In this document: positions 1-64,000 of the stretch, piece after piece | Position numbering within the stretch: position 1 is the first letter of the stretch | How the letters are laid out: every line of letters starts with the position of its first letter | Source of the DNA: a virus | Taxonomy: Duplodnaviria > Caudoviricetes | IMG/VR virus record: IMGVR_UViG_3300020048_000077 | Span: 24,997 to 88,996 of that record | Strand: one strand, 5' to 3' | DNA: 64,000 nt | Position numbers and translations under genes: made by a program | Notes under the pieces: model-generated | What the model was told of the DNA's origin: nothing | What the model saw: only the letters and a program-made list of their open reading frames with translations | Databases searched by the model: none

Positions 1-93
1 GAGGAGAGTACTTAAAGATACGTGTTTCTCCGTTAACGGAGGCATCATATCCATACGGAATTCCGTCTTTTTACTTCTTTTTTCTACTCCCAT
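1..93 (-). CDS. Hypothetical protein, truncated by window start
   Basis: ATG at 93 overlapping the helicase stop, open to base 1 (MGVEKRSKKTEFRMDMMPPLTEKHVSLSTLL...). Confidence 0.5.
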   Translation of the reverse strand, partial: MGVEKRSKKTEFRMDMMPPLTEKHVSLSTLL

Positions 94-1292
94 GATATTC
101 TACTTGGATCTGTACTTTTCAATGCATTCCTCAACCATTTCTCCTCCTGTGAATCTTTTACATACACGATGGTGATAAATCCTGTCTTATCAGGATCTGT
201 CGCATCTATACGTACGAATCTTCCAAGCCTCTGGATCATTGTGAGAACCTTACTTGTAAGGCCGCATACGATACCGTGGGCAGCATTAGGAACATCCAGG
301 CCCTGATTCAGAGCTTTTACACTCACAAGACGCTTGCATACTCCGCTTTTGAATTCGGAAAGCGCCTTTCTGTTGTTCTTCACACCGTTCTTCGAATGAT
401 ACATCTGACTTTGAGGTATCGCTTTTGCCAGTTTTTCCACAAAGGCCACATTGCCACCGAATACAAGTGCACGTCCATCGACATCCTCTAACAGTGAAAC
501 TGTCTTAGATATCTTGTTATGTGCCATATCAATGAGTTCTTTGCGTTGCCTTATGGCTCTGTAAAAACCTACTGCGGCAACCATGTCCTCCTTAGGATAT
601 GCTTTAGGATGTTTCATGATTCCTTGGGCCATGTTGAAAGCATCGAAACCGAGCTTGTTCTTCCAATGTCCGAAGTTCCTGTTCACAGTACCGTACAATG
701 CACTTTCCTCAGGTGTGAGATCCACAGCTATGCATCTTATCCTGTATGGGGCCACGAATTCCCGCTCAACACATTCGTCAAGTGAGATCGAGTAGACCAC
801 CGGTGCAAGTTGATGCAGCCTGTTCCTGTAGATAGGATCCTCAGGCTCTGTTGCTGTACAGAACATCAGTGGGCCCTTTACCTTGCTGAAGAAGACATGG
901 CACATGTCAGTCATTCCGAACTGTGCCTCATCTCCTACAACTACGCTGTATCCTTCTGGATCCAATTTTGAAATGGACGCATAGCAATGTGCTTCAACAT
1001 GTTCATTCCAGAATGCATCCCGTCTTTCCTCCTTATCCGTAAAGGACATGAGTTCATCTTTGAACCTGTCCTTCAAGTGATCAAAAGGTACGAGTATGAG
1101 GATCTTCTTTCGTTCATCTCCTTTCCATGTTCTCCAGGCCTTCAATGCTGCTTTCCACATGACCCTGGTCTTTCCAAAGCCTGTACCGGCAAGAACAGAA
1201 CCTCTGAAATTCGCCTTCTCAAGAAGGTTTGCTACAAGTGCCTGTTCAATGTCTCTTTTTGATCTTCCCTTCAGTAATATTCCGTTCGACAT
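84..1292 (-). CDS. Superfamily II (DExD/H-like) helicase
   Basis: Walker A AGTGFGKT, motif II VVGDEAQ, motif III CTAT, motif V ALNQGLDVP, motif VI QRLGRFVR. Confidence 0.9.
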   Translation of the reverse strand: MSNGILLKGRSKRDIEQALVANLLEKANFRGSVLAGTGFGKTRVMWKAALKAWRTWKGDERKKILILVPFDHLKDRFKDELMSFTDKEERRDAFWNEHVEAHCYASISKLDPEGYSVVVGDEAQFGMTDMCHVFFSKVKGPLMFCTATEPEDPIYRNRLHQLAPVVYSISLDECVEREFVAPYRIRCIAVDLTPEESALYGTVNRNFGHWKNKLGFDAFNMAQGIMKHPKAYPKEDMVAAVGFYRAIRQRKELIDMAHNKISKTVSLLEDVDGRALVFGGNVAFVEKLAKAIPQSQMYHSKNGVKNNRKALSEFKSGVCKRLVSVKALNQGLDVPNAAHGIVCGLTSKVLTMIQRLGRFVRIDATDPDKTGFITIVYVKDSQEEKWLRNALKSTDPSRISWE

Positions 1293-1428
1293 GATTTTCG
1301 TTGTTTATGATTGAACTGCAAACAGAGCAGATATACATTCCTCCGAGAGGTTTGAAATGTCTGAGAGGTTTATTATCCTCAATTTCCTCCTGATTATTGC
1401 AGTCAGGACACTTGATTGTTATTTTCAT
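1246..1428 (-). CDS. Small Zn-ribbon protein
   Basis: CPDC...CSVC pairs; ATG overlaps the polymerase TGA (ATGA coupling). Confidence 0.5.
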   Translation of the reverse strand: MKITIKCPDCNNQEEIEDNKPLRHFKPLGGMYICSVCSSIINNENHVERNITEGKIKKRH

Positions 1429-3317
1429 TTCTGCCAACATTTTGAGATCGTTGTATCTGCCTTAAGAAGACCATTGGGAATAACAACAAGAGCTGCGTCT
1501 TCCATCAATTTCGTCAATTCCACTTTCCAGGTTTCAGCAAAGTCCTCCTTTGCTATCGTATCCACCTGATCATGGACGGTGAGCAATAGCTTCACCGGTA
1601 ATTTATGCGTATTTATGAATTTTCTGATCTTAACGAGTGCGTATTTGGTCATGTCCGCAGATGAGCCTTGTATAGGACTGTTCTTTGAGGCACGTTCAAT
1701 AGTGGAAAGAAATTCTCTAACACTATCAGTTTCCACATACCTCAACTTAGGATTCCAACCAGGGAATTCCCTACGTCTTTTGAATGGAGCATACGTTTCC
1801 GCATATCCATTGTCAACTCCGAACTGTCCGAGCTTCTGAAGGAACCCCTTTATTGATGGGAACTCCTTGAAGTACTCCTGAATGAGCGCTTTGGCCTCAG
1901 GTAAAGGTATTTCCACAAGTTCTGACAGCTTTCCGGCTCCACCTCCATAGGCAAGCATGAAGTTTATCGATTTGACCTGTGTCCTTTGCTTCTTATGGGC
2001 CTTACACTCACATTTCTCCTTCTTCATTGTGTAAAGGCAATCCTCTTCCGCAGCATCTGTCCACTTCTTCTTGAAGATGAGTTCAGCGCATACAGAGTGC
2101 AGATCATGTCCGTTCTTCAATGCTTCCAACCATACAGGATCCTGAGAACCATAGGCTATCACATTCAATTCCTGACTTGAAAAGTCTGAACTGACGAATA
2201 CCTCTCCCTCAGATGCTGTAAAACAGTTTCTGAAAATGTTGTCTGCCGGCACCTGCTGCATGTTCGGGTTTGCACTGGAAACACGTCCAGTGTTCAGTAT
2301 CTGTTTGAAATCAGTATGGATTTTTCCATCTGCCCGCAGATTCTTAAGGAATGCCTCACCGTAGGATGATACGACCTTTGCCTGCTCCTTGTATTTCACG
2401 TAGAGGGCTATCAATGGATGTTTGCTCCTATGTAGGTATAGATCCTTCCCATTCACTGACTCAAGTGTAGGAACAACCTTTTTGAAGAGCTTCAATGTCT
2501 GTGTAGGTGATGACCATTGTATCGCAACCTTGCGTACAGGATCTCCGAACAGATCTCCTTGTACATACGCAGGTACGAATGCTGAGAACAGCTGGTCATT
2601 TGCCACGATCTCATCCATTCTTTTCTCGGATGCCTTCATGTCCACTTCTACTCCCTGTCCCACTTTTCTCCAAGCTTCAGAGTTGATGTCCATACCCTCA
2701 AATTCCATGTCTGCAAAAGCAAGTACAACTGCATTCTCAAGTGAGACCACGTTGCCAAGCCTTCTCTGCTTTATGAGGGGGATCTGTTTTTCTCTGATGT
2801 CCAGAAGGTATTCAATATCTTTTGCACCATAAACTATCTGGGCATCGGTGTACGGTCGTCCATCAAGTCTGATGAACTGGTTACGTACGTCCTTTTTGAG
2901 TTCAATTCCGAGGTGTCGGTCGCATAGTGCACCAAGCCCGAATCGAATATCGTTCCTACCACAGTGGTAGACCTGTTCAACAAGCATTGTGTCCCAGACA
3001 CGTTCGAGTACAATCCCTTCGTTCCGTATAAATTTGTAATCGAATTTTGCATTGTGAAGTATCTTTAATATGTTCTCACTCTCAAGTATCTGTTTCAAGG
3101 GTTTCAAAGATTGTACACGTGCGTCTATGACGAACTGCCTTTCCTTGTCACCTATTTGGAGCATGACCACCTTGTTTCCAATGTGATCAAGTCCTGTGGT
3201 TTCAGTGTCGAGTCCAAGTATGGACCTACTACTGCAATATTCCACACACTCTTCAATGCCACACTCCTGTATGTCACTGAAATTCCTTTTTTCTCCTATG
3301 AACCTTATCGTGTCCAT
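1425..3317 (-). CDS. polA: Family A DNA polymerase with 3'-5' exonuclease
   Basis: Exo motifs LDTETTG and HNAKFD; motif A DFSSQEL; motif B RTQVKSINFMLAYG; NSPIQGSSAD; motif C TVHDQV. Confidence 0.95.
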   Translation of the reverse strand: MDTIRFIGEKRNFSDIQECGIEECVEYCSSRSILGLDTETTGLDHIGNKVVMLQIGDKERQFVIDARVQSLKPLKQILESENILKILHNAKFDYKFIRNEGIVLERVWDTMLVEQVYHCGRNDIRFGLGALCDRHLGIELKKDVRNQFIRLDGRPYTDAQIVYGAKDIEYLLDIREKQIPLIKQRRLGNVVSLENAVVLAFADMEFEGMDINSEAWRKVGQGVEVDMKASEKRMDEIVANDQLFSAFVPAYVQGDLFGDPVRKVAIQWSSPTQTLKLFKKVVPTLESVNGKDLYLHRSKHPLIALYVKYKEQAKVVSSYGEAFLKNLRADGKIHTDFKQILNTGRVSSANPNMQQVPADNIFRNCFTASEGEVFVSSDFSSQELNVIAYGSQDPVWLEALKNGHDLHSVCAELIFKKKWTDAAEEDCLYTMKKEKCECKAHKKQRTQVKSINFMLAYGGGAGKLSELVEIPLPEAKALIQEYFKEFPSIKGFLQKLGQFGVDNGYAETYAPFKRRREFPGWNPKLRYVETDSVREFLSTIERASKNSPIQGSSADMTKYALVKIRKFINTHKLPVKLLLTVHDQVDTIAKEDFAETWKVELTKLMEDAALVVIPNGLLKADTTISKCWQK

Positions 3318-3321
3318 AGCG

Positions 3322-4374
3322 TCAATCGTTTCTGAATCCTACACACACTGGAAAACGTGGCAGTCCTTCATCAGTTTCTTGGAAGTATCTTATTTCAGCC
3401 TTTTGACCGATGTACTTCTGCTTGTTCTTGAGAATCCATTCTCTTTCCTCAAAACTGAATTTGAGAGAGGCTTTGAATCCACCTTTGCATACGATTATTC
3501 CCTGTTCAGGACGTCTGTCTGAGGGAATGACATCTACGACCTCTACGGTCATATCCTTAAAATCCTTGAACTTCAATAGATTGGAACTTCTTCCGTTGAT
3601 CTTGTAAGACTCCTTTCCATGTCTTATTATGGTTCCTTCATATCCCTGTACAAGGAATTGCCGGTGCCATTCAATGATGTCCTCTTCACTCTCCACCTTC
3701 CATGTTGGAACGGGTTCAATAAGTGTGAACAATGCTTCACTGAATACTCTCCTAAGCTTCAGGAAACGTTCATGAAAAGGTTCATCTGATACCACATCGT
3801 AGACGTGCATCTTGATCTGTTCTGTTTTTCCCTGTCGATACTTCTTGATAAGGCTCATGTTCTCCTGGAAGGAAAGTCCATGTGCGTACAACTCACCATC
3901 TGGTACAGCTCCGAGAGCCTGTCTGATGTACTTCAACTGATTATGAAGATGTCCTACATTGTCAATCTCCTTACCTGCACGAGATAGAAGAACATCGTCC
4001 TCTATCCCGAGACTTCTCATGCCATCCAACTTAGGCTGGACATAGACCGGGTAGGTCCAATCGATCTTGTGCTTCTCCTTGTTGAACTCCTTTGCAAGCA
4101 TTGGTAGAAGTACAGCCTCTTCCTCTGCTTCTTCACGGGTTCTGAAGTAACCCTCATCGATCTTCTGATTGATCTTTGATGTACACTCAGATACTGCCTG
4201 CTCCTCTGCGGAGGTAGCATTGCTCCTTCCTACATTCTTGGGATGGCACTGAGTCACATTTGTGACCTTCTTACTGGTTCCAATAAGGCCTGATATCTGT
4301 ACTACAGTATCATGCTGTGGAAATATTTCGAGGAAACGTATCTTTCCCTTTGTGTCTTTTTTATAGAGTATCAT
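3322..4374 (-). CDS. ATP-dependent DNA ligase with N-terminal WGR-like extension
   Basis: Motif I QPKLDGMR, DGELY, YDV, EGTIIR, LLKFKDF; C-terminal PRFPV. Confidence 0.92.
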   Translation of the reverse strand: MILYKKDTKGKIRFLEIFPQHDTVVQISGLIGTSKKVTNVTQCHPKNVGRSNATSAEEQAVSECTSKINQKIDEGYFRTREEAEEEAVLLPMLAKEFNKEKHKIDWTYPVYVQPKLDGMRSLGIEDDVLLSRAGKEIDNVGHLHNQLKYIRQALGAVPDGELYAHGLSFQENMSLIKKYRQGKTEQIKMHVYDVVSDEPFHERFLKLRRVFSEALFTLIEPVPTWKVESEEDIIEWHRQFLVQGYEGTIIRHGKESYKINGRSSNLLKFKDFKDMTVEVVDVIPSDRRPEQGIIVCKGGFKASLKFSFEEREWILKNKQKYIGQKAEIRYFQETDEGLPRFPVCVGFRND

Positions 4375-4377
4375 GAC

Positions 4378-4728
4378 TCATCTGTTTGAAAGTGAAAGCC
4401 ATCTTATCGGCCATACTGGGGAAAGATGACTGATCCTGGGAACTGTCCTCAGGACGAATTTTGAAGAACCATAGGGCTCTCCATGCGGTGAAACGTAATA
4501 CAGTCTGAAACTATCAGGTGTGAGCATCAAACGATGCTGTACTCCTTCGATCCTGATGTCCATATCCAATCCACCTACTACCTCAGTGATGCAAAGAATG
4601 TCTGATATTTCTACTACAACATCTCTTTTTCGATCCTGAGATCTTCTACGCTCTGCTACTACTGGAATCTCCTTTTTCATGATCTGGAGTAAGTGAAGAT
4701 AAAGAAAAAAGAGGAGCACCACATACAA
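4378..4728 (-). CDS. Hypothetical protein (start probably MKKEIPV, downstream of the listed start)
   Basis: ORF fills the gap in the same-strand operon. Confidence 0.5.
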   Translation of the reverse strand: MYVVLLFFLYLHLLQIMKKEIPVVAERRRSQDRKRDVVVEISDILCITEVVGGLDMDIRIEGVQHRLMLTPDSFRLYYVSPHGEPYGSSKFVLRTVPRISHLSPVWPIRWLSLSNR

Positions 4729-4762
4729 GATGTAGCGCTCCCCTGTAAAAATGGTCTGGTGA

Positions 4763-5206
4763 TTACTCTCCGGAGAAAGTGACCAACCGGGCCTTCAGAA
4801 CTTTGATCTTCTCCTCGTAAGACTTAACGGTCTCTTTCTGAAACTCATTCGCCTTCTCGATCTGAGATTTCACGTCCTGAACCTTTCTTTCAGCCGATCC
4901 TACCTGGTTAAGGTATTGAGCGATGTAAGCCTTCTGATCGGCATTCGTCTTGATACGGGTCGTATCAACACTTTCGTACGCCTCTTTCACTGCGGCCTCC
5001 GCATCCTTCAGATCGTCATTCAGAGAATCCAATTTCTGCGTGTGCTGAAATGCGACCGATTTCAGGTTGGTTTCCAATGAGACCAGATCTCTCTCAGTTG
5101 CTTTACGGACATGTCCGAAGAATGAGAGAACCTGACCGTCTTCTCCAAGGTTCAAAAATGCGATCACTCGCTGTTCAATTGTCAATGGTGCTCCTACTTT
5201 ACTCAT
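4763..5206 (-). CDS. Coiled-coil hypothetical protein
   Basis: 147 aa, heptad-rich helical composition, AT-rich leader. Confidence 0.7.
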   Translation of the reverse strand: MSKVGAPLTIEQRVIAFLNLGEDGQVLSFFGHVRKATERDLVSLETNLKSVAFQHTQKLDSLNDDLKDAEAAVKEAYESVDTTRIKTNADQKAYIAQYLNQVGSAERKVQDVKSQIEKANEFQKETVKSYEEKIKVLKARLVTFSGE

Positions 5207-5266
5207 GATACTTGTTTTTAATTGTTTATTAATTTGTTTTTGAGTTACATTTTAGCAGTACGACCT

Positions 5267-7867
5267 TTAAATTGTTGTGGTCTTCAACACTATCAACTCA
5301 ATTGCAGGCTCACTCTGAATCACTCTTCCGAGCCGATCCTCCACCATTCCAAAACGACTGATATCCGCACCGTCATGGATCAAGCTGTTCAATCGCTCCC
5401 AATACGCATGCCCTTCAGAAGTATCTTTCCATTTAAACCCATAGGATAGATAATGACATGGTATCAGGGGCTCGACTTCAACAGTGAAAGTGGCATCGAA
5501 GTAAGAACTTGCAGCACTCGCAATATGAGGCGGTAGATTCTTCTGATACCAATCAATGAATTTACATCTCCGTATCTCCAAAGGATCTTCTACAGGAGTT
5601 GATATGATCTCTGCCCATTTACCACCATCATAAATTCCCGTACTCAATACTTTATCTTCAAGCCTGCCACAAGTAGCGATTTTGAATTCCCCGCAGGAAG
5701 TATCAGCATGTCTACTATTATTTCTTGAAGTAGGAATGTATTGGGTTCCTTTAGGGTATCTTCTACGTGCTTCTTCAAGTATCTCTTCCATGCCAATTGT
5801 CCTTACAGGTTCAGGTGCAGGTATCTCATGAGGCAGAGCCCTTCTGCAAACAATAATGCCTCTACCTATATGAACTGGAATATTTTCGAAGGAATCCCAT
5901 TCATCAGATTTTACTGGATTCAAGAGATTTCCAGAAATGGAAGGAACAGAAATATCTCCATAACTTTTACCCAAAGGACGTACACCTACACTTTTGATGA
6001 TTCCAATACATCCGTTATTGGCATGTTTGTAGCCCCATCCACCGGCATCCACCATCACCGCATACTCTCCTACCTTAGGCTCCCACTTTTCTTCTACCGA
6101 TTTCTCAACAGGTGGAACGAATCCCACAGGCATGAGTTCAAAAGCAGGACTCTTATGGACATCTTTTCCATGATATCTTGGGTTTTCAGTACCATCAGAA
6201 ATACCGAATTTATTACATGCTCCCCAATACTCATAGGAATTCTTGGAAGATACGAATTTCAGATAATCTCCTTTATGACAAGGGTAATGCCCTTTAGCAT
6301 GGTCATCTAGACACTTTATATACCTTCCAGTAAGATCTTCTTCTACTTTCATGGTCTTCTTCTTTTCCTGGTCATCGTAGGCTTCCTTAGTTGATGGTTT
6401 GAAATGATCTTCTACACCTTGAGTTGATTGACCGCTTCCTTCACTATATAAGATTCTATAAGAATATTTAGAAGTATCTGTTTTATAAACACCTCCGACT
6501 TTAGTGTAATTACCCCAACCCTCCGGTAACTTGATGCACTCCACATACTCAGGAACAACACTTTCAGTCACCTTCTTAGAATCTTCCAATGACACGAATT
6601 TATTAACTTTGATGCAGGCTTCTAACCAGTGTTTCTCTTCTTCAGTTGCTTTGGTCATGTAAGTTGCAGATGAAAACCTACCCGGATTCCAATAATCTGA
6701 AGAGTTACCTCGGATTGCAATAGCAGAAGAAGATTTGTTTTCAGTACACTTTCCTATAACAGGATCTCTATCGTTCTCACTATAATTATACCTATAAACC
6801 TCTCCCTCAACAAGATCAACAAACTTCAGTCTAACAGGTGCTTTCTCCTCAGCAGACTCTTTCAACACCCACTTTTTGAATTGATCAAAGGTAATCTCTG
6901 TGTATCCTACCTTAATCTCATTCCAATAATCAATGATTTTCTCCCCATCATAATGGTAGTATGAATCTGAATTTCCAGTTAGATTTCGGGGATTACCACT
7001 CCATAATCTGAAACGAGACTGTTTGAGCTTTTCACCTCCTCTGATACACCATTTCTCAGGCAATTCTGTAAGTTCTTTCATAGTAGGTGTTTTATCGACA
7101 TGACCTTCAGGTAAGTATTGTTGAATTCCTGATAGATCTGAAAGTAATTCAAATCTGCAACTTAAACGTGCAAAATTTTTACTAATTCTGAATTTGTATC
7201 CATCACCAAAATCATAAATTTCTTCTGAATAATGCCACTCTGAACCTTGTAATTTTAAGAATTTCTTCCATCCATTAGAAGAAAGAGATGCATACCACTT
7301 TCCAACTTCAAACTGAGGTTCAGTCTTTACGGGTGCTGGAATGTCCTCTTCGAACTCTACAGGTTTAGCAACTATTTTTGCCCAAGTACCCCTATGATAA
7401 ACATTTGGAATCCACTTCAATTCTGAACTTCCCTTAACACATTTACCTTCAAATCCCACATTTTCAATCTGATCAGTAGGATAATAAGGAGTATGTGAAA
7501 CAATCTCATACACCTCCGGAACAGAAGACACACGGACAGGTGTGAACCATGTACCGATGGGATACCTCTCCTTAGCTTCCCTTAGAAGTTTCTCTCCGGG
7601 TGATTCCTCAGGCTTTGAACTTATCTCAGCCCATTTTCCATCCCAATACAGATATCTGTTAAAACTTGTCAGTCCGTATTTTGGATCTTTGTCTATATTC
7701 CAAAGATGGTCCTCAATTTTACTGACAATGTCGTCAGCACTAAATGTAAAATCTGTGTCCACAACTATACACCCTACGTCCTTTTTACTTACATGAGGTG
7801 GATGAAACACAGTACCTACAGGATAGTCTTTCTTTGCCTTTTCAAGCAGTTCTTCTTTTGTTGTCAT
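5267..7867 (-). CDS. 866-aa mosaic repeat protein
   Basis: Three copies of a L(E/R)xA(K/R)xxYPxGT...W(A)xI module plus other short modules such as ELPEKWCIR...ITFDQFKKWV. Confidence 0.8.
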   Translation of the reverse strand: MTTKEELLEKAKKDYPVGTVFHPPHVSKKDVGCIVVDTDFTFSADDIVSKIEDHLWNIDKDPKYGLTSFNRYLYWDGKWAEISSKPEESPGEKLLREAKERYPIGTWFTPVRVSSVPEVYEIVSHTPYYPTDQIENVGFEGKCVKGSSELKWIPNVYHRGTWAKIVAKPVEFEEDIPAPVKTEPQFEVGKWYASLSSNGWKKFLKLQGSEWHYSEEIYDFGDGYKFRISKNFARLSCRFELLSDLSGIQQYLPEGHVDKTPTMKELTELPEKWCIRGGEKLKQSRFRLWSGNPRNLTGNSDSYYHYDGEKIIDYWNEIKVGYTEITFDQFKKWVLKESAEEKAPVRLKFVDLVEGEVYRYNYSENDRDPVIGKCTENKSSSAIAIRGNSSDYWNPGRFSSATYMTKATEEEKHWLEACIKVNKFVSLEDSKKVTESVVPEYVECIKLPEGWGNYTKVGGVYKTDTSKYSYRILYSEGSGQSTQGVEDHFKPSTKEAYDDQEKKKTMKVEEDLTGRYIKCLDDHAKGHYPCHKGDYLKFVSSKNSYEYWGACNKFGISDGTENPRYHGKDVHKSPAFELMPVGFVPPVEKSVEEKWEPKVGEYAVMVDAGGWGYKHANNGCIGIIKSVGVRPLGKSYGDISVPSISGNLLNPVKSDEWDSFENIPVHIGRGIIVCRRALPHEIPAPEPVRTIGMEEILEEARRRYPKGTQYIPTSRNNSRHADTSCGEFKIATCGRLEDKVLSTGIYDGGKWAEIISTPVEDPLEIRRCKFIDWYQKNLPPHIASAASSYFDATFTVEVEPLIPCHYLSYGFKWKDTSEGHAYWERLNSLIHDGADISRFGMVEDRLGRVIQSEPAIELIVLKTTTI

Positions 7868-7871
7868 CTGT

Positions 7872-8129
7872 TTAAGTTTTAGGGTATGCCTTCAAGGCAT
7901 GTACTTTACCATCACCGAAAGGATGAGGCAGTTCTCTGGCAAGAAGTGATGGAAGGTTATCAATAACCTCAAGTTCTCCTTCTTTCCACCAGGCATTCTT
8001 CTCCTTGCCCGGGTTGAGATCTCCAATGAATGTAATAGAGGCCTGTATCTTGCCTCCATCATATTCACCGATCTCTTTTATCAGCGCAAAACCTCCCTTA
8101 GGGGTCTTTACAAAATCCAATGATTTCAT
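7872..8129 (-). CDS. Hypothetical protein
   Basis: 85-aa ORF tightly coupled to the next gene. Confidence 0.65.
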   Translation of the reverse strand: MKSLDFVKTPKGGFALIKEIGEYDGGKIQASITFIGDLNPGKEKNAWWKEGELEVIDNLPSLLARELPHPFGDGKVHALKAYPKT

Positions 8130-8158
8130 GATATTAAATGTGTTTGTAAAATGTTGAG

Positions 8159-8301
8159 TGAGGGATCCAGGACTTGAACCTGGAGAGCGTACTTAGAGTC
8201 AGATTTCATATCGAGGATATCTGTATTCCCTGTTCTGCTTGTAGTTTCCTACGAAGGACAATATCAATAATTGTTGCGTCTACCAATTCCGCCAATCCCC
8301 C
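8159..8301 (-). ncRNA. tRNA-like RNA (Leu/Ser-type D arm) with 74-nt variable region
   Basis: Acceptor GGGGGAT/ATCCCTC; D arm GCG-GAATTGGTAGA-CGC; arm ACAAT-TATTGAT-ATTGT; 74-nt insert; T arm CCAGG-TTCAAGT-CCTGG. Confidence 0.75.
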
Positions 8302-8328
8302 TTGTGCCAGTCTTTCCTGGCAGTCTTT

Positions 8329-9435
8329 TCAATAAGCCAGACTCAAAGAGCTAAGAGTCTTTCTGGCCTCTATGGTTCTTTCCACACGAAGGAAGAGTCC
8401 TTTGAAAGGCTCTTTCTCCAACTTAGAGTTTAACAGTTTCTTTCCTGTATCAGCATCATGCACATGAAGATCTTCCAATGGAATATCCACGAATGAACTA
8501 TGTGCAAGAAGAATGCCTATAGTCTTAGGATTGGCAAGCCGGAACCGATACTCCTTCCTGCCTTTATACCAATCGTAGTGTGGATGATCGTGAGCATTAT
8601 GCGAAACTTTGAATGAAACTGCAGTAGTACCCTTTTCATCCTGTTGCATGAGATTGGAGTTGTAGGTAACTATACCTACCTCAATATTCATGTGTGGAAG
8701 TACCTGATCGAATGTATCCGGATACATGTCCACCACATAGGCGATCTTATCACAGATGTCATAGGACAGATCCGATACCTTCTCAAGAAAGGCTTTGAGA
8801 CGTTCAGGGTCATTGACAGTGGTCTGCTCTTTGATGAAATCCAATGCCACATCCACTGTCAATGGATCGAATTTGAAATCGAAGAGTATGCGACCAGGTC
8901 TGTTGAAAAGGAACTTGGAAAGATTCCTACGTTCATTCACGGTCATCACATTGAATACCTTCACAGCAGTTGTAAGACCGTCAAAGAAAGTAAGCAAATC
9001 TGCGGATGGATCTCCAGCCTTAGTATCAGCCGATGAATAGTTCTTCTCAAATTCATCGAAAAGAAGCATTACAGGCCCTCCTACACATTCAAGGACGGCC
9101 ATAATGATATGCATAGGCTGTCCATTTACAAGAAGAATGGGAAGATCCGTGGCCTTGGCCACATTGAGCGCTGTCTGCGTTTTTCCATTCCCTGAAGTGC
9201 CTGTGAGCATCACTGATGGATTCTTACTGGTGGAACTGTTCCACAATGTGATCATCGTGTCCATTGCCTCCTTCGCAGTACCTGTAAGATTGGGCACTGT
9301 ATGTGGATCAGCAAGCTTCTCCAGATGTATTCCGGCCATTGTCTCCACGATCTGATAAAAACCGAAAGGAAGTTTTGGAAGTAATTTTCCTGAATTGCCG
9401 ATGAGATTGAACGTTGTTCCTTTTTGATAAAGCAT
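8329..9435 (-). CDS. AAA+ ATPase
   Basis: Walker A GTSGNGKT, Walker B LLFDEFEK, Arg finger NRPGRI. Confidence 0.88.
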   Translation of the reverse strand: MLYQKGTTFNLIGNSGKLLPKLPFGFYQIVETMAGIHLEKLADPHTVPNLTGTAKEAMDTMITLWNSSTSKNPSVMLTGTSGNGKTQTALNVAKATDLPILLVNGQPMHIIMAVLECVGGPVMLLFDEFEKNYSSADTKAGDPSADLLTFFDGLTTAVKVFNVMTVNERRNLSKFLFNRPGRILFDFKFDPLTVDVALDFIKEQTTVNDPERLKAFLEKVSDLSYDICDKIAYVVDMYPDTFDQVLPHMNIEVGIVTYNSNLMQQDEKGTTAVSFKVSHNAHDHPHYDWYKGRKEYRFRLANPKTIGILLAHSSFVDIPLEDLHVHDADTGKKLLNSKLEKEPFKGLFLRVERTIEARKTLSSLSLAY

Positions 9436-9497
9436 GATTACTGTTGTTTTAGATTGTTTTTATTACTGGTTTTTAAGCTTCAATCCCAACTGTATAT

Positions 9498-10202
9498 CTA
9501 CTTCATTTTCTGAGTATATCCTACGTTGAACAAGAAGAGTACGTAAATGGCAAGAATGAAGATCACTTCTAATATCCAAAATCTGGTAGATTCCAACAGA
9601 ATTTCAGCTGTCACATTCGGAATGACCTGTCCGAACATGTGGGCATACAGGAATGCACATGCAACTGTTGTGAATGGGAAGGAAAAGAGTGAAAGAATAA
9701 GCGCTGTTCCGAAGGAAATAAACCTGTCCTTTACAACTTCTTTTCTCTTGTAAGGTCCTCTCGATCTGACTACCTTTTCTTTCAGTACCTCTTTAAGAAT
9801 TGCAGGTTCATCCACTTTGTTCTCCACGGTCGGAGTAGCAGTATAAGTGGAAGCCGTTGTTTCTACCGGATCAGAAGACTTTGAAGAAATTCTACCGGCT
9901 GCCTGCGTCTCCTTATACTGATGGATACGTGAAATGATCTCTCTTACCATTTCCGCATTCGGAGCAGTGGGAGATTTCCATACTATACGTCCATCCTTAT
10001 TACCGATGATGCCTCCATTTGTAAGAATAACATATAGCATTCCAGCATCTAAGGAGAGTCCCTTCTCCTTACGCAGATATACAGTGAGATCGTCACGTTT
10101 ATAAAAAATAAGGGTAGGACTTTGAAGTGCAGCATGCATCTCCTTCATTACTTTGGTGTACTTGATTACCATTCTTGGAACGGTGTTTCTCTCTTGTGAC
10201 AT
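9498..10202 (-). CDS. Hypothetical protein with two C-terminal transmembrane segments
   Basis: Start reassigned to ATG 10202 (MSQERNT) because the longer ORF runs through tRNA-Arg; hydrophobic C-terminus. Confidence 0.65.
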   Translation of the reverse strand: MSQERNTVPRMVIKYTKVMKEMHAALQSPTLIFYKRDDLTVYLRKEKGLSLDAGMLYVILTNGGIIGNKDGRIVWKSPTAPNAEMVREIISRIHQYKETQAAGRISSKSSDPVETTASTYTATPTVENKVDEPAILKEVLKEKVVRSRGPYKRKEVVKDRFISFGTALILSLFSFPFTTVACAFLYAHMFGQVIPNVTAEILLESTRFWILEVIFILAIYVLFLFNVGYTQKMK

Positions 10203-10247
10203 GAAAAAAAGGTTTAAGATTAGTGTTTGAACGTGTTTAAAATTTAG

Positions 10248-10322
10248 TGGAGGATGCAGGACTCGAACCTGCGACCATACTGCAAGAAGCAGTTTCTCTC
10301 TAACCATCTGAGCTAATCCTCC
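10248..10322 (-). tRNA. tRNA-Arg(UCU), atypical
   Basis: GGAGGAT/ATCCTCC acceptor; T arm GCAGG-TTCGAGT-CCTGC; anticodon loop CT-TCT-TG; D stem GCTC/GAGA mismatch; no encoded CCA. Confidence 0.75.
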
Positions 10323-10395
10323 TACCACCGGTCTTTCCCGGTTGTCAATGGTACTGCACCCGCACCATCTGGGATCGTCTTACGACAATAAAATT

Positions 10396-10778
10396 AGCAG
10401 AGAGGTGTGCTGTTACGCTAAATGCTCAACGGAATCTACATCAGCCTTGCTCCTGTGGCCTTATTGCCTACCACATCCTCAGTGTTCACGACACCAGGTT
10501 AAGAGGTTAAGTCCCGGATCCTCTCGTACAAGGGAACCTTACTGATCATTGAGTTACTTACCTGAATACTACTCCAGCGGGCCTGAGGATCTACGAGTCT
10601 TTCAACTTTAGAGGCAGGTTACTGTATAATAGATTTTCATGTTCACTCCTCCCGAGTTCTTCCGTTACGCGCCCTACAATTCAGGTTTCACGGTACTTGG
10701 ATTCGCGTTTTACCAAGTATTCCCTCTTTGCAACTCCTTAGATGATGGCTGCTTCCAGGCCAACATTCCAGCTCTGCC
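10396..10778 (-). ncRNA. Large structured ncRNA with 23S rRNA H43/H44 (GTPase centre) and H23/H24-like motifs
   Basis: 5' GCTGGAATGTTGGCCTGGAAGCAGCCATCATCTAAGGAGT; 3' GCGTAACAGCACAC; terminal stem GGCAGAG/CTCTGCT; internal hairpin TACTTGG/CCAAGTA; no credible ORF. Confidence 0.75.
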
Positions 10779-10779
10779 T

Positions 10780-11835
10780 TTACTTGTACCTGATCACATC
10801 AGACCATGAAGGTCCATTACTGACAAATACCTTGTCGAACTTCACATTCAACGATGCAAGAAGACCATCGATGTCAATATGGAACTGGTCCATACATGTC
10901 ACCACAAGATTCTTCTTCCTTCCTACAGAATACGGAGAATCGCACTCCAGAGCGTAATTCAACAACTGTGGATTGAGATGTGCGATTCTGAACTCTCCTT
11001 GATGCTCATTGAAAATGTTTGTCTCGTTCTCATTGTTTCTGAGTTCAAGCTTGCATTCATCAGGAAAATACCCATTACCATGTCTTGTAGCATAGCTACG
11101 TGTGACATAATAAGTTTCATCATTTTCTCCTCTCCACATGCTTGCATTCTTGCCAGTGGTGTTCGACCTTGTGACATTGGGAAAGAACCCATGATCCATA
11201 TCAAGAAGAATGCCTTGAGCGCCCTCGTAGATAGGAGTTCCACCTATACTGAACAGATTTGGCACCACCGTAATGATCTCTTTCACTCTTTCCACAAACC
11301 CATTGAACAGGTCTATGGACACATGTAGTTCAGTTGAAGATGGACATTTCGAATACTTCTCTATGTTCTCCAGCTTTCCAGCAAGAACATCCGGATAGAA
11401 CAGATCTCGCACATGCAATTTGTAATGATGTTCCTGTCTTTGTATAGTGGTGCCAAAACCGGCCCCTACAGAACCATGATTCATGATCTTCTCACGTTCT
11501 CTGTTACGACAGATGTCGAACGGAGTAGTGATAATGGCCATGGGATTCACATAGATCTTAGGAGCTACAATCTTTCCAAGAAGAACATCATACTCTCTTA
11601 CAAGCGCAGGAGGATAGAGAGTACAGTACTCACTCCAGTAAGTTGGAGCACCTTGAAGTGTTCCTGAACCGAAGGAGGAGAATACATGCCTCTGTCCCTT
11701 GTGTACGACAGTATGCCCTGCCTGATGCCCACCGTTGAATCTTACAACGATGGGATCAGGAACAGTAGTGCATAGATATGAGGTGACAAGACCTTTGCCC
11801 TCATCTCCAAACCCAAGTCCAAGAACAGTGCTCAT
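10780..11835 (-). CDS. purA: Adenylosuccinate synthetase (PurA)-like protein
   Basis: GLGFGDEGKG, RFNGGHQAGHTV, EGAQGILLD, VTRSNT; divergent C-terminal YVTRSYATRHGNG. Confidence 0.88.
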   Translation of the reverse strand: MSTVLGLGFGDEGKGLVTSYLCTTVPDPIVVRFNGGHQAGHTVVHKGQRHVFSSFGSGTLQGAPTYWSEYCTLYPPALVREYDVLLGKIVAPKIYVNPMAIITTPFDICRNREREKIMNHGSVGAGFGTTIQRQEHHYKLHVRDLFYPDVLAGKLENIEKYSKCPSSTELHVSIDLFNGFVERVKEIITVVPNLFSIGGTPIYEGAQGILLDMDHGFFPNVTRSNTTGKNASMWRGENDETYYVTRSYATRHGNGYFPDECKLELRNNENETNIFNEHQGEFRIAHLNPQLLNYALECDSPYSVGRKKNLVVTCMDQFHIDIDGLLASLNVKFDKVFVSNGPSWSDVIRYK

Positions 11836-12716
11836 AGCATGTCAACTTTCGGAGTTGGTGCTGTGCCTGCATCTTGTACAGGGGCATCTGAAGTAACTGA
11901 TGCAGGACTCACTCTCAATGTCTTCAGGATGATATCTGATAAGACCATTGGAAGAGTGGTGTGATCAGTGATCACGATACAATTCTCTCCAAGGAGTTCC
12001 TTCCATCGGGGATCCACATGTCTTCCACCATGATCCACATGGATGTGAAACACATGATTGGTCTCCTGAGCCTTTGTAAGGAGTTCTGCAGCCGTGAATG
12101 ATGTACCTTGGCCAGCAGCTGCAGTTCCCATAAGTCCTTTTACAGCGCTCATCGGAAGAGTTGTCAGATTAGGTTCATCACCTACGGTGAATACGAATCC
12201 TTTTGCTCTCCTTTTGGAGAAGGCATCCGTTTGGATGTGATTTGATGCAAAGTACCATGCAAGAAGATAACTCTCACCTGCATTTCCTCCACCTCCACCT
12301 TCAAGGAAGGTACGTGTCAACCACATGTCCAGTTCTGCATCTCCTGATTCGAACTGTCCGATTTGAAGAGGGAAACGGTCACACTCGTGATCACCGATGG
12401 CCCCGAACATCAAAGAGATGTCATTAAGACCCTTCTGGATGAGTCCTCCCATCAATTTGGGAAGACCTTCCTTGATCAGTTCATGTGGTATATGGCCCAT
12501 ACTACCGGTCACATCCAAGTACAGCTGTACAGGAATGGAATGCGGGTGTAGCTCTGAATCCCGACTCTCTCTGAATGCCACTCCCGAAGGGTTCATGGCA
12601 GCATGTATCTGCCTGGATTCAGATTGAGTGAAGATCTTAGTGACAGGTGCAGTTGCATACTTCATCGTAGTTGCCCGTTCTAAACGAGCATCTACGGAAT
12701 AACTTGAATTTCCCAT
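11832..12716 (-). CDS. VWA-domain protein
   Basis: MIDAS-like LDVTGSMG, GAIGDHECD, EGGGGGNAGESY, FTVGDE. Confidence 0.85.
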   Translation of the reverse strand: MGNSSYSVDARLERATTMKYATAPVTKIFTQSESRQIHAAMNPSGVAFRESRDSELHPHSIPVQLYLDVTGSMGHIPHELIKEGLPKLMGGLIQKGLNDISLMFGAIGDHECDRFPLQIGQFESGDAELDMWLTRTFLEGGGGGNAGESYLLAWYFASNHIQTDAFSKRRAKGFVFTVGDEPNLTTLPMSAVKGLMGTAAAGQGTSFTAAELLTKAQETNHVFHIHVDHGGRHVDPRWKELLGENCIVITDHTTLPMVLSDIILKTLRVSPASVTSDAPVQDAGTAPTPKVDML

Positions 12717-12719
12717 GGC

Positions 12720-13079
12720 TCAATTGTCTTGGAACAGGTGTTTGTAACGTGTCTTTGCAATGTCAAGCTTGATCTCAAGGTTCCTGATGGTGATACCGAG
12801 TTCAATATCCTTCTCTACGAAGGCCTTGGCATCGAAATCTGCAGCCAGTACAAGACTGATGGCATCAGTAGGTGACATGTCAAGCATTCCTTCGCGTTCA
12901 CGCTTGATCTGCTTCAACTGTACCTCAAGATCCTCCACCTGTCGTTTGTAGAGCATATCTGCTGCCTCAGCAATGGCCACGGCACGATCAGCTCTGATCT
13001 TCTTGTTGTTTCTCAATAAAGATGCTCCGAAAGCTCCTTTCATTTCTCCCAGTCCTTCTGGTGTTACGTCTTCTGACAT
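12720..13079 (-). CDS. Small coiled-coil protein of the VWA-PurA cassette
   Basis: FGASLLRNNKKIRADRAVAI...; similar to 17115-17456. Confidence 0.75.
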   Translation of the reverse strand: MSEDVTPEGLGEMKGAFGASLLRNNKKIRADRAVAIAEAADMLYKRQVEDLEVQLKQIKREREGMLDMSPTDAISLVLAADFDAKAFVEKDIELGITIRNLEIKLDIAKTRYKHLFQDN

Positions 13080-13102
13080 GATTATTTGGTTTTTAAAATT
13101 GA

Positions 13103-13390
13103 TTACTTTACTTGAATGTCGATATCCATCAGAATCTTTCCGAGGAGTGTGAATGTGGCCCTTGCAGATTCTCTTGTAAGAGTGAACTTGGAAATGTTCA
13201 TACCATCCTTACATTCCAACCCTCCAAAAGGGGGATGATCCATCTCTTCAGGAAACTTAGGACGTTCATACTTGAAATGTATCAGTTGACCTTCTTCTGA
13301 AGATCCTACCCATACCGTTCTGTCATCTCCAAGGTCTACTTGAAGACCATCTACTGTGATAGGAGGCTTTTCTTGTTTTTTCTTTGCCAT
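13103..13390 (-). CDS. Hypothetical protein
   Basis: 95-aa ORF in the operon. Confidence 0.65.
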   Translation of the reverse strand: MAKKKQEKPPITVDGLQVDLGDDRTVWVGSSEEGQLIHFKYERPKFPEEMDHPPFGGLECKDGMNISKFTLTRESARATFTLLGKILMDIDIQVK

Positions 13391-13417
13391 TGCATTGATG
13401 TTACTTGATTTTCAATT

Positions 13418-13944
13418 TAGCACCCTCTTTCTTATATCTTGGTCTAGTCGCCAAAGCTTAAAGAGTAGGGTCACATAGATATTAAGGCAATGCAGGCAAC
13501 AGACCTACTTTAACCTGTTTAGCAGACAGGACCTTATAACTACTTGCTGAGAACTCATTTGTATTGTGTGCTGGATACGGCTATATTTTCAAGTTAGCAC
13601 AATATATGTTTCACCCATTTCCTTTCTCAAGGGAACAATACATCTAGGATTACTCCGTAGGTAGTGGCAATTTAACCTCTCTGATCTCTTAGTCCCAGTG
13701 AACTTATTCCACACTATTAAGCAGTCTGCTACTGCCCCTCTACTGTCAATTCAGTATCTAATATCTTTCCGCTAGTCCGCTTACGCAGAACACGAGAGGT
13801 TCAATGTTTAGCCTTTTTCTTCAATAATTAGGACAACCGCATCTTCCAGAGTCTTGGGCCTGACGGACGGTACGGTGTGTAGGCATTCCTACTTCGATGC
13901 AGACTTCGATGGTCTCAACTCCACGTCCGCACTTAGTCCATATC
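13418..13944 (-). ncRNA. Candidate large structured ncRNA (~520 nt)
   Basis: ORF-free; helices AACCTCTC/GAGAGGTT, GTATTGT/ACAATAC, TGTGCT/AGCACA, GCGGACG/CGTCCGT, GTAGG/CCTAC, TACTG/CAGTA, GCAGT/ACTGC, CCTGT/ACAGG. Confidence 0.55.
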
Positions 13945-14421
13945 TTAGGAATTCAATAGTTCTTCAACCTTTTTCAATGCACTTATGAACCGACTTTCCT
14001 CATTCATGAATGGAAGAAGTTCTTCTTTGATAGCTGTTAATCGGTTGATTTCAGTTAGATGAGTGAGATAGACTATCCTTAATTCAAGGTCATGGACTAT
14101 CGATTGAATCTGAATGCCCTGTACATTCATAAGAAGCGGAACTTCTATGCCAGCATCTTTACAGAATTGCTTGTCGTAATGGAGCATATTCTTGTAGTGG
14201 GCCAGTACTCTTCGTAACCAACCGAGTTCAGAACATACACTGATGTTCACAGTGTTCTGAGATGCCTCAGGATTTGTTATAGATACTGATATATGATATT
14301 TCATATCTGCAACTCCAAGATCTTTGAGTCTTGCATCAATTTCATTGATCTTATTTTCCAGAGCAAGTTGTCTTCCTTTTTTACTTGAAAGACCTGAGCT
14401 TCTTTTTGCTAAAGCGGTCAT
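13945..14421 (-). CDS. Hypothetical helical protein
   Basis: 158-aa ORF with AT-rich leader. Confidence 0.7.
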   Translation of the reverse strand: MTALAKRSSGLSSKKGRQLALENKINEIDARLKDLGVADMKYHISVSITNPEASQNTVNISVCSELGWLRRVLAHYKNMLHYDKQFCKDAGIEVPLLMNVQGIQIQSIVHDLELRIVYLTHLTEINRLTAIKEELLPFMNEESRFISALKKVEELLNS

Positions 14422-14446
14422 TTTTCTACGTTTTTAATTGTTTGAT

Positions 14447-14521
14447 TGGTTGTGGCTGGGGGAATCGAACCACCGACCTCCTGCGTATAAGACAGGCGCT
14501 CTACCACTGAGCTGTACCACA
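14447..14521 (-). tRNA. tRNA-Ile(UAU)
   Basis: Cloverleaf with CCTGT-CTTATAC-GCAGG anticodon arm, GCTC/GAGC D stem, TTCGATT T loop, encoded ACCA. Confidence 0.85.
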
Positions 14522-14568
14522 ATGGCGCCCACTCTCTTTCAATGTCCTTCGTGGAGAGTGGGCTGTTT

Positions 14569-14719
14569 GTTCACATGATATTCAAAAGTCTTAAGCTAAC
14601 GCTTTAGATCTAATGCTCTAACCAGCTGAGCTACAGGGCTTTGTTTCTCTTTAAAGAAGCCCTGATGGGATTCGAACCCATGACCCTCAGATATTGAAGA
14701 TACTTCTGATCACATGAAC
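14569..14719 (-). ncRNA. Circularly permuted tRNA mimic, YrlA/Y-RNA-like
   Basis: Order is T arm (ATGGG-TTCGAAT-CCCAT), acceptor stem CAGGGCT/AGCCCTG closed by a 17-nt loop, then D arm (GCTC-AGCTGGTTA-GAGC); ends pair as an 11-bp stem GTTCATGTGAT/ATCATGTGAAC. Confidence 0.8.
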
Positions 14720-14727
14720 GGATGAAC

Positions 14728-14811
14728 CTCAGTCTCAAGCTTTGACCCAACACTAATTCTAAGTTACCTCGAATATATGATGTTGATGCTAATGCTCAGG
14801 CTTTGGTCAAT
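14728..14811 (-). other. Structured element between the 267-aa gene and the Y-like RNA
   Basis: TTGACC/GGTCAA and CAACA/TGTTG helices; direct repeat CAAAGC(C/T)TGAG twice. Confidence 0.45.
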
Positions 14812-14816
14812 TTCTA

Positions 14817-15620
14817 CTATTTCCCGTTGAAGAGGTATCCGAAGATCCTCTGGGATGTCAATTCCGATTGATGCACTTCTACCTCATTGCACTGCTTCAG
14901 AGCAATGACAACTGCTGTAAGCAACGTTGTACGTCTCTTCAACATGCCGGCACGTTCTCTTTGAGAAGCTTCTCCAGAGAACTCCTGTACAGTGTAGTCT
15001 CCCACATCAAGGACAGTTGTTCTGTTGGCCACCTGAGGAACATATCCTTTGATGTCCTCCTTACCTGTGAGGTTTGGATCCTGAAGGATGTACTGCTCCT
15101 TCTCCGTGGTCTTGATCGTACCTTCCAGTATAGGAAGCTGATAGATTCCTGCTCTATCCTTGTACAGGTCTGAAGTGGCCTCACTCCATTGTTTCGAATC
15201 GCTTCTTACTGGAATGCTCTCAAGCATGATGGTAAGATCACTGTTCTCAATGATGCTCTTCAATCTGAGGAGTTCAAGAGAAGTGTATACTCCCCAATCT
15301 TCACCCTCTACCACCAAAGAAGCAGTAGCTGTACCGGAGGCATTGGTCTTCTCCTGTGCGAACAGGGCATCAATGTACTCTCCTGCATTGTCAAGGAACC
15401 AGGCCAGCTTCTCACCTACAGTGGTCTGAACGATTATGGTTCCTCTCTTAGTGGGATCATCGGCCATGCCGTCCTTCACTGCAAATGTTTTCTGATACCC
15501 TTGAAAGGCACCTTGTTTTCCTGAGAAGAACTTCGCAAAGTCCTTCAACATGTTCTTGAACGGCACTGCAAGACTGTCAGTCTTTGCAAGTAGTACGTTG
15601 AGTTTCAATTCTTTAGACAT
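14817..15620 (-). CDS. Conserved phage hypothetical protein (LKLNVLLAKTD type)
   Basis: 267 aa with clean, highly expressed codon usage; resembles proteins I recall next to Y-RNA/TROVE loci (unverified). Confidence 0.8.
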   Translation of the reverse strand: MSKELKLNVLLAKTDSLAVPFKNMLKDFAKFFSGKQGAFQGYQKTFAVKDGMADDPTKRGTIIVQTTVGEKLAWFLDNAGEYIDALFAQEKTNASGTATASLVVEGEDWGVYTSLELLRLKSIIENSDLTIMLESIPVRSDSKQWSEATSDLYKDRAGIYQLPILEGTIKTTEKEQYILQDPNLTGKEDIKGYVPQVANRTTVLDVGDYTVQEFSGEASQRERAGMLKRRTTLLTAVVIALKQCNEVEVHQSELTSQRIFGYLFNGK

Positions 15621-15654
15621 TTTAGTCTTGAGTTTTAAGGGTTAAGTGTTAAAA

Positions 15655-15692
15655 ATGAAGGAAGGAGAGATCACTGTCTCCCCTTCCTTTTA
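15655..15692 (-). terminator. Intrinsic terminator after 15710-16309
   Basis: AAGGAAGGGGAGA...TCTCTCCTTCCTT hairpin followed by CATTTT. Confidence 0.6.
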
Positions 15693-15709
15693 ACATGATC
15701 TTGATGACC

Positions 15710-16309
15710 TTACAGCGTAGCTGATTGTGTCTCATCAACAATGCCAGCACTTACAGGTGCAGCATCAGCGACAAGGATCACATGCTCCGGAGCAGCATCA
15801 CCCTTCATGGCCACAACTTCAGTGTTGCTGAAGATGTACTGACCCTTGTGAGTGATGAAAGTTCCCTCAGAACCTCTTCGCTTTGCTGAAGATTCCAAGT
15901 TCTCCTTCTGATAGTCTGTAGGGACAACGGTCTCAGCGATCTTTACACGGAGTCTGTACTCTCCGAGCTTCTGATTCTTACGACCCAATGGAAGAACTTC
16001 TTTTCCAAGTTCCTTATCCATTTCCCAATCCGCATCATCACCACAGTTGATGTCCAATTGCTTGGCAACATCATTGATCTCTGCGGTCATCCATGCTCTT
16101 CGTGCCCCATTGCTGAAGCGAGCATCTGATGCGTTCAACAGGCCCAACAGGGCGCCTGAATTCCCTTCAATACTGGTCATTCTCTCAGCAAATTCAAGCT
16201 GAACTTTTGACGAGTTTGTGGTTTTGATGGCTCTCACCAAGAGAGTTTCACCAGCTTGAAGTGAATCAAGCATCGCAGCTACTTCTGCGCTTTTCTTAGA
16301 CTTTGACAT
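15710..16309 (-). CDS. Hypothetical protein (possible ssDNA-binding protein)
   Basis: 199 aa, beta-rich, flexible acidic tail, own terminator; function is a guess. Confidence 0.7.
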   Translation of the reverse strand: MSKSKKSAEVAAMLDSLQAGETLLVRAIKTTNSSKVQLEFAERMTSIEGNSGALLGLLNASDARFSNGARRAWMTAEINDVAKQLDINCGDDADWEMDKELGKEVLPLGRKNQKLGEYRLRVKIAETVVPTDYQKENLESSAKRRGSEGTFITHKGQYIFSNTEVVAMKGDAAPEHVILVADAAPVSAGIVDETQSATL

Positions 16310-16477
16310 GATTTGAATTGTTTACTATGATTAATTTGGAACAGTGTTAAAGGCCTGTCCCCTACCTTACAATTGTTTTCTCGACCTATACGACCAGATG
16401 CGCTTGAGTGATATTCTCTGTGGCAATCAATGGATTCCTTCGTGTCTTCTACATTATTGATTTCTTTACATTCTTTT

Positions 16478-17110
16478 CTACCTTAATAGGAGAAGCAGCT
16501 TCCTGTTCGGAACATCTTCAGCATTCGCAGGTACGCTTACACTTTGAGCCTGAACACTTGTACCAAGAGACATGAAATGTTCCAATTCAGGTACAGGCAT
16601 GAGATCTGAATCAATGTTAAGCCTCCGCAGAAAACTATGCACATCTTCAAGTGAATTTATAACTGCGTTTGAAAAACCGTGCTTAATACAGTCAGCTAAT
16701 TCAGGAAAGATTGAAATTTCAGCGTATCTATCATCCCAATGCGATGAATCCACAACATCAACTTCTTCAGGAGCAACTGATTGAACAAAAACACTGTCAG
16801 TGCATGAATCCCGTGCAAAAACAATGACCGGTACATCTGCAGCAAAAGCTTGAAGAATCTCTTCATGACATCCTTTGGCTATGTTGATACTGAATTTATC
16901 CATTACAGCATCAACATTGGATCCTACGATAACCAGGTCACACGACCTGATCAGTTCATACATGGTAGATTGAGAATATATAGTCCCCCTTACATGCAGC
17001 TTCACATCATGATCTGAAAGCTTCCCCGGAAGAGCTTTTACGAACTCTTCTATATGGGGAAGCATCTGAGAATCATTGACGTGGGCGGACCTTGAGTAAT
17101 AGATCCTCAT
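16478..17110 (-). CDS. Nucleoside 2-deoxyribosyltransferase-like (TIR/NDT fold) protein
   Basis: RIYYSRS...IRSCDLVIV...GCHEEILQAFAADVPVIVF pattern. Confidence 0.6.
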   Translation of the reverse strand: MRIYYSRSAHVNDSQMLPHIEEFVKALPGKLSDHDVKLHVRGTIYSQSTMYELIRSCDLVIVGSNVDAVMDKFSINIAKGCHEEILQAFAADVPVIVFARDSCTDSVFVQSVAPEEVDVVDSSHWDDRYAEISIFPELADCIKHGFSNAVINSLEDVHSFLRRLNIDSDLMPVPELEHFMSLGTSVQAQSVSVPANAEDVPNRKLLLLLR

Positions 17111-17114
17111 GGTC

Positions 17115-17456
17115 TTACTTTGAAGTGAACCACTCAGCCATCACTTCACGGGCAATGGTCAGTTCCTGATTCTTCAGAATCAGATTGACCTTCGTGTTGT
17201 GCATTGTCTGTACGAACTCTGAAGGATTGAAGGATTTGGAGATCACATTCAACGTGGTTGAAACGTTGTCAGTGCTCACATCCGTCATCTCATCGAGTTT
17301 GTCTTCGAGTTTACGAACCTCACTTTCAAGCTTGTAGATCAGCATCTGCTGTTCTGCGGCAATACCATCACTGATACGCACTGCACGGTCTTCCTTGACC
17401 TTTCCATTCTCCCTTGCAAGCTTTGCTGCAAAGGCACTCTTTTGTTTTACTGCCAT
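17115..17456 (-). CDS. Small coiled-coil protein, paralog of 12720-13079
   Basis: FAAKLARENGKVKEDRAVRI...LE...FV...L pattern shared with 12720-13079. Confidence 0.75.
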   Translation of the reverse strand: MAVKQKSAFAAKLARENGKVKEDRAVRISDGIAAEQQMLIYKLESEVRKLEDKLDEMTDVSTDNVSTTLNVISKSFNPSEFVQTMHNTKVNLILKNQELTIAREVMAEWFTSK

Positions 17457-17745
17457 GACATTTATTGTTAAAGATTTGATTGTTTACAAATGAAAGGAGC
17501 CTGAACAATCTTTCGAATGCACAGGCTCCAGAAGGTCCGGTCTTTTGCCGATGTATGGGGATAGACTCAGGACGTATTAAATTCCACCATACATTTCTAC
17601 TCTTTGGTCGGATCAGGCCTCTGTCCAACGGTAGCGGAAACTGAGTAGGAACCACCGTTAAGCACCCTTTCAGTGCTCGTGTAGACATAACGAGTATTGA
17701 TATACTCGGTTGCTATGAGATATTACAAAAAAAGATATTTGCCTC

Positions 17746-17991
17746 TTAATTCAACTTTATAATAGCATTTGTAATGGCTATCTGGGAAATACAAAGCTGT
17801 CTAAAGGCTATTGCAGGCATCTGTGGGAATAAGTACTCTTTAAACACTTTCTCATTGATGCTAAGTTCCTCCTTATGAAGAACTTCAGGTTTCAAACACA
17901 TTTTTTTCAGAGTTTGCTTGTGCAACTCATTGAGTTTCACACCTCGTTTTATATTACTGATACACATCTCCGAACAGATTTTGAAAAACAA
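17746..17991 (-). CDS. Hypothetical protein
   Basis: ORF in the early small-gene cluster. Confidence 0.5.
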   Translation of the reverse strand: MFFKICSEMCISNIKRGVKLNELHKQTLKKMCLKPEVLHKEELSINEKVFKEYLFPQMPAIAFRQLCISQIAITNAIIKLN

Positions 17992-18259
17992 TGTCCGGTG
18001 AATAGTGGTTCATGGCCATTTCATAAGCCAGTAGTACACCTTCATCTTCAGCATGATGTACAACATCTTCAATAATGTTCGAAGGTTGATCAAGCTTTCC
18101 GCAGATGGATGCTGTAAGTAAGAGGTTGAGAATTATTAGTTTTTTCATGATGTAGTGCTTTACAGAGATAAAAAATGCTTTATTAATTGCGGTTGATTGC
18201 CTTTGCAATGATATTGACTGTAAGAAACAGTCCAATCCATGATAACAAGGTGAGTCCAA
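17954..18259 (-). CDS. Hypothetical protein (likely start MKKLIIL, signal-peptide-like)
   Basis: MKKLIILNLLLTASICG segment. Confidence 0.45.
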   Translation of the reverse strand: MDSPCYHGLDCFLQSISLQRQSTAINKAFFISVKHYIMKKLIILNLLLTASICGKLDQPSNIIEDVVHHAEDEGVLLAYEMAMNHYSPDIVFQNLFGDVYQ

Positions 18260-18410
18260 GTATATACCATATATCGCGGAATACGAATTTTACCGGTCTC
18301 CAGAATATGGCGGCCAGTGTTACAGATATGAATGACAGAATCACTCCACATAAGTAGAGTGATCCTATCACCAGAACGATGGGATTACAGAGAATCTCCA
18401 TTATTACCAA
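18183..18410 (-). CDS. Small membrane protein
   Basis: Two hydrophobic segments. Confidence 0.6.
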   Translation of the reverse strand: MVIMEILCNPIVLVIGSLYLCGVILSFISVTLAAIFWRPVKFVFRDIWYILGLTLLSWIGLFLTVNIIAKAINRN

Positions 18411-18598
18411 CGTTTATGTGCCCCAGGCTTCGTCATGCCCTCTCCATCTTTGTAGCCTGATTCAGCCACATTGAGACGGAATATTGCTCTACGTGTAGAA
18501 CGTGAGGCAATAGGTTGGAAATTACGTGCTTTCCTCTTAGCATATCTCTTGCTGTTAGGATCTTGCTTCTTAAGCTCTTTTGGTTCTTTGGTTTCCAT
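18404..18598 (-). CDS. Small basic hypothetical protein
   Basis: 64 aa, K/R-rich. Confidence 0.55.
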   Translation of the reverse strand: METKEPKELKKQDPNSKRYAKRKARNFQPIASRSTRRAIFRLNVAESGYKDGEGMTKPGAHKRW

Positions 18599-18648
18599 GA
18601 TGTTATTGATTGAGTTTGATTGTTTTTTAAAGTTAATACCGCCTTTCT

Positions 18649-19293
18649 CTATTTTCCAAGCCTACGTATGAGGTCTTCCAATGGATTTTTCGATTTCTTA
18701 GAAAGCGCCCTCGAAGCTTGTATGGCTGACATGATCATACGAACATTAAACTCGCCTTTTCCTTGCAATAGGTCTTCAAGTTCTGTTCGAGATACATTAT
18801 TCAAGGATGAACTGGCACCAATGACATCGTACTCAAGATCCAATGTAATGAACGGGTATTCTTCCCATCTATCAGGATTCATTCCTATCAAGTATCCATA
18901 GTGTCGGAAAAGATCAAAGATCTCGTCAAGTTCTTCACGGGATGCAATATGTACAGTGGTTCCAGGCATTAATTTGCTCTTTGAGAACCTCGATGCTTTG
19001 GCTTCTAATTCAGATAGATCCAAAGCGCTTACACCACAAAGCAGATCAATGAAGTCTGTAAATGGAATAGAAGCCGTGTTTTCTTTAAAACCTTCATTAT
19101 AAGAAATCGATCGAAAGCTTTCACACTCTGCATCTAAGCATACAAATTCAGTTTCATCTCTGAAGAGAAATGCTGCCATGTTGAATTTGTAAGTGGGAAA
19201 TTTCAGCTTCTTAAGATGAGATGCAAATTCATGCTTCTGCTCAGTGTTCATGATAGTGAACACTCCTGGGTACAATTGATTGAACTTTTTCAT
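18649..19293 (-). CDS. Hypothetical protein
   Basis: 214-aa ORF. Confidence 0.7.
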   Translation of the reverse strand: MKKFNQLYPGVFTIMNTEQKHEFASHLKKLKFPTYKFNMAAFLFRDETEFVCLDAECESFRSISYNEGFKENTASIPFTDFIDLLCGVSALDLSELEAKASRFSKSKLMPGTTVHIASREELDEIFDLFRHYGYLIGMNPDRWEEYPFITLDLEYDVIGASSSLNNVSRTELEDLLQGKGEFNVRMIMSAIQASRALSKKSKNPLEDLIRRLGK

Positions 19294-19760
19294 TGATGAT
19301 CGTGGTTAGTTTAGGAATGTTAGTTTTGAATACCTTAATCAACAGCATGAGCTGGTCACATTTGGATTTGACTTCAGTGACTTAATGACCCAACCGGAAA
19401 GAATGGCCCGCAATGCGTGCACCACTCGATCCGGAATTGCCTGCATTGGTTCAGCAGGTGTAGCTAATCCACGCTCAAGAGGTTTCCACACCTATGATGA
19501 ACATGATTTCTCGACTGACTACGGACATCTTCCTCTTTATTAGCATCAAGAGGAGATGGTTGTACTATTGAGGAATGTGCTGAGTTCTGCTCAGGTCACA
19601 TTCCTTATACTCCGGTAACATGTACGACAGTATCACTGGACATGGTGGGAGGAGTGAGATATAGAGGGTGACAGGTACTTTCAACTGACCTTGATAAGCT
19701 GGTCAAATCTTATATTCTACTGCCCTTAGTTTGTTGCCTGGATCCTTGGCCCCTCTAATA

Positions 19761-20072
19761 TTAAAACCATTCAAGATTACTTGAGCGATGAATAACAAGG
19801 TAATGTTGAGCTTCCTTCTCCACTGTAAGACTCATGGACAAGTTATTTGATTGAGGATCTCTACCCATTACAGTCATTGCAGGAACACATCTATGTTCCA
19901 GAATGATATTGGTGCTTTCTTGAAACAATACCTCTGACTCTTCAGGTATGTTGTTATCATTTATGAAGTCAAGCACAGCCTTCACACTAAGTTTGTCCAA
20001 ATATTTCAACATTGAAGAGTAATTAAAGTGAATGGTAAAAGAACCTGTGATCCGTAGACTCTCGCATTGCAA
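19761..20072 (-). CDS. Hypothetical protein (likely start MLKYLDK)
   Basis: ORF on the coding strand of the module. Confidence 0.5.
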   Translation of the reverse strand: MQCESLRITGSFTIHFNYSSMLKYLDKLSVKAVLDFINDNNIPEESEVLFQESTNIILEHRCVPAMTVMGRDPQSNNLSMSLTVEKEAQHYLVIHRSSNLEWF

Positions 20073-20454
20073 ACCAATCTGACTTTCTGTTGGATTTCAG
20101 TGCATTATGAAGTTTTCTGCATTGCAACATTTCCAAGTTGATGCTGTACTCCCAAGTCTTGCGTAGTCCCCAGGACCACAGATATGTGAAAAGTGCTTTA
20201 TTCATACATTGTGAGATGAAATCAAAGATTTCAAATAGAGAGGAAATTGGGTGTGATATGCCTACAACCCTCATAATCAATCACTTACGTCTCAAAATTG
20301 ACCTCAAAAAGAGAGGAAATTGACTCAGTAAAATCAATTTCACACTCATTTGTGAACGTTGTTAAAGGCCGTATTTCACAACAGATCGATGAGAGGTGCG
20401 GAATACAGGCAGTATCAACTGGTTCGTATTGATTGTTACACACACAAGAAGTAG

Positions 20455-20485
20455 AAAAAAGGGGAGAAAACTATCTCCCCTTTTG
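20455..20485 (-). terminator. Intrinsic terminator after 20486-20743
   Basis: AAAAGGGGAGA-TAGTTT-TCTCCCCTTTTTT. Confidence 0.65.
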
Positions 20486-20743
20486 TTACCTGCGATTCCA
20501 AGGTGATACGGAGTACCAGTCCTTGGAATAAAGAAGCAACAACTCCTTAGTGTTGTTGTTTTCGGGCATTGGCTCACCCGAGACAAGACCGAACCCCGTA
20601 GGGGCCTTGGCCTTAGCTATGCTATGTGCCATTGGTAGGACAATCTCCAAGGTTATGCCTGGGAGAGTGGACGGTTTGCTTAAGGTAAGGTATTCCTTAC
20701 CTGAAGCTGATGTGTTAAGTTGAACAAGAATGTTTTTTTCCAT
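20486..20743 (-). CDS. Hypothetical protein, first gene of the leftward module
   Basis: 85-aa ORF followed by a terminator. Confidence 0.65.
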   Translation of the reverse strand: MEKNILVQLNTSASGKEYLTLSKPSTLPGITLEIVLPMAHSIAKAKAPTGFGLVSGEPMPENNNTKELLLLYSKDWYSVSPWNRR

Positions 20744-20822
20744 GATTTGTGAGATTTTAAATGATTTATAATTGTTTGACGGGGACGTTCAAAAACCCCA
20801 ATTATGCACCGTGGTGTTCTTG

Positions 20823-21010
20823 AGTAGGTAAGAGTGCGCGCGAATTTTTTTTGAATTTGATATGGGCAGTATACAACAATGCGTAGGTAAGAATATGCAC
20901 GACCTCAAAATTTTTTTTCAGGGGGGTAGCCGGTAACCACACGCGTCTCTGAAAAAATTTTTTGGGAGTTCTTTGAAGAGCCCGGTCAAAAAATTTTTTT
21001 AGTAGGTTAT
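20823..21010. repeat. Array of A/T tracts and GTAGGT repeats at the strand-divergence point
   Basis: Four AnTn tracts (about 20843, 20907, 20952, 20988), a GGGGGGTAGCC box, three GTAGGT(A/T)A copies. Confidence 0.65.
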
Positions 21011-21437
21011 CAACAGGTCTAACAGAGTGTATCAAGTACAAGATCAAGAAGTCCTGTTCATAACCTGGTAAAAGCCATCATGCTGCATATTGAATTCCTT
21101 TACATACATTTGCCCCGTTCCTTTATCACCCACGAGGAGTCCAAAGATGCGGTAGTGGGTCAAACCGGATTGTAAGTTGCAAGCATATTAAAATAGCAGC
21201 GGAGTGTACTGGTTGGAACGAAAGAGTGAGTATAAAGCGCGAGTTGGGTGGAAGCAACATGCAACACAGAGGTAAGTGTAAGGGGAACTGACCCCATTTG
21301 TCCATCCTTGACCAAGAGCACTGCTCGATGCTGAAGTCTCACTTGAAAGCATGAAAATGCAACGGTGAAGAAATTCGAAGAGGATTTCGCCAAGGGATTT
21401 TTTATGTAGTTTTACCAACATAAGCAAAAAGAATCAC

Positions 21438-21728
21438 ATGACCACATCAGAACAACTTCTAAAGGTACTCACGGAGAATCTGGCTGCTGCCAGAGGACTT
21501 GGAGGAAGTAAGATCATAACAGGAGGAGCAACACCTGGATCAGCCACAGGAAGGATCATAGCCATTGAATCCATTGGTTCCACATACGAACTTGGAACTG
21601 TTACAGGAAACTGCGAGAATCTATCAGGAAGAACATTCGATGCACCGTTTATTGTACTTGGGCAGTTCAGTCTTGTAACGGCCGGTCCGAACGCTACGGA
21701 TATATTCATAGTTTACTACGCTGTCTGA
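21438..21728 (+). CDS. Hypothetical (probable virion) protein
   Basis: 96 aa, G/A/T-rich, first rightward gene. Confidence 0.7.
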   Translation: MTTSEQLLKVLTENLAAARGLGGSKIITGGATPGSATGRIIAIESIGSTYELGTVTGNCENLSGRTFDAPFIVLGQFSLVTAGPNATDIFIVYYAV

Positions 21729-22807
21729 TGCTGTTCATAGGAGGAAAGAGCGCAGGATCTGCAGGAGGTACCGCACCATCCGTAGCGGTGGGGGTAAGTG
21801 ATTCCACACCGAACTTCGGTGATGCTGTTACTATTACTGCAACACCCAGTAATATAACTCCAACGAGTTACACTTTCCAATTGCCCAACAGGAATGGTGA
21901 TCTTGTTAATGTCACACAAGCTTCAAACATATATGTTTGGACAGTAACCAACATCGGTACGGATACAGTTATTGTTACAGCTACCAACGGTGTGAGTAGT
22001 GTATACACTTCCATCTCAATAACGACCACCGTTGAAGCTCCATTAACATCTGCTAAGGCGGTATTCGACACATTTAAGACGGTGACCGCCTACGCGGGGC
22101 AATGCTTCAATGTTAGACGAACAGACACCTCGGCAAGTTCGGATATTGCATTTACTGCAGGGAAGTTCGATGAAGCAGCTTTCGATACTTTCAGAGGTAT
22201 ATCAGCGGCAACAGTGGCAACGATGTATAATCAGGTAAGCAATGGTGATCTTGTCCAAGCAACGGCAGGGGCGCAGCCACCACTATGCGTGAACGGGGAT
22301 AGCGTTTATTTGCAAGGTTTCACCAATGCGCTCTACCGCCTTGCAATGACATTTGTTTCGGGCCTGGCACTTAACGAAACGGCTACCGAGTACTTTGTCA
22401 TCAAAGTAATATCAAATGTCACGAGCAGTGCCGTTATCGCTAACGATCTGGTGGCTGGCCGAAACATTGGACTGGGGTTCTATTTGACGAACGGAGCATA
22501 TATTTCGGACGGAGTGAACGCGGTGAGGACAGGGCAGAATGACTACTCAAAGAAGATGCTGCTCACGCTTCAGTTTAAAAATGCCACACCCGTTGTGGCA
22601 ATCAACGGAGTGGTGCAAGGGTTGACTGACACGGCTGGATCTACTGCCGCCTTCACAGCCCGCGCAATGACTACCCGCTATCTTATGGGCAATCTTGCTG
22701 GGGCGTTTCAAGTCAATAATAACGAGATCTACGCTTACTACATGGATGCTGCCGACAGAAGCACAAGCCTTGAAACATTCTTAATGAAACTACATGGCAT
22801 CAGTTAA
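21728..22807 (+). CDS. Fibre/receptor-binding-like protein (Ig/PKD-like plus lectin-like domain)
   Basis: N-terminal beta-sandwich PNFGDAVTITAT...YVWTVT; FNVRRTD...YNQVSN...AQP segment. Confidence 0.6.
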   Translation: MLFIGGKSAGSAGGTAPSVAVGVSDSTPNFGDAVTITATPSNITPTSYTFQLPNRNGDLVNVTQASNIYVWTVTNIGTDTVIVTATNGVSSVYTSISITTTVEAPLTSAKAVFDTFKTVTAYAGQCFNVRRTDTSASSDIAFTAGKFDEAAFDTFRGISAATVATMYNQVSNGDLVQATAGAQPPLCVNGDSVYLQGFTNALYRLAMTFVSGLALNETATEYFVIKVISNVTSSAVIANDLVAGRNIGLGFYLTNGAYISDGVNAVRTGQNDYSKKMLLTLQFKNATPVVAINGVVQGLTDTAGSTAAFTARAMTTRYLMGNLAGAFQVNNNEIYAYYMDAADRSTSLETFLMKLHGIS

Positions 22808-22952
22808 GGAGTATTACGCCACAGAGGATGAGTGCAAAATAGCCTCATCAGATAGGATGAAGCTAGAGATAGGCTACGACCCTGATGCGCCCACTCAATA
22901 TTATTGGGATTGGGGGCTGGATGAAAATGGATGGTATGTTATTATGACCTAA
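22794..22952 (+). CDS. Small acidic protein (52 aa, not in the ORF track)
   Basis: MASVKEYYATEDEC...YYWDWGLDENGWYVIMT*, overlapping the upstream stop. Confidence 0.5.
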   Translation: MASVKEYYATEDECKIASSDRMKLEIGYDPDAPTQYYWDWGLDENGWYVIMT

Positions 22953-23025
22953 AGGTTTAAATGATCTACGTTACAGAAACGATGAAAATAACCCGTTGGC
23001 AGGATTGGAGCACTGAACCAGCATT

Positions 23026-23334
23026 ATGAACATGAGAACAGAAATGGAAGCAAATGATGCAGCAGCTTGGGCAGGTATACTTTCAGCCATCGGAGGTATA
23101 AGTACCGGAATATTCAGCGGCATCAAGATCGGTAGGAGCAAGCAGGTCGAAGAGATCAAAGAACTCATTACACAGTACAAGGATGCCAACGAGTTCACTA
23201 AGAATGAGGTTCTCAATGTTAAGGCCGTACTACATGAGACAAGACAGATGCACAAAGAATGTGAAGAGGGAAGGATGGTACTGGAAAAACGTGTGGACGA
23301 ACTTGATGAACAAGTAAAAAAACTGACTCCATGA
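23026..23334 (+). CDS. Membrane-anchored coiled-coil protein (holin/antiholin-like)
   Basis: One N-terminal TM segment plus coiled coil, upstream of the lysin. Confidence 0.6.
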   Translation: MNMRTEMEANDAAAWAGILSAIGGISTGIFSGIKIGRSKQVEEIKELITQYKDANEFTKNEVLNVKAVLHETRQMHKECEEGRMVLEKRVDELDEQVKKLTP

Positions 23335-23543
23335 ATCCACATTTGAAGGAAATGTTCAGTGGTGACGGTGCTCTTTCTCTTATGAGAGGAATGGCCGCAC
23401 TGGTCGTTATGACGGGATGCTATGCCATCATACATCAATTATGGTTGTTTCAAACAGTGGATTATTTTGGACCTACAGGAGTAATACTGGCTGGACTTGG
23501 AGGTAAGGCCATTCAGAAACAGATAGAGAAGAGTCGAAATTAA
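23331..23543 (+). CDS. Putative holin
   Basis: 70 aa, two TM segments, basic C-terminus, directly before the endolysin. Confidence 0.65.
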   Translation: MNPHLKEMFSGDGALSLMRGMAALVVMTGCYAIIHQLWLFQTVDYFGPTGVILAGLGGKAIQKQIEKSRN

Positions 23544-23555
23544 TACATCGAACCA

Positions 23556-24167
23556 ATGAGTTTAAAGTTACTACAGGAGCAGGCAGGAGTGAAGCCGGAT
23601 GGAATATTCGGACCGGGAACATTCGCAGCCGCATCAAAATATCTGGCGCTTCCAGGAGATGAAGCAGCAGTTCACTTCTTTGCACAGACAGGACATGAGA
23701 CAGGGAATTTCAGAACATTTGAAGAGAATCTCAACTATTCTAAAGAAGGACTCCTTAAGGTATTTGGAAAGTATTTCACCGAAGAAACAGCCGCAAAGTA
23801 CGCGCACTCACCAGAGCGGATCGCTAACCGTGTTTACGCGAACAGAATGGGAAACGGGGATGAAGCGTCAGGGGACGGATGGAAGTTCAGAGGACGAGGA
23901 GCGGTTCAGTTGACAGGAAGATTCAACTATCAGAAGTTCGCAGAGTATATGCACGATCTCATGATCGTAAAAGACCCTGATCGTGTGGCCAATGAACTGA
24001 GCTTTAAAGCAGCAGCGTGGTTCTTTGATGTCAATGGAATATTCAACATGTCCACAGATTACGATGACGAGACCATCAAGAAGATAACCAAGAAGGTCAA
24101 TGGTGGATACAACGGTCTCGAGCATAGGATTCAATTGACAAGACTTTATAAGACGTACCTGAGATGA
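23556..24167 (+). CDS. GH19 (chitinase/lysozyme-like) endolysin with N-terminal peptidoglycan-binding stub
   Basis: AQTGHETGNF, YANRMGNG, RGRGAVQLTGRFNY, VNGGYNGLEHR; N-terminal LQEQAGVKPDGIFGPGT. Confidence 0.92.
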   Translation: MSLKLLQEQAGVKPDGIFGPGTFAAASKYLALPGDEAAVHFFAQTGHETGNFRTFEENLNYSKEGLLKVFGKYFTEETAAKYAHSPERIANRVYANRMGNGDEASGDGWKFRGRGAVQLTGRFNYQKFAEYMHDLMIVKDPDRVANELSFKAAAWFFDVNGIFNMSTDYDDETIKKITKKVNGGYNGLEHRIQLTRLYKTYLR

Positions 24168-24955
24168 TGATAGCCCTTACGATCGCTGGAATCCTTAACA
24201 AGATGGGCGACATACTTGGATTCTTTAAGAAGTACCCGAAGGAGATGATCATTCTTCTCTTGTCCGGGTACATAGTATTCTGTCAGTTGACACATAACGG
24301 ACCACTAACTGCAGGAGGAAAATGTCCTGAAGCAGGAAATGGAGACACGCTTTCTGACATTACTACGGAAACATTTATATTTGACTCCAGCAAAGTAGTC
24401 CTAGATGTTTCAAAGCCAGATCCGATATCAACAGTTTCAGGAACCAAAAGAACCTGGAAGCGTCCCGTGTTGGTTGTGGATCCTACTGGCGATTGCCGTG
24501 ACTCTATTGCTGGGCTCGTGTCATCCCTTGGTTGGTATGACTTCTCTCTCGGTGAATGTGAAGAAAGACTTCAGGAACTTTCAGCGGTCAGGACTTACAA
24601 GGACAGCGCCAGTAACGACTCCATGGTCGTTGGATACGGATTCAGTGTCAGAGGAGAACTCATCGGAACACCCGAACTCTGGTACAAGAGGACCGCTCCG
24701 TATGTCACCACTACACGCACCATTACAACGGTTGAAGTTCGTGGGCCGTATAAGAAGATCGGGATCGGTGTTGGCGTTTCTTACATCAATCAAGGAAATA
24801 AAGCAGATCCAGGTGGTCTCGAAACTTCGCTTCAAGCATCGTACATGGACAAGAAGAACAACCAGTTCGTAGTTAAAGGTGGATATCTGTTTCAACAACA
24901 GGAGGGATGGATCGTAGGTATAGGGTACATGAAGAATTTTGATATAAAATTGTAG
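24164..24955 (+). CDS. Putative spanin-like lysis protein
   Basis: N-terminal TM, C-terminal amphipathic beta strands, follows the endolysin. Confidence 0.55.
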   Translation: MMIALTIAGILNKMGDILGFFKKYPKEMIILLLSGYIVFCQLTHNGPLTAGGKCPEAGNGDTLSDITTETFIFDSSKVVLDVSKPDPISTVSGTKRTWKRPVLVVDPTGDCRDSIAGLVSSLGWYDFSLGECEERLQELSAVRTYKDSASNDSMVVGYGFSVRGELIGTPELWYKRTAPYVTTTRTITTVEVRGPYKKIGIGVGVSYINQGNKADPGGLETSLQASYMDKKNNQFVVKGGYLFQQQEGWIVGIGYMKNFDIKL

Positions 24956-25107
24956 GTGATACCAGAAATTTGTTTAACTTTGAAGCCTCAATGAGCATAA
25001 AAAGACATATAGAGCAACCGATTATCAATGATCGCGCCATGAACGCGGACAACGGGACTTCTATGTAAAAGCGAGTAAAGGACATAGAAAAACATTTAAG
25101 AGCATCA

Positions 25108-25143
25108 AAGGCCCTTCTCGCAATCCGAGAGGGGCTTTTTAAT
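25108..25143 (+). terminator. Intrinsic terminator after the lysis cassette
   Basis: GGCCCTTCTCG-CAATC-CGAGAGGGGC followed by a T run. Confidence 0.7.
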
Positions 25144-25145
25144 TC

Positions 25146-25219
25146 ATAGGAATAGCCAAGTCAGGTATGACGCTACGTTTGGGACGTAGAGATCGTAGGT
25201 TCGAATCCTGCTTCCTATA
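25146..25219 (+). tRNA. tRNA-Pro(UGG)
   Basis: ATAGGAA/TTCCTAT acceptor; CTACG-TTTGGGA-CGTAG anticodon arm; GTAGG-TTCGAAT-CCTGC T arm. Confidence 0.85.
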
Positions 25220-25277
25220 CAACATTGCGGGATAGAGCAGTTCAAGTCTCCTTTATCCAACTGTAATAACATTTATG

Positions 25278-25285
25278 TATATTTG
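25278..25285 (+). promoter_or_regulatory. Bacteroidota sigma70-type -7 element (TAnnTTTG)
   Basis: TATATTTG about 25 nt upstream of ATG 25310. Confidence 0.5.
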
Positions 25286-25309
25286 TCCGATAACAAAATC
25301 AGACATAAA

Positions 25310-25600
25310 ATGGAGCAGTGGGAAATAGACCGTAGAAAGGAGCTGGAAGCTTCTACACCGAATACATCCTACGTTTTTTCTGCAGGGACTTATACAATAG
25401 GCACTGGAAAAGGTGGAGCTATCGATCTGCAAATAGCCATCGAGAAAGAGGTTCGAAAGATGCAGGCTGAAACAATATCTTCCGCAGAGGCTGAACCTAA
25501 GTACTGGTTCGAACGACCTGATATTCTATACGAAGAGCTTACTGAAGAAAAACTACGGGAGGTCCTAACAGCTCTCCTAGACTTAAAATCAAACTTATAG
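25310..25600 (+). CDS. Hypothetical protein
   Basis: Start moved from TTG 25283 to ATG 25310 (MEQWEIDRRK). Confidence 0.6.
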   Translation: MEQWEIDRRKELEASTPNTSYVFSAGTYTIGTGKGGAIDLQIAIEKEVRKMQAETISSAEAEPKYWFERPDILYEELTEEKLREVLTALLDLKSNL

Positions 25601-25603
25601 ACA

Positions 25604-25903
25604 ATGAAAGCATCAAACATGTGGGTCGCACTTGAAGACCCAAGGGAAAAAGTAGCAGAAAGAATAAAGCACGTGATACTTTCTGAAGAACAACATCAGA
25701 AACTGGCCGAAGATGAGGCACTTGGAACAAATGTTCTTACTGTGCACAGCGCAGGAGCAGATGTGAAGGACAAACGTATACGTCCGGGAGCAACAGTAGT
25801 TGTTGATCCAAGAGTTCCAACTATAATCGTAAAACCTGATCCTTCAAAACCGGATGAGTTCCTACTTATAGTAGCTGAGAGTCAAATTCTCATGGTGGAA
25901 TGA
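25604..25903 (+). CDS. GroES-like (co-chaperonin fold) protein
   Basis: VHSAGADV...IRPGATVVVDP...LLIVAESQILMV pattern. Confidence 0.6.
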   Translation: MKASNMWVALEDPREKVAERIKHVILSEEQHQKLAEDEALGTNVLTVHSAGADVKDKRIRPGATVVVDPRVPTIIVKPDPSKPDEFLLIVAESQILMVE

Positions 25904-26136
25904 ACGGAACGGTCACCATAGAACTGAATGATTTCAAGAAACTTGAACAATCTTCAATAGAAGGAAAGAAGGCCATTGAGCTTGTGGAGGAACTTGACAC
26001 TGAGATGTTCGAGTTCCTCCAATATCTGAGCAGAACCAATGACATGAATCTCATAGCGGAGAAATACAACCTGCAGGGAAGACCCCGTACACTGAAAATA
26101 GCAAGAGGAGGATGGAGACTGGCCAGAAAAGACTGA
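25900..26136 (+). CDS. Hypothetical protein
   Basis: Coupled ORF (ATGA overlap). Confidence 0.65.
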   Translation: MNGTVTIELNDFKKLEQSSIEGKKAIELVEELDTEMFEFLQYLSRTNDMNLIAEKYNLQGRPRTLKIARGGWRLARKD

Positions 26137-26438
26137 AGATACGTGCGAAGTTGAACAGTACTGCAAAGTACATCAAGTTCTTCAACGGCCCCTATAACCT
26201 TACGGACAGGGAGATCGTAATACTTGCAGGTATCATTGATTCAGGAAGCATCATAGGAAGCCCTGAAGATAGGGTGAAGGCCTCAAAGGAACTCAATGTA
26301 TCAGGAATGGTACTGAACACCTACATAAAGAGACTGAAGGATAAAAAAGCGCTTGTCATCAACGATGGAAAATACGAACTTGCCAAGATCTTCGAAAGAT
26401 ATTCAGAAGTGGAGATCCTTATCAATGGGGAACCCTGA
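26112..26438 (+). CDS. Winged-HTH (MarR-like) DNA-binding protein
   Basis: LTDREIVIL...ASKELNVSGMVLNTYIKRLKDKKALV. Confidence 0.65.
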   Translation: METGQKRLKIRAKLNSTAKYIKFFNGPYNLTDREIVILAGIIDSGSIIGSPEDRVKASKELNVSGMVLNTYIKRLKDKKALVINDGKYELAKIFERYSEVEILINGEP

Positions 26439-26543
26439 TGGTAGGGACATTCCTGGAAGAGTATCCACCATCTTTGAAAACAACATGATAAGTGTACTCA
26501 TAGTGTATGATGAAAAAGGAAGATTGAAACAAATATTCACACA

Positions 26544-26855
26544 ATGAAGGAGATCTTTGATCTTGTATGGCAATTCGCCAAGGAAGTTACAGCACATGCC
26601 AAGAACGGATTCAGACCGGTAACACCGGCCGAGTACATGAAAAGGCTTAAAGAATGTCACGCATGTGAGAACTTCATGCGAAATGATGCAAGATGCTCAC
26701 AATGTGGATGCAACATGCATGTAAAAGCGAAATGGCAGACGTCATCGTGTCCACTGTTAGAACCTAAATGGAAGTCAAATGTTAAAAAAGAAGGGAAAGG
26801 CCGAACTGATACAGATACTGGCAACAGAGCACAGCCTACCGTTGGAGGAAATTGA
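26544..26855 (+). CDS. Small Cys-rich Zn-binding protein
   Basis: RLKECHAC...RCSQCGCNMHVKAKWQTSSCP. Confidence 0.7.
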   Translation: MKEIFDLVWQFAKEVTAHAKNGFRPVTPAEYMKRLKECHACENFMRNDARCSQCGCNMHVKAKWQTSSCPLLEPKWKSNVKKEGKGRTDTDTGNRAQPTVGGN

Positions 26856-27027
26856 GAAGATGGTATCTTCACAGTTCAAACTTGTGAGGGACACCATGAA
26901 AGAAGGAAAGTTTGAAGCTGTGAGGCTTCCATTCTTCGGGGTCTTCAAAGCAAAACCGGGAAGGATAGCAAGCGTGCAGGGAAGAAAACTAAGATATGCT
27001 ACGAGAAAGACTGCTGACAAAGGATGA
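26779..27027 (+). CDS. HU/IHF-like DNA-binding protein
   Basis: KAELIQILA...VRLPFFGVFKAKPGR; typical crAss-like gene upstream of the terminase. Confidence 0.75.
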   Translation: MLKKKGKAELIQILATEHSLPLEEIEKMVSSQFKLVRDTMKEGKFEAVRLPFFGVFKAKPGRIASVQGRKLRYATRKTADKG

Positions 27028-27517
27028 GGAGAGCAACATGGTTGTTCCTTCTGAGTATGCATTGATGCTTGAACCTTTCAAGGCCGTCATTGCAAAACAT
27101 GGAAAGAAGTCTCAATCGATGCTGGCATACATCTACTTCATGCGGGATCCAAGATCCATTTACACAGGTACCAGTGAAAAGGAAAGGCATGTGCTTGTGA
27201 CAACAGCACTGTTTCCAGGAGAGAACTTCAAACCTGACAAAACTGTCAATGATGCTCTTGACTTCTATGTGAGCAATGAGACATCGGTTATGAAACTTCT
27301 CAGATCGGCAAGAGAGAGCATGGACAAGTTGCAGAAATGGATGCAGGATATTGATGTCACAGATGAGGATTATGATCCGGTAAAACATATAAAAGTACTT
27401 GAGAGTATGGGAAAGACCGTAGACTCGATCAAGAAACTTGAAGAAGCAGCTCAGAAGGAATCTGAAGAGAGTACCACCTATGGTGGAGTTGAGTTGAACC
27501 AATGGAGTCGGGACTGA
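26996..27517 (+). CDS. Putative terminase small subunit
   Basis: Helical protein overlapping the terL start; C-terminal TYGG. Confidence 0.55.
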   Translation: MLRERLLTKDEESNMVVPSEYALMLEPFKAVIAKHGKKSQSMLAYIYFMRDPRSIYTGTSEKERHVLVTTALFPGENFKPDKTVNDALDFYVSNETSVMKLLRSARESMDKLQKWMQDIDVTDEDYDPVKHIKVLESMGKTVDSIKKLEEAAQKESEESTTYGGVELNQWSRD

Positions 27518-29556
27518 GATTCACGAATACAAAGAGGGTTTCACCTGCGGCCGAACATTTCGACAAGCATGGGACATATACTTTGCATCCAAAAGGAACT
27601 CAGCCGTACATAGACTTCTGGACACAGGAGACATCAAGATGCCTTAACGGATATACAACACCCGAAGGAGATATCACAGTTACCGGATTCCATTACTTCT
27701 ATCTGAACTACTGTAGAATGCAAAGGGTCATCGACAGAACTCTTCCCAACGGTGAAGAAGTGTCGGAACGATTTGAAAGCTTTCCAAGGTTCTACGATGA
27801 GGATCATTACTACTTCCACAAGTTGGAAGAAGCAAGGAACACAGGTAAGCACATGGTCGTACTCAAGGCCAGACGTAAGGGATTCTCTTACAAGGCAGCA
27901 GCAATGCTGTGCAGAAACTACTTCCTGAGAAAGAAATCAAAGAACTTCGTATACGCAGGCCTTAAGGAACACCTTGAGGGAGAGGATGCCATCCTTACAA
28001 AGACATGGCTCATCATGAACTTCGTGGATGTCCACACCGCATGGACCCAGCCGAGGTTGAAGAATGGCGCCATGGCCAAGATCTCAGGATACAAGGAAAG
28101 AGTGAAGGGAACATTCGTGGACAGAGGAACTCTGAACTCCATATCAGGAATATCCCTCAAGGATGATCCTGATAAGGTAAGGGGAAAGGGAGCTGAACTT
28201 GCCTTCTACGAAGAAGCAGGGGACTTCAAGGAACTTCTTGCAGCATGGAACATGGCCGGTCCTTCCTTCAAACAAGGAAACAGAACCTTAGGACTTATGG
28301 TGGCCTTCGGAACCGGTGGTACGGAAGGTGAAGGATTTGAAGGTCTCAATGAACTCTTTTACAATCCTGAAGCATACGACCTTCTCGAATTCGAAAACAC
28401 ATGGAGTGAATCCTCCTTCGGAACGAAATGTGGATACTTCTGTCCTATTTACAAGATCCTTGAAGGGTTCATTGATGAGGACGGAAATTCACTTGAAGAA
28501 GAGGCAAAGGAATTCGAACTCGGAGAACGTGAGAAGAAACGGAAGGGAGCTGATCCCAAATCGTATGACTCATATCTTGCGGAGAATCCGTGGACACCTG
28601 AGGAGGCCACCCTTCAAGTATCAGGGAACCTGTTCAACCTTGCAATGATCAAGGCTCAGAAGGATAGGGTCAAGGTTCACAATCTGGAAAGACTTGGAAC
28701 AGCAGGAGACCTTGTAAAGATGCCTGACGGATCTGTCAAATTCGAACTTAACGGAGACAATCTTCCCATCAACAGATTCCCGCACAAGGCAAAGGACAAC
28801 ATCAAAGGAACGGTGGTCATATACGAAGCACCGTTCAGAACTGCAGGAAGAGTTCCTGACTTTCTTTACTTCCTATGCCATGACCCTTATGCTCATGACA
28901 AGTCCAGCTCCAACTCATTGGGAGCATGCTATGTGATAAAGCGTCCGAACAACGTATCTCAACCTGATGATATGATCGTAGCATCCTACGTGGGTAGACC
29001 GAATACACAGGATGACTTCAACTCCAACATGTTCCTTCTTGCGGAATACTACAACGCCAAGATCGGATTTGAGAATGACCGAGGGGACGTCATAGGATAT
29101 GCTAAGAGGTACCGGAAGCTTCACATGCTTCAAGAGGAGTTCCAGATGCTTGAGAAGAAGGAACTTCAAAGCAAGACCGTCAACAGGAACTTCGGTATGC
29201 ACATGACGGATGCGCGTAAACGTCAAGGTGAGATATACATCAGGGACTGGCTGGAAACTCCAAGAGGAAAAGGAACTGACGGTGAATACGTTCTCAATGT
29301 TCACAGAATATACGACATGGCCCTCTTGGATGAACTTCTAAAGTTCAATCAAACAGGTAACTTTGACCGCGTCATGGCACTGATGGTCGGCATGTACCAC
29401 ACAAAGGAACTTTTCAATGCAGAAGTATCTGACAGATACAATGACAGATCATCAGATTCATGGTTCGACAACCAGTATGCGGGAAAGAGTGGATATCCTG
29501 ATCTTGAGAACTTCAGAGAACTGGACATGTACGAAGAAGGAATTGCAAAGGTTTAA
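27502..29556 (+). CDS. terL: Terminase large subunit
   Basis: Walker A LKARRKGFSYK, Walker B AFYEEAG, nuclease CHDPYAHD and NFDRVMAL; crAss-like type. Confidence 0.92.
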   Translation: MESGLRFTNTKRVSPAAEHFDKHGTYTLHPKGTQPYIDFWTQETSRCLNGYTTPEGDITVTGFHYFYLNYCRMQRVIDRTLPNGEEVSERFESFPRFYDEDHYYFHKLEEARNTGKHMVVLKARRKGFSYKAAAMLCRNYFLRKKSKNFVYAGLKEHLEGEDAILTKTWLIMNFVDVHTAWTQPRLKNGAMAKISGYKERVKGTFVDRGTLNSISGISLKDDPDKVRGKGAELAFYEEAGDFKELLAAWNMAGPSFKQGNRTLGLMVAFGTGGTEGEGFEGLNELFYNPEAYDLLEFENTWSESSFGTKCGYFCPIYKILEGFIDEDGNSLEEEAKEFELGEREKKRKGADPKSYDSYLAENPWTPEEATLQVSGNLFNLAMIKAQKDRVKVHNLERLGTAGDLVKMPDGSVKFELNGDNLPINRFPHKAKDNIKGTVVIYEAPFRTAGRVPDFLYFLCHDPYAHDKSSSNSLGACYVIKRPNNVSQPDDMIVASYVGRPNTQDDFNSNMFLLAEYYNAKIGFENDRGDVIGYAKRYRKLHMLQEEFQMLEKKELQSKTVNRNFGMHMTDARKRQGEIYIRDWLETPRGKGTDGEYVLNVHRIYDMALLDELLKFNQTGNFDRVMALMVGMYHTKELFNAEVSDRYNDRSSDSWFDNQYAGKSGYPDLENFRELDMYEEGIAKV

Positions 29557-29630
29557 TGCTTTATTCTAATGCGAAGTACCAAATACAATATCATACTCTT
29601 AGCTCGGCCGATACACAGGTAAATTTGTAA
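29555..29630 (+). promoter_or_regulatory. Bipartite late-promoter candidate upstream of the portal gene
   Basis: AATGCTTTATTCTAATG, then TAAATTTGTAA 65 nt downstream. Confidence 0.6.
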
Positions 29631-29631
29631 G

Positions 29632-31911
29632 ATGTACAGCACGATCCCAAATCAGAGAATACCGTTTTCCAAGAAGACGAAGGAGTGGCAGAAAGAGACT
29701 GTTGACGCCTACCTCAATCTTACGGATGATGGCAGGATGGGTAGAAAGGAGGAACTCAGGATCCTATACGATTACTACAACGGAGTGATCAGGGACAGCG
29801 ACTACTCATACGTGGTAAAACCTTACGGCAAAGCACGTACGAACTTCCCATCCAAGATGCGGAACTACCCTTTGATAAAGCCTACCATAGACCTTCTACT
29901 GGGAGAGAAAGCTAAAAGACCATTCAACTATTCCGTCACTGTTGTGAACTCAGATTCTGTGGACCGCAGAGAGGAACAGAAGCAGGAAGCCGTATTGAGC
30001 AACATGAAGCAGCGGTTCGTGAACGATCTAAACAAGATGGGATTCGACACGGGTGTGGATACGGAAGAGGTTCCACTACCTAAAAACCTTGCTGAGATGT
30101 TCGATAGAACATACATTGACAACCGTGCACTCCTCGGGCAAAAGGCCATGAACTACATCGTTCAACAGGAGGAGGTACATGAGAAACTTCAGAAGGCATG
30201 GTTCCATTTCCTTGTATCAGGAGAATGTTACACACATAGAGGTGTAAGGAACAATGAAGTATTCTTCGATATCCTGAACCCTCTTGATATTGATTACGAT
30301 CTTGACCCGGACCTGGATTATGTAGAAGATGCTGATTGGGTAGTGGTCACAAAATACATGAATCCTTCAACAATAGTTGAACAATATGGTGAACATCTTA
30401 CACCTGACCAGATAAGTGAGGTCATGGTGATGGCCGGACAGGGAGGTGACTACTTTTCCAACTACTCTACGACATCAGCAGGTAAGAGCCGGTTCAATAA
30501 CAGACTCATACGTGTAAGGATACTTTACTGGCAATCTCTTCAAGAAGTTGGATTCCTCACCTATCCTGACCCTACTACTGGAAGCATGGAAACCATGCAA
30601 GTGGAATCAGGACACAGAATATCCCATGAGGAAAAGGCCCTTGGGTACAAACTTGAATGGAAATGGCATAATAGACCTTGGCAGGCAGTTGTGATCGGAA
30701 ATGACATGCATATCGATGTACGACCTGTAAAGGACGAACGTGTCTCCATAGAGAACCCTTCAAAGAACAAACTTCCGATCAACGGACGTAGGTACTCTGA
30801 TATCAATTCCGCGAACATCTCACTTGTGATGCTCGGGATACCATATCAACTGAACTACAATGTGTTCAAGTACAGGATGGAACTTTCCATTGCACGTTCG
30901 AAGGACGTAATTGCACAGCTTGATATCAACCTCATTCCTAAAAAGTGGGACATGGACAAGTTCATGTACTATGTTGAAGGTACAGGCATTGCATGGGTGG
31001 ATTACAACAAGGAAGGAGTGAAGCTGAACCCGGGGCACCAATCGATCCTGGACATGTCCATGAAGACCATTGACATGTACGTAAGTCTACTTCAACACAT
31101 CGATCAGGAATGGGAGAAGGTATCTGGAGTGAACCGCCAAAGACGTGGAGAAGTATCTGAGTATCAGGGAAAGGCCATGGGTCAACAGGCAATCATACAG
31201 AGCGCTCATACCACAGAGGATCTTTACAGGAAATTCGCAGGAATGGAACGAAGGGATCTTCAAGCACTCCTGGATTATTCCAAGCATGCTTGGGTGAACG
31301 GTAAGAAGACCATGTTCGTAATGCCTGATGGTACGAAGGAATTCCTTGAGATCGATCCCATATCATGGATGGAAAGTGATCTTGGAATATTCATATCCGA
31401 TGCCACAAAGGAACAGGAGAAGTTCCAACAGGCAAGGGAACTCGGGCAGGCCATGCTTCAAAATGAGGCAAGACCGAGCATGGTACTTGATATGATCGAC
31501 AGCGAGAGCTTCCTTGAACTCAAGGATAGGATCAAAAAGGCTGAGAAGGAACTTGAAGCCTCACGTCAGGCCGTAGCTCAGGAGGAAAGACGACTTGAAG
31601 AGGCAAGACTTCAGCAAGAGGCAAAGATCCATAATGAGAACATTGCAGAACTTGAGAAGGATCGTCAGCATGAGGCCACACAGAAGGAACTTGACCGTCA
31701 GAACAAGATAGATGTTGCGAACATCTCCCAGTACCCGAAACTTGAACTTGAACAGCAGGAGATTCCTGAACCTAAGGAGGACAAGGGCCCAGAACTCGCA
31801 TTGAAGAGTAAAGAGGTCAAGGTGAAGCAGGATGCTCAAAAGGAAACTGAGAGACATAACAAGGCAACTGAGGGCATTGCAAGAAGCAAGCCCAAGACAC
31901 CTGGAAAATGA
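29632..31911 (+). CDS. Portal protein
   Basis: IPNQRIPFSKKTKEW start, NYPLIKPTIDLLLGE, GIPYQLNYN; position after terL. Confidence 0.9.
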   Translation: MYSTIPNQRIPFSKKTKEWQKETVDAYLNLTDDGRMGRKEELRILYDYYNGVIRDSDYSYVVKPYGKARTNFPSKMRNYPLIKPTIDLLLGEKAKRPFNYSVTVVNSDSVDRREEQKQEAVLSNMKQRFVNDLNKMGFDTGVDTEEVPLPKNLAEMFDRTYIDNRALLGQKAMNYIVQQEEVHEKLQKAWFHFLVSGECYTHRGVRNNEVFFDILNPLDIDYDLDPDLDYVEDADWVVVTKYMNPSTIVEQYGEHLTPDQISEVMVMAGQGGDYFSNYSTTSAGKSRFNNRLIRVRILYWQSLQEVGFLTYPDPTTGSMETMQVESGHRISHEEKALGYKLEWKWHNRPWQAVVIGNDMHIDVRPVKDERVSIENPSKNKLPINGRRYSDINSANISLVMLGIPYQLNYNVFKYRMELSIARSKDVIAQLDINLIPKKWDMDKFMYYVEGTGIAWVDYNKEGVKLNPGHQSILDMSMKTIDMYVSLLQHIDQEWEKVSGVNRQRRGEVSEYQGKAMGQQAIIQSAHTTEDLYRKFAGMERRDLQALLDYSKHAWVNGKKTMFVMPDGTKEFLEIDPISWMESDLGIFISDATKEQEKFQQARELGQAMLQNEARPSMVLDMIDSESFLELKDRIKKAEKELEASRQAVAQEERRLEEARLQQEAKIHNENIAELEKDRQHEATQKELDRQNKIDVANISQYPKLELEQQEIPEPKEDKGPELALKSKEVKVKQDAQKETERHNKATEGIARSKPKTPGK

Positions 31912-32612
31912 GCAGCGCAAAGAAGATTGTAGAGAAGTACAGAACTGGAGGGGATCCTACACCCAAAAAGAAACTTGAGTCTTCTACAAAGACGGATTCT
32001 TTGGCATTGTTCAATTATTATGAACTTCAGAAACGGCTCGAAAAAGAAGGTTTAGGATATGAAGAAGCATCCTTCAAAGAAAAACTCCTCACGGGAAAAA
32101 CTTTGAAACAAACAGATCAAAGTATAGCAGATCAGAAGGTGTTGACTTCCGCAGCTTTAAAGATATTGAAGGAAAATCCAAATATGAGAACCGGACTACA
32201 TCCTTCTACAGGCTATCCGACAGGACCAAAAAGTGAGTACGAAAAGCATGGAAGTTACGACATTCATCATCCAAGTATAAAGCCTAAAGGAACCTGGATG
32301 GGACTGGCAAATAATAATGACTACTCCAATGTAAAACCTGTCGAAGAACAAATTGTCAAAAGAGATCTTCCTTCAAGGAAGAAACCTGTACAACCAATAA
32401 AATTGCAAGATCTTACCTCTATACAGCCCAAAAGACCCCTTCTAAAGAAAGGTACAGAGAAAGAACAAACTCTTCAACCGGTACCTGTAAAGAATGTTAT
32501 CACATTTCCAAAGGACGCCAGAAGATTTACAGCAGGTGATTACCTTGAGTCTCAGAACAGAGCAAGTGGGTATGTGAATTATGGAGATAACAAGGGAAGA
32601 AGATCGAACTGA
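31908..32612 (+). CDS. Hypothetical (possible cargo) protein
   Basis: Basic protein with N-terminal KYRTGG. Confidence 0.65.
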   Translation: MSSAKKIVEKYRTGGDPTPKKKLESSTKTDSLALFNYYELQKRLEKEGLGYEEASFKEKLLTGKTLKQTDQSIADQKVLTSAALKILKENPNMRTGLHPSTGYPTGPKSEYEKHGSYDIHHPSIKPKGTWMGLANNNDYSNVKPVEEQIVKRDLPSRKKPVQPIKLQDLTSIQPKRPLLKKGTEKEQTLQPVPVKNVITFPKDARRFTAGDYLESQNRASGYVNYGDNKGRRSN

Positions 32613-33018
32613 CATGGAAGCAATTGACGTAATGAAGCAGGCATACGCTTCAAACTATACAGGAAGTATCACAGCTCTCATAGAAGAGAATGAGGCCAAG
32701 AAGCAGGCAGAGATGCTTGTAGCTGCAACTCCCGAGCAACAGAGTGAAGGTCTGAGGAATCAACCTACAGGTACATCCATGGCATTTCCAAATGTGAATG
32801 GAAAGAGTTTCAATACCAATGGCATGAAGGAACCCATAGACATCCAAGGATATGATAACAATGGCGGTCTTGTACAGTCTTATAAGGCTGTGCCTCCGGG
32901 TATCAATGATATCCCGATGGGTCCAAAGGTCGCCACGGTCATTGAGAATCCTACGCAGTATGCGACTGGTGGGTACGAAAGATCCTTCGCAGAAAAAGTA
33001 GCATCCAGAAGAAAATAA
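32581..33018 (+). CDS. Hypothetical (possible cargo) protein
   Basis: C-terminal QYATGG. Confidence 0.7.
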   Translation: MEITREEDRTDMEAIDVMKQAYASNYTGSITALIEENEAKKQAEMLVAATPEQQSEGLRNQPTGTSMAFPNVNGKSFNTNGMKEPIDIQGYDNNGGLVQSYKAVPPGINDIPMGPKVATVIENPTQYATGGYERSFAEKVASRRK

Positions 33019-33023
33019 CTTAA

Positions 33024-33098
33024 AATGCTATATTCTAATGTAACATCCAAAAAATATCCGCAAGAGGATAAACTCACAATTCAAACATAAATTTGTAA
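33024..33098 (+). promoter_or_regulatory. Second copy of the bipartite late-promoter candidate
   Basis: AATGCTATATTCTAATG, then TAAATTTGTAA 64 nt downstream. Confidence 0.6.
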
Positions 33099-33102
33099 AC
33101 CA

Positions 33103-34167
33103 ATGAGCAAGCCAGAAGACATAGACAGCATCGACATCGATTTCGAGGTAGCCATCTCGGAAGAGAAGACTGCAGCTGCACCTGCACCAGTAGAGAAGAC
33201 CCCGGTTCTTCCTGTTGATGATATCATTGAGACCGTAGAGAAACCGAAACCATTGGAAGTAAAGCCTCTTGAGGTCATCGCTCCAGTGGAAACATCGATA
33301 GAAGAGACTCCTTCAGTAGTATCAGAAGTGCTTGAAGCACTCGGATATGTGGAGGACTTCAAAGATGAGGAGTTCGAGGATTCCACAGCAGGAATCGTAA
33401 AGCTTACCAAAGCAGCCGGAGACAGGATCGCAACTGAGACCCTTGATAGGATCTTTGAATCCCATCCTACAGTAAAGGCACACCTTGACTATGTGATGAA
33501 CGGAGGAGATCCGAACAAGTTCATGTCAACCTATACTCCTGAGAAGGATTATGCACAGATCAAGATCGAAGGAGACACAGCTGAGAGCAAGGCACTTGCG
33601 AAGAGCGTCCTTACAGATTACTTCAAGGCAAAGGGAAATGACCCCGACTTCATCAACGATATGATCGAGGCCTATGAGGACAAGGGAGAGATCGTAGCAA
33701 AGGGTAACGCAGCAGCTGTTGCTCTTGCGAAGGTACAGGCCTCTGAAAGAGAGAATCTTGTAGCTGAACAACGCAGAGAGGCTCAGGCAAGGCAAGTAGA
33801 GAACGAAAAAGTATGGAAACAGGTGACTGAGATCGTCACCAAGGCTCCTGAGATCGGAGGTATTCCGATCGCTGAAAAGGAACGTGCCAAGTTCCATGAT
33901 TACATTTCAAAACCTGTGGATGCACACGGTCGCACACAACGTGACATCGATGTTGCAAGCGCCACACTTGAGCAGCAACTTGCCATTGACTTCCTAATGT
34001 ACAAGAAATTGGACATGGGAACCATCATTGCCAAGAAGGCTCAAACAACAGCAGCCGTGAACCTGAGAGACAGGTTGAAGGCAGTAGAATCAAAAACAAA
34101 GGGTGCACGCGGTCTTACAGGGTCTACCAATGAGGTCCTGGATACAGTGGATCTGGATACCATTTAA
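33103..34167 (+). CDS. Scaffold-like structural protein upstream of the capsid gene
   Basis: Acidic N-terminus, helical body, conserved crAss-like position. Confidence 0.7.
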   Translation: MSKPEDIDSIDIDFEVAISEEKTAAAPAPVEKTPVLPVDDIIETVEKPKPLEVKPLEVIAPVETSIEETPSVVSEVLEALGYVEDFKDEEFEDSTAGIVKLTKAAGDRIATETLDRIFESHPTVKAHLDYVMNGGDPNKFMSTYTPEKDYAQIKIEGDTAESKALAKSVLTDYFKAKGNDPDFINDMIEAYEDKGEIVAKGNAAAVALAKVQASERENLVAEQRREAQARQVENEKVWKQVTEIVTKAPEIGGIPIAEKERAKFHDYISKPVDAHGRTQRDIDVASATLEQQLAIDFLMYKKLDMGTIIAKKAQTTAAVNLRDRLKAVESKTKGARGLTGSTNEVLDTVDLDTI

Positions 34168-34213
34168 ACCTAAAGGGAGACGAACAAACCCTTATAAACA
34201 ACAATAACTCAAA

Positions 34214-35665
34214 ATGCTTACTGCACCTATAGGAGGACAAAACATCGGAGTCGTAAGGACGATCTTCAACGACACTCAGATGACGGACATTAACTCCCTG
34301 TCCAATGCTTTGAATTCAAAGGCCGCTGAACTTACACCGGTGATCACTCACCTTGCAGGTAAGGATGAAATGAGGTTCCCTCTATCATTCCTATCAGAAG
34401 GCATGAAGAACGTTGAAGGCATCGATCGCCTTGAATACGAATACCGTATCAGTACCCGCAAATTGATGACACGACCTGTCGCTGTCACCAACGCAGGTAC
34501 GAGCCTTGGTCAGGGAGGTTCAACATTTGAACTTCAGTTCCCAGACAAATGGTTCATCAACCAATATGTCCTTGTGAACAGTGCAGGAGAGCAGGCACGT
34601 GTAATGAAGGAGCCTGTATTGCAAACTGGAGGATCCGCTTGGATCTATACCTTGCAACTGGTGAATCCTGACAGTGCGGCCGTACTTAGTGCAGGCTTCA
34701 ATGCAGGAGATCTTTGGGCACAGCTCTTCGCCCCTGTGGGAACTGACTTCTCACGTGGAAATGCCAGCAACTGGCAGGCTCCTGGAATGGTACGTAACAA
34801 ACTTACTACCATCAGAAAGTCATACCACATGTCAGGCAATGCCAAGGACTACGTTGCTGAGTTCACACTTCCTACAAAAGGAGGCGGAACCACAAAGTTG
34901 TGGATGGATTACGAAGAGTACCAGCACATGCTTTCCTTCAAGGAGGAGTGTGAGATGTACTACTGGTACGGACAGAAGACCTACGGTTCCGATGGTATCG
35001 TGAACATGAAGGACGAGAATGGCCAGCCTGTTGTCATCGGCCCTGGACTCCTTGAGCAGATCATCAATCAGGAGACCTACTCAGTGCTTACTGAGAACAG
35101 TTTGAAGAACATCATCGGTGACCTTTTCTACGGTATGACCGATGCGAGCAAGAAGAAAGTGACCCTCTACACAGGTACCGGTGGTATGCGTGAATTCGAT
35201 GAGGCACTGAAGAACCACTTCGCTTCAAACGCATGGCAGGTATCAGGTGAGAACCGTTTCATCACAGGTTCTGGACGAAGCCTTGGTCTTACAGGATACT
35301 TCAAATCCTACGACCACGTTGACGGACACTCAGTGACCGTTGTGAAGATGCCATTGTTCGATCATGGTCCAGTTGCAGAGGCCGCAGGTCTACATCCGGT
35401 GACAGGATACTCTCTTGAAAGTTACAGGATGGTATTCGTTGACCAGTCTACCTACGATGGTGTGAACAACGTAAGGATGATCACCAAGAAAGGACGTGAG
35501 CACCTGAGATGGTGTGTGGCAGGTTCTGTAGTCCCACGTGGATTCGATGCGAACACAAGCCGTGCATCAGATGTTGACGGTGCCTCAGTGCACATGTTGA
35601 AGACAGGTGCTATATGCCTTGGTCGATTCGACACAAGCCTTGACCTCAAGTGCATCGCAGCTTAA
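34214..35665 (+). CDS. Major capsid protein
   Basis: crAss-like MCP features (RNKLTTIRKSY, GPGLLEQI, TGTGGMREFD, GSVVP); followed by a terminator. Confidence 0.88.
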   Translation: MLTAPIGGQNIGVVRTIFNDTQMTDINSLSNALNSKAAELTPVITHLAGKDEMRFPLSFLSEGMKNVEGIDRLEYEYRISTRKLMTRPVAVTNAGTSLGQGGSTFELQFPDKWFINQYVLVNSAGEQARVMKEPVLQTGGSAWIYTLQLVNPDSAAVLSAGFNAGDLWAQLFAPVGTDFSRGNASNWQAPGMVRNKLTTIRKSYHMSGNAKDYVAEFTLPTKGGGTTKLWMDYEEYQHMLSFKEECEMYYWYGQKTYGSDGIVNMKDENGQPVVIGPGLLEQIINQETYSVLTENSLKNIIGDLFYGMTDASKKKVTLYTGTGGMREFDEALKNHFASNAWQVSGENRFITGSGRSLGLTGYFKSYDHVDGHSVTVVKMPLFDHGPVAEAAGLHPVTGYSLESYRMVFVDQSTYDGVNNVRMITKKGREHLRWCVAGSVVPRGFDANTSRASDVDGASVHMLKTGAICLGRFDTSLDLKCIAA

Positions 35666-35675
35666 AACAACCTTG

Positions 35676-35710
35676 AAGAAGGAGGGAGAGAGATCTTCCT
35701 CCTTCTTTTA
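35676..35710 (+). terminator. Intrinsic terminator after the capsid gene
   Basis: AAGAAGGAGG...CCTCCTTCTT followed by TTA. Confidence 0.7.
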
Positions 35711-35781
35711 ATATCTCTTCCGGAGATTTATTCTTTCAACCGGAAAACAAATCAATGAACACTTAAAAGAACCCAAATACA

Positions 35782-36657
35782 ATGGAAACAAAAGTAGCAG
35801 AGGAGACTGTAACAACTCCAAAGTCTCTCATCAGAGAGACGACCTTCGGAAGTAAGAAGGTATACCTTAGAGCAAAGCCTCTACAGAATCACCTCCCAAA
35901 AATAGTAAGGGCAGAATCCGTACAGAAACTCTCTTCGATCTTTGTAGATCGTCAACCCCTTCGAGGTCTGAATCCGGAAGAGGAGAAGAAGTATCTTGGA
36001 ACTCTCCTTGATGTCGGTCCGGAGGACAAGGAATGGGGACGGCACACACGTAGATTCTGGGCAGAACTAAGAATCCCTGTAGGATTTGCAGGCATGGAAC
36101 TTGAGATCGGAATGGATGAGAAAGGAGAGCCCATCAAGTTGATGGACTACATCAAGTACCGTTTCGCAAAGGCACACGCTCTTGTGGCAGATTCAGAGGA
36201 GGAGATGATGAGAAGCGCACGTAAGTCCTTCTACATTATGAATCCAACAGCTGAGAGTGCACGTAAGAACGCCAACATTCAGGTTTCAAAACAGGCGGAC
36301 AGGGCATTCATCAAAGCATGTGATGACCATCAACGTATGAAGAATCTTCTACGTGTGTTGAGCACCGTCAAGGTTGATTCTTTGACTCCTCAGACAGTAG
36401 AGAATCTGTTGTATGACATCAAACAGGGGAATCCAGGAAAGTTCCTGAAGGCCGCTACCGATGAGAACCTTGATATGAAGGCGGAGATCGCATCATTCGT
36501 TGAGGCAGGAATACTGCAGAAGATCGGAAATGCCTACATTCACATTGACGAGACCCTCGGTGAGAATGAAGATGAGACCATCATCTATCTGAAGAATCCG
36601 AAACGTTCAGGTCTTCTGAACATACTTAGGACAAAACTACTTGAGACCAAGGTCTAA
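35782..36657 (+). CDS. Conserved crAss-like virion/assembly protein
   Basis: 291-aa ORF directly after the capsid gene. Confidence 0.7.
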   Translation: METKVAEETVTTPKSLIRETTFGSKKVYLRAKPLQNHLPKIVRAESVQKLSSIFVDRQPLRGLNPEEEKKYLGTLLDVGPEDKEWGRHTRRFWAELRIPVGFAGMELEIGMDEKGEPIKLMDYIKYRFAKAHALVADSEEEMMRSARKSFYIMNPTAESARKNANIQVSKQADRAFIKACDDHQRMKNLLRVLSTVKVDSLTPQTVENLLYDIKQGNPGKFLKAATDENLDMKAEIASFVEAGILQKIGNAYIHIDETLGENEDETIIYLKNPKRSGLLNILRTKLLETKV

Positions 36658-37809
36658 ATGAACGTACTGAACATGCACATAGCTCTGGATCAGGAGCTTG
36701 ACAAAAGACACTCTCAGAAGGCGGATCAGATCCTACCTGAGGAGAAGGATCTTGCTCTGAACAGGGCTATGTGGCAGTTCATTTCTCAACGGTATGGGCA
36801 GAACAACATCTATGGCAAAGGACTTGAGGAAAGTCAGAAACGAATAGACGACCTGAGAACACTCCTTACAGAACATGAGGACAATGTCTTCTTCAAAGAG
36901 GAACTGCGACCGAACAGGATATGGGTGGACAGTTTCAGACTCCCATCCAATTACATGTTTCTTGTCAATCAACGTGGAAAGGTGTGGATCGACAGATGTC
37001 GTCCAATGTCCTTCAATCTTGTTGACCAACAGAGCAGTCTTTACTTCTTCACCTTCGCATTCAATGACCTCATGGTGAACGGCACGTCCTTCATCTCTGA
37101 ACTCAGAATGCAGGACACCGCTTTCGGAACTGCTCCAACAGTTCAAGCGCCTGTATGGATTCCATCTCCCAATCTGGTGGCCTCAGGATACACACCGGCA
37201 TCATACCCGCAGTACATAACAGAGGTCATAAACGATCTTCTTACAAATCCTCAGGCAGGATTTCAGATCTTCTACGAGAGCTACGGATCCCTGAACTTTC
37301 AGAACCGGTTCATAGTCATTGTGGATGTGGATGCTCATCCATGGTTCACATGGGATGCCTCCAATGGAACTCCTACACCTCTGGTAGCAACAGATGCTGC
37401 GAACAACCAGGTAAGCTTTGAACCTCCTCAGAATGTGACCGATGTAATGGTACAGGTAAGGACTCCGACAGGAACACCTACGAGCGATCAGGTCATAAAC
37501 AGATTTTCACAGCAGGATGACATTTTCAGACTTCTTGACGATCCTTTCAACACTACGAGACATGATGAGCCCCTTACAACGATCAGGCAGGAGTTCATCG
37601 ATGTGTATACTAATGCTTTATTCATAGTGCAAAACCTAAAAATCACATACATACGCAAACCATTGCCCATATCTCTATCTTTGGGATATGATTGTGAGTT
37701 GCCGGAACACACTCATCAGGAGATAGTAGGCATGGCTGCCAGCTCAATGCTTGAAGAGATAGGTGATCCAAGGTATAAGACACATAAAGTTGAATCAATA
37801 CGGGAATGA
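36658..37809 (+). CDS. Head-tail adaptor/ring protein
   Basis: EEKDLALNRA...RIDDLRTL...YIRKP...ELPEHTHQEIVGMA pattern. Confidence 0.7.
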   Translation: MNVLNMHIALDQELDKRHSQKADQILPEEKDLALNRAMWQFISQRYGQNNIYGKGLEESQKRIDDLRTLLTEHEDNVFFKEELRPNRIWVDSFRLPSNYMFLVNQRGKVWIDRCRPMSFNLVDQQSSLYFFTFAFNDLMVNGTSFISELRMQDTAFGTAPTVQAPVWIPSPNLVASGYTPASYPQYITEVINDLLTNPQAGFQIFYESYGSLNFQNRFIVIVDVDAHPWFTWDASNGTPTPLVATDAANNQVSFEPPQNVTDVMVQVRTPTGTPTSDQVINRFSQQDDIFRLLDDPFNTTRHDEPLTTIRQEFIDVYTNALFIVQNLKITYIRKPLPISLSLGYDCELPEHTHQEIVGMAASSMLEEIGDPRYKTHKVESIRE

Positions 37810-37857
37810 ATCCCACAAACAATAAGTTCAATCAATAACAAAAACCAAATCTAAGTC

Positions 37858-38814
37858 ATGAGACAGTTGATAGTAAGTGACGGAACAGCAGTATCTTATT
37901 CAGGTAACGTACTGGCTGCCGGTGCCGTGGACATTGTAAAACTCTCTGCGGACGGCCACACTCCGCTACTTCCTGGAGAGACCATCACTGATTCTGATTC
38001 CATCAGGATCATACAGGGAACCGCTGAAGGTGTGAACATCTTCACTCCGTGGATCCCGGGAGCAGACATCGTAAGCTGGAAGGGTACAAGCTACACTGCT
38101 CAGACACGGAATTCATTCACGGCCACAGTAACAACTGTTCCTACGGCTGCAGGTGAAGTTACCATCAAGGTGACTGACCGTAGTTCAAGTGCACAGGTGT
38201 TCCCCCGTAAGAGCTTCACCCTACCTGTAACAGCAGGTTTGGCAGTTGCAACCATCGGAGCACGTCTTGTAGCAGGACTGACAGGTGAGACAGCTGCAAC
38301 CATCCTTGCCAACCAAGGTACATTCTATCCGATCCTCGGATCTGTACAGGGAGAAGTTCAGAATACTGGTGCTGCCATTGGATTCAGAGGAAATCTGTTC
38401 TCCATTGCATCTGAGACCGAACTTGGAAACCTGACACTCTCATCTGAAGGAATGGATGGAAGCAACGGAACAACTCTTCCTATCACTTCGATCATATACC
38501 CAAGTTTGGGAGCCGGTGATGGAAACATCATCATTGAGTACGAAAAGAGCCTGAAAGGAGACCGTTCATTCTACAACCGTATCTTCCTTCCGAACACGCC
38601 TCCTACCTACGCTGTAGCGGCCTCTACCTACGATGTCTACACTCTTGCCTTCAAGAACTCTGTTCCTGGAAGTATCAATGGTGTTGACAATCTCCGTGAG
38701 ATCTCGATCGCACGAGTATCAGGTGCCGCAGCTGCTGTCATTTCAGCATTCGAAGGCGCCATCAATCCTTATGCGGCTTCATGCCCAGGAGGTTTTGCAC
38801 CAGTGAATCTGTAA
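37858..38814 (+). CDS. Structural protein (auxiliary capsid-like)
   Basis: T/G/A-rich, 318 aa, in the structural operon. Confidence 0.6.
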   Translation: MRQLIVSDGTAVSYSGNVLAAGAVDIVKLSADGHTPLLPGETITDSDSIRIIQGTAEGVNIFTPWIPGADIVSWKGTSYTAQTRNSFTATVTTVPTAAGEVTIKVTDRSSSAQVFPRKSFTLPVTAGLAVATIGARLVAGLTGETAATILANQGTFYPILGSVQGEVQNTGAAIGFRGNLFSIASETELGNLTLSSEGMDGSNGTTLPITSIIYPSLGAGDGNIIIEYEKSLKGDRSFYNRIFLPNTPPTYAVAASTYDVYTLAFKNSVPGSINGVDNLREISIARVSGAAAAVISAFEGAINPYAASCPGGFAPVNL

Positions 38815-38846
38815 TCTGATCATCCACTACAAAAAACTAAACTGAA

Positions 38847-39311
38847 ATGTCAAAGAATCAATCAGCAAACAAGAAGGTCATCAAAGCTACGTGGGATGCG
38901 TCAGCAGGTCTGGCTATTGGATCGCACTCTCCTAATTCAGGTGCGATCGTACTTCCAGAAGGGGCACTGGTAACAGATGTGTACTTCAGAGTACCTACAA
39001 CTTTTACATCTGCCACGGATGCGGGAACCATAGCCATGGGATACACAGGCGCAACAGGAGCTTTCCGAGCTGCGATCGCCATCAGTGCTGCCGGAAACAT
39101 CTATGATGAAGGTACAAGCTCAGGTCTTGTAGGAAATCAGGCCTTGGATGGTAACGCTCTTACAGCAATTGCTGCGGCCGCTGCCAAAGCTGCTACCTAC
39201 GCTTATACGGCTGTAGATGTGAATCTTCTTCTAACAGTTGCAGTGGAAGCACTGACAGCAGGAAAGATCGTTGCGTTCATCGAATACGTACAGACGGGGG
39301 ATATTTCTTAA
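38847..39311 (+). CDS. Structural (decoration-like) protein
   Basis: Ala-rich beta-sandwich-like sequence. Confidence 0.6.
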   Translation: MSKNQSANKKVIKATWDASAGLAIGSHSPNSGAIVLPEGALVTDVYFRVPTTFTSATDAGTIAMGYTGATGAFRAAIAISAAGNIYDEGTSSGLVGNQALDGNALTAIAAAAAKAATYAYTAVDVNLLLTVAVEALTAGKIVAFIEYVQTGDIS

Positions 39312-39334
39312 AGAAATCCTCAAATTGAATTGAG

Positions 39335-39376
39335 AAGGCCAGAGGGGGAAAAAGTCCTCGCTCTGGCCTTTTTCTT
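39335..39376 (+). terminator. Intrinsic terminator
   Basis: AAGGCCAGAG/CTCTGGCCTT stem followed by T-rich tail. Confidence 0.7.
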
Positions 39377-39393
39377 AAAACAAATTCTCAGAA

Positions 39394-39894
39394 ATGAACA
39401 TCTCAACAACCATAACAGGAGATTGCAGGTACATGAGTCTGGTCATATCAGGTGCTCAGGGGCCTGCAGACATTGTCATTCTGAATGGAACCCTGTCATA
39501 CTCACTTACAGTTCAACTGCCTGCCGGTGGAGCGGCTTTCAACACTCTCCTGTACCTGGATTCAACAGTAGGAACTGTGAATGGAATATTTCAGATCTCA
39601 GGAACCGATTCGAACGGGGACAATGCCTACGCAGGAGCCTTTGGGAAGTGCAGTATCGACTGTTGTATTGCAACGAAGGTGGACAAGCTTCTCGGATGTG
39701 ACTGTGGATGTACGAAATGCAACAACACTCTTATACAGGCAGAAAGAGTATACCTTCTTTCCCTTGGTGTGGAAACGGAACTAAGGTTCATAGGAAATGA
39801 TCTTGCGATCAATGCTGCCATATACGAACGCGCACGTTTGAAGTATAGAAAAATGCTTGAACTATGCTCAGACAGTTGTGGATGTAACTGCTAA
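39394..39894 (+). CDS. Structural protein with Cys-rich C-terminus
   Basis: CSIDCC...GCDCGCTKC...CSDSCGCNC. Confidence 0.7.
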   Translation: MNISTTITGDCRYMSLVISGAQGPADIVILNGTLSYSLTVQLPAGGAAFNTLLYLDSTVGTVNGIFQISGTDSNGDNAYAGAFGKCSIDCCIATKVDKLLGCDCGCTKCNNTLIQAERVYLLSLGVETELRFIGNDLAINAAIYERARLKYRKMLELCSDSCGCNC

Positions 39895-42800
39895 GTCGAA
39901 AATGGGAAAACCTAAACACATAACAGGAGTAGCAGCGAACATTGAAACAGGCCTCACTGCTGTATTCATGTGGTCCAAAGAACGCAGGTACGACACCATT
40001 GCATCAATTGAGGATCTTGATGGTATGATACCCGTATATTACCATGTATACAAGAATAGGATCGATATCATATATGATAAAAGATCAGATACATCTGTAA
40101 AAACATACAGAATAAACTTCGCATCAGGAGATTCAGAGGACATCAATGTGATCGTTCCTATAAAGAGTATCATAGATAATGAGTATCTTGATCTTGAAGG
40201 AGAAGTAAGAGGTCCGGGATCAGATTTTGATTTCAGAATGAGTGTAATGAACAGGTTTGAATCATCTCTTCCAAAAGCAGTATACTCCGTTCTACCTCAA
40301 TCAGATCCTGCAGATGTGTTCTCATACGAGAATGTATGGATGATGAATTCCGGAGGAATCTATGTAGAGTTCAAAGGATCCACTCTCTCTCAGAAATGGA
40401 AGGAAGGTGGATACGATGGAGGTCGACCTGTACAAGGTGTGAAGGCCATACAGCATGCTTCATTTGCAGCTGTGATATCCGACAACATAACTGAACCTTC
40501 AGAAGTATGGGAAGAGATATTCTCTGAGTCTGGCAATCCGGCCGTAACAGGTTTCACATGGTCAAAGGATCTTCCAGATGTATCACCGCTTGCAAGAAAA
40601 TTCTCAGTATGCAATGATCCCATATCTCCATCCTACTATGTTACAACAGGAAATGATATAAGTGGAACAGCTATACCTGTGCAATACCTTACAGGAACAT
40701 CTGAAGCTATATTCGTAGACTATCCTTGCACAGTTGATTGTACGGAGTTCAATGTAAGAATGAACTTTACTCCAAGAACACTGAATGATCTTGGAAATTT
40801 TGATATCACAATACTGGGAAACCCCGCATCTCCTGCAATACGTAAAGGAACGAATGTCTCTGCGTACGATACCGCCAAACTTCCCACTTACCCTGCACTT
40901 AACCTTTCAAGTTTCGAATACGACCTTGTAGTACCTGATGGAGTGACCTACGGAGGTACGATCGCAAGTGGGGTTACAAGTGCAACCTCTTACAGCTTCG
41001 TAGATATACCTGCAGGACCTGGAATATGGAAGATACAAATAACTGATGTATCAACAGGTGGAATCATAGAACTTTCAGTTCCGATGATCGATCCATCTAC
41101 AAGATCAACAGGTACCTGTGCCACAGCATCCGCGTTGAACTATGATTCAGCATCAACAGTAACATGTACTGATTGCTGTCTGAGTTGTACTGCAGGATAC
41201 CTTACAAGAGGAGGTATCGCCCTTGGACAGAATCTCATACTGAACACCGGTACAACAATATCTCCTTCCACAACTCTTGCATCCAATGATGGAAGCGCCA
41301 CATTCTTCGGAACTGTGAACACAGGAGTGGATCCATTGATGGCAAGTTACCTCACAGGCACATACGACATATACCTGTACAACACTACAGGTGCCGGCCA
41401 AGCTATGGGAACACTTGTGGATAGCGACACTGGAATACCGAATCCTACATATACCTTCAATGGTCTTGCTTCAGGTTGGTATGGGGTTCAGATCTTCTCC
41501 ACAGGGGAACTCTGTGTCAGTACGTACTACTTTGAGGTGGCCGTACTATCTGATGCACCTGTACCATGTACAGCAACAATAAAGTATGCCATTGATCCAT
41601 GTTCAGGACAATTCTCAACGAACATAACATCTCCTGATACTGCACCTGCAATTGCATCTATAACATACACTCTCAATGGAGTTGAGGTGGGAAGTATTCC
41701 ACCTGTTGTATCTGCAGGAGATGTTGTGGTGGTGAATATCACATGGGAGGATACTGGAGCATTTCCTTGTACACTTTATACAGAGACCTATCAGGTAACA
41801 TCTGCAGATCTTCAATGCAGTAGAGGAGAGGATCCTACCATCTCCGGATGTATGGATCCATCAGCTGTGAATTACAACTCCGCAGCAACAGTATCCGATG
41901 GTTCGTGCTTCTACGGTGTTCCAGGATGCCTTGATCCATCAGCTTCGAACTTCAATCCTAACGCAACCATATCCAATGGTACATGTACCTATGGAATAAG
42001 CGGATGTATTGATCCGAACGCTACGAACTACGATCCGAATGCCACCATCGATGATGGAAGTTGCGTAGATGCATGCTCTGAACTCATATTTGAAACAATT
42101 CAAGTATCAGGAGGTGTTTACACCATCGTATTTGCAAACACTCCTCCTTCTTATGAGGTATCATGGCTGAACGTAGACACAGGAGTTGTGACAACTGTTT
42201 CGAATTCGAATGTGGCACCTACACTTCCTGATGGAATATATGTTGTGACAGTGACAACAGGTGGAGGATGTACTGATACGTATGTTCTCGGAATCAACGA
42301 TACTCCACTATATGGTTGTATTGATCCGAATGCCAGTAACTACAGTCCCGCTTCGAACATTTCTCAGAGTTATTATGGACTTCCAGGAACATCAGGTACA
42401 CTTGTAGGCGGACCATGTACGTACAACATTCAACCTTCTCCATGTACACCCAGAGATCTTGACACTCTACTACGTAATCTTGACAACTGTGTGGTTGAAA
42501 AGATGAATGAGTTCACAGATCTAATGCGTTCTGGAAGGTTGAAAGAGTGCAATACGAAGAATACAAGGATGATAGGTCTTCTGAGGTATCTGCTCTCAAG
42601 AAGGGATCTTCCGTGCCTGTACAACTGTGCCGATTCCATGTCTCCGAACTTCAGTGGTACTACTCAAGGAACTCCATGTGAAAACAAATGGGGAACAGGA
42701 GGTCCCAATGGAACAGAACTGGTATGGGATGCAAGCACTGTATATGAATTCGGAGATGTTGTAAAGCATCCTACAAGTGAAGATATCTACACGTTCATAA

Positions 42801-43060
42801 TGCCTACTCCAGCTGCAAACATGGATCCGGAATCCATACTTGGAGAATCATCATGGGAATACTGCAGGGAACCATTTGCATTCACGGATATTACGAACAG
42901 ACTTGATCCTTATTTTGCATTCCTGGCGGAAGCATGCAGAGACTGTGGACTTCCACCGGTTGCTCCTATACAACATCCAAGTACATCAGTACCTTTGGAG
43001 GACAAAGGAACGGTCATAGACTCGGAACCATTGGAAATAAACGGATCTGTAACACTTTAA
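39857..43060 (+). CDS. 1067-aa Cys-rich fibre/surface protein with GCxDPxAxNY repeats
   Basis: Four GC(M/L/I)DP(S/N)AxN(Y/F) repeats plus Ig-like segments. Confidence 0.75.
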   Translation: MNYAQTVVDVTAKSKMGKPKHITGVAANIETGLTAVFMWSKERRYDTIASIEDLDGMIPVYYHVYKNRIDIIYDKRSDTSVKTYRINFASGDSEDINVIVPIKSIIDNEYLDLEGEVRGPGSDFDFRMSVMNRFESSLPKAVYSVLPQSDPADVFSYENVWMMNSGGIYVEFKGSTLSQKWKEGGYDGGRPVQGVKAIQHASFAAVISDNITEPSEVWEEIFSESGNPAVTGFTWSKDLPDVSPLARKFSVCNDPISPSYYVTTGNDISGTAIPVQYLTGTSEAIFVDYPCTVDCTEFNVRMNFTPRTLNDLGNFDITILGNPASPAIRKGTNVSAYDTAKLPTYPALNLSSFEYDLVVPDGVTYGGTIASGVTSATSYSFVDIPAGPGIWKIQITDVSTGGIIELSVPMIDPSTRSTGTCATASALNYDSASTVTCTDCCLSCTAGYLTRGGIALGQNLILNTGTTISPSTTLASNDGSATFFGTVNTGVDPLMASYLTGTYDIYLYNTTGAGQAMGTLVDSDTGIPNPTYTFNGLASGWYGVQIFSTGELCVSTYYFEVAVLSDAPVPCTATIKYAIDPCSGQFSTNITSPDTAPAIASITYTLNGVEVGSIPPVVSAGDVVVVNITWEDTGAFPCTLYTETYQVTSADLQCSRGEDPTISGCMDPSAVNYNSAATVSDGSCFYGVPGCLDPSASNFNPNATISNGTCTYGISGCIDPNATNYDPNATIDDGSCVDACSELIFETIQVSGGVYTIVFANTPPSYEVSWLNVDTGVVTTVSNSNVAPTLPDGIYVVTVTTGGGCTDTYVLGINDTPLYGCIDPNASNYSPASNISQSYYGLPGTSGTLVGGPCTYNIQPSPCTPRDLDTLLRNLDNCVVEKMNEFTDLMRSGRLKECNTKNTRMIGLLRYLLSRRDLPCLYNCADSMSPNFSGTTQGTPCENKWGTGGPNGTELVWDASTVYEFGDVVKHPTSEDIYTFIMPTPAANMDPESILGESSWEYCREPFAFTDITNRLDPYFAFLAEACRDCGLPPVAPIQHPSTSVPLEDKGTVIDSEPLEINGSVTL

Positions 43061-43073
43061 AGACATAAAGAAA

Positions 43074-44447
43074 ATGAGTGAAGTAGCATTATGGCCCACA
43101 TTGGCAAAGACAAGTGTAGTATCTACGGACTACATTCCAGTTACAGGAAAGAAGAAACTGCAGGTATCTACTCTTTTCCCATCATTTGCGACCGCAGGTG
43201 TAGGAGGACAAAGTCTGTACACCAGTATCACGAACAAGAATCAGCTGAACTTCAAAGGTCTGCTATCACTGCACACAGCTTTGACAGTTGCTACAGCTTC
43301 CAGCAATCTCGTCCTCGACATTGTAGAAGGCAACATTGATCTGGATCTATGTGACAATTCAACCTCTCTCTTTCTGAAAACCGTAAGTCTTACAGCGAAT
43401 GTGACCGGTGTTCTTCCTCTTGCCAATGGTGGTACAGGCCTATCAAGTATCACAAAGGGAAGTGTGCTGTATGCAAGTGCGATCAATACTCTTGCAGCAA
43501 GCACTCCGCTCAATACGAACGGACAGCTTCTGATAGGACATACAGGAAACGGTTATCCATCAGTGTCCACACTTACTGCAGGTGCGAACATCACCATCAC
43601 CAATGGTGCAGGAGCCATTACGATCGCTGCGAACATAACCACCTTACTTGCCACACTTGACTGTTCAACCTTCGGAATAAATCTGAATTATGGTGCAGGA
43701 GCAAGCTGGTTGTCAGGAGATGGAACTGCAGAAGGTGTGACAGTTGATGCTTCAGGAAGAGTATTCGTAGGAGACAGTGTTCCTACACTTCCCACTCTTG
43801 CAGCTCAACTTACCATGGGTGGAAATGCAACAGTAGCTGTTCAGATCGGAAATAACAACAACTACAAGGATCATGAGATCAAGGCCACGAATGCTACTGG
43901 AGCCAGTGCAGGCCTCAATCTGAGTATTCTTGGCGCCAATGCAACTGTTGGAAACAACAATGGTGGAAATATGACCGTGAAAGCGGGAGATGCCGCAGGT
44001 ACAGGAACATCAGGAGATCTCATACTCGCAGGAGGAAGTGATGGAGCAACTGCAACTGCAGGAAAAGTAAAGCTTCGATACTACACAGGAAATGTGGCAA
44101 CCGATGCACTTGTAGTTGACGGTGGAAAAGTGAAACTTCCTGCAGGTCCACTGGTGGACAGTCAAGCTGCACAGACCCTTACAGGAGCAGGAGCTGTGAG
44201 CATCATTACTTCAAGAACACATTTCACTGATACAGGAGCAAATGCACTCACACTCGCAGATGGAACCGATGGGCAGCATAAATACATCGTACAGATAGGA
44301 ACATCCGGAGGAGCAGGTACCTTGACTCCTACGAATCTTGGTGGATATACCACAATAACATTTAATGCTATTGGAGAATCTGTACATTTGTTGTTCACTA
44401 ACGGAGAGTGGTACATCGTTGGAATCATCGGTGCAACACCTGCATAA
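43074..44447 (+). CDS. Tail fibre-like protein
   Basis: G/A/T-rich, GVLPLANGGTG, LTAGANITITNGAGAITIA. Confidence 0.7.
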   Translation: MSEVALWPTLAKTSVVSTDYIPVTGKKKLQVSTLFPSFATAGVGGQSLYTSITNKNQLNFKGLLSLHTALTVATASSNLVLDIVEGNIDLDLCDNSTSLFLKTVSLTANVTGVLPLANGGTGLSSITKGSVLYASAINTLAASTPLNTNGQLLIGHTGNGYPSVSTLTAGANITITNGAGAITIAANITTLLATLDCSTFGINLNYGAGASWLSGDGTAEGVTVDASGRVFVGDSVPTLPTLAAQLTMGGNATVAVQIGNNNNYKDHEIKATNATGASAGLNLSILGANATVGNNNGGNMTVKAGDAAGTGTSGDLILAGGSDGATATAGKVKLRYYTGNVATDALVVDGGKVKLPAGPLVDSQAAQTLTGAGAVSIITSRTHFTDTGANALTLADGTDGQHKYIVQIGTSGGAGTLTPTNLGGYTTITFNAIGESVHLLFTNGEWYIVGIIGATPA

Positions 44448-44457
44448 CAATAAATGA

Positions 44458-44881
44458 AATGAGCGTAGAAGCTATTGAAGAAGTAAAAACAGGAAACAAA
44501 GCAGGATTCTATATTGAACTCTTGCAGGCACACCTTGAAGTGATCGATCTGAAAGGTCTGAAGTTCGCAAAGAAAGTATCGGACAACATTGATGTCCTTA
44601 ACCGTGAACTTGAACCTATCAATGAGTTCATGAAACCTTCTGATGAATGGAGAGCGTTTGCTCAACGTGTACAACAGGAGGCACAAGGAAACAGAGAGAT
44701 CATTGCACAGCTCGAATCCGAGAACCAGGAACTTGTGAATGCCCGGCATGAGCAGCTCACCCTTGGTCAGGAAATGATCGAGAAGGAACTGGACATCAAA
44801 CTGAGAAAGTTCAATGAAAGTGAACTTCCCAATGAAATGACAGCACGACAGTACATGTCACTGAAACCACTTATAAATTGA
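44458..44881 (+). CDS. Hypothetical protein (possible fibre chaperone)
   Basis: Start at ATG 44458 (MSVEAIEE); helical and acidic. Confidence 0.6.
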
Positions 44882-44885
44882 AAGA

Positions 44886-45242
44886 ATGGCAACGATCAAG
44901 ATCGATATAAACATTTCAAGCTCCACTGTAGGTGCTGACAAGCTGAATCTACCGTATTCAAAGCTGGTGACCGTTACGACACCTTACGTGAATTCAGGTA
45001 CGGCCTCCGTAGGAACATCTTCTCCTGTTGCGGTCGTACTTGCAGGAGCTTCGAACACCATGGTCTACATCGTGAACAATGATCCGACCAATTACATCAA
45101 TCTTCAGACAGCAGCAGCAGTCATATGGGGAAGTGTGGGGCCTAAGGAATGTGCTCTCTTCAAGGTGAAGACGGGATCCGGACTCAGCCTTCTGGCCAAC
45201 TCGGCCGCCTGTAATTATGAACTAAGTTACTGGACCATCTGA
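44886..45242 (+). CDS. Tail structural protein
   Basis: Beta-rich, 118 aa. Confidence 0.65.
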   Translation: MATIKIDINISSSTVGADKLNLPYSKLVTVTTPYVNSGTASVGTSSPVAVVLAGASNTMVYIVNNDPTNYINLQTAAAVIWGSVGPKECALFKVKTGSGLSLLANSAACNYELSYWTI

Positions 45243-45913
45243 TGATATGGCTGTCTGACAAGACCCTACATATCACAGGCCATTGTACAGCTACTACAGC
45301 AGCCCGTACAATGTGGCCCGACAACACAATTATAACAACTCCTGTGAAGTACATGGAGGTGTGGGTTGCAAGCACCAATGCAAATGATACTCTACTTGGT
45401 ACAGGAGCAAGAGGTGTACGTATAGAGGGACTTGACAACAAAGGCGTTCCATTAAGAAAGGACATTGAACTCAACGGTCAGACGCCTGTACTTGCAACTG
45501 AGTTCAAATGGGTGCAGTCGATCTCTGTATCAGAAGTAGGAAGTAACGGATCGAACCTTGGAATCATATATGCCGGCTCAGGAGTCTTCACAACAGGAGT
45601 TCCTGCAGTGAAGTATGAACTTATTCCAATAGGAGAAGGAGTACCGCAAACCATTAGGTTCACAGTTCCCACAGGAATGAGACTCACAATTGAATACATA
45701 GAATCAAAATCCACCACTTCAGCTAACGATTACACACTACAACTCTGCGTTCAGAATGACGTGACAGGATTTAGGATCGTAAGCAGGGTGGACATAGGTT
45801 CTTTACAGTATCTTGTACAGGCTGGAGAAACAGTATCTTTGAGGGTATTGAATTCAACAGCAGTTGAAACGATATATGCCAAACTCATAGGAAGACTTGA
45901 ATTAACATTATGA
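45242..45913 (+). CDS. Tail structural protein
   Basis: GTGARGVRIEGLD...LNGQTPV segment. Confidence 0.65.
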   Translation: MIWLSDKTLHITGHCTATTAARTMWPDNTIITTPVKYMEVWVASTNANDTLLGTGARGVRIEGLDNKGVPLRKDIELNGQTPVLATEFKWVQSISVSEVGSNGSNLGIIYAGSGVFTTGVPAVKYELIPIGEGVPQTIRFTVPTGMRLTIEYIESKSTTSANDYTLQLCVQNDVTGFRIVSRVDIGSLQYLVQAGETVSLRVLNSTAVETIYAKLIGRLELTL

Positions 45914-46611
45914 GCCCTACACTGAAGGAAATATCCTACAACATCCTTAACCTCTACAGAGGCGGAAGGTCTACGAACAACGAACACATATCGTTGGCTC
46001 AGATCGATTTCAATGTAAAGCATTACAGGGCCCTGCTGATAAGACGTGACTTTCAAAAGCACAACCGTATCACCAGACATTTTGAACAGGATCTCGGGTG
46101 TCTGGAGCTTACACGTGTGAATGCCAGTAAATGCTGCGGTCTTCCCATAGAATGTGAGGTATCACGTACCGTGGACAAGATCCCACGTACCGTGAGATTC
46201 AATTACATGGATGCCTTGACGAACATTTCTGATCCGTCAGGACTTTCCACGATACCATTGGTGGATTCCATAACAGTACAGTTCCTTCCATACGACCGGT
46301 TTACAAAGAACGACAGGAAGGCCTACATGATCGAGGACTATCTGTACATCTACAATCCTGATGGAATGGATACGATAAATGTAAGAGGTGTCTTTGAGGA
46401 TCCTGAGGAACTGGCAAAGTTCGACTGTGACGGTTCAGACTGCTACGATCCGGATGCTGCCTTTCCATTGTCCATGGACATGATCAACGCCATAACTGAA
46501 GGACTCGTAAAAGGTACCCTTCAGCTGCTTCCGATGACAACATCGGACACTTCAAACGACAACATACAGGATTCACATGTAGAGAAGCAACGAAGTGGCG
46601 AAAGCAAGTAA
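45910..46611 (+). CDS. Tail ring protein
   Basis: TLKEISYNILNLYRGG...EQDLGCLEL...INVRGVFEDP; crAss-like ring pattern. Confidence 0.7.
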   Translation: MSPTLKEISYNILNLYRGGRSTNNEHISLAQIDFNVKHYRALLIRRDFQKHNRITRHFEQDLGCLELTRVNASKCCGLPIECEVSRTVDKIPRTVRFNYMDALTNISDPSGLSTIPLVDSITVQFLPYDRFTKNDRKAYMIEDYLYIYNPDGMDTINVRGVFEDPEELAKFDCDGSDCYDPDAAFPLSMDMINAITEGLVKGTLQLLPMTTSDTSNDNIQDSHVEKQRSGESK

Positions 46612-47089
46612 GGACATATATGCGGTCTATTGCAAGATGAGTAAAGATCCTGTATCATATCGGATCTTCAAAAATGTAATATCAGAGTTCAATGAGAAGA
46701 TCATAGAGTACGTCATTGATGGAGGAATTTTTACAATGTGGCATGGTCTTTCAACATTGTCCATTACAAGGAGAAAAAGAGATCCGAGATCGAAAAGAAT
46801 AGATTGGGGAGCGAGTAACAAACTGAAACAAGAGATACTCGATTCAGGAAATAAATTGTTCGACAAGGAAACTGGAGAAGGGGAGGAATGGTTGATCTTC
46901 TACACCAATGAAAGTTATCTGAGGTGGAGATGGCACAAGGAGAAATGCAGGATACAGAACAGATCGGTGTACAGATTTGATCCGACAAGAGGAGTGAACG
47001 GGAACAAGGAAAAGCTCCTGGAGGCAATGCTGAAAGATGACATGGCATATTTGAAATTCAAAAAGCACGAGGATAAAACGAGATCGTAA
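46595..47089 (+). CDS. Conserved basic protein of the crAss-like tail module
   Basis: IDWGASNKLK...RWRWHK...YRFDPTRG. Confidence 0.65.
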   Translation: MAKASKDIYAVYCKMSKDPVSYRIFKNVISEFNEKIIEYVIDGGIFTMWHGLSTLSITRRKRDPRSKRIDWGASNKLKQEILDSGNKLFDKETGEGEEWLIFYTNESYLRWRWHKEKCRIQNRSVYRFDPTRGVNGNKEKLLEAMLKDDMAYLKFKKHEDKTRS

Positions 47090-48054
47090 TGGCCATTTAC
47101 AAACATGTTTCCAGTAAAGAGATAATCAGGAAGGTATTCCGTGATCTGAGACCTCCTACGGCCAATTTCATACATGATAGTATTGAATGGATAGGAGAGG
47201 CACTTGAACACATCGGAGCATCTGCTCAACTGTGTAGAAAGCAGGCCGTGATAAACATTGAGAATCACAGAGGTCATCTTCCTGGGGATCTGTACTACAT
47301 CAATCAGGTAGCTGTTAACAATTGTGTACCACAGGGGACAGCCTCTACCACGACAGAGATACAGAGACAGATAGCAGTACTTGAATCCAACATCCACGAA
47401 TATTACACCCATGTCAATGGAGCTGTGACATTGTCTGCCAACGGTACCTACAATTCAAGTTTGACAACAACTGATCTCAACGAGTTTGATTCATATCATG
47501 CCACAACTCTGAAACAACTTAGAGATCTGAATTCTCAACTTGCAGTTCTGCAGAATCAATACTTCGCATCAGGAAGCTGTATGAGTCCACTTCAGTATGG
47601 GGCCAGTACATTCCATGCAAGCATGCACTGTGACGAGTGTGTGAATCAGAATGCAAGGTACAAGGACACTTACATCATCGATTGTGGACATATAAAGACC
47701 TCATTCGCATCAGGACAGATATGTCTGAGTTATATGGCATTTCCTACGGACAGTGAATGCTATCCGATGGTACCGGATGACATCTCTTACAGGGAGGCCA
47801 TGTTCTGGTACATTTATAAGAAGCTCATACTTCAAGGTTTCCAAGTAGGAAATGAAAGACTGGACTACGTCTTTGCAGACAACCAGTGGCAGAACTACTG
47901 TACCCAGGCAAGGAATGCGGCCAATTACCCTGACATTGACCGGTATCAGTCCTTTATGGACCAGTGGGTACGACTGACGCCCAATATCAACAGGGATCTG
48001 AACTTCTTCGAAGGTCTTAACGACAGAGAACAGTTCGTTCCAGATAACATCTGA
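47089..48054 (+). CDS. Tail ring/tubular protein
   Basis: EWIGEALEHIG...SYMAFPTDSECYPMVPDD...EAMFWYI. Confidence 0.72.
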   Translation: MAIYKHVSSKEIIRKVFRDLRPPTANFIHDSIEWIGEALEHIGASAQLCRKQAVINIENHRGHLPGDLYYINQVAVNNCVPQGTASTTTEIQRQIAVLESNIHEYYTHVNGAVTLSANGTYNSSLTTTDLNEFDSYHATTLKQLRDLNSQLAVLQNQYFASGSCMSPLQYGASTFHASMHCDECVNQNARYKDTYIIDCGHIKTSFASGQICLSYMAFPTDSECYPMVPDDISYREAMFWYIYKKLILQGFQVGNERLDYVFADNQWQNYCTQARNAANYPDIDRYQSFMDQWVRLTPNINRDLNFFEGLNDREQFVPDNI

Positions 48055-48056
48055 AA

Positions 48057-51000
48057 ATGGAAAGAGAAGGTGTTCTAAGATACATCAGAGGTCTACACAA
48101 GGACGCTTCTGAGATCGACCAACCTCAAGGAACATTGAGGTTTGCAAGGAATGCCATGTCCTCACGTACCAGCAATGCGGTATCAAATGAGGGAGGTATT
48201 ACCGTTGTAGATATTCTTCCTCCTGATTCTATTGTGATCGGAAAGGTCACCATCACTGATGGTACCATGATACTGTTCCTTAAAAGAGCACTCAGATCTG
48301 AGATAGGAATGTTCAAGGACAATGTATACAGTACCATCTACAACCCTGTTGTACAGACGAATGATGGGTGGGACATGAATTTCCAGGAGACGCATCCGAT
48401 AGAGGCCCGGTTCAAACTTCAAGGGGATGGAGATCTCATGGTGTACTGGACAGATGATCTGAACCCACCACGTGCCATGAACATAACAAGGCAACTTGAA
48501 AGTACTGTACTTGATCTGTATGGAAAGAATGCTTCTACATCGCCTGATACCAAGTTCATAGATCGATTGAATCTGTTTCCTCATGCAGGACCTGTTCCTC
48601 ACATTTCACTTCTCGATGTGTTCATGGGAGGCGGTGTAAGAACAGGAGTGTACTACTTGGCCACAGGATATGTCGATGCCGATCTTACGGAGACGAACTA
48701 CGTGAGTCTGTCCAATCCTGTATCCATCGTGGATGAAGTGGAAGGGGTCGATCCGATAGAAAGCTACGATGGCGCTCCTCCAGGAATCCTTACAGGGAAG
48801 TCCATAACCTGGACAGTATCAAATCTGAACACGGATGTGAAGTATCTGTCTGTTGCCATAATAATGCGCAATGGAGGAGTAGACACGGCAGTAAAACTCA
48901 ATGATATTGAAATAAACAACCGTACAAGCTTCACAGTCACATTTACAGGAGAGGAAGGATATACCACATACTCTCCAGAAGAGATAGTCATTGACAATGT
49001 TGAGTATCGGACAGCGAAGACCCTTGAACAGCTGGACAATGTCCTTTACGTTGGAAACCTTACATCGAACATAGATCTCGGATATCAAAGGTTTGCAAAC
49101 TTCATAAAAACAGAGTCCCGTACAAAACTGTTCCCGAACTTCGATCCGTTCATACCTTCCAATGACAACCTTGAGAAGAAGTCCGGAGGATCGAATCATA
49201 TCTCCGATGGGTACAGAGATGTGAAGAACATTTACGATTACAAAGGGTACATGCGTGAAGAGGTGTATGCACTGTACATTGCGTTCATACTAAAGAGTGG
49301 GCAGATGAGTTATGCTTACCATATACCCGGTAGAGAAGCTCTTCAGAATGTACTTGTAAGCAACATAAATGAGGAAGTTCCATTACTTCCAGGACTAAAT
49401 CCTACGTCAACATTCGTGAACGAGAATGATCAATCCTATGGTGGAAACGCAGAGGATTGGGATATCATATCACTTACTGGAGAGAACAGTCCTCAGGGAA
49501 GACTTTTCCAATGGTACGATTTCTCACACCTGCATTCAAGCAGTATGAACTACTGGCACAATCTGCACGAATTGTACCCGAACACGGATGATTTCACTAT
49601 ATATGACGCACAGAATCCTACTGTACAGGCCGGTGATCTCAGACAACTCAATGTACGTCACCACAGATTTCCATCAAATAGGAATGCTTCACGTACAACC
49701 GTGATCAGTTCCAATGCCAATGATCTTAATATCACTCAAAGAACAAAGGCAGTAATAAGATGGTACTGGATGGGGGGAGTTGAAGGTGGAAGTAATCCTG
49801 TCATACATGGAGCGCAGTCAATTCAGGATTTCAATGCTGCAAGAGCTTATCAAGCAGGATTCAATCCGAACAACGATGGTATGGGAGGACAGGGCCCCGG
49901 ACATACAGATCTCACAGGTGCACAAGATCCAGGTCCGAACTCATGCCTTCCTACGAACAATACCTTTTTCAATCTGGTCAACATTGACACGGTATCTGAT
50001 TGCACCATTAGTAGAATGGATGATATTGAATTCAGATATGATACGAATATTCCCTTCGGTGCAAATGTCGTAGTGGGATGGGACTACCCATGGGGACCGG
50101 ATGGAGGTGACTTTTCAATACCTCTTTGGAACCATCCGCACTGCAGTGAGTATGGGTATGGTACTGTTTCAGCGATCAATGGAACAACCATATCCATAAG
50201 TAGCAATGGAGGAAACTGGCCTCAACTGATATGGGAGAAGAGGCCAGGATGGGTGGCATGGGTGGAGTGTGAGCAGGAACTCACTGAAACAGAACCTGTT
50301 ACACACGCTGTGCAGGCCCTTGGTTTCAAACTTGATGACTTGAAGATTCCAAAATCAATTGCTGATCAGATCCAAGGATTCAGAATATACCGAGCAGACA
50401 GAACACATGAGAATAGAACAGTTCTCGGGCAGGCACCTATACATTCAATGGCTTCACGTGTTGATATGGACATATCTGGATGTGATGGGGGAGGTATAAA
50501 CACAGGACTCATAGATTACTGGCTTCCTGGAGGACAACCACTTCCTGTAAGACCGAACTGGGTAAGAGAAATATGGAAGTTTCATGACTTCTACCTTCTG
50601 AACAGAACTCCATCCTTATCATCTGCAACGCACATCAAATTGCAGTACATCCTTGGAATGTTCAATTTCAAAGGCCCTACAAGGTATTACTATGATGCTC
50701 AGAACACTGACACAACACTGTCACCTGCGATCTACTCATGTTGGAAACCTCAGGTCATCACTTCCTTCCACATGTCCGGGAATCATTACAGGATACAGGG
50801 AAGCAACCAGAGACTGAACTACCTTTTAAAGGACAAGGCAAAGGCCTACATCCTTGGGAATACGATATACGAAGGTGCATCTGATGGTTTTGAAAAGGCC
50901 ATCTACAACATTGGAGGAGAGACTCATATCGCATTGAGGCCTAAAAGATTTCTTCCTTTCCTTGTATCGGCAGACAATGCTTCGTGGAGAGCGCAACGTT

Positions 51001-53120
51001 CAGATCATTCCGGACCGAGTTTCGTATCCTATACTGACAACAGTTATGAACCTGATGCGGATAAGGAAGGACTGCAACTGTACTTGGTCAACCTGAAGGC
51101 ATTCAAGACAGATGTCTACAATACCATGGACGTACAGAATCTTGTATGGACAGGGTATGAAGTACTTGGATCAGATATTGATAGATTCGTAGTTGACGAG
51201 GATGGAAATCCGATAAGTTCATTGCCTAACAGATTTGAGACGGATGACATCTATGGTGGAGACGTCTTCATCTGTAGATATGGGTACAGGATGTCTCACA
51301 GAGAGGAAGTGAACAATGTTCCGAACACCTATCCGAACGGAGGATCTGTGGATCACAAGTCTGTCATATTCACCATTGTGGAAAGTACTGAGAACATTAA
51401 TTTCAGACACATGGAGAATCTGAACGTACCATATTTTCCAGGTGCTCCGCTATCAGATGTACTCAAGGTGAAGGCAGATGTGGATCTAACGTACAATCCT
51501 GATACTGAGACAGGTAACATGAAGTACAACGAGGATTATTCCAGTGTGAATGACCTCAAGAAAGTACTTCCACTTCCATATCAACTTGTACAACCTACCA
51601 GTTTCTCTACCAGAGTCATTCGATCAGGTAAGACAACATCCTCTTCCCTGATAGACAACTTCAGAATATTCGAAGCTGATCAGGTACGTGAACTGAACAA
51701 CAACAAAGGAGAACTGTGGAAGATCACCGCCATGAACAGTCTCCTTCTCTTCCACATGGAGAACACCCTGTACCAGACAAAGGGCAAACAGAAGATGCAG
51801 ACATCTGAGGGATCAGAGGCCTACATCGGACAAGGAGACATCTTTGAACAGGAACCGGATGAACTACGCCAGACCGATGGTGGGTATATGGGAACACGTT
51901 CTCAATGGGCCGCAACTGTAACTCCGTACGGATACTTCTCAGTTGACAACTTGAACAGACGTATCTTCTTCATAGGTCAAGGAGTACATGACCTTACATC
52001 TGAAAAATATGGAATGGAGGACTGGTTCAGAGCCAATATTCCGTCCTCTCTATCGTTGTATGGGTACGATGAACATACCGACAATCCTATCGCAGACCTT
52101 GGATTCCATGCTGTGTGGGATGAAAGATATTCAAGAATACTCCTGACCAAAAAAGATCTTAAGGTCACATCAAGATTCATAGAACAGTGGAAAGGAAACT
52201 ACGCATCGATCGCGGATGGTACCATGGCCAATGCAGAAGGAATATTCTGGGCAGAAGGAAACTACCACTACTTTACTGGAGGAGCATGGACTATTCTTAT
52301 TCCTGAAGCTCCTACAACTGTAGGATCAAGACTGTCTCTTTTCGAATCCATAGGGTGGACCATATCGTTCGCAGTATCCCCTTCTCAGGATGGAAGAATT
52401 GGAAGTTGGGAAAGTGTACATGATTACATTCCTTATCAGTACGGTTATGTAGGAATTGATGTGCACTCATTTACAAAGAGTACAGATTCTACGATACAAC
52501 GTGGAATCTACAAGCACAATGATGATGCGAACATGTCAAGATTCTATGGAACACTCTTTCCATTCGAAGTGGAAATGATCCATAATGAATCCAACGGAAT
52601 AGATAAACTGTATGCCAGCTTTGAGATACTTCTTGACGTATACGATTATGATTCATCAACGCTTAGATACAAGAAGGATCTGAATGCCGGTTTCACGAGT
52701 TTCATTCTTTACAATTCAGATGCGAACTCTGGAGAGACTCCTATTGAGTACCTGATCAATATCAGAAAGAGAGGAAGTTCCTGGAAGATAAACAAGTTCA
52801 GAGACATGTCTGCAGAGATCGTGAACGGAACTGCGTACTATACCGGACCGTTCACACAAAGTAACTACGGAATCGTAGGAGTGAACGTGGCAGGTTCGAA
52901 CAACGCAGGTACAACGGTCTCAACATCTTTGGACATGTTCAATGTGGAAGGAATGTATGAACCCCTTAACACTTTGTACATTGATCCTAACAAGGCATGG
53001 AATACCAAGAAGAAATTCATTGACCGTTTTCTTGGTATAAGGCTGATATCTGACAATACCGGAAACAAATTGATAAATTTGTACAATACGACCACTCTGT
53101 ACCGAGAATATGCACCATGA
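48057..53120 (+). CDS. Tail stabilisation/muzzle protein (1687 aa)
   Basis: YWTDDLNPPRAMNI, IYGGDVFICRY, YNEDYS, NKGELWKI, WESVHDYIP. Confidence 0.8.
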   Translation: MEREGVLRYIRGLHKDASEIDQPQGTLRFARNAMSSRTSNAVSNEGGITVVDILPPDSIVIGKVTITDGTMILFLKRALRSEIGMFKDNVYSTIYNPVVQTNDGWDMNFQETHPIEARFKLQGDGDLMVYWTDDLNPPRAMNITRQLESTVLDLYGKNASTSPDTKFIDRLNLFPHAGPVPHISLLDVFMGGGVRTGVYYLATGYVDADLTETNYVSLSNPVSIVDEVEGVDPIESYDGAPPGILTGKSITWTVSNLNTDVKYLSVAIIMRNGGVDTAVKLNDIEINNRTSFTVTFTGEEGYTTYSPEEIVIDNVEYRTAKTLEQLDNVLYVGNLTSNIDLGYQRFANFIKTESRTKLFPNFDPFIPSNDNLEKKSGGSNHISDGYRDVKNIYDYKGYMREEVYALYIAFILKSGQMSYAYHIPGREALQNVLVSNINEEVPLLPGLNPTSTFVNENDQSYGGNAEDWDIISLTGENSPQGRLFQWYDFSHLHSSSMNYWHNLHELYPNTDDFTIYDAQNPTVQAGDLRQLNVRHHRFPSNRNASRTTVISSNANDLNITQRTKAVIRWYWMGGVEGGSNPVIHGAQSIQDFNAARAYQAGFNPNNDGMGGQGPGHTDLTGAQDPGPNSCLPTNNTFFNLVNIDTVSDCTISRMDDIEFRYDTNIPFGANVVVGWDYPWGPDGGDFSIPLWNHPHCSEYGYGTVSAINGTTISISSNGGNWPQLIWEKRPGWVAWVECEQELTETEPVTHAVQALGFKLDDLKIPKSIADQIQGFRIYRADRTHENRTVLGQAPIHSMASRVDMDISGCDGGGINTGLIDYWLPGGQPLPVRPNWVREIWKFHDFYLLNRTPSLSSATHIKLQYILGMFNFKGPTRYYYDAQNTDTTLSPAIYSCWKPQVITSFHMSGNHYRIQGSNQRLNYLLKDKAKAYILGNTIYEGASDGFEKAIYNIGGETHIALRPKRFLPFLVSADNASWRAQRSDHSGPSFVSYTDNSYEPDADKEGLQLYLVNLKAFKTDVYNTMDVQNLVWTGYEVLGSDIDRFVVDEDGNPISSLPNRFETDDIYGGDVFICRYGYRMSHREEVNNVPNTYPNGGSVDHKSVIFTIVESTENINFRHMENLNVPYFPGAPLSDVLKVKADVDLTYNPDTETGNMKYNEDYSSVNDLKKVLPLPYQLVQPTSFSTRVIRSGKTTSSSLIDNFRIFEADQVRELNNNKGELWKITAMNSLLLFHMENTLYQTKGKQKMQTSEGSEAYIGQGDIFEQEPDELRQTDGGYMGTRSQWAATVTPYGYFSVDNLNRRIFFIGQGVHDLTSEKYGMEDWFRANIPSSLSLYGYDEHTDNPIADLGFHAVWDERYSRILLTKKDLKVTSRFIEQWKGNYASIADGTMANAEGIFWAEGNYHYFTGGAWTILIPEAPTTVGSRLSLFESIGWTISFAVSPSQDGRIGSWESVHDYIPYQYGYVGIDVHSFTKSTDSTIQRGIYKHNDDANMSRFYGTLFPFEVEMIHNESNGIDKLYASFEILLDVYDYDSSTLRYKKDLNAGFTSFILYNSDANSGETPIEYLINIRKRGSSWKINKFRDMSAEIVNGTAYYTGPFTQSNYGIVGVNVAGSNNAGTTVSTSLDMFNVEGMYEPLNTLYIDPNKAWNTKKKFIDRFLGIRLISDNTGNKLINLYNTTTLYREYAP

Positions 53121-55252
53121 AAGTATCACTTAGACCGAAATATCAGACAGGGGGATTCAGTAGTGCATCGCTGATAAAACCTGGATCCTTAGGATCAAGT
53201 ACGTATTCCAGTTGGAAACCTTCAACAAACCCTTCCGTGGCCAATCCGCAGAGATACACTGGGTATGGAGGAAGCTCTGAAGAAGTGGGTATGGGAGGTG
53301 GAAACGAGTATGGGCAGTACATTCAAGCAGCTGCAAATGCCATAGGTAATGGTATAGGTATTGCAAACACTGCAAAGAGTGATCTAAGTGAGGTGAAGAC
53401 CAGCAAGGATAACTATGCGAATTACAAGAGATATGAAGGTCTGAAACGATTGAGTTCACTTCCATACTCCTATCCGAAGATGCAGACAGGAGGAAGTAAT
53501 CCTTACGCAGGTACATGGGATCCTAATGCACTCAACACGGATCCGAATGAGCTTCAATCAGAGGCTCAGAAGGATATCACTCTTGCAACAACTGAAGCAA
53601 TTGCCTCCTCAGTTCCTGTAATAGGTCCAGTGATCGGAGCTGCAACAGGTGCACAGAAGTCCATCAGAGGAATGCTTGGAGAAAAGGAGACTCAGAACAG
53701 TGAAGGTCAGACTGTTCAAACCTATGATTCCGTTGATAAAGCGATCGTAGGCAATCTTGTAAAACCAGCACATGAGCAAGGACTGGAGCATGCGAAGAAC
53801 AAGGACTACGGAAGAGCTGTACTGAGCTTTGCAGGTCTTGGAACATTTGCAGATGCGCATGATGCTGCACAGGACACTCAGCAGGCCTTGGAGGAAGAGA
53901 TTCAGAACAAGACAAGTGTGAACGTTGGGCGTACACTGGGAAATACTACGTACTCCAGAGGAAACATCCAATATGCCAAAGGAGGACTCGCAAGGATTCC
54001 AAATGCTGAAGTTGAACACAACGAAGTTGTTGAGGAACCTGATGGAACTTATGAGACCAAGAAAGGAAGAAAGCACAATTACAGTAACCCTAAAAAATCA
54101 GGTATCAAGATCCACATGGATCCAGGCTCCTACGTCTGGTCAGAAGAACTCGGGTTCGCAGATAGATTCAAAGAGTTGAAGGAAAATGATGCACCGGACA
54201 TTGAAATAGAAAATCTACGCATGGAACAGGAAATGAAGGCGGGAAGAATGCCAAAGTATCAGACAGGAGGATTTGGAAAAGGGTACTTACGTTCCATCCA
54301 ATCTCCAGGAGAAAACTATTTTCCATACCCATCAGCTCTACACAAGGAGGTAGACCTTGCGTTCCAAGCGGACAATGTACCAAAGAAAAAAGTAACTTCT
54401 GTAAAGACAAAGCCTAAAGGACGGGATACCTCAAAAGATCTTGTGTACACTCCAATGCCTGTACGACCACTGTCTTCAACTGTTGAACCTGAACCGGTAT
54501 TGAGCCCTGTAGGAAATCCTACTGCTTCAAACATGTACAAGACAAGAAACAGATATGAACGAACAGGAGCCGGAAGATTCCTCAAGGACAACTCTGATGT
54601 CCTCATCGCAGGAGCAGGTGCCATAGGTCAACTGGTGGGAAATCTTGTACAGAAACCTGGAGATATTGCTCCTGTAAAATCTGGAAGTCCTGTAAAAGCA
54701 GACAATGTTCACTACACCCGTGTAAAGGACATGGAGAAAGGTGCACGTGAAGCTGAACTGAGAGCTGCTACCAAGACATCCCTTCTGAGTGGAAGTGGTC
54801 CAGGCGCCAATCCTGCATACGCAAGAGCTGCAATGACAAAGCACCGTCAGACAGAGGAAGCTGCTGGTAGGATCGACAATATGAATGCTCAGATAGACAT
54901 GTCTGAACGTTCTACGAATGTGAAGAACAAGCTGTCATCTGACATGTTCAACGCAGAAATGGCCATGCGTACAGATGCCTCACGTAGAGATGAGGAGTTG
55001 AGAAAGCGGAACTTCAAGAACGCAAAAGCTGCAAGTATCGGTGATACCATTGGAGGAGTTGCAAGAGATGCTCTCGCATACAATGCCGACAGGGATCTTT
55101 CCAAGGCCGTATATGGTGATTCAGGAATCAACGAGAGATACCTTAAAGGCAAGGAGAATCAATTCTACAAGGATTACAGGATGAAGAATCCGAAGGCGAC
55201 ACCTGCAGAGATAAATACTGCATGGTTGAATGAACTTTCAAAAATGACATAA
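53117..55252 (+). CDS. Virion cargo (ejection) protein
   Basis: Repeated KYQTGG, NAEVEHNEVV...GRKH motif, hydrophobic Gly-rich helices. Confidence 0.7.
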   Translation: MKVSLRPKYQTGGFSSASLIKPGSLGSSTYSSWKPSTNPSVANPQRYTGYGGSSEEVGMGGGNEYGQYIQAAANAIGNGIGIANTAKSDLSEVKTSKDNYANYKRYEGLKRLSSLPYSYPKMQTGGSNPYAGTWDPNALNTDPNELQSEAQKDITLATTEAIASSVPVIGPVIGAATGAQKSIRGMLGEKETQNSEGQTVQTYDSVDKAIVGNLVKPAHEQGLEHAKNKDYGRAVLSFAGLGTFADAHDAAQDTQQALEEEIQNKTSVNVGRTLGNTTYSRGNIQYAKGGLARIPNAEVEHNEVVEEPDGTYETKKGRKHNYSNPKKSGIKIHMDPGSYVWSEELGFADRFKELKENDAPDIEIENLRMEQEMKAGRMPKYQTGGFGKGYLRSIQSPGENYFPYPSALHKEVDLAFQADNVPKKKVTSVKTKPKGRDTSKDLVYTPMPVRPLSSTVEPEPVLSPVGNPTASNMYKTRNRYERTGAGRFLKDNSDVLIAGAGAIGQLVGNLVQKPGDIAPVKSGSPVKADNVHYTRVKDMEKGAREAELRAATKTSLLSGSGPGANPAYARAAMTKHRQTEEAAGRIDNMNAQIDMSERSTNVKNKLSSDMFNAEMAMRTDASRRDEELRKRNFKNAKAASIGDTIGGVARDALAYNADRDLSKAVYGDSGINERYLKGKENQFYKDYRMKNPKATPAEINTAWLNELSKMT

Positions 55253-55254
55253 AA

Positions 55255-57207
55255 ATGCCTGAAGGATACGAAACATCGCACATACAACCGTACAGATCAA
55301 TGTACGTGGACATGAAGCGTCCAGAAATAGCTACGATCAAGAGAGACAGGTATGATGCCTCCAAGGCAGAGTATGATGCTCTTAACCGGGCCATAGGATC
55401 TATTCAGACAATCGGAGAAGATCCTTATACCGTCAACGCTCTCAAACAACGCGTAGAAGATCGTATGAGTGCAGTAGTGAATTCCGGTGCATTTGAGAAC
55501 GGGAACATGGCAGTAAGTGACGCTGTAACAGATTTCGCATCTGACACCAGAGTTGCAAAGGCAGCTGAAAGTGCAGAGAACTACAAGAAGAGTGAAGCTC
55601 TTAAGGCTCAGGCAATTGCGCAGGGAAAACAGATCTATGATTTTGACAGGCAGTTTAAAGGATATGATCCTGAAGGCAAACCTATCTTCCAACATAAGTC
55701 AGAAACACATAACACGGAACGTGATGGTGTGTATCAACCAGCTTATGAAGAAAAACTGGACAATGTTGCACGTGTAAAGCAACTCATGGACGGAATTGCA
55801 GATGATCCTATATCTCTAAAAGCTGTTGCAGCTGTCGGAGGACTTACTGAAGAGCAGGCATACGCATACCTTAAGTACGGCCAGCAAATTTCTGACGACA
55901 AGGTGGAGAGAATAGCTGAAGCACTCACTCCACTCTACGCGGATTCACAGGAAGGAAAGCAAAAGTTCAGAGCCCTTACTCAACTGGAGTTGAAGGACGA
56001 GAAGACAGCGATGGAAGTGCTGAAGAATGACCTCTACGCCTTCGGAAAGAAACAGGTTGGAGGACAGCTTCATTACATTCAGAATCCGTATGGACAGCCC
56101 GGTGAACAACAAGAAGCTGAAGCAGTCTTCACACCAGAAACCATTCAAAGTCTGACATTGAATCCTTCTAAAGAACCTCTTGCTGTATGGGGAAATCCTG
56201 TTGCAAAAGAAAAGTTATTTGATGTCAAAGGCAATCTCAGATCCTCGTTTACAATTGGAGATGCGGAAGGTCCGAATGTTGAATTGAATAAAAAAGGAGT
56301 TCCAATTACGGGCAGCAACGAAAGAACCGCCTCTACAGAACTAATAAGGTTCAAAAAACAACTTGAAAAGGCAGGTGGAGATGTAAGTAAGGTAAAGAAC
56401 GTATCTGGGAGACTTTTATACTTCAAGGAGAAGTATGCGCACCTTAGAGCTCCGGGAGAAAGTGATAGCGCTTTTCTTGAAAAAATGGACAAGGCCTATA
56501 ATGACAATGTTGCACAGACAACTGCCGTATACGAATTCAGCCCTGAAGGAAGACAAAAAGCAGCGGTGATGCTTGGAGACAAGTTTTCATCTCTTCAAAT
56601 ATATGATCCAAAAGTAGGAGAACTTCCAATGTCTGTGAATCAGTGGTCCTCAAAAGGAGAGGACGAATGGCTTACCTTTTCCGATTCTAATTTTGCAGAG
56701 AGCTTCAAAAAGGCTCTACAGGCAGGAGGAGCTGTAACAGAGGACAATTCTTTCGTAGAAGTAAAAGGAATGGTCATATCAGGAGAATTGCCTGGTGGAA
56801 CAGAAGTACGTTTTTCTCACAATGGTACACCATACGATCTTGTCATAAAAGCCTCAGACCAGACGGAGAGGAATTTCAACACCATAAACAAGATGTCGAA
56901 CATGCTTCGAACACTTGACACTGAATCTGAATTGGAAGTATCTGTCCCTCCAGCACATAAGAATGCTGGAATAGAATCACGTGTACTGAAGCTGGAATTC
57001 GTACGGGACGGAAAGGAAATAGTACCTGTATTCATGCAGCAGTACAAACTGAAGAGTGGAAGGCTTACAGAAAAACAGGCCGTACCCGCGAACATCATAT
57101 CAGAAATGGCAAAGGGTCTTGTGACCGATTATACTAATAGTACCATATCTTCACAGTCTCTTTCTCCGAAGGCTGCAATAGGCAGTACCTTCTACGGAAG
57201 TAAATAA
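55255..57207 (+). CDS. Virion cargo (ejection) protein
   Basis: 650-aa helical protein between cargo genes. Confidence 0.65.
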   Translation: MPEGYETSHIQPYRSMYVDMKRPEIATIKRDRYDASKAEYDALNRAIGSIQTIGEDPYTVNALKQRVEDRMSAVVNSGAFENGNMAVSDAVTDFASDTRVAKAAESAENYKKSEALKAQAIAQGKQIYDFDRQFKGYDPEGKPIFQHKSETHNTERDGVYQPAYEEKLDNVARVKQLMDGIADDPISLKAVAAVGGLTEEQAYAYLKYGQQISDDKVERIAEALTPLYADSQEGKQKFRALTQLELKDEKTAMEVLKNDLYAFGKKQVGGQLHYIQNPYGQPGEQQEAEAVFTPETIQSLTLNPSKEPLAVWGNPVAKEKLFDVKGNLRSSFTIGDAEGPNVELNKKGVPITGSNERTASTELIRFKKQLEKAGGDVSKVKNVSGRLLYFKEKYAHLRAPGESDSAFLEKMDKAYNDNVAQTTAVYEFSPEGRQKAAVMLGDKFSSLQIYDPKVGELPMSVNQWSSKGEDEWLTFSDSNFAESFKKALQAGGAVTEDNSFVEVKGMVISGELPGGTEVRFSHNGTPYDLVIKASDQTERNFNTINKMSNMLRTLDTESELEVSVPPAHKNAGIESRVLKLEFVRDGKEIVPVFMQQYKLKSGRLTEKQAVPANIISEMAKGLVTDYTNSTISSQSLSPKAAIGSTFYGSK

Positions 57208-57219
57208 AAGGACTATTAT

Positions 57220-60200
57220 ATGGAACCGATAGCGAACGATCCTATATTGGATGCAGCACTTGCACAATTTGATCCCATTACTCCAAAAAATGCGATTCAG
57301 ACAGGGTCCCCAGTAGATGAGGATGCTCTTAAATCCTTTCTTGAAGGTGAAGGAGGTAAACAACTTCTACATGAAGATGTCCTTCAGGAAGGAAAAGCAA
57401 TGCGGGAAGCAGCTACGCCCCTTGTTACGAATCTCGGAAGATATCTTTCAGATGATTTCGGAGAATACAAGCAGGATTGGAAAGCGACAAATACTGAACA
57501 GCTTTTCGATCTTCCTGAACACAGAGGTCAGACCCAGTCCACCTTCGACAAGTGGGCCAACGGGCATTTGAAGTTCGTAGGAAAGACCGGTATCAATATT
57601 GCAGGAAGTATTGCAGGCGTTGCTTACGGACTGATTACAGCTCCATCAGGCGGATTCGGTAGAGTGTGGGACAACGAAGTTCTACATTCACTTGATGCAG
57701 CCAATGCGTGGATGGATGGAAAGCTTCCTAACCACTATACAAGAATGGAAAAGGAGAAAGGACTCTTTGACCAACTTGGAACAATGAACTTCTGGGCGGA
57801 CAAATACCTCAACGGTCTGAGCTTTCTTGCAGGTGCAGCATTGACAGAAGTGCTCGCATCCTTCGGTGGTCCCATGGCATTGGCAGGTAATACTGCACGT
57901 CTTACAGGACAGGCATCACGTATGTTCAAGACAATGCGTGGGGTATCGGCAACTTCCAAAATGGCAACAATAAACACAGCTGCGAACGTAGCTAAATGGA
58001 CCGACAGGATCGATGACACATTCGTATTGGCAAGACAAGTGGCAACAGGTGCCGGATATGAAGCAGGAGTTGAAGCAAGGCATTCCTATGAAACTGTAAG
58101 GGACAACCTGATCTCAAACGAGATCGGAGAACTTGTAACAAGTACTGAGGAAGCGCTTGGAAGATCCCTTTCTCTTGAAGAAAAAGCAGAGCTTCTTACA
58201 CCTGAGCAGAAGAGAAAGATAGATGAACGTGCCACGTCAGTATCAAATGCGGTATTCCTTGGAAACCTTGCACTTGTAGGTACAAGTAACCTTCTTATGC
58301 TTCCAAAACTGTATGGAATGGGAGTATCAAAGGCCATGGCCACACTTCCAAAACCTGTTACAGCGCTTGACAAGGTAGCTTCCAAAGCAGGACTTGGAGC
58401 AAGAGGAGCGGACAATCTCCGTGTGGCCGGAAAGATGGTAGGAAGAGGTCTCTATGAAGGAGTAATTGAGGAAGGTGGACAGGGAATGCTTCATCTGGCT
58501 GCAGAGGATTATGCCCTTGTACAGGGATTGAACAGTGACGGATCCTTTTCAGACATGATGAGTTCTGCAGCTCAAGGATTCTCAGAGAGCTTTGGAGAGA
58601 AGGAAGGGCAGACCGATATAATGATCGGTACCATGATGGGATTTACAGGTCTTCCAGTAGGAGGAATGTCCACATTCTCACAATCAAAGAAGGACGTGGA
58701 TGAACGCAGATCGATCATAGATCTCGTTGCCAAGATGGAAAAGGACAATCCGAGCCTTCTCAATTCCATACGGAACAATGCCTTGTTCTTTGACAACGTT
58801 CTCAAACGTTCCACATTGTACGATGAGGCTCTTGACCGAGGAGATATCCATACTACGAAGAATATTGAATTCGATGACTTCTTCGACTTTGTACATGCCA
58901 AACTCCAGACCGGTCAGTTTGAGGATATTGCAGATCAGACAAAGGAGATCCTTGCCATGAGTAATGAGGAGTTCATAGCGTTCGCAAATGATCCCACTCT
59001 TACAGTGGAAAAGGCAGGTGAGCGCAAAGTAGAGGTGGCAAGACGTGTAGTGGAAAGAGCGAACAGGATCAAAGAGGCCACTGAGAAGGTTGACAGCAAT
59101 CTACGATTGACAGAGGCTGAGAGACTCCTGGATCCAAAATCCAACATGTCCAAGGCCAATCTTAGACGTCAGCTCATACATGCAATTTCAACCACCTACA
59201 ATATTGATGAAAGAGAGAGTGATATGATATCACAGCTTTCCAAACTCACAGGAGGTAAAGTGAAAGGTACAGACTTCGATGTGGATACCATTGAGTACGA
59301 GGAAGATGGAGAGACAAAGACTGTCAAGATCGGTGAATTCTCCAAAGGCAGAAGTCTCATGGACACCCGGGAGGAACTTACTGATAGGATTGAGAAGATC
59401 TCAAAGGCTGAACAGACTCCTGAGACTGAAAAAGCATTGAGTTCTCTCCGAAGTAAGTTGAGGAATGCAGATTCTCTCATCCAGATACACGGTCCGGCAG
59501 CAGCTGTGACCGAAGAAGAGTTCGAAGAAATCTTCAAAAAGAACGATGCTGAACTGAAAGCATGGATATCTGAGAATCCTGAACAGGCGGATGTGAATGC
59601 GAAAGAAGTAGCAGAACTTCTGTCAGATCTTCGAAAGGTGAGATCACGTAGACAGGCTGCAGCCCGTAACTACAAGCTTCTACTGGATCCTAAGACACGA
59701 TTCAAAGAACTTCAAAGACGAGAGGCTCAGATAAAACAGATCCAAGCTCTTCAAACAAATGAGACTGAAGCTGTAAAAGCTGAGAAAAAGGAAGCTGTAA
59801 AGAAGGAGACTGAGAAGAAACTGATCTCAGTGGAAAAATTCAAAGAGAAGCTCGGCCGTCTGAAAGAGAAGAAACTGAATCAACTTGAAGATCTGAATGC
59901 CGGCATTGTGAATGTCACGGCTGAAATGGAGGCGCTTCAGAAAGAACTGGAAGAACTTGTAGAACAGGCCAAGAAAGGAAAACCTATCAACCGTAAAGGC
60001 AAGAAAGGAAGACTTTCGAGAGAAGAGGTCACAGCTCTGATAAATGAGGTATCTGATCTCATCACAATAGGAAACGATTATGTTTCCAAGTACCAGGCCA
60101 AGATAGACGACATCAATGAGATGATCGTGATCATGGATGAGTTTGAAAAGAACACTCCTGATCTTTCCTTTTACACTGGAAAGGCAGAGGAATTGTTCGA

Positions 60201-63200
60201 AGATGCACTCATAAAGACCATTACATCTGAAGAAGCTCAAGGTCTACGTGACCTTGTGGAGATATATACCAGTGAACAGGCCGCTCTGACAGAGAAGATC
60301 AAGATCCTTGAGGATCTTCGATCTTTTCTTGAGGAGGAACTGCTTAAAGCACTGGAGAACAATCAACTGGGAATTGCAGAATCAACCAAGGAGAACATAG
60401 CTGAGGTCGCATACGGATTATCAGTACTGCAAGACCTACTGAAAGAAAAGACCGCTGAGAAAGATGCATACAATGAACTCCTTTCAGAAGCTGAGATCTT
60501 CAAAAAGCTGGAAGTTGTACGTGCCATTCTGAAGGTAAAGGAACCAAAGAGGCCTCCTACAGCATCTGATCTTCCATTCGAGGTGGCGGAAAGACTGCGT
60601 CTGAACGCGGACAGAGTTCCTAAGGACTATCCGAAGCCGGACATTGACATCCGATTTGAAACCACTGCAGGAAATCATCAAGATGCATTAGATACCTATG
60701 AGTACCTTAAGAAGAAACGTACCGAACTTACAGATGCGGAGAGAATCGATCTTCTGAGAGCTGAGGCTCAATTGAACTTCTTCAATTTCCTACACCGTTC
60801 CGATCCGAATCAATACGATGTGGCAGTCATACATAGAGGAAATATACCTGCAGAATTCAATAATGAAGATCTCAGAGGAATGTTCTTCACAGATGTTGAG
60901 AAGGACAACGATGATAAAGGTATGTACGCTGATATAAAACTTGTTCTGTTCCAAAGAAGCGAGTATGATGCCAAACTTAAAAAGTCCGTACCTGTAAATC
61001 GATTTGTACGAAGTGGAGAGGGAAATACCGGTCCGCTCGTTCTCGCATCTGTACTGGAGCCCACACTGCTTAAGTATAAGGAAGAAGAAGTATACTACAG
61101 GTCTACCAACAAGGATGAGCTTGATGAGACTGTGATAAGAGCACAACACGCAGCATGGAGAGCTGACAGACTTAAATCCACAGAGATCACACTTTACCCT
61201 GTAGTGGGTAAGTCCGTAGGAAGTATAGATTATGCTGAGGAAGCGGGAAATGCCTTGGGCAGGATCGTAGGATCTGCACAGACATTGAAGAATGTGAAGC
61301 TGTTCACTGCTACACACGTGAATGCACCTGGAAGTACAGTGGCACTTACAATCCCTGGAACTTCACAGCATGTGATGACATATCCAGGCCTTCTTTGGGC
61401 CTTTGACCAGATAAGACAACTGGCCATTCCTATGGTTGGAAGACTCCTAAATGAGGATGAGGCAACTGACATCTCCAGAATGATCCACCTTCTGTTGAAG
61501 AAAAGGTCTGAGTTCATAGCAGAACTTAAGGACGGAGAGGCAGGTTGGAAAAAGGCACAGGGATTTGAACTCGATGTGAATGGAGAAAAGGTGAATATCT
61601 ATGATGCCATTCACGATATGGTGTTCATAGGTTCAGATACCTACTTCAAAGGAAAGGAAGGAAAACAGTTCCAATTCAGATATGCTAAGAATGCGGCCGG
61701 AGAATGGGGATTCGTATTCGGAGAGAATGATACTTCGGTCACATTGGCCGATTTTGAATCAGGATCTGCAAATGCACAGCTTCTCACCGACTTCCTGCAG
61801 ACGAAATACCATAACTTCAACAATACCACCTCTAAGAAGGCTGTTGAAAGTGCACAGACCCATGAGGAGTACTCACCTAAGTGGAAGAGTACAGGGAACA
61901 AATGGGTAAAAGTGAGCCTTGACAGTGATCTCAAACCTACATCCAAGAGTGAGGTCTTTGATAACTACAATGAGTACCTTCTAAAAGGAACGAAGGATTC
62001 TGAGAAGGCGCCTTTCCAGACAAGAGTGAAGAAGATACTTCCAAAGGACTTTGATGATCCTACGACCATAAGGTTCATAGGTGGGTATTACCTGTTCAGA
62101 AAAGAGGTACGTAAAAAAGGAAGGAATCCTATCACTCTACAGGCACTCCGTGCTGTAAAACGAGCTGAAAGAAAGGTCACAGGTGAGGATAGACTTGCAG
62201 ATGCTGTAACTCAAGTGGCAAAAGCTGCAGACAGGATGATGGAACAGAGAGCAACTGATTTCGCAGACATACTCGAAAGGGTGGGAATGCGTGAACATGA
62301 GATATCTGAGCCTGAAGTTGTTGAGCCCACAGAAAGAGAATTTGACCCTGAAAGCGCAGCTGAGGAAGCAATAGAAAGAGAACTGAGCGGCAGAGAACCG
62401 GTAACTCCGGAATCTGTTCAAAGAATGCTTGAATTCCCTGTGGATGATGTTAAACCCACATCAGATGAACTGTCTGATGAGGACGAAGTGTTCATGCGGG
62501 AGACAAATGAACTTGGAGCCGGGTACATTTCAGAGACATATCCTGAGGAACTCAAGCGTGTACAAGGAATGGTCACACTGGACGTAGCAAGAGTTGGAGC
62601 TCTCCTATCCACAAAGGATGGAAAGGCTGTGGCACAACTTACCAGTTTTGGAAATGTTCTCATATCAGAACTCGCACCTGGAGGAGCATTGTACCATGAG
62701 GCATTTCACAATGTTTCACTGTTCATACTGTCAAAAGGAGATGTCAAGGCTCTCTACGATGAGGTAAGAGGTCGGTCTGGAAACACAACAACATACAAAG
62801 GAGAAGTAAAAGCTCTTTCCGAACTTACAGATAAGGAGGCAGATGAATGGCTGGCAGAGGAATTCCGAAGATTCATCCTATCTGATGGAACATACTTCCT
62901 TGGAAAGGATACTGTAGAGAAGAACATCATACAACAGTTCTTTGACTTTGTACGGGATATGCTCAGAGCTATGTTCAATCTGGACAATGTTTTCATGTTC
63001 GATCCTAATGTGAAAGGAATTGAAGGACTCTTTGAGGAAATTGCCAAGGGAAGGTTCAGAACAGCTCATCCTGACGTGTCAAGGGATATGTCAATATCTC
63101 CGGCAATGCTTGCAGATGAGATATCCGGAAACATTACTTCCAGCTACTCAAGGGATCTCGTATCCTCTCTTACGAACTACATGTTCAGATCTCTGGAATC

Positions 63201-64000
63201 AGATGCCTATAAGGCGGATGCAGAGAAGAACGGTGTGCGAGCATTGAAGATGACCGACATGTTCCTCATGAATCTTCCAGCATCAAAGGAAGGACTCGGA
63301 GCACCTCTTCTTCTTCTGTACAAGCATGCCTTCAACGGTATGATCCGGGACTATGACGCTCAGATAGCTGCAACTACCAACAAGGCAGAGAAGAGTGCCC
63401 TTACAGCCAAGAAGAAGATACTTAGTGACAACACTTCTGATGCTACAAAGGAAGATTCCAAGAAGCGTAGACAGCATATCTTCCAGACACACGTGGCATT
63501 CATGCGACAGTTCGGTCTAGAGATCGATGTGGAGGAAGGAAACGCGGACGAGAGTGAAGTGACATCACGTAACTGGGTGGATTCTGCTGCATCAATAGAA
63601 GTGAGTCCTACGGATTCCGCATCCAAGATGGTCAAGATCCTACTTGGAACACTTCCAAACAATGAGAAGGTGAATCTGACCGGTCTTAATGGTGTCTACG
63701 ATATGAGGGACGTGCTGAAGATCGCTCAGAACAGACTTCAGGGAAAGATGAAGTATGCCGATCAACTTGCAGCGCTCAATGAACTTAGGGAGGAGAAGAA
63801 ATTCCCATGGGCGGAAGACCTTCTCAACAGACTTCCGGATCATGCAACTGAAGGACATACGTTCGAGGACATTCAATTGCGTACACAGTTCACAGGGTGG
63901 GCCTCTCAATCCCATATAAAGCACCGTTCCGTGTTCATAGGGAACAATGGTCGTATCTATGACCTGGATCCGAATGAGGAAAGGATACTACGTGTAATAC
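57220..64000 (+). CDS. Giant virion protein (>2260 aa, truncated) with zincin-like domain; probably part of the ejected virion RNA polymerase complex
   Basis: Frame open from ATG 57220 wherever checked, to the window end; hydrophobic N-terminal helices; in-frame YHEAFH at 62692-62709 with downstream EWLAEEF; RNAP catalytic motif not inside the window. Confidence 0.75.
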   Translation, partial: MEPIANDPILDAALAQFDPITPKNAIQTGSPVDEDALKSFLEGEGGKQLLHEDVLQEGKAMREAATPLVTNLGRYLSDDFGEYKQDWKATNTEQLFDLPEHRGQTQSTFDKWANGHLKFVGKTGINIAGSIAGVAYGLITAPSGGFGRVWDNEVLHSLDAANAWMDGKLPNHYTRMEKEKGLFDQLGTMNFWADKYLNGLSFLAGAALTEVLASFGGPMALAGNTARLTGQASRMFKTMRGVSATSKMATINTAANVAKWTDRIDDTFVLARQVATGAGYEAGVEARHSYETVRDNLISNEIGELVTSTEEALGRSLSLEEKAELLTPEQKRKIDERATSVSNAVFLGNLALVGTSNLLMLPKLYGMGVSKAMATLPKPVTALDKVASKAGLGARGADNLRVAGKMVGRGLYEGVIEEGGQGMLHLAAEDYALVQGLNSDGSFSDMMSSAAQGFSESFGEKEGQTDIMIGTMMGFTGLPVGGMSTFSQSKKDVDERRSIIDLVAKMEKDNPSLLNSIRNNALFFDNVLKRSTLYDEALDRGDIHTTKNIEFDDFFDFVHAKLQTGQFEDIADQTKEILAMSNEEFIAFANDPTLTVEKAGERKVEVARRVVERANRIKEATEKVDSNLRLTEAERLLDPKSNMSKANLRRQLIHAISTTYNIDERESDMISQLSKLTGGKVKGTDFDVDTIEYEEDGETKTVKIGEFSKGRSLMDTREELTDRIEKISKAEQTPETEKALSSLRSKLRNADSLIQIHGPAAAVTEEEFEEIFKKNDAELKAWISENPEQADVNAKEVAELLSDLRKVRSRRQAAARNYKLLLDPKTRFKELQRREAQIKQIQALQTNETEAVKAEKKEAVKKETEKKLISVEKFKEKLGRLKEKKLNQLEDLNAGIVNVTAEMEALQKELEELVEQAKKGKPINRKGKKGRLSREEVTALINEVSDLITIGNDYVSKYQAKIDDINEMIVIMDEFEKNTPDLSFYTGKAEELFEDALIKTITSEEAQGLRDLVEIYTSEQAALTEKIKILEDLRSFLEEELLKALENNQLGIAESTKENIAEVAYGLSVLQDLLKEKTAEKDAYNELLSEAEIFKKLEVVRAILKVKEPKRPPTASDLPFEVAERLRLNADRVPKDYPKPDIDIRFETTAGNHQDALDTYEYLKKKRTELTDAERIDLLRAEAQLNFFNFLHRSDPNQYDVAVIHRGNIPAEFNNEDLRGMFFTDVEKDNDDKGMYADIKLVLFQRSEYDAKLKKSVPVNRFVRSGEGNTGPLVLASVLEPTLLKYKEEEVYYRSTNKDELDETVIRAQHAAWRADRLKSTEITLYPVVGKSVGSIDYAEEAGNALGRIVGSAQTLKNVKLFTATHVNAPGSTVALTIPGTSQHVMTYPGLLWAFDQIRQLAIPMVGRLLNEDEATDISRMIHLLLKKRSEFIAELKDGEAGWKKAQGFELDVNGEKVNIYDAIHDMVFIGSDTYFKGKEGKQFQFRYAKNAAGEWGFVFGENDTSVTLADFESGSANAQLLTDFLQTKYHNFNNTTSKKAVESAQTHEEYSPKWKSTGNKWVKVSLDSDLKPTSKSEVFDNYNEYLLKGTKDSEKAPFQTRVKKILPKDFDDPTTIRFIGGYYLFRKEVRKKGRNPITLQALRAVKRAERKVTGEDRLADAVTQVAKAADRMMEQRATDFADILERVGMREHEISEPEVVEPTEREFDPESAAEEAIERELSGREPVTPESVQRMLEFPVDDVKPTSDELSDEDEVFMRETNELGAGYISETYPEELKRVQGMVTLDVARVGALLSTKDGKAVAQLTSFGNVLISELAPGGALYHEAFHNVSLFILSKGDVKALYDEVRGRSGNTTTYKGEVKALSELTDKEADEWLAEEFRRFILSDGTYFLGKDTVEKNIIQQFFDFVRDMLRAMFNLDNVFMFDPNVKGIEGLFEEIAKGRFRTAHPDVSRDMSISPAMLADEISGNITSSYSRDLVSSLTNYMFRSLESDAYKADAEKNGVRALKMTDMFLMNLPASKEGLGAPLLLLYKHAFNGMIRDYDAQIAATTNKAEKSALTAKKKILSDNTSDATKEDSKKRRQHIFQTHVAFMRQFGLEIDVEEGNADESEVTSRNWVDSAASIEVSPTDSASKMVKILLGTLPNNEKVNLTGLNGVYDMRDVLKIAQNRLQGKMKYADQLAALNELREEKKFPWAEDLLNRLPDHATEGHTFEDIQLRTQFTGWASQSHIKHRSVFIGNNGRIYDLDPNEERILRVI

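What the first reader, a model, noticed from the sequence alone, without database searches (positions are those of the whole stretch)
8159..15620. Overall hypothesis: an early-expressed RNA toolkit mimicking the translation apparatus
Within ~7.5 kb on one strand lie an rRNA GTPase-centre mimic, a Y-RNA-like tRNA mimic, an elongated tRNA-like RNA, two odd tRNAs and another large structured region, interleaved with AAA, PurA-like and VWA genes. Inference: a coordinated RNA-based system to decoy translation-targeting defences (anticodon nucleases, rRNA toxins, stringent-response sensors) or to remodel host ribosomes.
Basis: inference. Interest (0 to 1): 0.75.

Follow-up and report, generated by a model that had tools for sequence, protein, structure and literature searches.

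The report
Phage island of translation-mimicking RNA genes
One strand of this marine crAss-like phage carries, within 7.5 kb, five non-coding RNA elements and two tRNAs; at least three of the elements belong to widespread RNA families missing from the catalogue, two of which copy parts of the ribosome or of tRNA, but each family turns up on its own in other phages, so this is a collection of independent modules rather than one proven machine.

Summary
All elements lie on the minus strand.

- **tRNA-shaped RNA (8159-8301):** it has a 74-nt variable region.
- **tRNA-Arg(UCU) and tRNA-Ile(UAU):** both are real tRNAs.
- **GAC/SRL RNA (10396-10778):** its ends rebuild the 23S GTPase-associated centre (H42-H44). 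Its 326-nt insert shows a sarcin-ricin-type hairpin.
- **Structured RNA (13401-13679):** about 280 nt.
- **YrlA-type permuted tRNA mimic (14572-14719).**

Three of these are families absent from Rfam 15.

- The GAC mimic occurs in 39 other viral contigs, and its closing stem covaries. The scan had already noted it, and the GAC+SRL form, on other DNA.
- The 280-nt RNA occurs in at least 119 viral contigs. It is homologous to an abundant long non-coding RNA of Cellulophaga phage phi14:2 that appears at the earliest time sampled. It is not made of 16S motifs.
- New here: the Y-like RNA pairs with the upstream DUF7873 gene. A module follows that gene about 120-420 nt downstream in 28 of 45 other phage loci, and probably in 42. 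No Ro60 gene is present.

The "coordinated toolkit" is only partly supported. Each family occurs without the others, this phage's closest relatives lack the whole stretch, and gene order is not conserved. Function and timing in this phage are untested.

The parts
8159..8301 (-). tRNA-shaped RNA (143 nt) with a class II (Leu-type) body. It has a 7-bp acceptor stem, a GG-containing D loop, a UUCAAGU T loop, an anticodon loop UAUUGAU (A33, anticodon UUG) and a 74-nt variable region. No CCA is encoded.
   Evidence: Read from sequence. Not called by ARAGORN or Rfam tRNA. 470 of 1540 in-silico shortenings of the variable region are called as a tRNA with anticodon UUG. MFE z = +0.08. No homologue was found, so a decayed tRNA gene is not excluded.
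8329..9435 (-). AAA+ ATPase gene (368 aa)
   Evidence: Pfam AAA 7.9e-7; phrog_2376 3e-45. No homologue in L035.
10247..10322 (-). tRNA-Arg(UCU). Its anticodon loop is CU-UCU-UG (U37, G38) and it has an A.A pair at the top of the anticodon stem.
   Evidence: ARAGORN; Rfam tRNA 47.5 bits. AGA is 44% of Arg codons in 15 phage genes.
10396..10778 (-). GAC/SRL RNA (about 383 nt). Its 5' end is a closing strand plus a copy of H43. A 326-nt insert follows. Its 3' end is an H44 loop (GCGUAACAGCACAC) plus the complementary closing strand. It starts 2 nt after the PurA-like stop codon.
   Evidence: It is one of 28 distinct family members whose closing stems differ in sequence but pair (mean run 7.25 bp against 4.2 in cross-paired controls).
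10735..10773 (-). Copy of 23S H42/H43 (E. coli 1050-1088), with C at position 1065 and G at 1067
   Evidence: 32 of 39 identical, E 3.7e-6. Among 185,579 species genomes this exact variant was found only in the true 23S gene of a Cardinium endosymbiont.
10514..10533 (-). Sarcin-ricin-type hairpin inside the insert, with the core GUACGAGAGGA at 10519-10529
   Evidence: Exact 11-mer match to 23S 2655-2665. The surrounding 47 nt are identical in L190. The longest-insert members L190 and L035 also carry an SRL-type hairpin; L166 has a looser AGUAG-GCAA-CGA string.
10780..11835 (-). PurA/PurZ-like gene (351 aa; keeps GDEGKG)
   Evidence: Pfam Adenylsucc_synt 2.2e-41; phrog_1211 1.4e-55. Below the NCBIfam cut-offs for both PurA and PurZ.
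11832..12716 (-). 294-aa gene, possibly VWA-like. It overlaps the PurA-like start codon by 4 nt.
   Evidence: phrog_2971 2.7e-35; no Pfam hit; nearest named Atlas clusters are VWA at 0.81-0.83. The same gene pair, at 40% identity, occurs in L035.
13401..13679 (-). Conserved structured RNA ('D-type', about 280 nt) in the 554-nt ORF-free gap 13391-13944
   Evidence: nhmmer E 5.5e-11 to phi14:2 NC_021806 nt 3113-3360. The profile hits L025/L026 at 5.9e-15. The exact 17-mer occurs in at least 119 viral contigs, and 76 of 80 fetched loci match the full profile. Helices covary in 30 sequences.
14447..14521 (-). tRNA-Ile(UAU) with encoded CCA, C8, an A7.A66 mismatch and a U.C mismatch in the T stem
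   Evidence: ARAGORN; Rfam 50.8 bits. AUA is 38% of Ile codons.
14572..14719 (-). Y-like RNA. In order: T arm, a 7-bp acceptor-like stem closed by a 17-nt loop, D arm. An anticodon-stem equivalent (UUAGA/UCUGA) runs into a long terminal stem whose 5' strand carries GAUCAGAAG.
   Evidence: Rfam YrlA 39.4 bits, E 4.9e-6. Fold z = -4.39. Own model R1 built and searched.
14817..15620 (-). DUF7873 gene (267 aa), the conserved upstream partner of the Y-like RNA
   Evidence: Pfam PF25283 4e-34. 599 homologues at E <= 1e-5 among the candidates scored. Same gene-then-RNA layout in G038 and in 28-42 of 45 other loci. AlphaFold pLDDT 86.7, with no clear PDB fold match.

Best explanation
The stretch is this phage's tRNA island, an accessory region where separately inherited RNA genes have accumulated on one strand between unrelated protein genes. 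I find no evidence that it is a single multi-part machine. I count four independent RNA modules plus two decoding tRNAs.

(a) **GAC/SRL RNA.** It rebuilds in one molecule the two 23S rRNA elements that translational GTPases touch. It most likely works off the ribosome, as a binding-site imitation for a protein that recognises that site: uL11/uL10, a GTPase, RelA, or an rRNA-targeting toxin (inferred).

(b) **DUF7873 gene plus YrlA-type permuted tRNA mimic.** This looks like a two-part protein-RNA module in which DUF7873, not Ro60, is the probable partner. The linkage is shown; binding is inferred.

(c) **'D-type' structured RNA.** Its phi14:2 homologue is an abundant RNA made early and kept late. 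Its job is unknown, and nothing ties it to translation.

(d) **tRNA-shaped RNA with an oversized variable region.** It is either a non-decoding mimic or a decaying tRNA gene.

The two tRNAs supply the phage's favoured AGA and AUA codons. Because the RNAs share one strand and sit beside tRNAs, they are probably transcribed with their neighbours and cut out by tRNA-processing enzymes (inferred).
For: - **Each family is real.** GAC: 39 of 40 viral contigs hold only the 24-37-nt H43 piece, followed by the H44 loop and a covarying closing stem. SRL insert: conserved in L190 with compensatory changes, and an independent GGGA-loop version occurs in L035. D-type RNA.
- **DUF7873 and the Y-like RNA are linked.** The G038 layout is the same. 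Model R1 finds full-length hits of 40 bits or more starting about 120-420 nt after the gene, on the same strand, in 28 of 45 loci. 21 of those are not identical to sequences the model was built from. Weaker hits lie at the same place in 14 more. The 7-bp acceptor stems are all different.
- **The modules are distributed independently**.
- **No Ro60/TROVE gene** in G000 or in four complete genomes that carry Y-like modules.
- **Many GAC RNAs start right after a tRNA 3' end**, and DUF7873 loci lie in tRNA arrays.
- **Codon use matches the two tRNAs**.
- **phi14:2 expression:** bioRxiv 10.1101/2020.03.07.982082.
Against: - One unrelated lineage (L035/G077) also has Y-like modules, a GAC/SRL RNA and the VWA-like/PurZ-like pair within 11 kb on one strand. 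Some functional coupling, or joint transfer, is therefore not excluded.
- In six genomes the GAC RNA and the Y-like RNA share a strand, 4-19 kb apart.
- No expression or binding data exist for this phage.
- The co-occurrence counts are small and not corrected for relatedness or genome size.
- The tRNA-shaped RNA has no relatives, so its status is open.
Confidence: 0.6

Rival explanations
1. One reading: the RNAs form one coordinated, co-expressed toolkit. It imitates the ribosome's factor site and tRNA in order to soak up translation-targeting defence effectors (rRNA or tRNA nucleases, stringent-response sensors) or to remodel host ribosomes.
For: - Two elements truly copy translation machinery.
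- All lie on one strand, with no strong terminator-like site between 15650 and 8100.
- GAC/SRL RNA and Y-like modules co-locate in L035.
- Closed-acceptor Y-like modules occur in 8 of 39 GAC-bearing records.
- From my own knowledge, not checked here: isolated SRL and GAC oligonucleotides bind EF-G, and VapC20-type toxins cut the SRL.
Against: - Each family occurs alone elsewhere.
- Close relatives of the phage lack all of them.
- Gene order differs between the two lineages that have several of them.
- The Y-like RNA lacks an anticodon loop, so it cannot bait anticodon nucleases.
- The D-type RNA shows no rRNA likeness.
- Enrichment over baseline is not evident: 4 of 13 against 1-2 of 7 complete genomes.
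Confidence: 0.17
2. The tRNA-like pieces (Y-like RNA, tRNA-shaped RNA, the tRNAs) serve mainly as RNase P / RNase Z cutting signals. They punctuate a long transcript and release the neighbouring mRNAs and RNAs, without acting as mimics in trans.
For: - The RNAs abut genes and tRNAs. The GAC RNA begins 2 nt after the PurA-like stop and ends 73 nt before tRNA-Arg. The Y-like RNA sits about 100 nt after DUF7873 and about 50 nt before tRNA-Ile.
- Family members often start just after a tRNA.
- YrlA is a substrate of tRNA enzymes (PMC4201824).
Against: - The closed acceptor stem gives RNase P and RNase Z no free ends at the usual site.
- The fixed link to one protein family and the conserved long terminal stem point to a specific ribonucleoprotein rather than a generic cut site.
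- This reading does not explain the GAC/SRL copy.
Confidence: 0.13
3. The elements are debris: captured rRNA fragments and broken tRNA genes drifting neutrally in a variable region.
For: - The tRNA-shaped RNA has no relatives, has A33 and folds no better than shuffles.
- MFE z-scores of the two large gaps are +0.29 and +0.75.
- The 23S-like 10-mers at 10680-10697 are at chance level and are not kept in L190.
Against: - Three families are conserved across many unrelated phages with covarying helices.
- The rRNA copy is confined to functional helices and is closed by its own stem.
Confidence: 0.05

Closest known systems
GTPase-associated centre (H42-H44, E. coli 23S nt 1051-1108) and sarcin-ricin loop (H95, nt 2646-2674) of bacterial 23S rRNA
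   Same: H43 is copied at 32 of 39 positions. The H44 loop GCGUAAYAGC is kept, including the base that corresponds to A1095. There is a closing helix in place of H42. The SRL core GUACGAGAGGA is exact and sits on a short stem.
   Different: This is a free-standing RNA of about 383 nt, not part of an rRNA gene. A 326-nt insert splits H44 from H43. It has C1065 and G1067 in the 1067 loop, and U in place of A2654 and of C2666, plus one extra C beside the SRL core. Protein or factor binding is untested.
Phage GAC-mimic RNA family. It is not in Rfam 15, I found no paper on it, and earlier reports of this scan noted it on other genomes.
   Same: All family features are present: the H43 copy, the H44 loop, a covarying closing stem and a position next to a tRNA.
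   Different: It belongs to the rare long-insert subclass that carries an SRL-type hairpin (3 of 29 distinct members on hand, plus a looser candidate in L166). It sits in an 89-kb crAss-like phage with only three tRNAs, not in a jumbo phage's tRNA array.
YrlA / bacterial Y RNAs (Rfam RF02553; Chen et al. 2014, PMC4201824), partners of Ro60/Rsr
   Same: It has the permuted tRNA-like domain in the order T arm, closed acceptor-like stem, D arm. All the elbow-forming bases are present: U8, A14, G15 with C48, G18G19, and the T loop UUCGAAU. It also has a long terminal stem.
   Different: - It scores 39.4 bits against a gathering score of 69.
- Only the tRNA-like part aligns.
- The 5' motif is GAUCAGAAG, not GNCGAAN0-1G.
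- No rsr/TROVE gene is in the genome.
- The conserved neighbour is DUF7873, a protein of unknown fold.
Long non-coding RNA of the g004-g005 junction of Cellulophaga phage phi14:2 (Drobysheva et al., bioRxiv 10.1101/2020.03.07.982082)
   Same: It is homologous to window 13416-13660 (nhmmer E 5.5e-11). The conserved blocks are shared, and the GUAUUGU/ACAAUAC helix covaries.
   Different: Expression has been measured only in phi14:2. The flanking genes differ. The function is unknown in both phages.
GOLLD and ROOL, large ornate RNAs found near tRNA genes in phages
   Same: They are also large ORF-free RNA genes that lie beside phage tRNAs.
   Different: No Rfam match at E <= 10. The sequences and helices are unrelated.

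Membership tests
Phage GAC-mimic RNA family (undescribed) | Copy of 23S H43 near the 5' end | tested here: met
   32 of 39 identical to E. coli 1050-1088, E 3.7e-6.
Phage GAC-mimic RNA family (undescribed) | H44 loop GCGUARYAGCACAC downstream of a variable insert | tested here: met
   Exact GCGTAACAGCACAC, 326 nt after the H43 block.
Phage GAC-mimic RNA family (undescribed) | 5' and 3' flanks pair into a closing helix that differs in sequence between members | tested here: met
   GCAGAG pairs with CUCUGC here. Over 28 members the mean run is 7.25 bp against 4.2 in cross-paired controls.
True 23S rRNA gene or large fragment | Contiguous homology beyond H42-H44 | tested here: not met
   Only 39-nt, 20-nt and 15-nt matches. 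No LSU hit in Rfam at E <= 10.
Sarcin-ricin (bulged-G plus GNRA) hairpin | G-bulge core GUA, C-GNRA-G, GA, on a closing stem | tested here: met
   The sequence is UGUAC-GAGA-GGAU, flanked by CCC and GGG. The 3D motif is not testable here.
YrlA / Y RNA (RF02553) | Reaches the Rfam gathering score | tested here: not met
   39.4 bits against 69; model positions 23-88 of 114.
YrlA / Y RNA (RF02553) | tRNA-like T arm, closed acceptor-like stem and D arm, with the tertiary-pair bases | tested here: met
   Alignment; sequence; criteria from PMC4201824.
YrlA / Y RNA (RF02553) | 5' motif GNCGAAN0-1G, the proposed Rsr contact | tested here: not met
   The 5' strand reads GAUCAGAAG, with one extra A.
YrlA / Y RNA (RF02553) | Encoded next to a Ro60/Rsr (TROVE) gene | tested here: not met
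   No TROVE match in the 88,996-bp genome; the control genomes gave matches.
DUF7873 + Y-like RNA pair (proposed here) | Y-like module about 120-420 nt downstream of a DUF7873 gene on the same strand | tested here: met
   In the window the offset to the model-R1-equivalent start is about 122 nt. G038. 28 of 45 loci score 40 bits or more, and 14 more score weakly.
DUF7873 + Y-like RNA pair (proposed here) | The protein binds the RNA | not testable with these tools
   Needs pull-down or CLIP. The fold search gave no informative match.
Canonical tRNA (RF00005), for 8159-8301 | Recognised as a cloverleaf by a tRNA model, with U33 | tested here: not met
   No ARAGORN or Rfam call. It has A33. It is called only after the variable region is shortened.
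phi14:2-type 'D-type' RNA family | Conserved blocks plus covarying helices | tested here: met
phi14:2-type 'D-type' RNA family | Abundant transcript made early and kept late | not tested
   Shown only for phi14:2. No RNA run holds this phage.
GOLLD / ROOL | Match to the Rfam models | tested here: not met
   No hit at E <= 10 in 7800-16400.
PurZ (aminoadenine pathway) | Passes the NCBIfam PurZ model | tested here: not met
   41 bits against a cut-off of 300. Also below all PurA equivalog cut-offs.
VWA domain (294-aa ORF) | Pfam or solved-structure match | tested here: inconclusive
   No Pfam or PDB sequence hit. Atlas VWA clusters score 0.81-0.83 only.

The most novel reading that the evidence does not exclude
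Phages carry a kit of free-standing imitations of the translation apparatus. One is a 'ribosome in pieces' RNA that joins the GAC and the SRL. Another is a new ribonucleoprotein in which DUF7873 replaces Ro60 as the holder of a Y-type tRNA mimic. In this phage the two would act together to trap or mislead host factors, or defence effectors, that read ribosomes and tRNAs.
Probability: 0.15. Interest if true: 0.9.

Novelty: new variant of a known kind. Interest (0 to 1): 0.7.

Why it matters
Three of the five RNA elements belong to widespread phage RNA families that are absent from Rfam 15. I found no description of them in the searchable literature, apart from the unexplained phi14:2 transcript.

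- **GAC/SRL RNA.** This is a natural RNA that displays both rRNA contact sites of the translational GTPases. It gives a direct handle on how phages interfere with, or protect, translation.
- **DUF7873 and the Y-like RNA.** The tight link between them defines a testable protein-RNA pair. It suggests that Y-type tRNA mimics have partners other than Ro60.
- **Limit on the original idea.** The appealing 'one coordinated toolkit' reading is not what the distribution data show. Follow-up should treat the modules one at a time.

Tried and rejected
- **RNA evidence:** no RNA holder listed for window 8100-15700. Only two DNA runs of one aquatic study hold it, so timing and co-transcription could not be examined.
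- **Metagenome scan** for the SRL-insert architecture returned only chance or true-rRNA hits.
- **SRL-to-H44 pattern** in viral contigs found one homologue only, L190.
I used a profile-based locus search instead.
- **DUF7873 locus searches** with the single protein and with a 2-sequence alignment were too insensitive.
- **DUF7873 structure:** the model is confident, but Foldseek-PDB gave nothing at E <= 0.001. VIA-wide gave a best Z of 6.2, at the level of a generic helical arrangement.
- **Thermodynamic z-scores** of gaps 10323-10779, 13391-13944 and 8150-8310 are not significant. Comparative evidence was needed instead.
- **'Scrambled 16S motifs'** in 13391-13944: the best match to E. coli 16S is 18.3 bits, within shuffles that reach 25.4.
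- **'Second 23S segment'** at about 10680-10697: these are chance-level 10-mers, not kept in L190.
- **INPHARED blastn** of the 7.6 kb matched only tRNA-like stretches.
- **Literature searches** found no description of GAC or SRL mimics in phages, and none of DUF7873.
- **PurA versus PurZ** was left unresolved.

Full report
**Setting.** The window is bases 24997-88996 of an 88,996-bp IMG/VR virus record. Its terminase, portal and capsid genes match crAss-type PHROG families. Its capsid protein is 72-82% identical to many viral contigs, and the only sequencing runs that hold the stretch come from an aquatic metagenome. From about 20 kb down to base 84 all genes run on the minus strand. The flagged 8159-15620 stretch holds eight protein genes, five ORF-free gaps and two tRNAs. 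None of the gaps gains a gene-strand ORF under TAG=Q or code 4.

**The rRNA mimic.** I compared the minus strand of gap 10323-10779 with E. coli 23S rRNA.
- Window 10735-10773 matches nt 1050-1088 (H42/H43, the uL11/thiostrepton site) at 32 of 39 positions, E 3.7e-6. That is 38.3 bits against a maximum of 25.4 in shuffles.
- Window 10405-10419 matches the H44 loop at 13 of 15 positions.
- Window 10519-10529 is an exact GUACGAGAGGA, the sarcin-ricin core, sitting on a CCC/GGG stem.

The H43 pattern occurs in 40 viral contigs. In 39 of them only 24-37 nt match 23S, so these are not rRNA genes. In each complete member the H44 loop follows after an insert, 67 to 367 nt long in the 28 distinct members I compared. 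Then comes a strand complementary to the 5' flank. Over those 28 members the closing helix averages 7.25 paired bases, against 4.2 when flanks are cross-paired.

Many members start right after a tRNA. Rfam 15 has no family for them, and I found no paper. Earlier reports of this scan noted the same family, and a GAC+SRL form, on other genomes. I treated those as leads and re-derived the points above independently.

The window's member spans 10396-10778. Its 1067-loop variant (C1065, G1067) occurs in only one of 185,579 species genomes, in a true Cardinium 23S gene. It is therefore not a plain copy of host rRNA.

**The SRL-bearing insert.** One homologue, L190, lies in a 128,845-bp phage with terminal repeats. 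It shares a core of about 165 nt at roughly 93% identity, including 47 identical nt around the SRL hairpin. Its peripheral hairpins differ in sequence but are kept in place, and 10 predicted pairs carry double changes. An independent member in L035 has a 367-nt insert with the hairpin AGUAC-GGGA-GGA. Clear SRL-type hairpins occur in three of the four members with inserts over 320 nt (window, L190, L035). The fourth, L166, has only a looser AGUAG-GCAA-CGA string, and no shorter member has one. In the L190 phage nothing else of window 7800-16400 is conserved.

**The Y-like RNA and its partner gene.** Rfam YrlA matches 14608-14689 at 39.4 bits, E 4.9e-6, but only over the tRNA-like part of the model. 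The order of parts is:
- a T arm;
- a perfect 7-bp acceptor-like stem closed by a 17-nt loop;
- a D arm;
- an anticodon-stem equivalent that runs into a long terminal stem.

The whole gap folds with z = -4.39. All the elbow-forming bases listed for YrlA by Chen et al. are present, but the proposed Rsr-contact motif is only approximated. The genome has no TROVE gene.

Similar closed-acceptor modules occur in eight of 39 GAC-bearing records. Two other hits were tRNA-tRNA junctions. Four complete genomes with such modules also lack TROVE.

The decisive observation is the upstream gene. In G038 a DUF7873 gene ends about 150 nt before the Y-like module, the same layout as in the window. I fetched 45 further DUF7873 loci.
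- A strict pattern found the module 132-177 nt downstream in seven of them.
- A covariance model built from 11 modules found full-length hits of 40 bits or more, on the same strand, starting about 120-420 nt after the gene, in 28 loci. 21 of those are not identical to sequences the model was built from.
- Weaker hits lie at the same spot in 14 more loci.
- The acceptor stems all differ in sequence but all pair.

DUF7873 models confidently (pLDDT 86.7) but has no informative fold match. I found no paper on it.

**The other large structured region.** MFE statistics say nothing for gap 13391-13944, and its likeness to E. coli 16S or 23S is no better than shuffles. A scan note pointed me to an unexplained transcript of Cellulophaga phage phi14:2. 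I checked this and found that window 13416-13660 is homologous to NC_021806 nt 3113-3360, nhmmer E 5.5e-11. That region lies in the g004-g005 junction, one of two intergenic stretches reported as transcribed above most genes, from the earliest time sampled, without later decline.

The family is large. An invariant 17-mer occurs in at least 119 viral contigs, and 76 of 80 fetched loci match the full profile. Several helices covary in a 30-sequence alignment. phi14:2 has neither a GAC mimic nor a YrlA-type hit.

**The tRNA-like RNA and the tRNAs.** Window 8159-8301 has a Leu-type tRNA body with a 74-nt variable region and A33. It is recognised as a cloverleaf (anticodon UUG) only when that region is shortened in silico. 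I found no relatives, so it may be a mimic or a decaying gene.

tRNA-Arg(UCU) and tRNA-Ile(UAU) score well and carry a few unusual bases. They read codons the phage favours: AGA is 44% of Arg codons and AUA is 38% of Ile codons.

**Is it one system?**

In favour:
- All elements share one strand, with no strong terminator-like site between 15650 and 8100.
- In the unrelated L035 lineage, two Y-like modules, a GAC/SRL RNA and a VWA-like/PurZ-like pair (40% identity to the window's) lie within 11 kb amid 13 tRNAs.

Against:
- Gene order differs between the two lineages.
- 14 close relatives of this phage have no match to the 7.6 kb and no YrlA hit.
- Each family occurs without the others.
- Y-like modules are found in 4 of 13 complete GAC-bearing genomes, against 1-2 of 7 complete genomes without a GAC match. 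These are small, uncorrected numbers that show no clear enrichment.

I conclude that the stretch is a tRNA-island-type accumulation of independent modules. A shared theme of translation mimicry holds for two of them. A coordinated mechanism remains an untested inference.

Noticed in passing
window 10780-12716 and L035:8824-10939: The 294-aa (VWA-like?) gene overlaps the PurA/PurZ-like gene by 4 nt in both phages, with about 40% identity for each protein. A homologue of the window's 113-aa ORF (17115-17456) lies just upstream in L035. This looks like a conserved nucleotide-metabolism gene pair. Whether the enzyme is PurA or PurZ is unresolved (it keeps GDEGKG).
   Followed up: partly
window 17457-17953 and 19294-19760: Two more ORF-free gaps of 497 and 467 nt lie on the same gene arm. 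They have no Rfam hit at E <= 1 and no match to the D-type profile. They may hold further uncatalogued RNAs.
   Followed up: partly
window 8299-8326 (minus strand): A hairpin lies just after the AAA gene stop and before the tRNA-shaped RNA. The stretch that contains it resembles 16S nt 1155-1185 (helix 40) at 24 of 31 positions, E 0.016. That is within the range reached by shuffles of longer queries, so it is probably chance.
   Followed up: partly
window 10323-10395 (minus strand): Three short hairpins fill the 73 nt between the GAC/SRL RNA and tRNA-Arg. They could be processing or termination signals.
   Followed up: no
window 14725-14808 (minus strand): An imperfect long hairpin with two copies of CAAAGCYUGAG lies between the DUF7873 stop and the Y-like RNA. 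I did not check whether it is conserved in other DUF7873 loci.
   Followed up: no
L368, L385, L386 (DUF7873 loci): ARAGORN calls a tRNA with anticodon CUA (amber-suppressor type, labelled 'Pyl') 280-530 nt downstream of the DUF7873 gene, just beyond the Y-like module. L381, L387 and L393 have tRNAs with odd-length anticodons at the same place.
   Followed up: no
L244 (Cardinium endosymbiont 23S rRNA): Among 185,579 species genomes, this is the only bacterial genome whose true 23S carries the window's C1065/G1067 H43 variant.
   Followed up: yes
L025:14616-14898: In a 327-kb phage the D-type RNA lies 3.6 kb downstream of that phage's PurZ-like gene, on the same strand. This echoes its position 1.6 kb upstream of the PurA-like gene in the window.
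   Followed up: partly

Follow-up and report, generated by a model that had tools for sequence, protein, structure and literature searches.

Results

The locus and its features

The DNA analysed here (the window, 64 kb) is the final part of an 88,996-bp IMG/VR virus record originating from an aquatic metagenome. Matches to PHROG families reveal the terminase, portal and major head proteins of the phage. Its terminase is approximately 39% identical to the terminases of crAss-like phages, which infect Bacteroides and related hosts, and on this identity the window phage is classified as a distant crAss-like phage. Between a purA-like gene and a tRNA-Arg(UCU) gene lies a non-coding RNA that resembles two pieces of 23S rRNA, the GTPase-associated centre (GAC) and the sarcin-ricin loop (SRL). 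The E. coli numbering used for it and the roles of individual nucleotides follow established knowledge. The features of the locus, all encoded on the minus strand, are the following (arm helices according to the window model):

10780-11835, minus strand: purA-like open reading frame with a match to Pfam Adenylsucc_synt
10396..10778, minus strand: whole non-coding RNA with GAC and SRL mimics, 383 nt, 2 nt past the stop of the purA-like gene and 73 nt before tRNA-Arg
10768..10778, minus strand: 5' strand of the closing stem (equivalent of the H42 tip), GGCAGAG..GG, in which GG is nt 1054-1055; pairs with 10396-10405
10742..10767, minus strand: H43 mimic, nt 1056-1081, with the equivalent of the thiostrepton loop; part of the 33/39 match to E. 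coli 23S; its pairs covary
10733..10741, minus strand: CUAAGGAGU, nt 1082-1090, with the C1082-G1086 pair, the invariant A1084, A1085, G1087 and A1088, and the 5' strand of H44
10423..10732, minus strand: arm between 1090 and 1091, 310 nt; comprises the arm stem UGC/GCA, helices A and B at the basal junction, variable domains, and a three-way junction with the SRL that is enclosed by helix C
10724-10726 with 10654-10656, minus strand: helix A (GAG/CUC in the window, GUGG/CCAC in the class)
10650-10652 with 10431-10433, minus strand: helix B (AGGG/CCCU in the class)
10541-10546 with 10440-10445, minus strand: helix C
10511..10537, minus strand: SRL hairpin, stem GU(U)CCC/GGGAC around UUGUACGAGAGGAUCC, with GUACGAGAGGA at 10519-10529
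10419..10422, minus strand: UUUA linker from the arm to the H44 hairpin (family consensus UUUR)
10406..10418, minus strand: H44 hairpin and 3' strand, nt 1091-1103, GCGUAACAGCACA, with the invariant A1095 and the family-specific A1101
10396..10405, minus strand: 3' strand of the closing stem, CC (1104-1105) and UCUCUGCU
10247-10322, minus strand, the strand of the element: tRNA-Arg(UCU), 73 nt downstream of the element

The 89-kb phage genome contains a single copy of the element, as scanned with covariance model R1 (see below), and neither the window nor the whole genome matches LSU rRNA (Rfam RF02541). A domain search revealed no uL11, bL12, EF-Tu-type or other translational GTPase, or RelA/SpoT domain encoded by the window phage. 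Concerning the neighbouring gene, a functional link to purA was considered and discarded: of 66 phage loci that contain a purA homologue, not one carries the RNA, and the adjacency is thus incidental. The element does not lie in the 5' UTR of a ribosomal-protein gene; since, moreover, the phage has no uL11 or bL12 gene and Rfam gives no leader match, it does not qualify as an autoregulatory leader.

Searching Rfam 15 (gathering thresholds, E up to 10) returned only tRNA in the window and likewise only tRNA on eight other members of the family described below. GOLLD, ROOL, other large Rfam RNAs, and a group I or II intron as the 'insert' gave no Rfam match even at E up to 10. A match to a characterised Rfam family, named in an earlier, sequence-only reading of this DNA as the observation that would remove its novelty, thus did not come up. 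No description of this RNA family was found in full-text searches of the literature or in Rfam 15, and the element apparently belongs to a large, undescribed family of phage RNAs.

Similarity to the GTPase-associated centre

Nucleotides 1051-1108 of E. coli 23S rRNA form the 58-nt domain that binds uL11 and thiostrepton. The 5' half of the element finds a match in the 23S rRNA gene of each of the 5,426 E. coli genomes; compared with one fetched E. coli 23S gene (L131) it is identical at 33 of 39 nt (E 4e-7), and the 3' half, AGCGUAACAGCACAC, at 13 of 15. Over nt 1051-1090 the fetched strain shares 32 of 40 nt with the window. The K-12 58-mer shares 31 of 40, which is the count given by the sequence-only reading. 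The strings quoted in that reading are present on the minus strand where it had placed them, and the 7-bp closing of the 5' GGCAGAG with the 3' end that it described does form: GGCAGAG pairs with CUCUGCU, including one G-U, and the helix is extended by GG/CC to 7+2 bp.

All pairs of the GAC can form in the window, which carries the GG/CC stem, H43 with a UURRAAG loop, the 1082-1086 pair and the GCGUARYAGC hairpin; position 1067 (coordinate 10756) is G. The sequence continues as GAGU-UGC...GCA-UUUA-GCGUAACAGCACACC, that is, with an arm stem, a UUUR linker and A1101 opposite U1090. The arm leaves the 5' strand of H44 between U1090, which pairs with A1101, and G1091, which pairs with C1100, and is therefore located inside H44 and not at the H43/H44 junction, to which the insert had originally been assigned. 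Outside the GAC and the SRL, similarity of the element to 23S is at chance level.

The minimum free energy structure of an unconstrained thermodynamic fold misses H43 and is no better than that of shuffled sequences (z = +0.8). As the fold is dominated by tertiary structure, such energies are not informative here, and the structure is read from covariation only.

Covariation and conservation of the GAC mimic

The GAC secondary structure was written out for 37 short-arm members (alignment A1) and its pairs were counted. Pairing was found in 92.8% of cells, as compared to 71% in shuffles and 31-53% in slid controls. Compensatory changes occur in 16 of the 24 pairs; the pairs of H43 covary, as do 6 of the 8 pairs of the closing stem, and the 1082-1086 pair appears as C-G (19 sequences), U-A (12) and A-U (3). 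The C-G at this pair, pointed out before as a change from rRNA, is thus present in the window and belongs to a pair that covaries throughout the family.

A covariance model (R1) built from the phage copies of A1 only detects the genuine E. coli GAC with 43.4 bits (E 6e-14). It detects the window with 46.9 bits (E 3e-15), with a second, partial match there because the long arm splits the match. Such a model from homologs had been suggested as a check of the sequence-only reading, and it recovers both the window and the E. coli domain.

To avoid circularity, conservation of the 5' block was taken from loci found by the 3' pattern, and vice versa. U1060, C1072, A1077, A1084, A1085, G1087, A1088, A1095 and the GCGUA...AGC hairpin are invariant in the family. 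The nucleotides which we take to build the tertiary core of the GAC (U1060, A1077, A1084/85, A1088 and the G1071/C1072 triples) are invariant or conserved to at least 0.99, while position 1061, known to be flexible, varies freely. Position 1067 is A in 0.80 and G in 0.15 of the family, and 1068 and 1070 vary. In the UUUR linker the three U are invariant and R is G (0.85) or A (0.15). A purine replaces U1101, and this is A in all copies but that of phage pf16 (G).

The compensatory changes in H43, the closing stem and the 1082-1086 pair, together with the invariant tertiary-core nucleotides, support the view that the element is a non-coding RNA selected for the three-dimensional fold of the GAC and no decaying scrap of rRNA, as had been proposed from the sequence. 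GAGU at 1087-1090 is also found in genuine Gram-positive rRNA, so that the family-specific characters are the arm, the UUUR linker, A1101 and C1105. These occur also in gamma-proteobacterial phages, although host-type rRNA (E. coli) has other nucleotides there; shared derived characters unlike those of host-type rRNA argue for a single origin of the family rather than repeated capture of host rRNA. A sponge for the anti-Shine-Dalgarno sequence (UAAGGAG, 1083-1089) was also considered and dropped, since about half of the family has UAAAGAG, tied to the covariation of 1082-1086.

A widespread family of phage RNAs

Exact-pattern scanning with the 5' core yielded 22 viral contigs. A scan with the 3' block, in which GCACACC stands where rRNA has GCUCAC, yielded more than 118 viral contigs among the matches listed, and 62 cellular assemblies from many phyla. 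From these loci 89 unique elements were extracted. Their shared architecture consists of a closing stem ending in GG, AAUGUUGGCUUAGAAGCAGCCAUCAUCUAAGGAGU or close variants, the arm, UUUR, GCGUARYAGCACACC and the complement of the closing stem. The arm, closed by its own stem, is 33-366 nt long; arms fall into several classes, each with its own conserved motifs, and most members lack an SRL.

The whole element gave no blastn match among 50,697 phage records; cultured carriers were found with a 49-nt core query. The element is unannotated in these phages, and the covariance model scores it at 104 bits in pf16, 85 in XacN1, 84 in Aeromonas 4_4572 and 81 in GAP32. The carriers comprise phages of Pseudomonas, Cronobacter, Xanthomonas and Aeromonas and a crAss-like phage, besides the assemblies of many phyla. 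The crAss-like setting in which homologs had been expected thus fits the window phage, distant as it is, but the family is not restricted to Crassvirales and is spread over T4-like, jumbo and other phages. A seemingly 'armless' member in Paenibacillus phage Pd_22F turned out to be genuine 23S sequence and was rejected.

A tRNA gene lies within 100 nt of 35 of the 89 elements, often at a distance of only 1-7 nt, and the nearest tRNAs within 300 nt are without exception (43/43) on the strand of the element. In pf16 the element exactly fills an unannotated gap between tRNA-Asn and tRNA-Pro. No recurrent protein neighbour was found over the 89 loci, the largest cluster comprising 5 of 89, all close relatives.

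The arm and its sarcin-ricin-loop hairpin

Mid-arm in the window, CCUUGUACGAGAGGAUCCGG matches the SRL region of E. coli (H95) at 18 of 20 nt. The core-only search had revealed four divergent members (the window, L016, L055 and L007) that share an arm of about 310 nt with an SRL-like hairpin, and three viral loci (L132-L134, where L133 equals L134) and 32 metagenome loci came from a scan for GUACGAGAGGA combined with the 3' block. The resulting alignment (A2) holds 28 unique long-arm members with a GC content of about 0.34 to 0.61. RNAalifold and stacked covarying columns gave five elements, namely the arm stem, helices A, B and C, and the SRL hairpin. In A2, 96.6% of cells are paired, whereas shuffles reach 72% and slid controls 33-50%. 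Compensatory changes occur in 20 of the 23 pairs, and the SRL stem covaries strongly across the 28 members. All arm helices can form in the window, which has the basal junction, helix C and the hairpin with GUACGAGAGGA of the SRL-bearing long-arm subclass, its arm interior being more diverged than that of most members. What had been taken for a mere interruption of the GAC is in fact a conserved, structured, covarying domain that displays an SRL mimic (10511-10537), a hairpin which had gone unmentioned.

Since A2 had been collected with the SRL string, members were collected again by means of the 3' junction motif of the arm. The basal junction is also present in arms of 167-280 nt without an SRL, including those of Cronobacter phage GAP32 and Serratia phage BF; the SRL is confined to arms of about 300-320 nt. 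Eight long-arm members were found independently of the SRL, of which five carry GUACGAGAGGA exactly, two UUACGAGAGGA and one GUACAGAAGGA. To our knowledge, the latter two changes do not occur in rRNA. Given its confinement to arms of this length and these variants, we read the SRL as an accessory module under real constraint, weaker than that in rRNA.

The SRL is the only rRNA-like segment of the arms above background: 59 of 83 exact 11-mer matches to rRNA fall within it, and the other 24 compare with about 25 expected by chance. Several further candidates were rejected as being at this chance level and not conserved across the subclass, namely an 'H23/H24-like' AGUACCGUGA, AGAACUCGGG... and GUAACGGA... 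as 23S-like pieces of the arm, and a match of GUACUAAUGAA to the 3' end of 23S in some relatives.

Discussion

Comparison with known RNAs

By comparative analysis we show a stand-alone structured non-coding RNA whose ends fold into a self-closed copy of the GAC and whose arm on H44 displays an SRL hairpin. One molecule thereby joins both rRNA elements that form the docking site of translational GTPases. With the 23S GAC (H42 tip, H43 and H44; nt 1051-1108) it has in common the sequence (its 5' half agrees at 32-33 of about 40 nt), the GCGUAAYAGC hairpin, the secondary structure, the 1082-1086 pair and the invariant nucleotides of the tertiary core, and a model of phage copies only detects the E. 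coli domain. In contrast to the 23S GAC, the phage RNA is free-standing, with a short closing stem of variable sequence instead of a continuing H42; it has a variable arm and UUUR at 1090/1091, a purine at 1101 (nearly always A) that pairs with U1090, and variation at 1067, 1068 and 1070, and it is encoded in tRNA arrays. The hairpin shares with the 23S SRL (H95, nt 2653-2667) the identical GUACGAGAGGA, the C-G-closed GAGA tetraloop, the sequence of the G-bulge and S-turn, and a covarying stem. Unlike the 23S SRL it is placed in a three-way junction of the arm and not in domain VI, position 2654 varies, and a few phage members carry UUACGAGAGGA or GUACAGAAGGA.

The leaders of ribosomal-protein operons (L10, L1/L11) also imitate an rRNA binding site, and their protein is bound off the ribosome, as may be the case for the phage RNA. 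However, those leaders regulate ribosomal-protein genes in cis from the 5' side and mimic rRNA only loosely, whereas the phage RNA is an independent gene with near-exact mimicry, no ribosomal-protein gene nearby and no match to an Rfam leader. GOLLD and ROOL are large structured RNAs of phages and prophages without an established function, often located beside tRNA genes (PMC12286853); they are not rRNA mimics, and the phage GAC RNA matches neither of their Rfam models. A precedent for a phage decoy RNA is pseudo-ToxI of phage phiTE, which imitates a host RNA to neutralise a toxin (PMC3475682). The phage GAC RNA may be analogous, although what it imitates is part of an rRNA and it has no known cognate toxin. 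Phage tRNAs that take the place of tRNAs attacked by host defences, or that evade such defences, offer a similar comparison.

A possible decoy off the ribosome

Our preferred reading, held tentatively and with slightly less than even confidence, is that the RNA imitates the GAC and SRL off the ribosome, is bound by uL11 and soaks up toxins or defence effectors. The genomic context suggests one transcript with the purA-like gene and tRNA-Arg, from which the enzymes of tRNA processing (RNase P or RNase Z) would release the RNA; an RNase P cut at the 5' end of tRNA-Arg would free an upstream RNA consisting of the element and the 73-nt spacer. Host uL11 probably binds this RNA, a prediction made because every tertiary-core nucleotide of the GAC is invariant. 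The RNA-uL11 particle could then act as a decoy for proteins aimed at the GAC or SRL, the likeliest being defence effectors or ribosome-inactivating toxins with direct or EF-Tu-mediated access to these sites, and would spare the host ribosomes while the phage needs them. We counted the lack of a recurrent protein neighbour, the lack of uL11, bL12, translational-GTPase and RelA/SpoT domains in the window phage, the broad host spread and the co-orientation with tRNAs in favour of a stand-alone action with conserved host machinery.

Toxins with such targets have been described. Tre23 ADP-ribosylates H44 at nt 1095-1098 (PMC8661411), SRLase1 cuts the SRL and requires EF-Tu as a guide (bioRxiv 10.64898/2026.09.18.752725), and VapC20/26 cut the SRL (PMC5175351). 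Among the points against the decoy reading are the SRL variants UUACGAGAGGA and GUACAGAAGGA and the non-phage roles of the cited toxins. Tre23, SRLase1 and VapC20/26 are interbacterial or toxin-antitoxin toxins, and we know of none among them that acts against phages. Furthermore, as most family members lack the SRL, a function common to the whole family cannot depend on it. The surface nucleotides that contact factors (1067, 1068 and 1070) are less constrained than the core, 1067 being G in the window, and these looser positions would fit a handle for uL11 as well as they fit a faithful decoy for factors or toxins.

Alternative explanations

The main rival of the decoy is that the RNA takes the exchangeable uL11 of the host, leaving ribosomes that translate but fail to activate RelA, so that the stringent response is blunted. 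uL11 is required for the activation of RelA and is among the ribosomal proteins that can be exchanged. The part common to all members is exactly the 58-nt uL11-binding domain, with an invariant core and looser factor-contacting tips, on arms ranging from 33 to 366 nt, and the window phage lacks genes for uL11 or a RelA/SpoT domain. We consider this explanation unlikely, though worth weighing, as it leaves unexplained both the elaborate, covarying, SRL-presenting arm of the subclass and the large or complete conservation of A1067 and A1095. Titration of uL10-bL12, which had also been suggested, is unlikely: the equivalent of H42 is a short stem of variable sequence, and the uL10 site, which we take to be located below nt 1051/1108, is absent. 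Less likely than the uL11 sponge, in our estimate, is that the GAC and SRL, probably with uL11, bind or activate translational GTPases, either titrating EF-G, EF-Tu, IF2, RF3, BipA, HflX or similar or triggering GTP hydrolysis off the ribosome, and so re-tune host translation. The window RNA does unite both rRNA elements that contact these GTPases, the SRL loop sequence is exact in five of the eight independently found long-arm members, and separate GAC and SRL oligonucleotides reportedly bind EF-G (the 'ribosome-in-pieces' of Munishkin and Wool 1997). However, the SRL is missing in most of the family, position 1067 of the window is G, and EF-Tu and EF-G are so abundant that stoichiometric titration needs a very high level of the RNA.

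Similarly improbable is a GAC fold that provides no more than a stable module for folding or a handle for proteins, the arm having an unrelated role as a scaffold, in a larger RNA or RNP assembly, or as a processing signal of the tRNA transcript. Hypervariable arms in several classes with motifs of their own would agree with this, as would a setting beside phage tRNA genes that resembles that of GOLLD and ROOL (PMC12286853). Yet loops that are unneeded for folding are kept nearly exactly (A1095, the GUAA-type loop of H44, the UUAGAAG loop of H43), and a second functional element of rRNA, the SRL, has been added, which together point to mimicry of the ribosomal site itself. Lastly, the sequence identity to 23S rRNA could mean non-functional debris, be it a captured fragment of host 23S, an attachment site in an rRNA gene or contamination of the assembly, and real rRNA fragments do exist in some phage records such as that of Pd_22F. 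This is effectively refuted, and we give it next to no credence: more than 100 divergent copies covary in a compensatory manner, all share derived characters foreign to rRNA (the arm at 1090/1091, UUUR and the purine at 1101) with no flanking rRNA, lytic T4-like and jumbo phages carry the element, and the GAC and SRL, about 1,600 nt apart in 23S, are united in one closed molecule in the window RNA.

Significance

Few RNAs in biology are as conserved or as thoroughly studied as the GAC and the SRL, at which all translational GTPases dock and are activated. They are targeted by thiopeptide antibiotics, toxins of the ricin/sarcin type, VapC20, SRLase1 and Tre23. If phages widely carry a gene for a small independent RNA that copies the GAC and/or the SRL, this would represent a new kind of host manipulation; it would provide structural biology with a naturally occurring minimal version of the factor-binding site and would hint at ribosome-targeting defences or stress responses that phages must neutralise. 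Cultured carriers with tractable hosts, namely Pseudomonas putida phage pf16, Aeromonas phage 4_4572, Cronobacter phage GAP32 and Xanthomonas phage XacN1, make the question directly testable. More speculatively, and with distinctly less confidence than in the decoy itself, phages of many lineages may make a free RNP replica of the ribosomal factor-binding site, composed of the GAC RNA, host uL11 and, in long arms, the SRL, which would be recognised by translational GTPases or by proteins riding on them and could intercept toxins that act on the SRL or GAC, directly or guided by EF-Tu, or trigger or absorb GTPase activity off the ribosome. If true, a 'ribosome-in-pieces' would for the first time be known from nature, and RNA-based factors for counter-defence or host takeover would gain a new class.

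Genomic surroundings of the element

The reading frames and further tRNA genes considered here are:

10780-11835, minus strand: purA-like ORF
9498-10328, minus strand: ORF of 276 aa with a GTG start, taken from a mechanical ORF listing and overlapping tRNA-Arg
14447-14521, minus strand: phage tRNA-Ile(UAU) gene
25146-25220, plus strand: phage tRNA-Pro(UGG) gene

With 351 aa the purA-like ORF is a short one, and it covers positions 2-287 of the 416 of the Pfam profile; homologues with 35-56% identity are found in 66 phage contigs, most of them large. The true start of the 276-aa ORF is probably an ATG near 10202, and searches of this ORF against Pfam and PHROG gave no match. The element is separated from tRNA-Arg by a spacer of 73 nt (10323-10395, minus strand). 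The predicted fold of this spacer has three hairpins and an energy of -24.8 kcal/mol; its z-score is -2.76, and 1 of 200 shuffled sequences folded equally well. The spacer may be a piece of the processed RNA or a small structure of its own. The tRNA genes of this phage are scattered, whereas in many other carriers of the family they form arrays.

Arm classes and SRL variants

The basal junction motif of the arm, CCCUUAGAG..UUUR, is common also to members lacking the SRL, among them Cronobacter phage GAP32 (L306) and Serratia phage BF (L318). The SRL itself varies, reading AUUACGAGAGGA in L305 and L315 and AGUACAGAAGGA in L007. Short arms make up additional classes, each with motifs of its own, e.g. 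CACCCCGNAACNGGUAAGG or GUGCGAAAUGUAUCA...GAGUAUGAUGUGCC.

A stretch of another family carrier (L133:7587-7630, minus strand) gave a borderline Rfam match to the bacterial small SRP RNA (40.7 bits at a cut-off of 40, model positions 24-66). The GAC+SRL RNA of that phage is encoded on the same strand and belongs to the same tRNA array, so this stretch may be a second RNA mimicking part of the translation machinery.

Family members and genuine rRNA

True 23S rRNA sequence occurs within a CDS-free stretch of Paenibacillus phage Pd_22F (MZ092003.1; L233:~1486-1620). With the GCUCAC form, no arm and rRNA flanks, it was rejected as a family member; it represents either host DNA, a capture or an artefact of assembly. 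Several short 'phage' records of the collection are likewise host rRNA.

The 3' block of the family is present in three isolate genomes:

Citrobacter freundii M-21 (L217): 3' block on a 103-kb contig
Maribacter sp. (L219): 3' block on the chromosome; two weak hits
Flintibacter muris DSM 110149 (L206): complete member, 128 bits

The carriers in these isolates are probably prophages or phage-plasmids, and the three isolates could serve as experimental systems.
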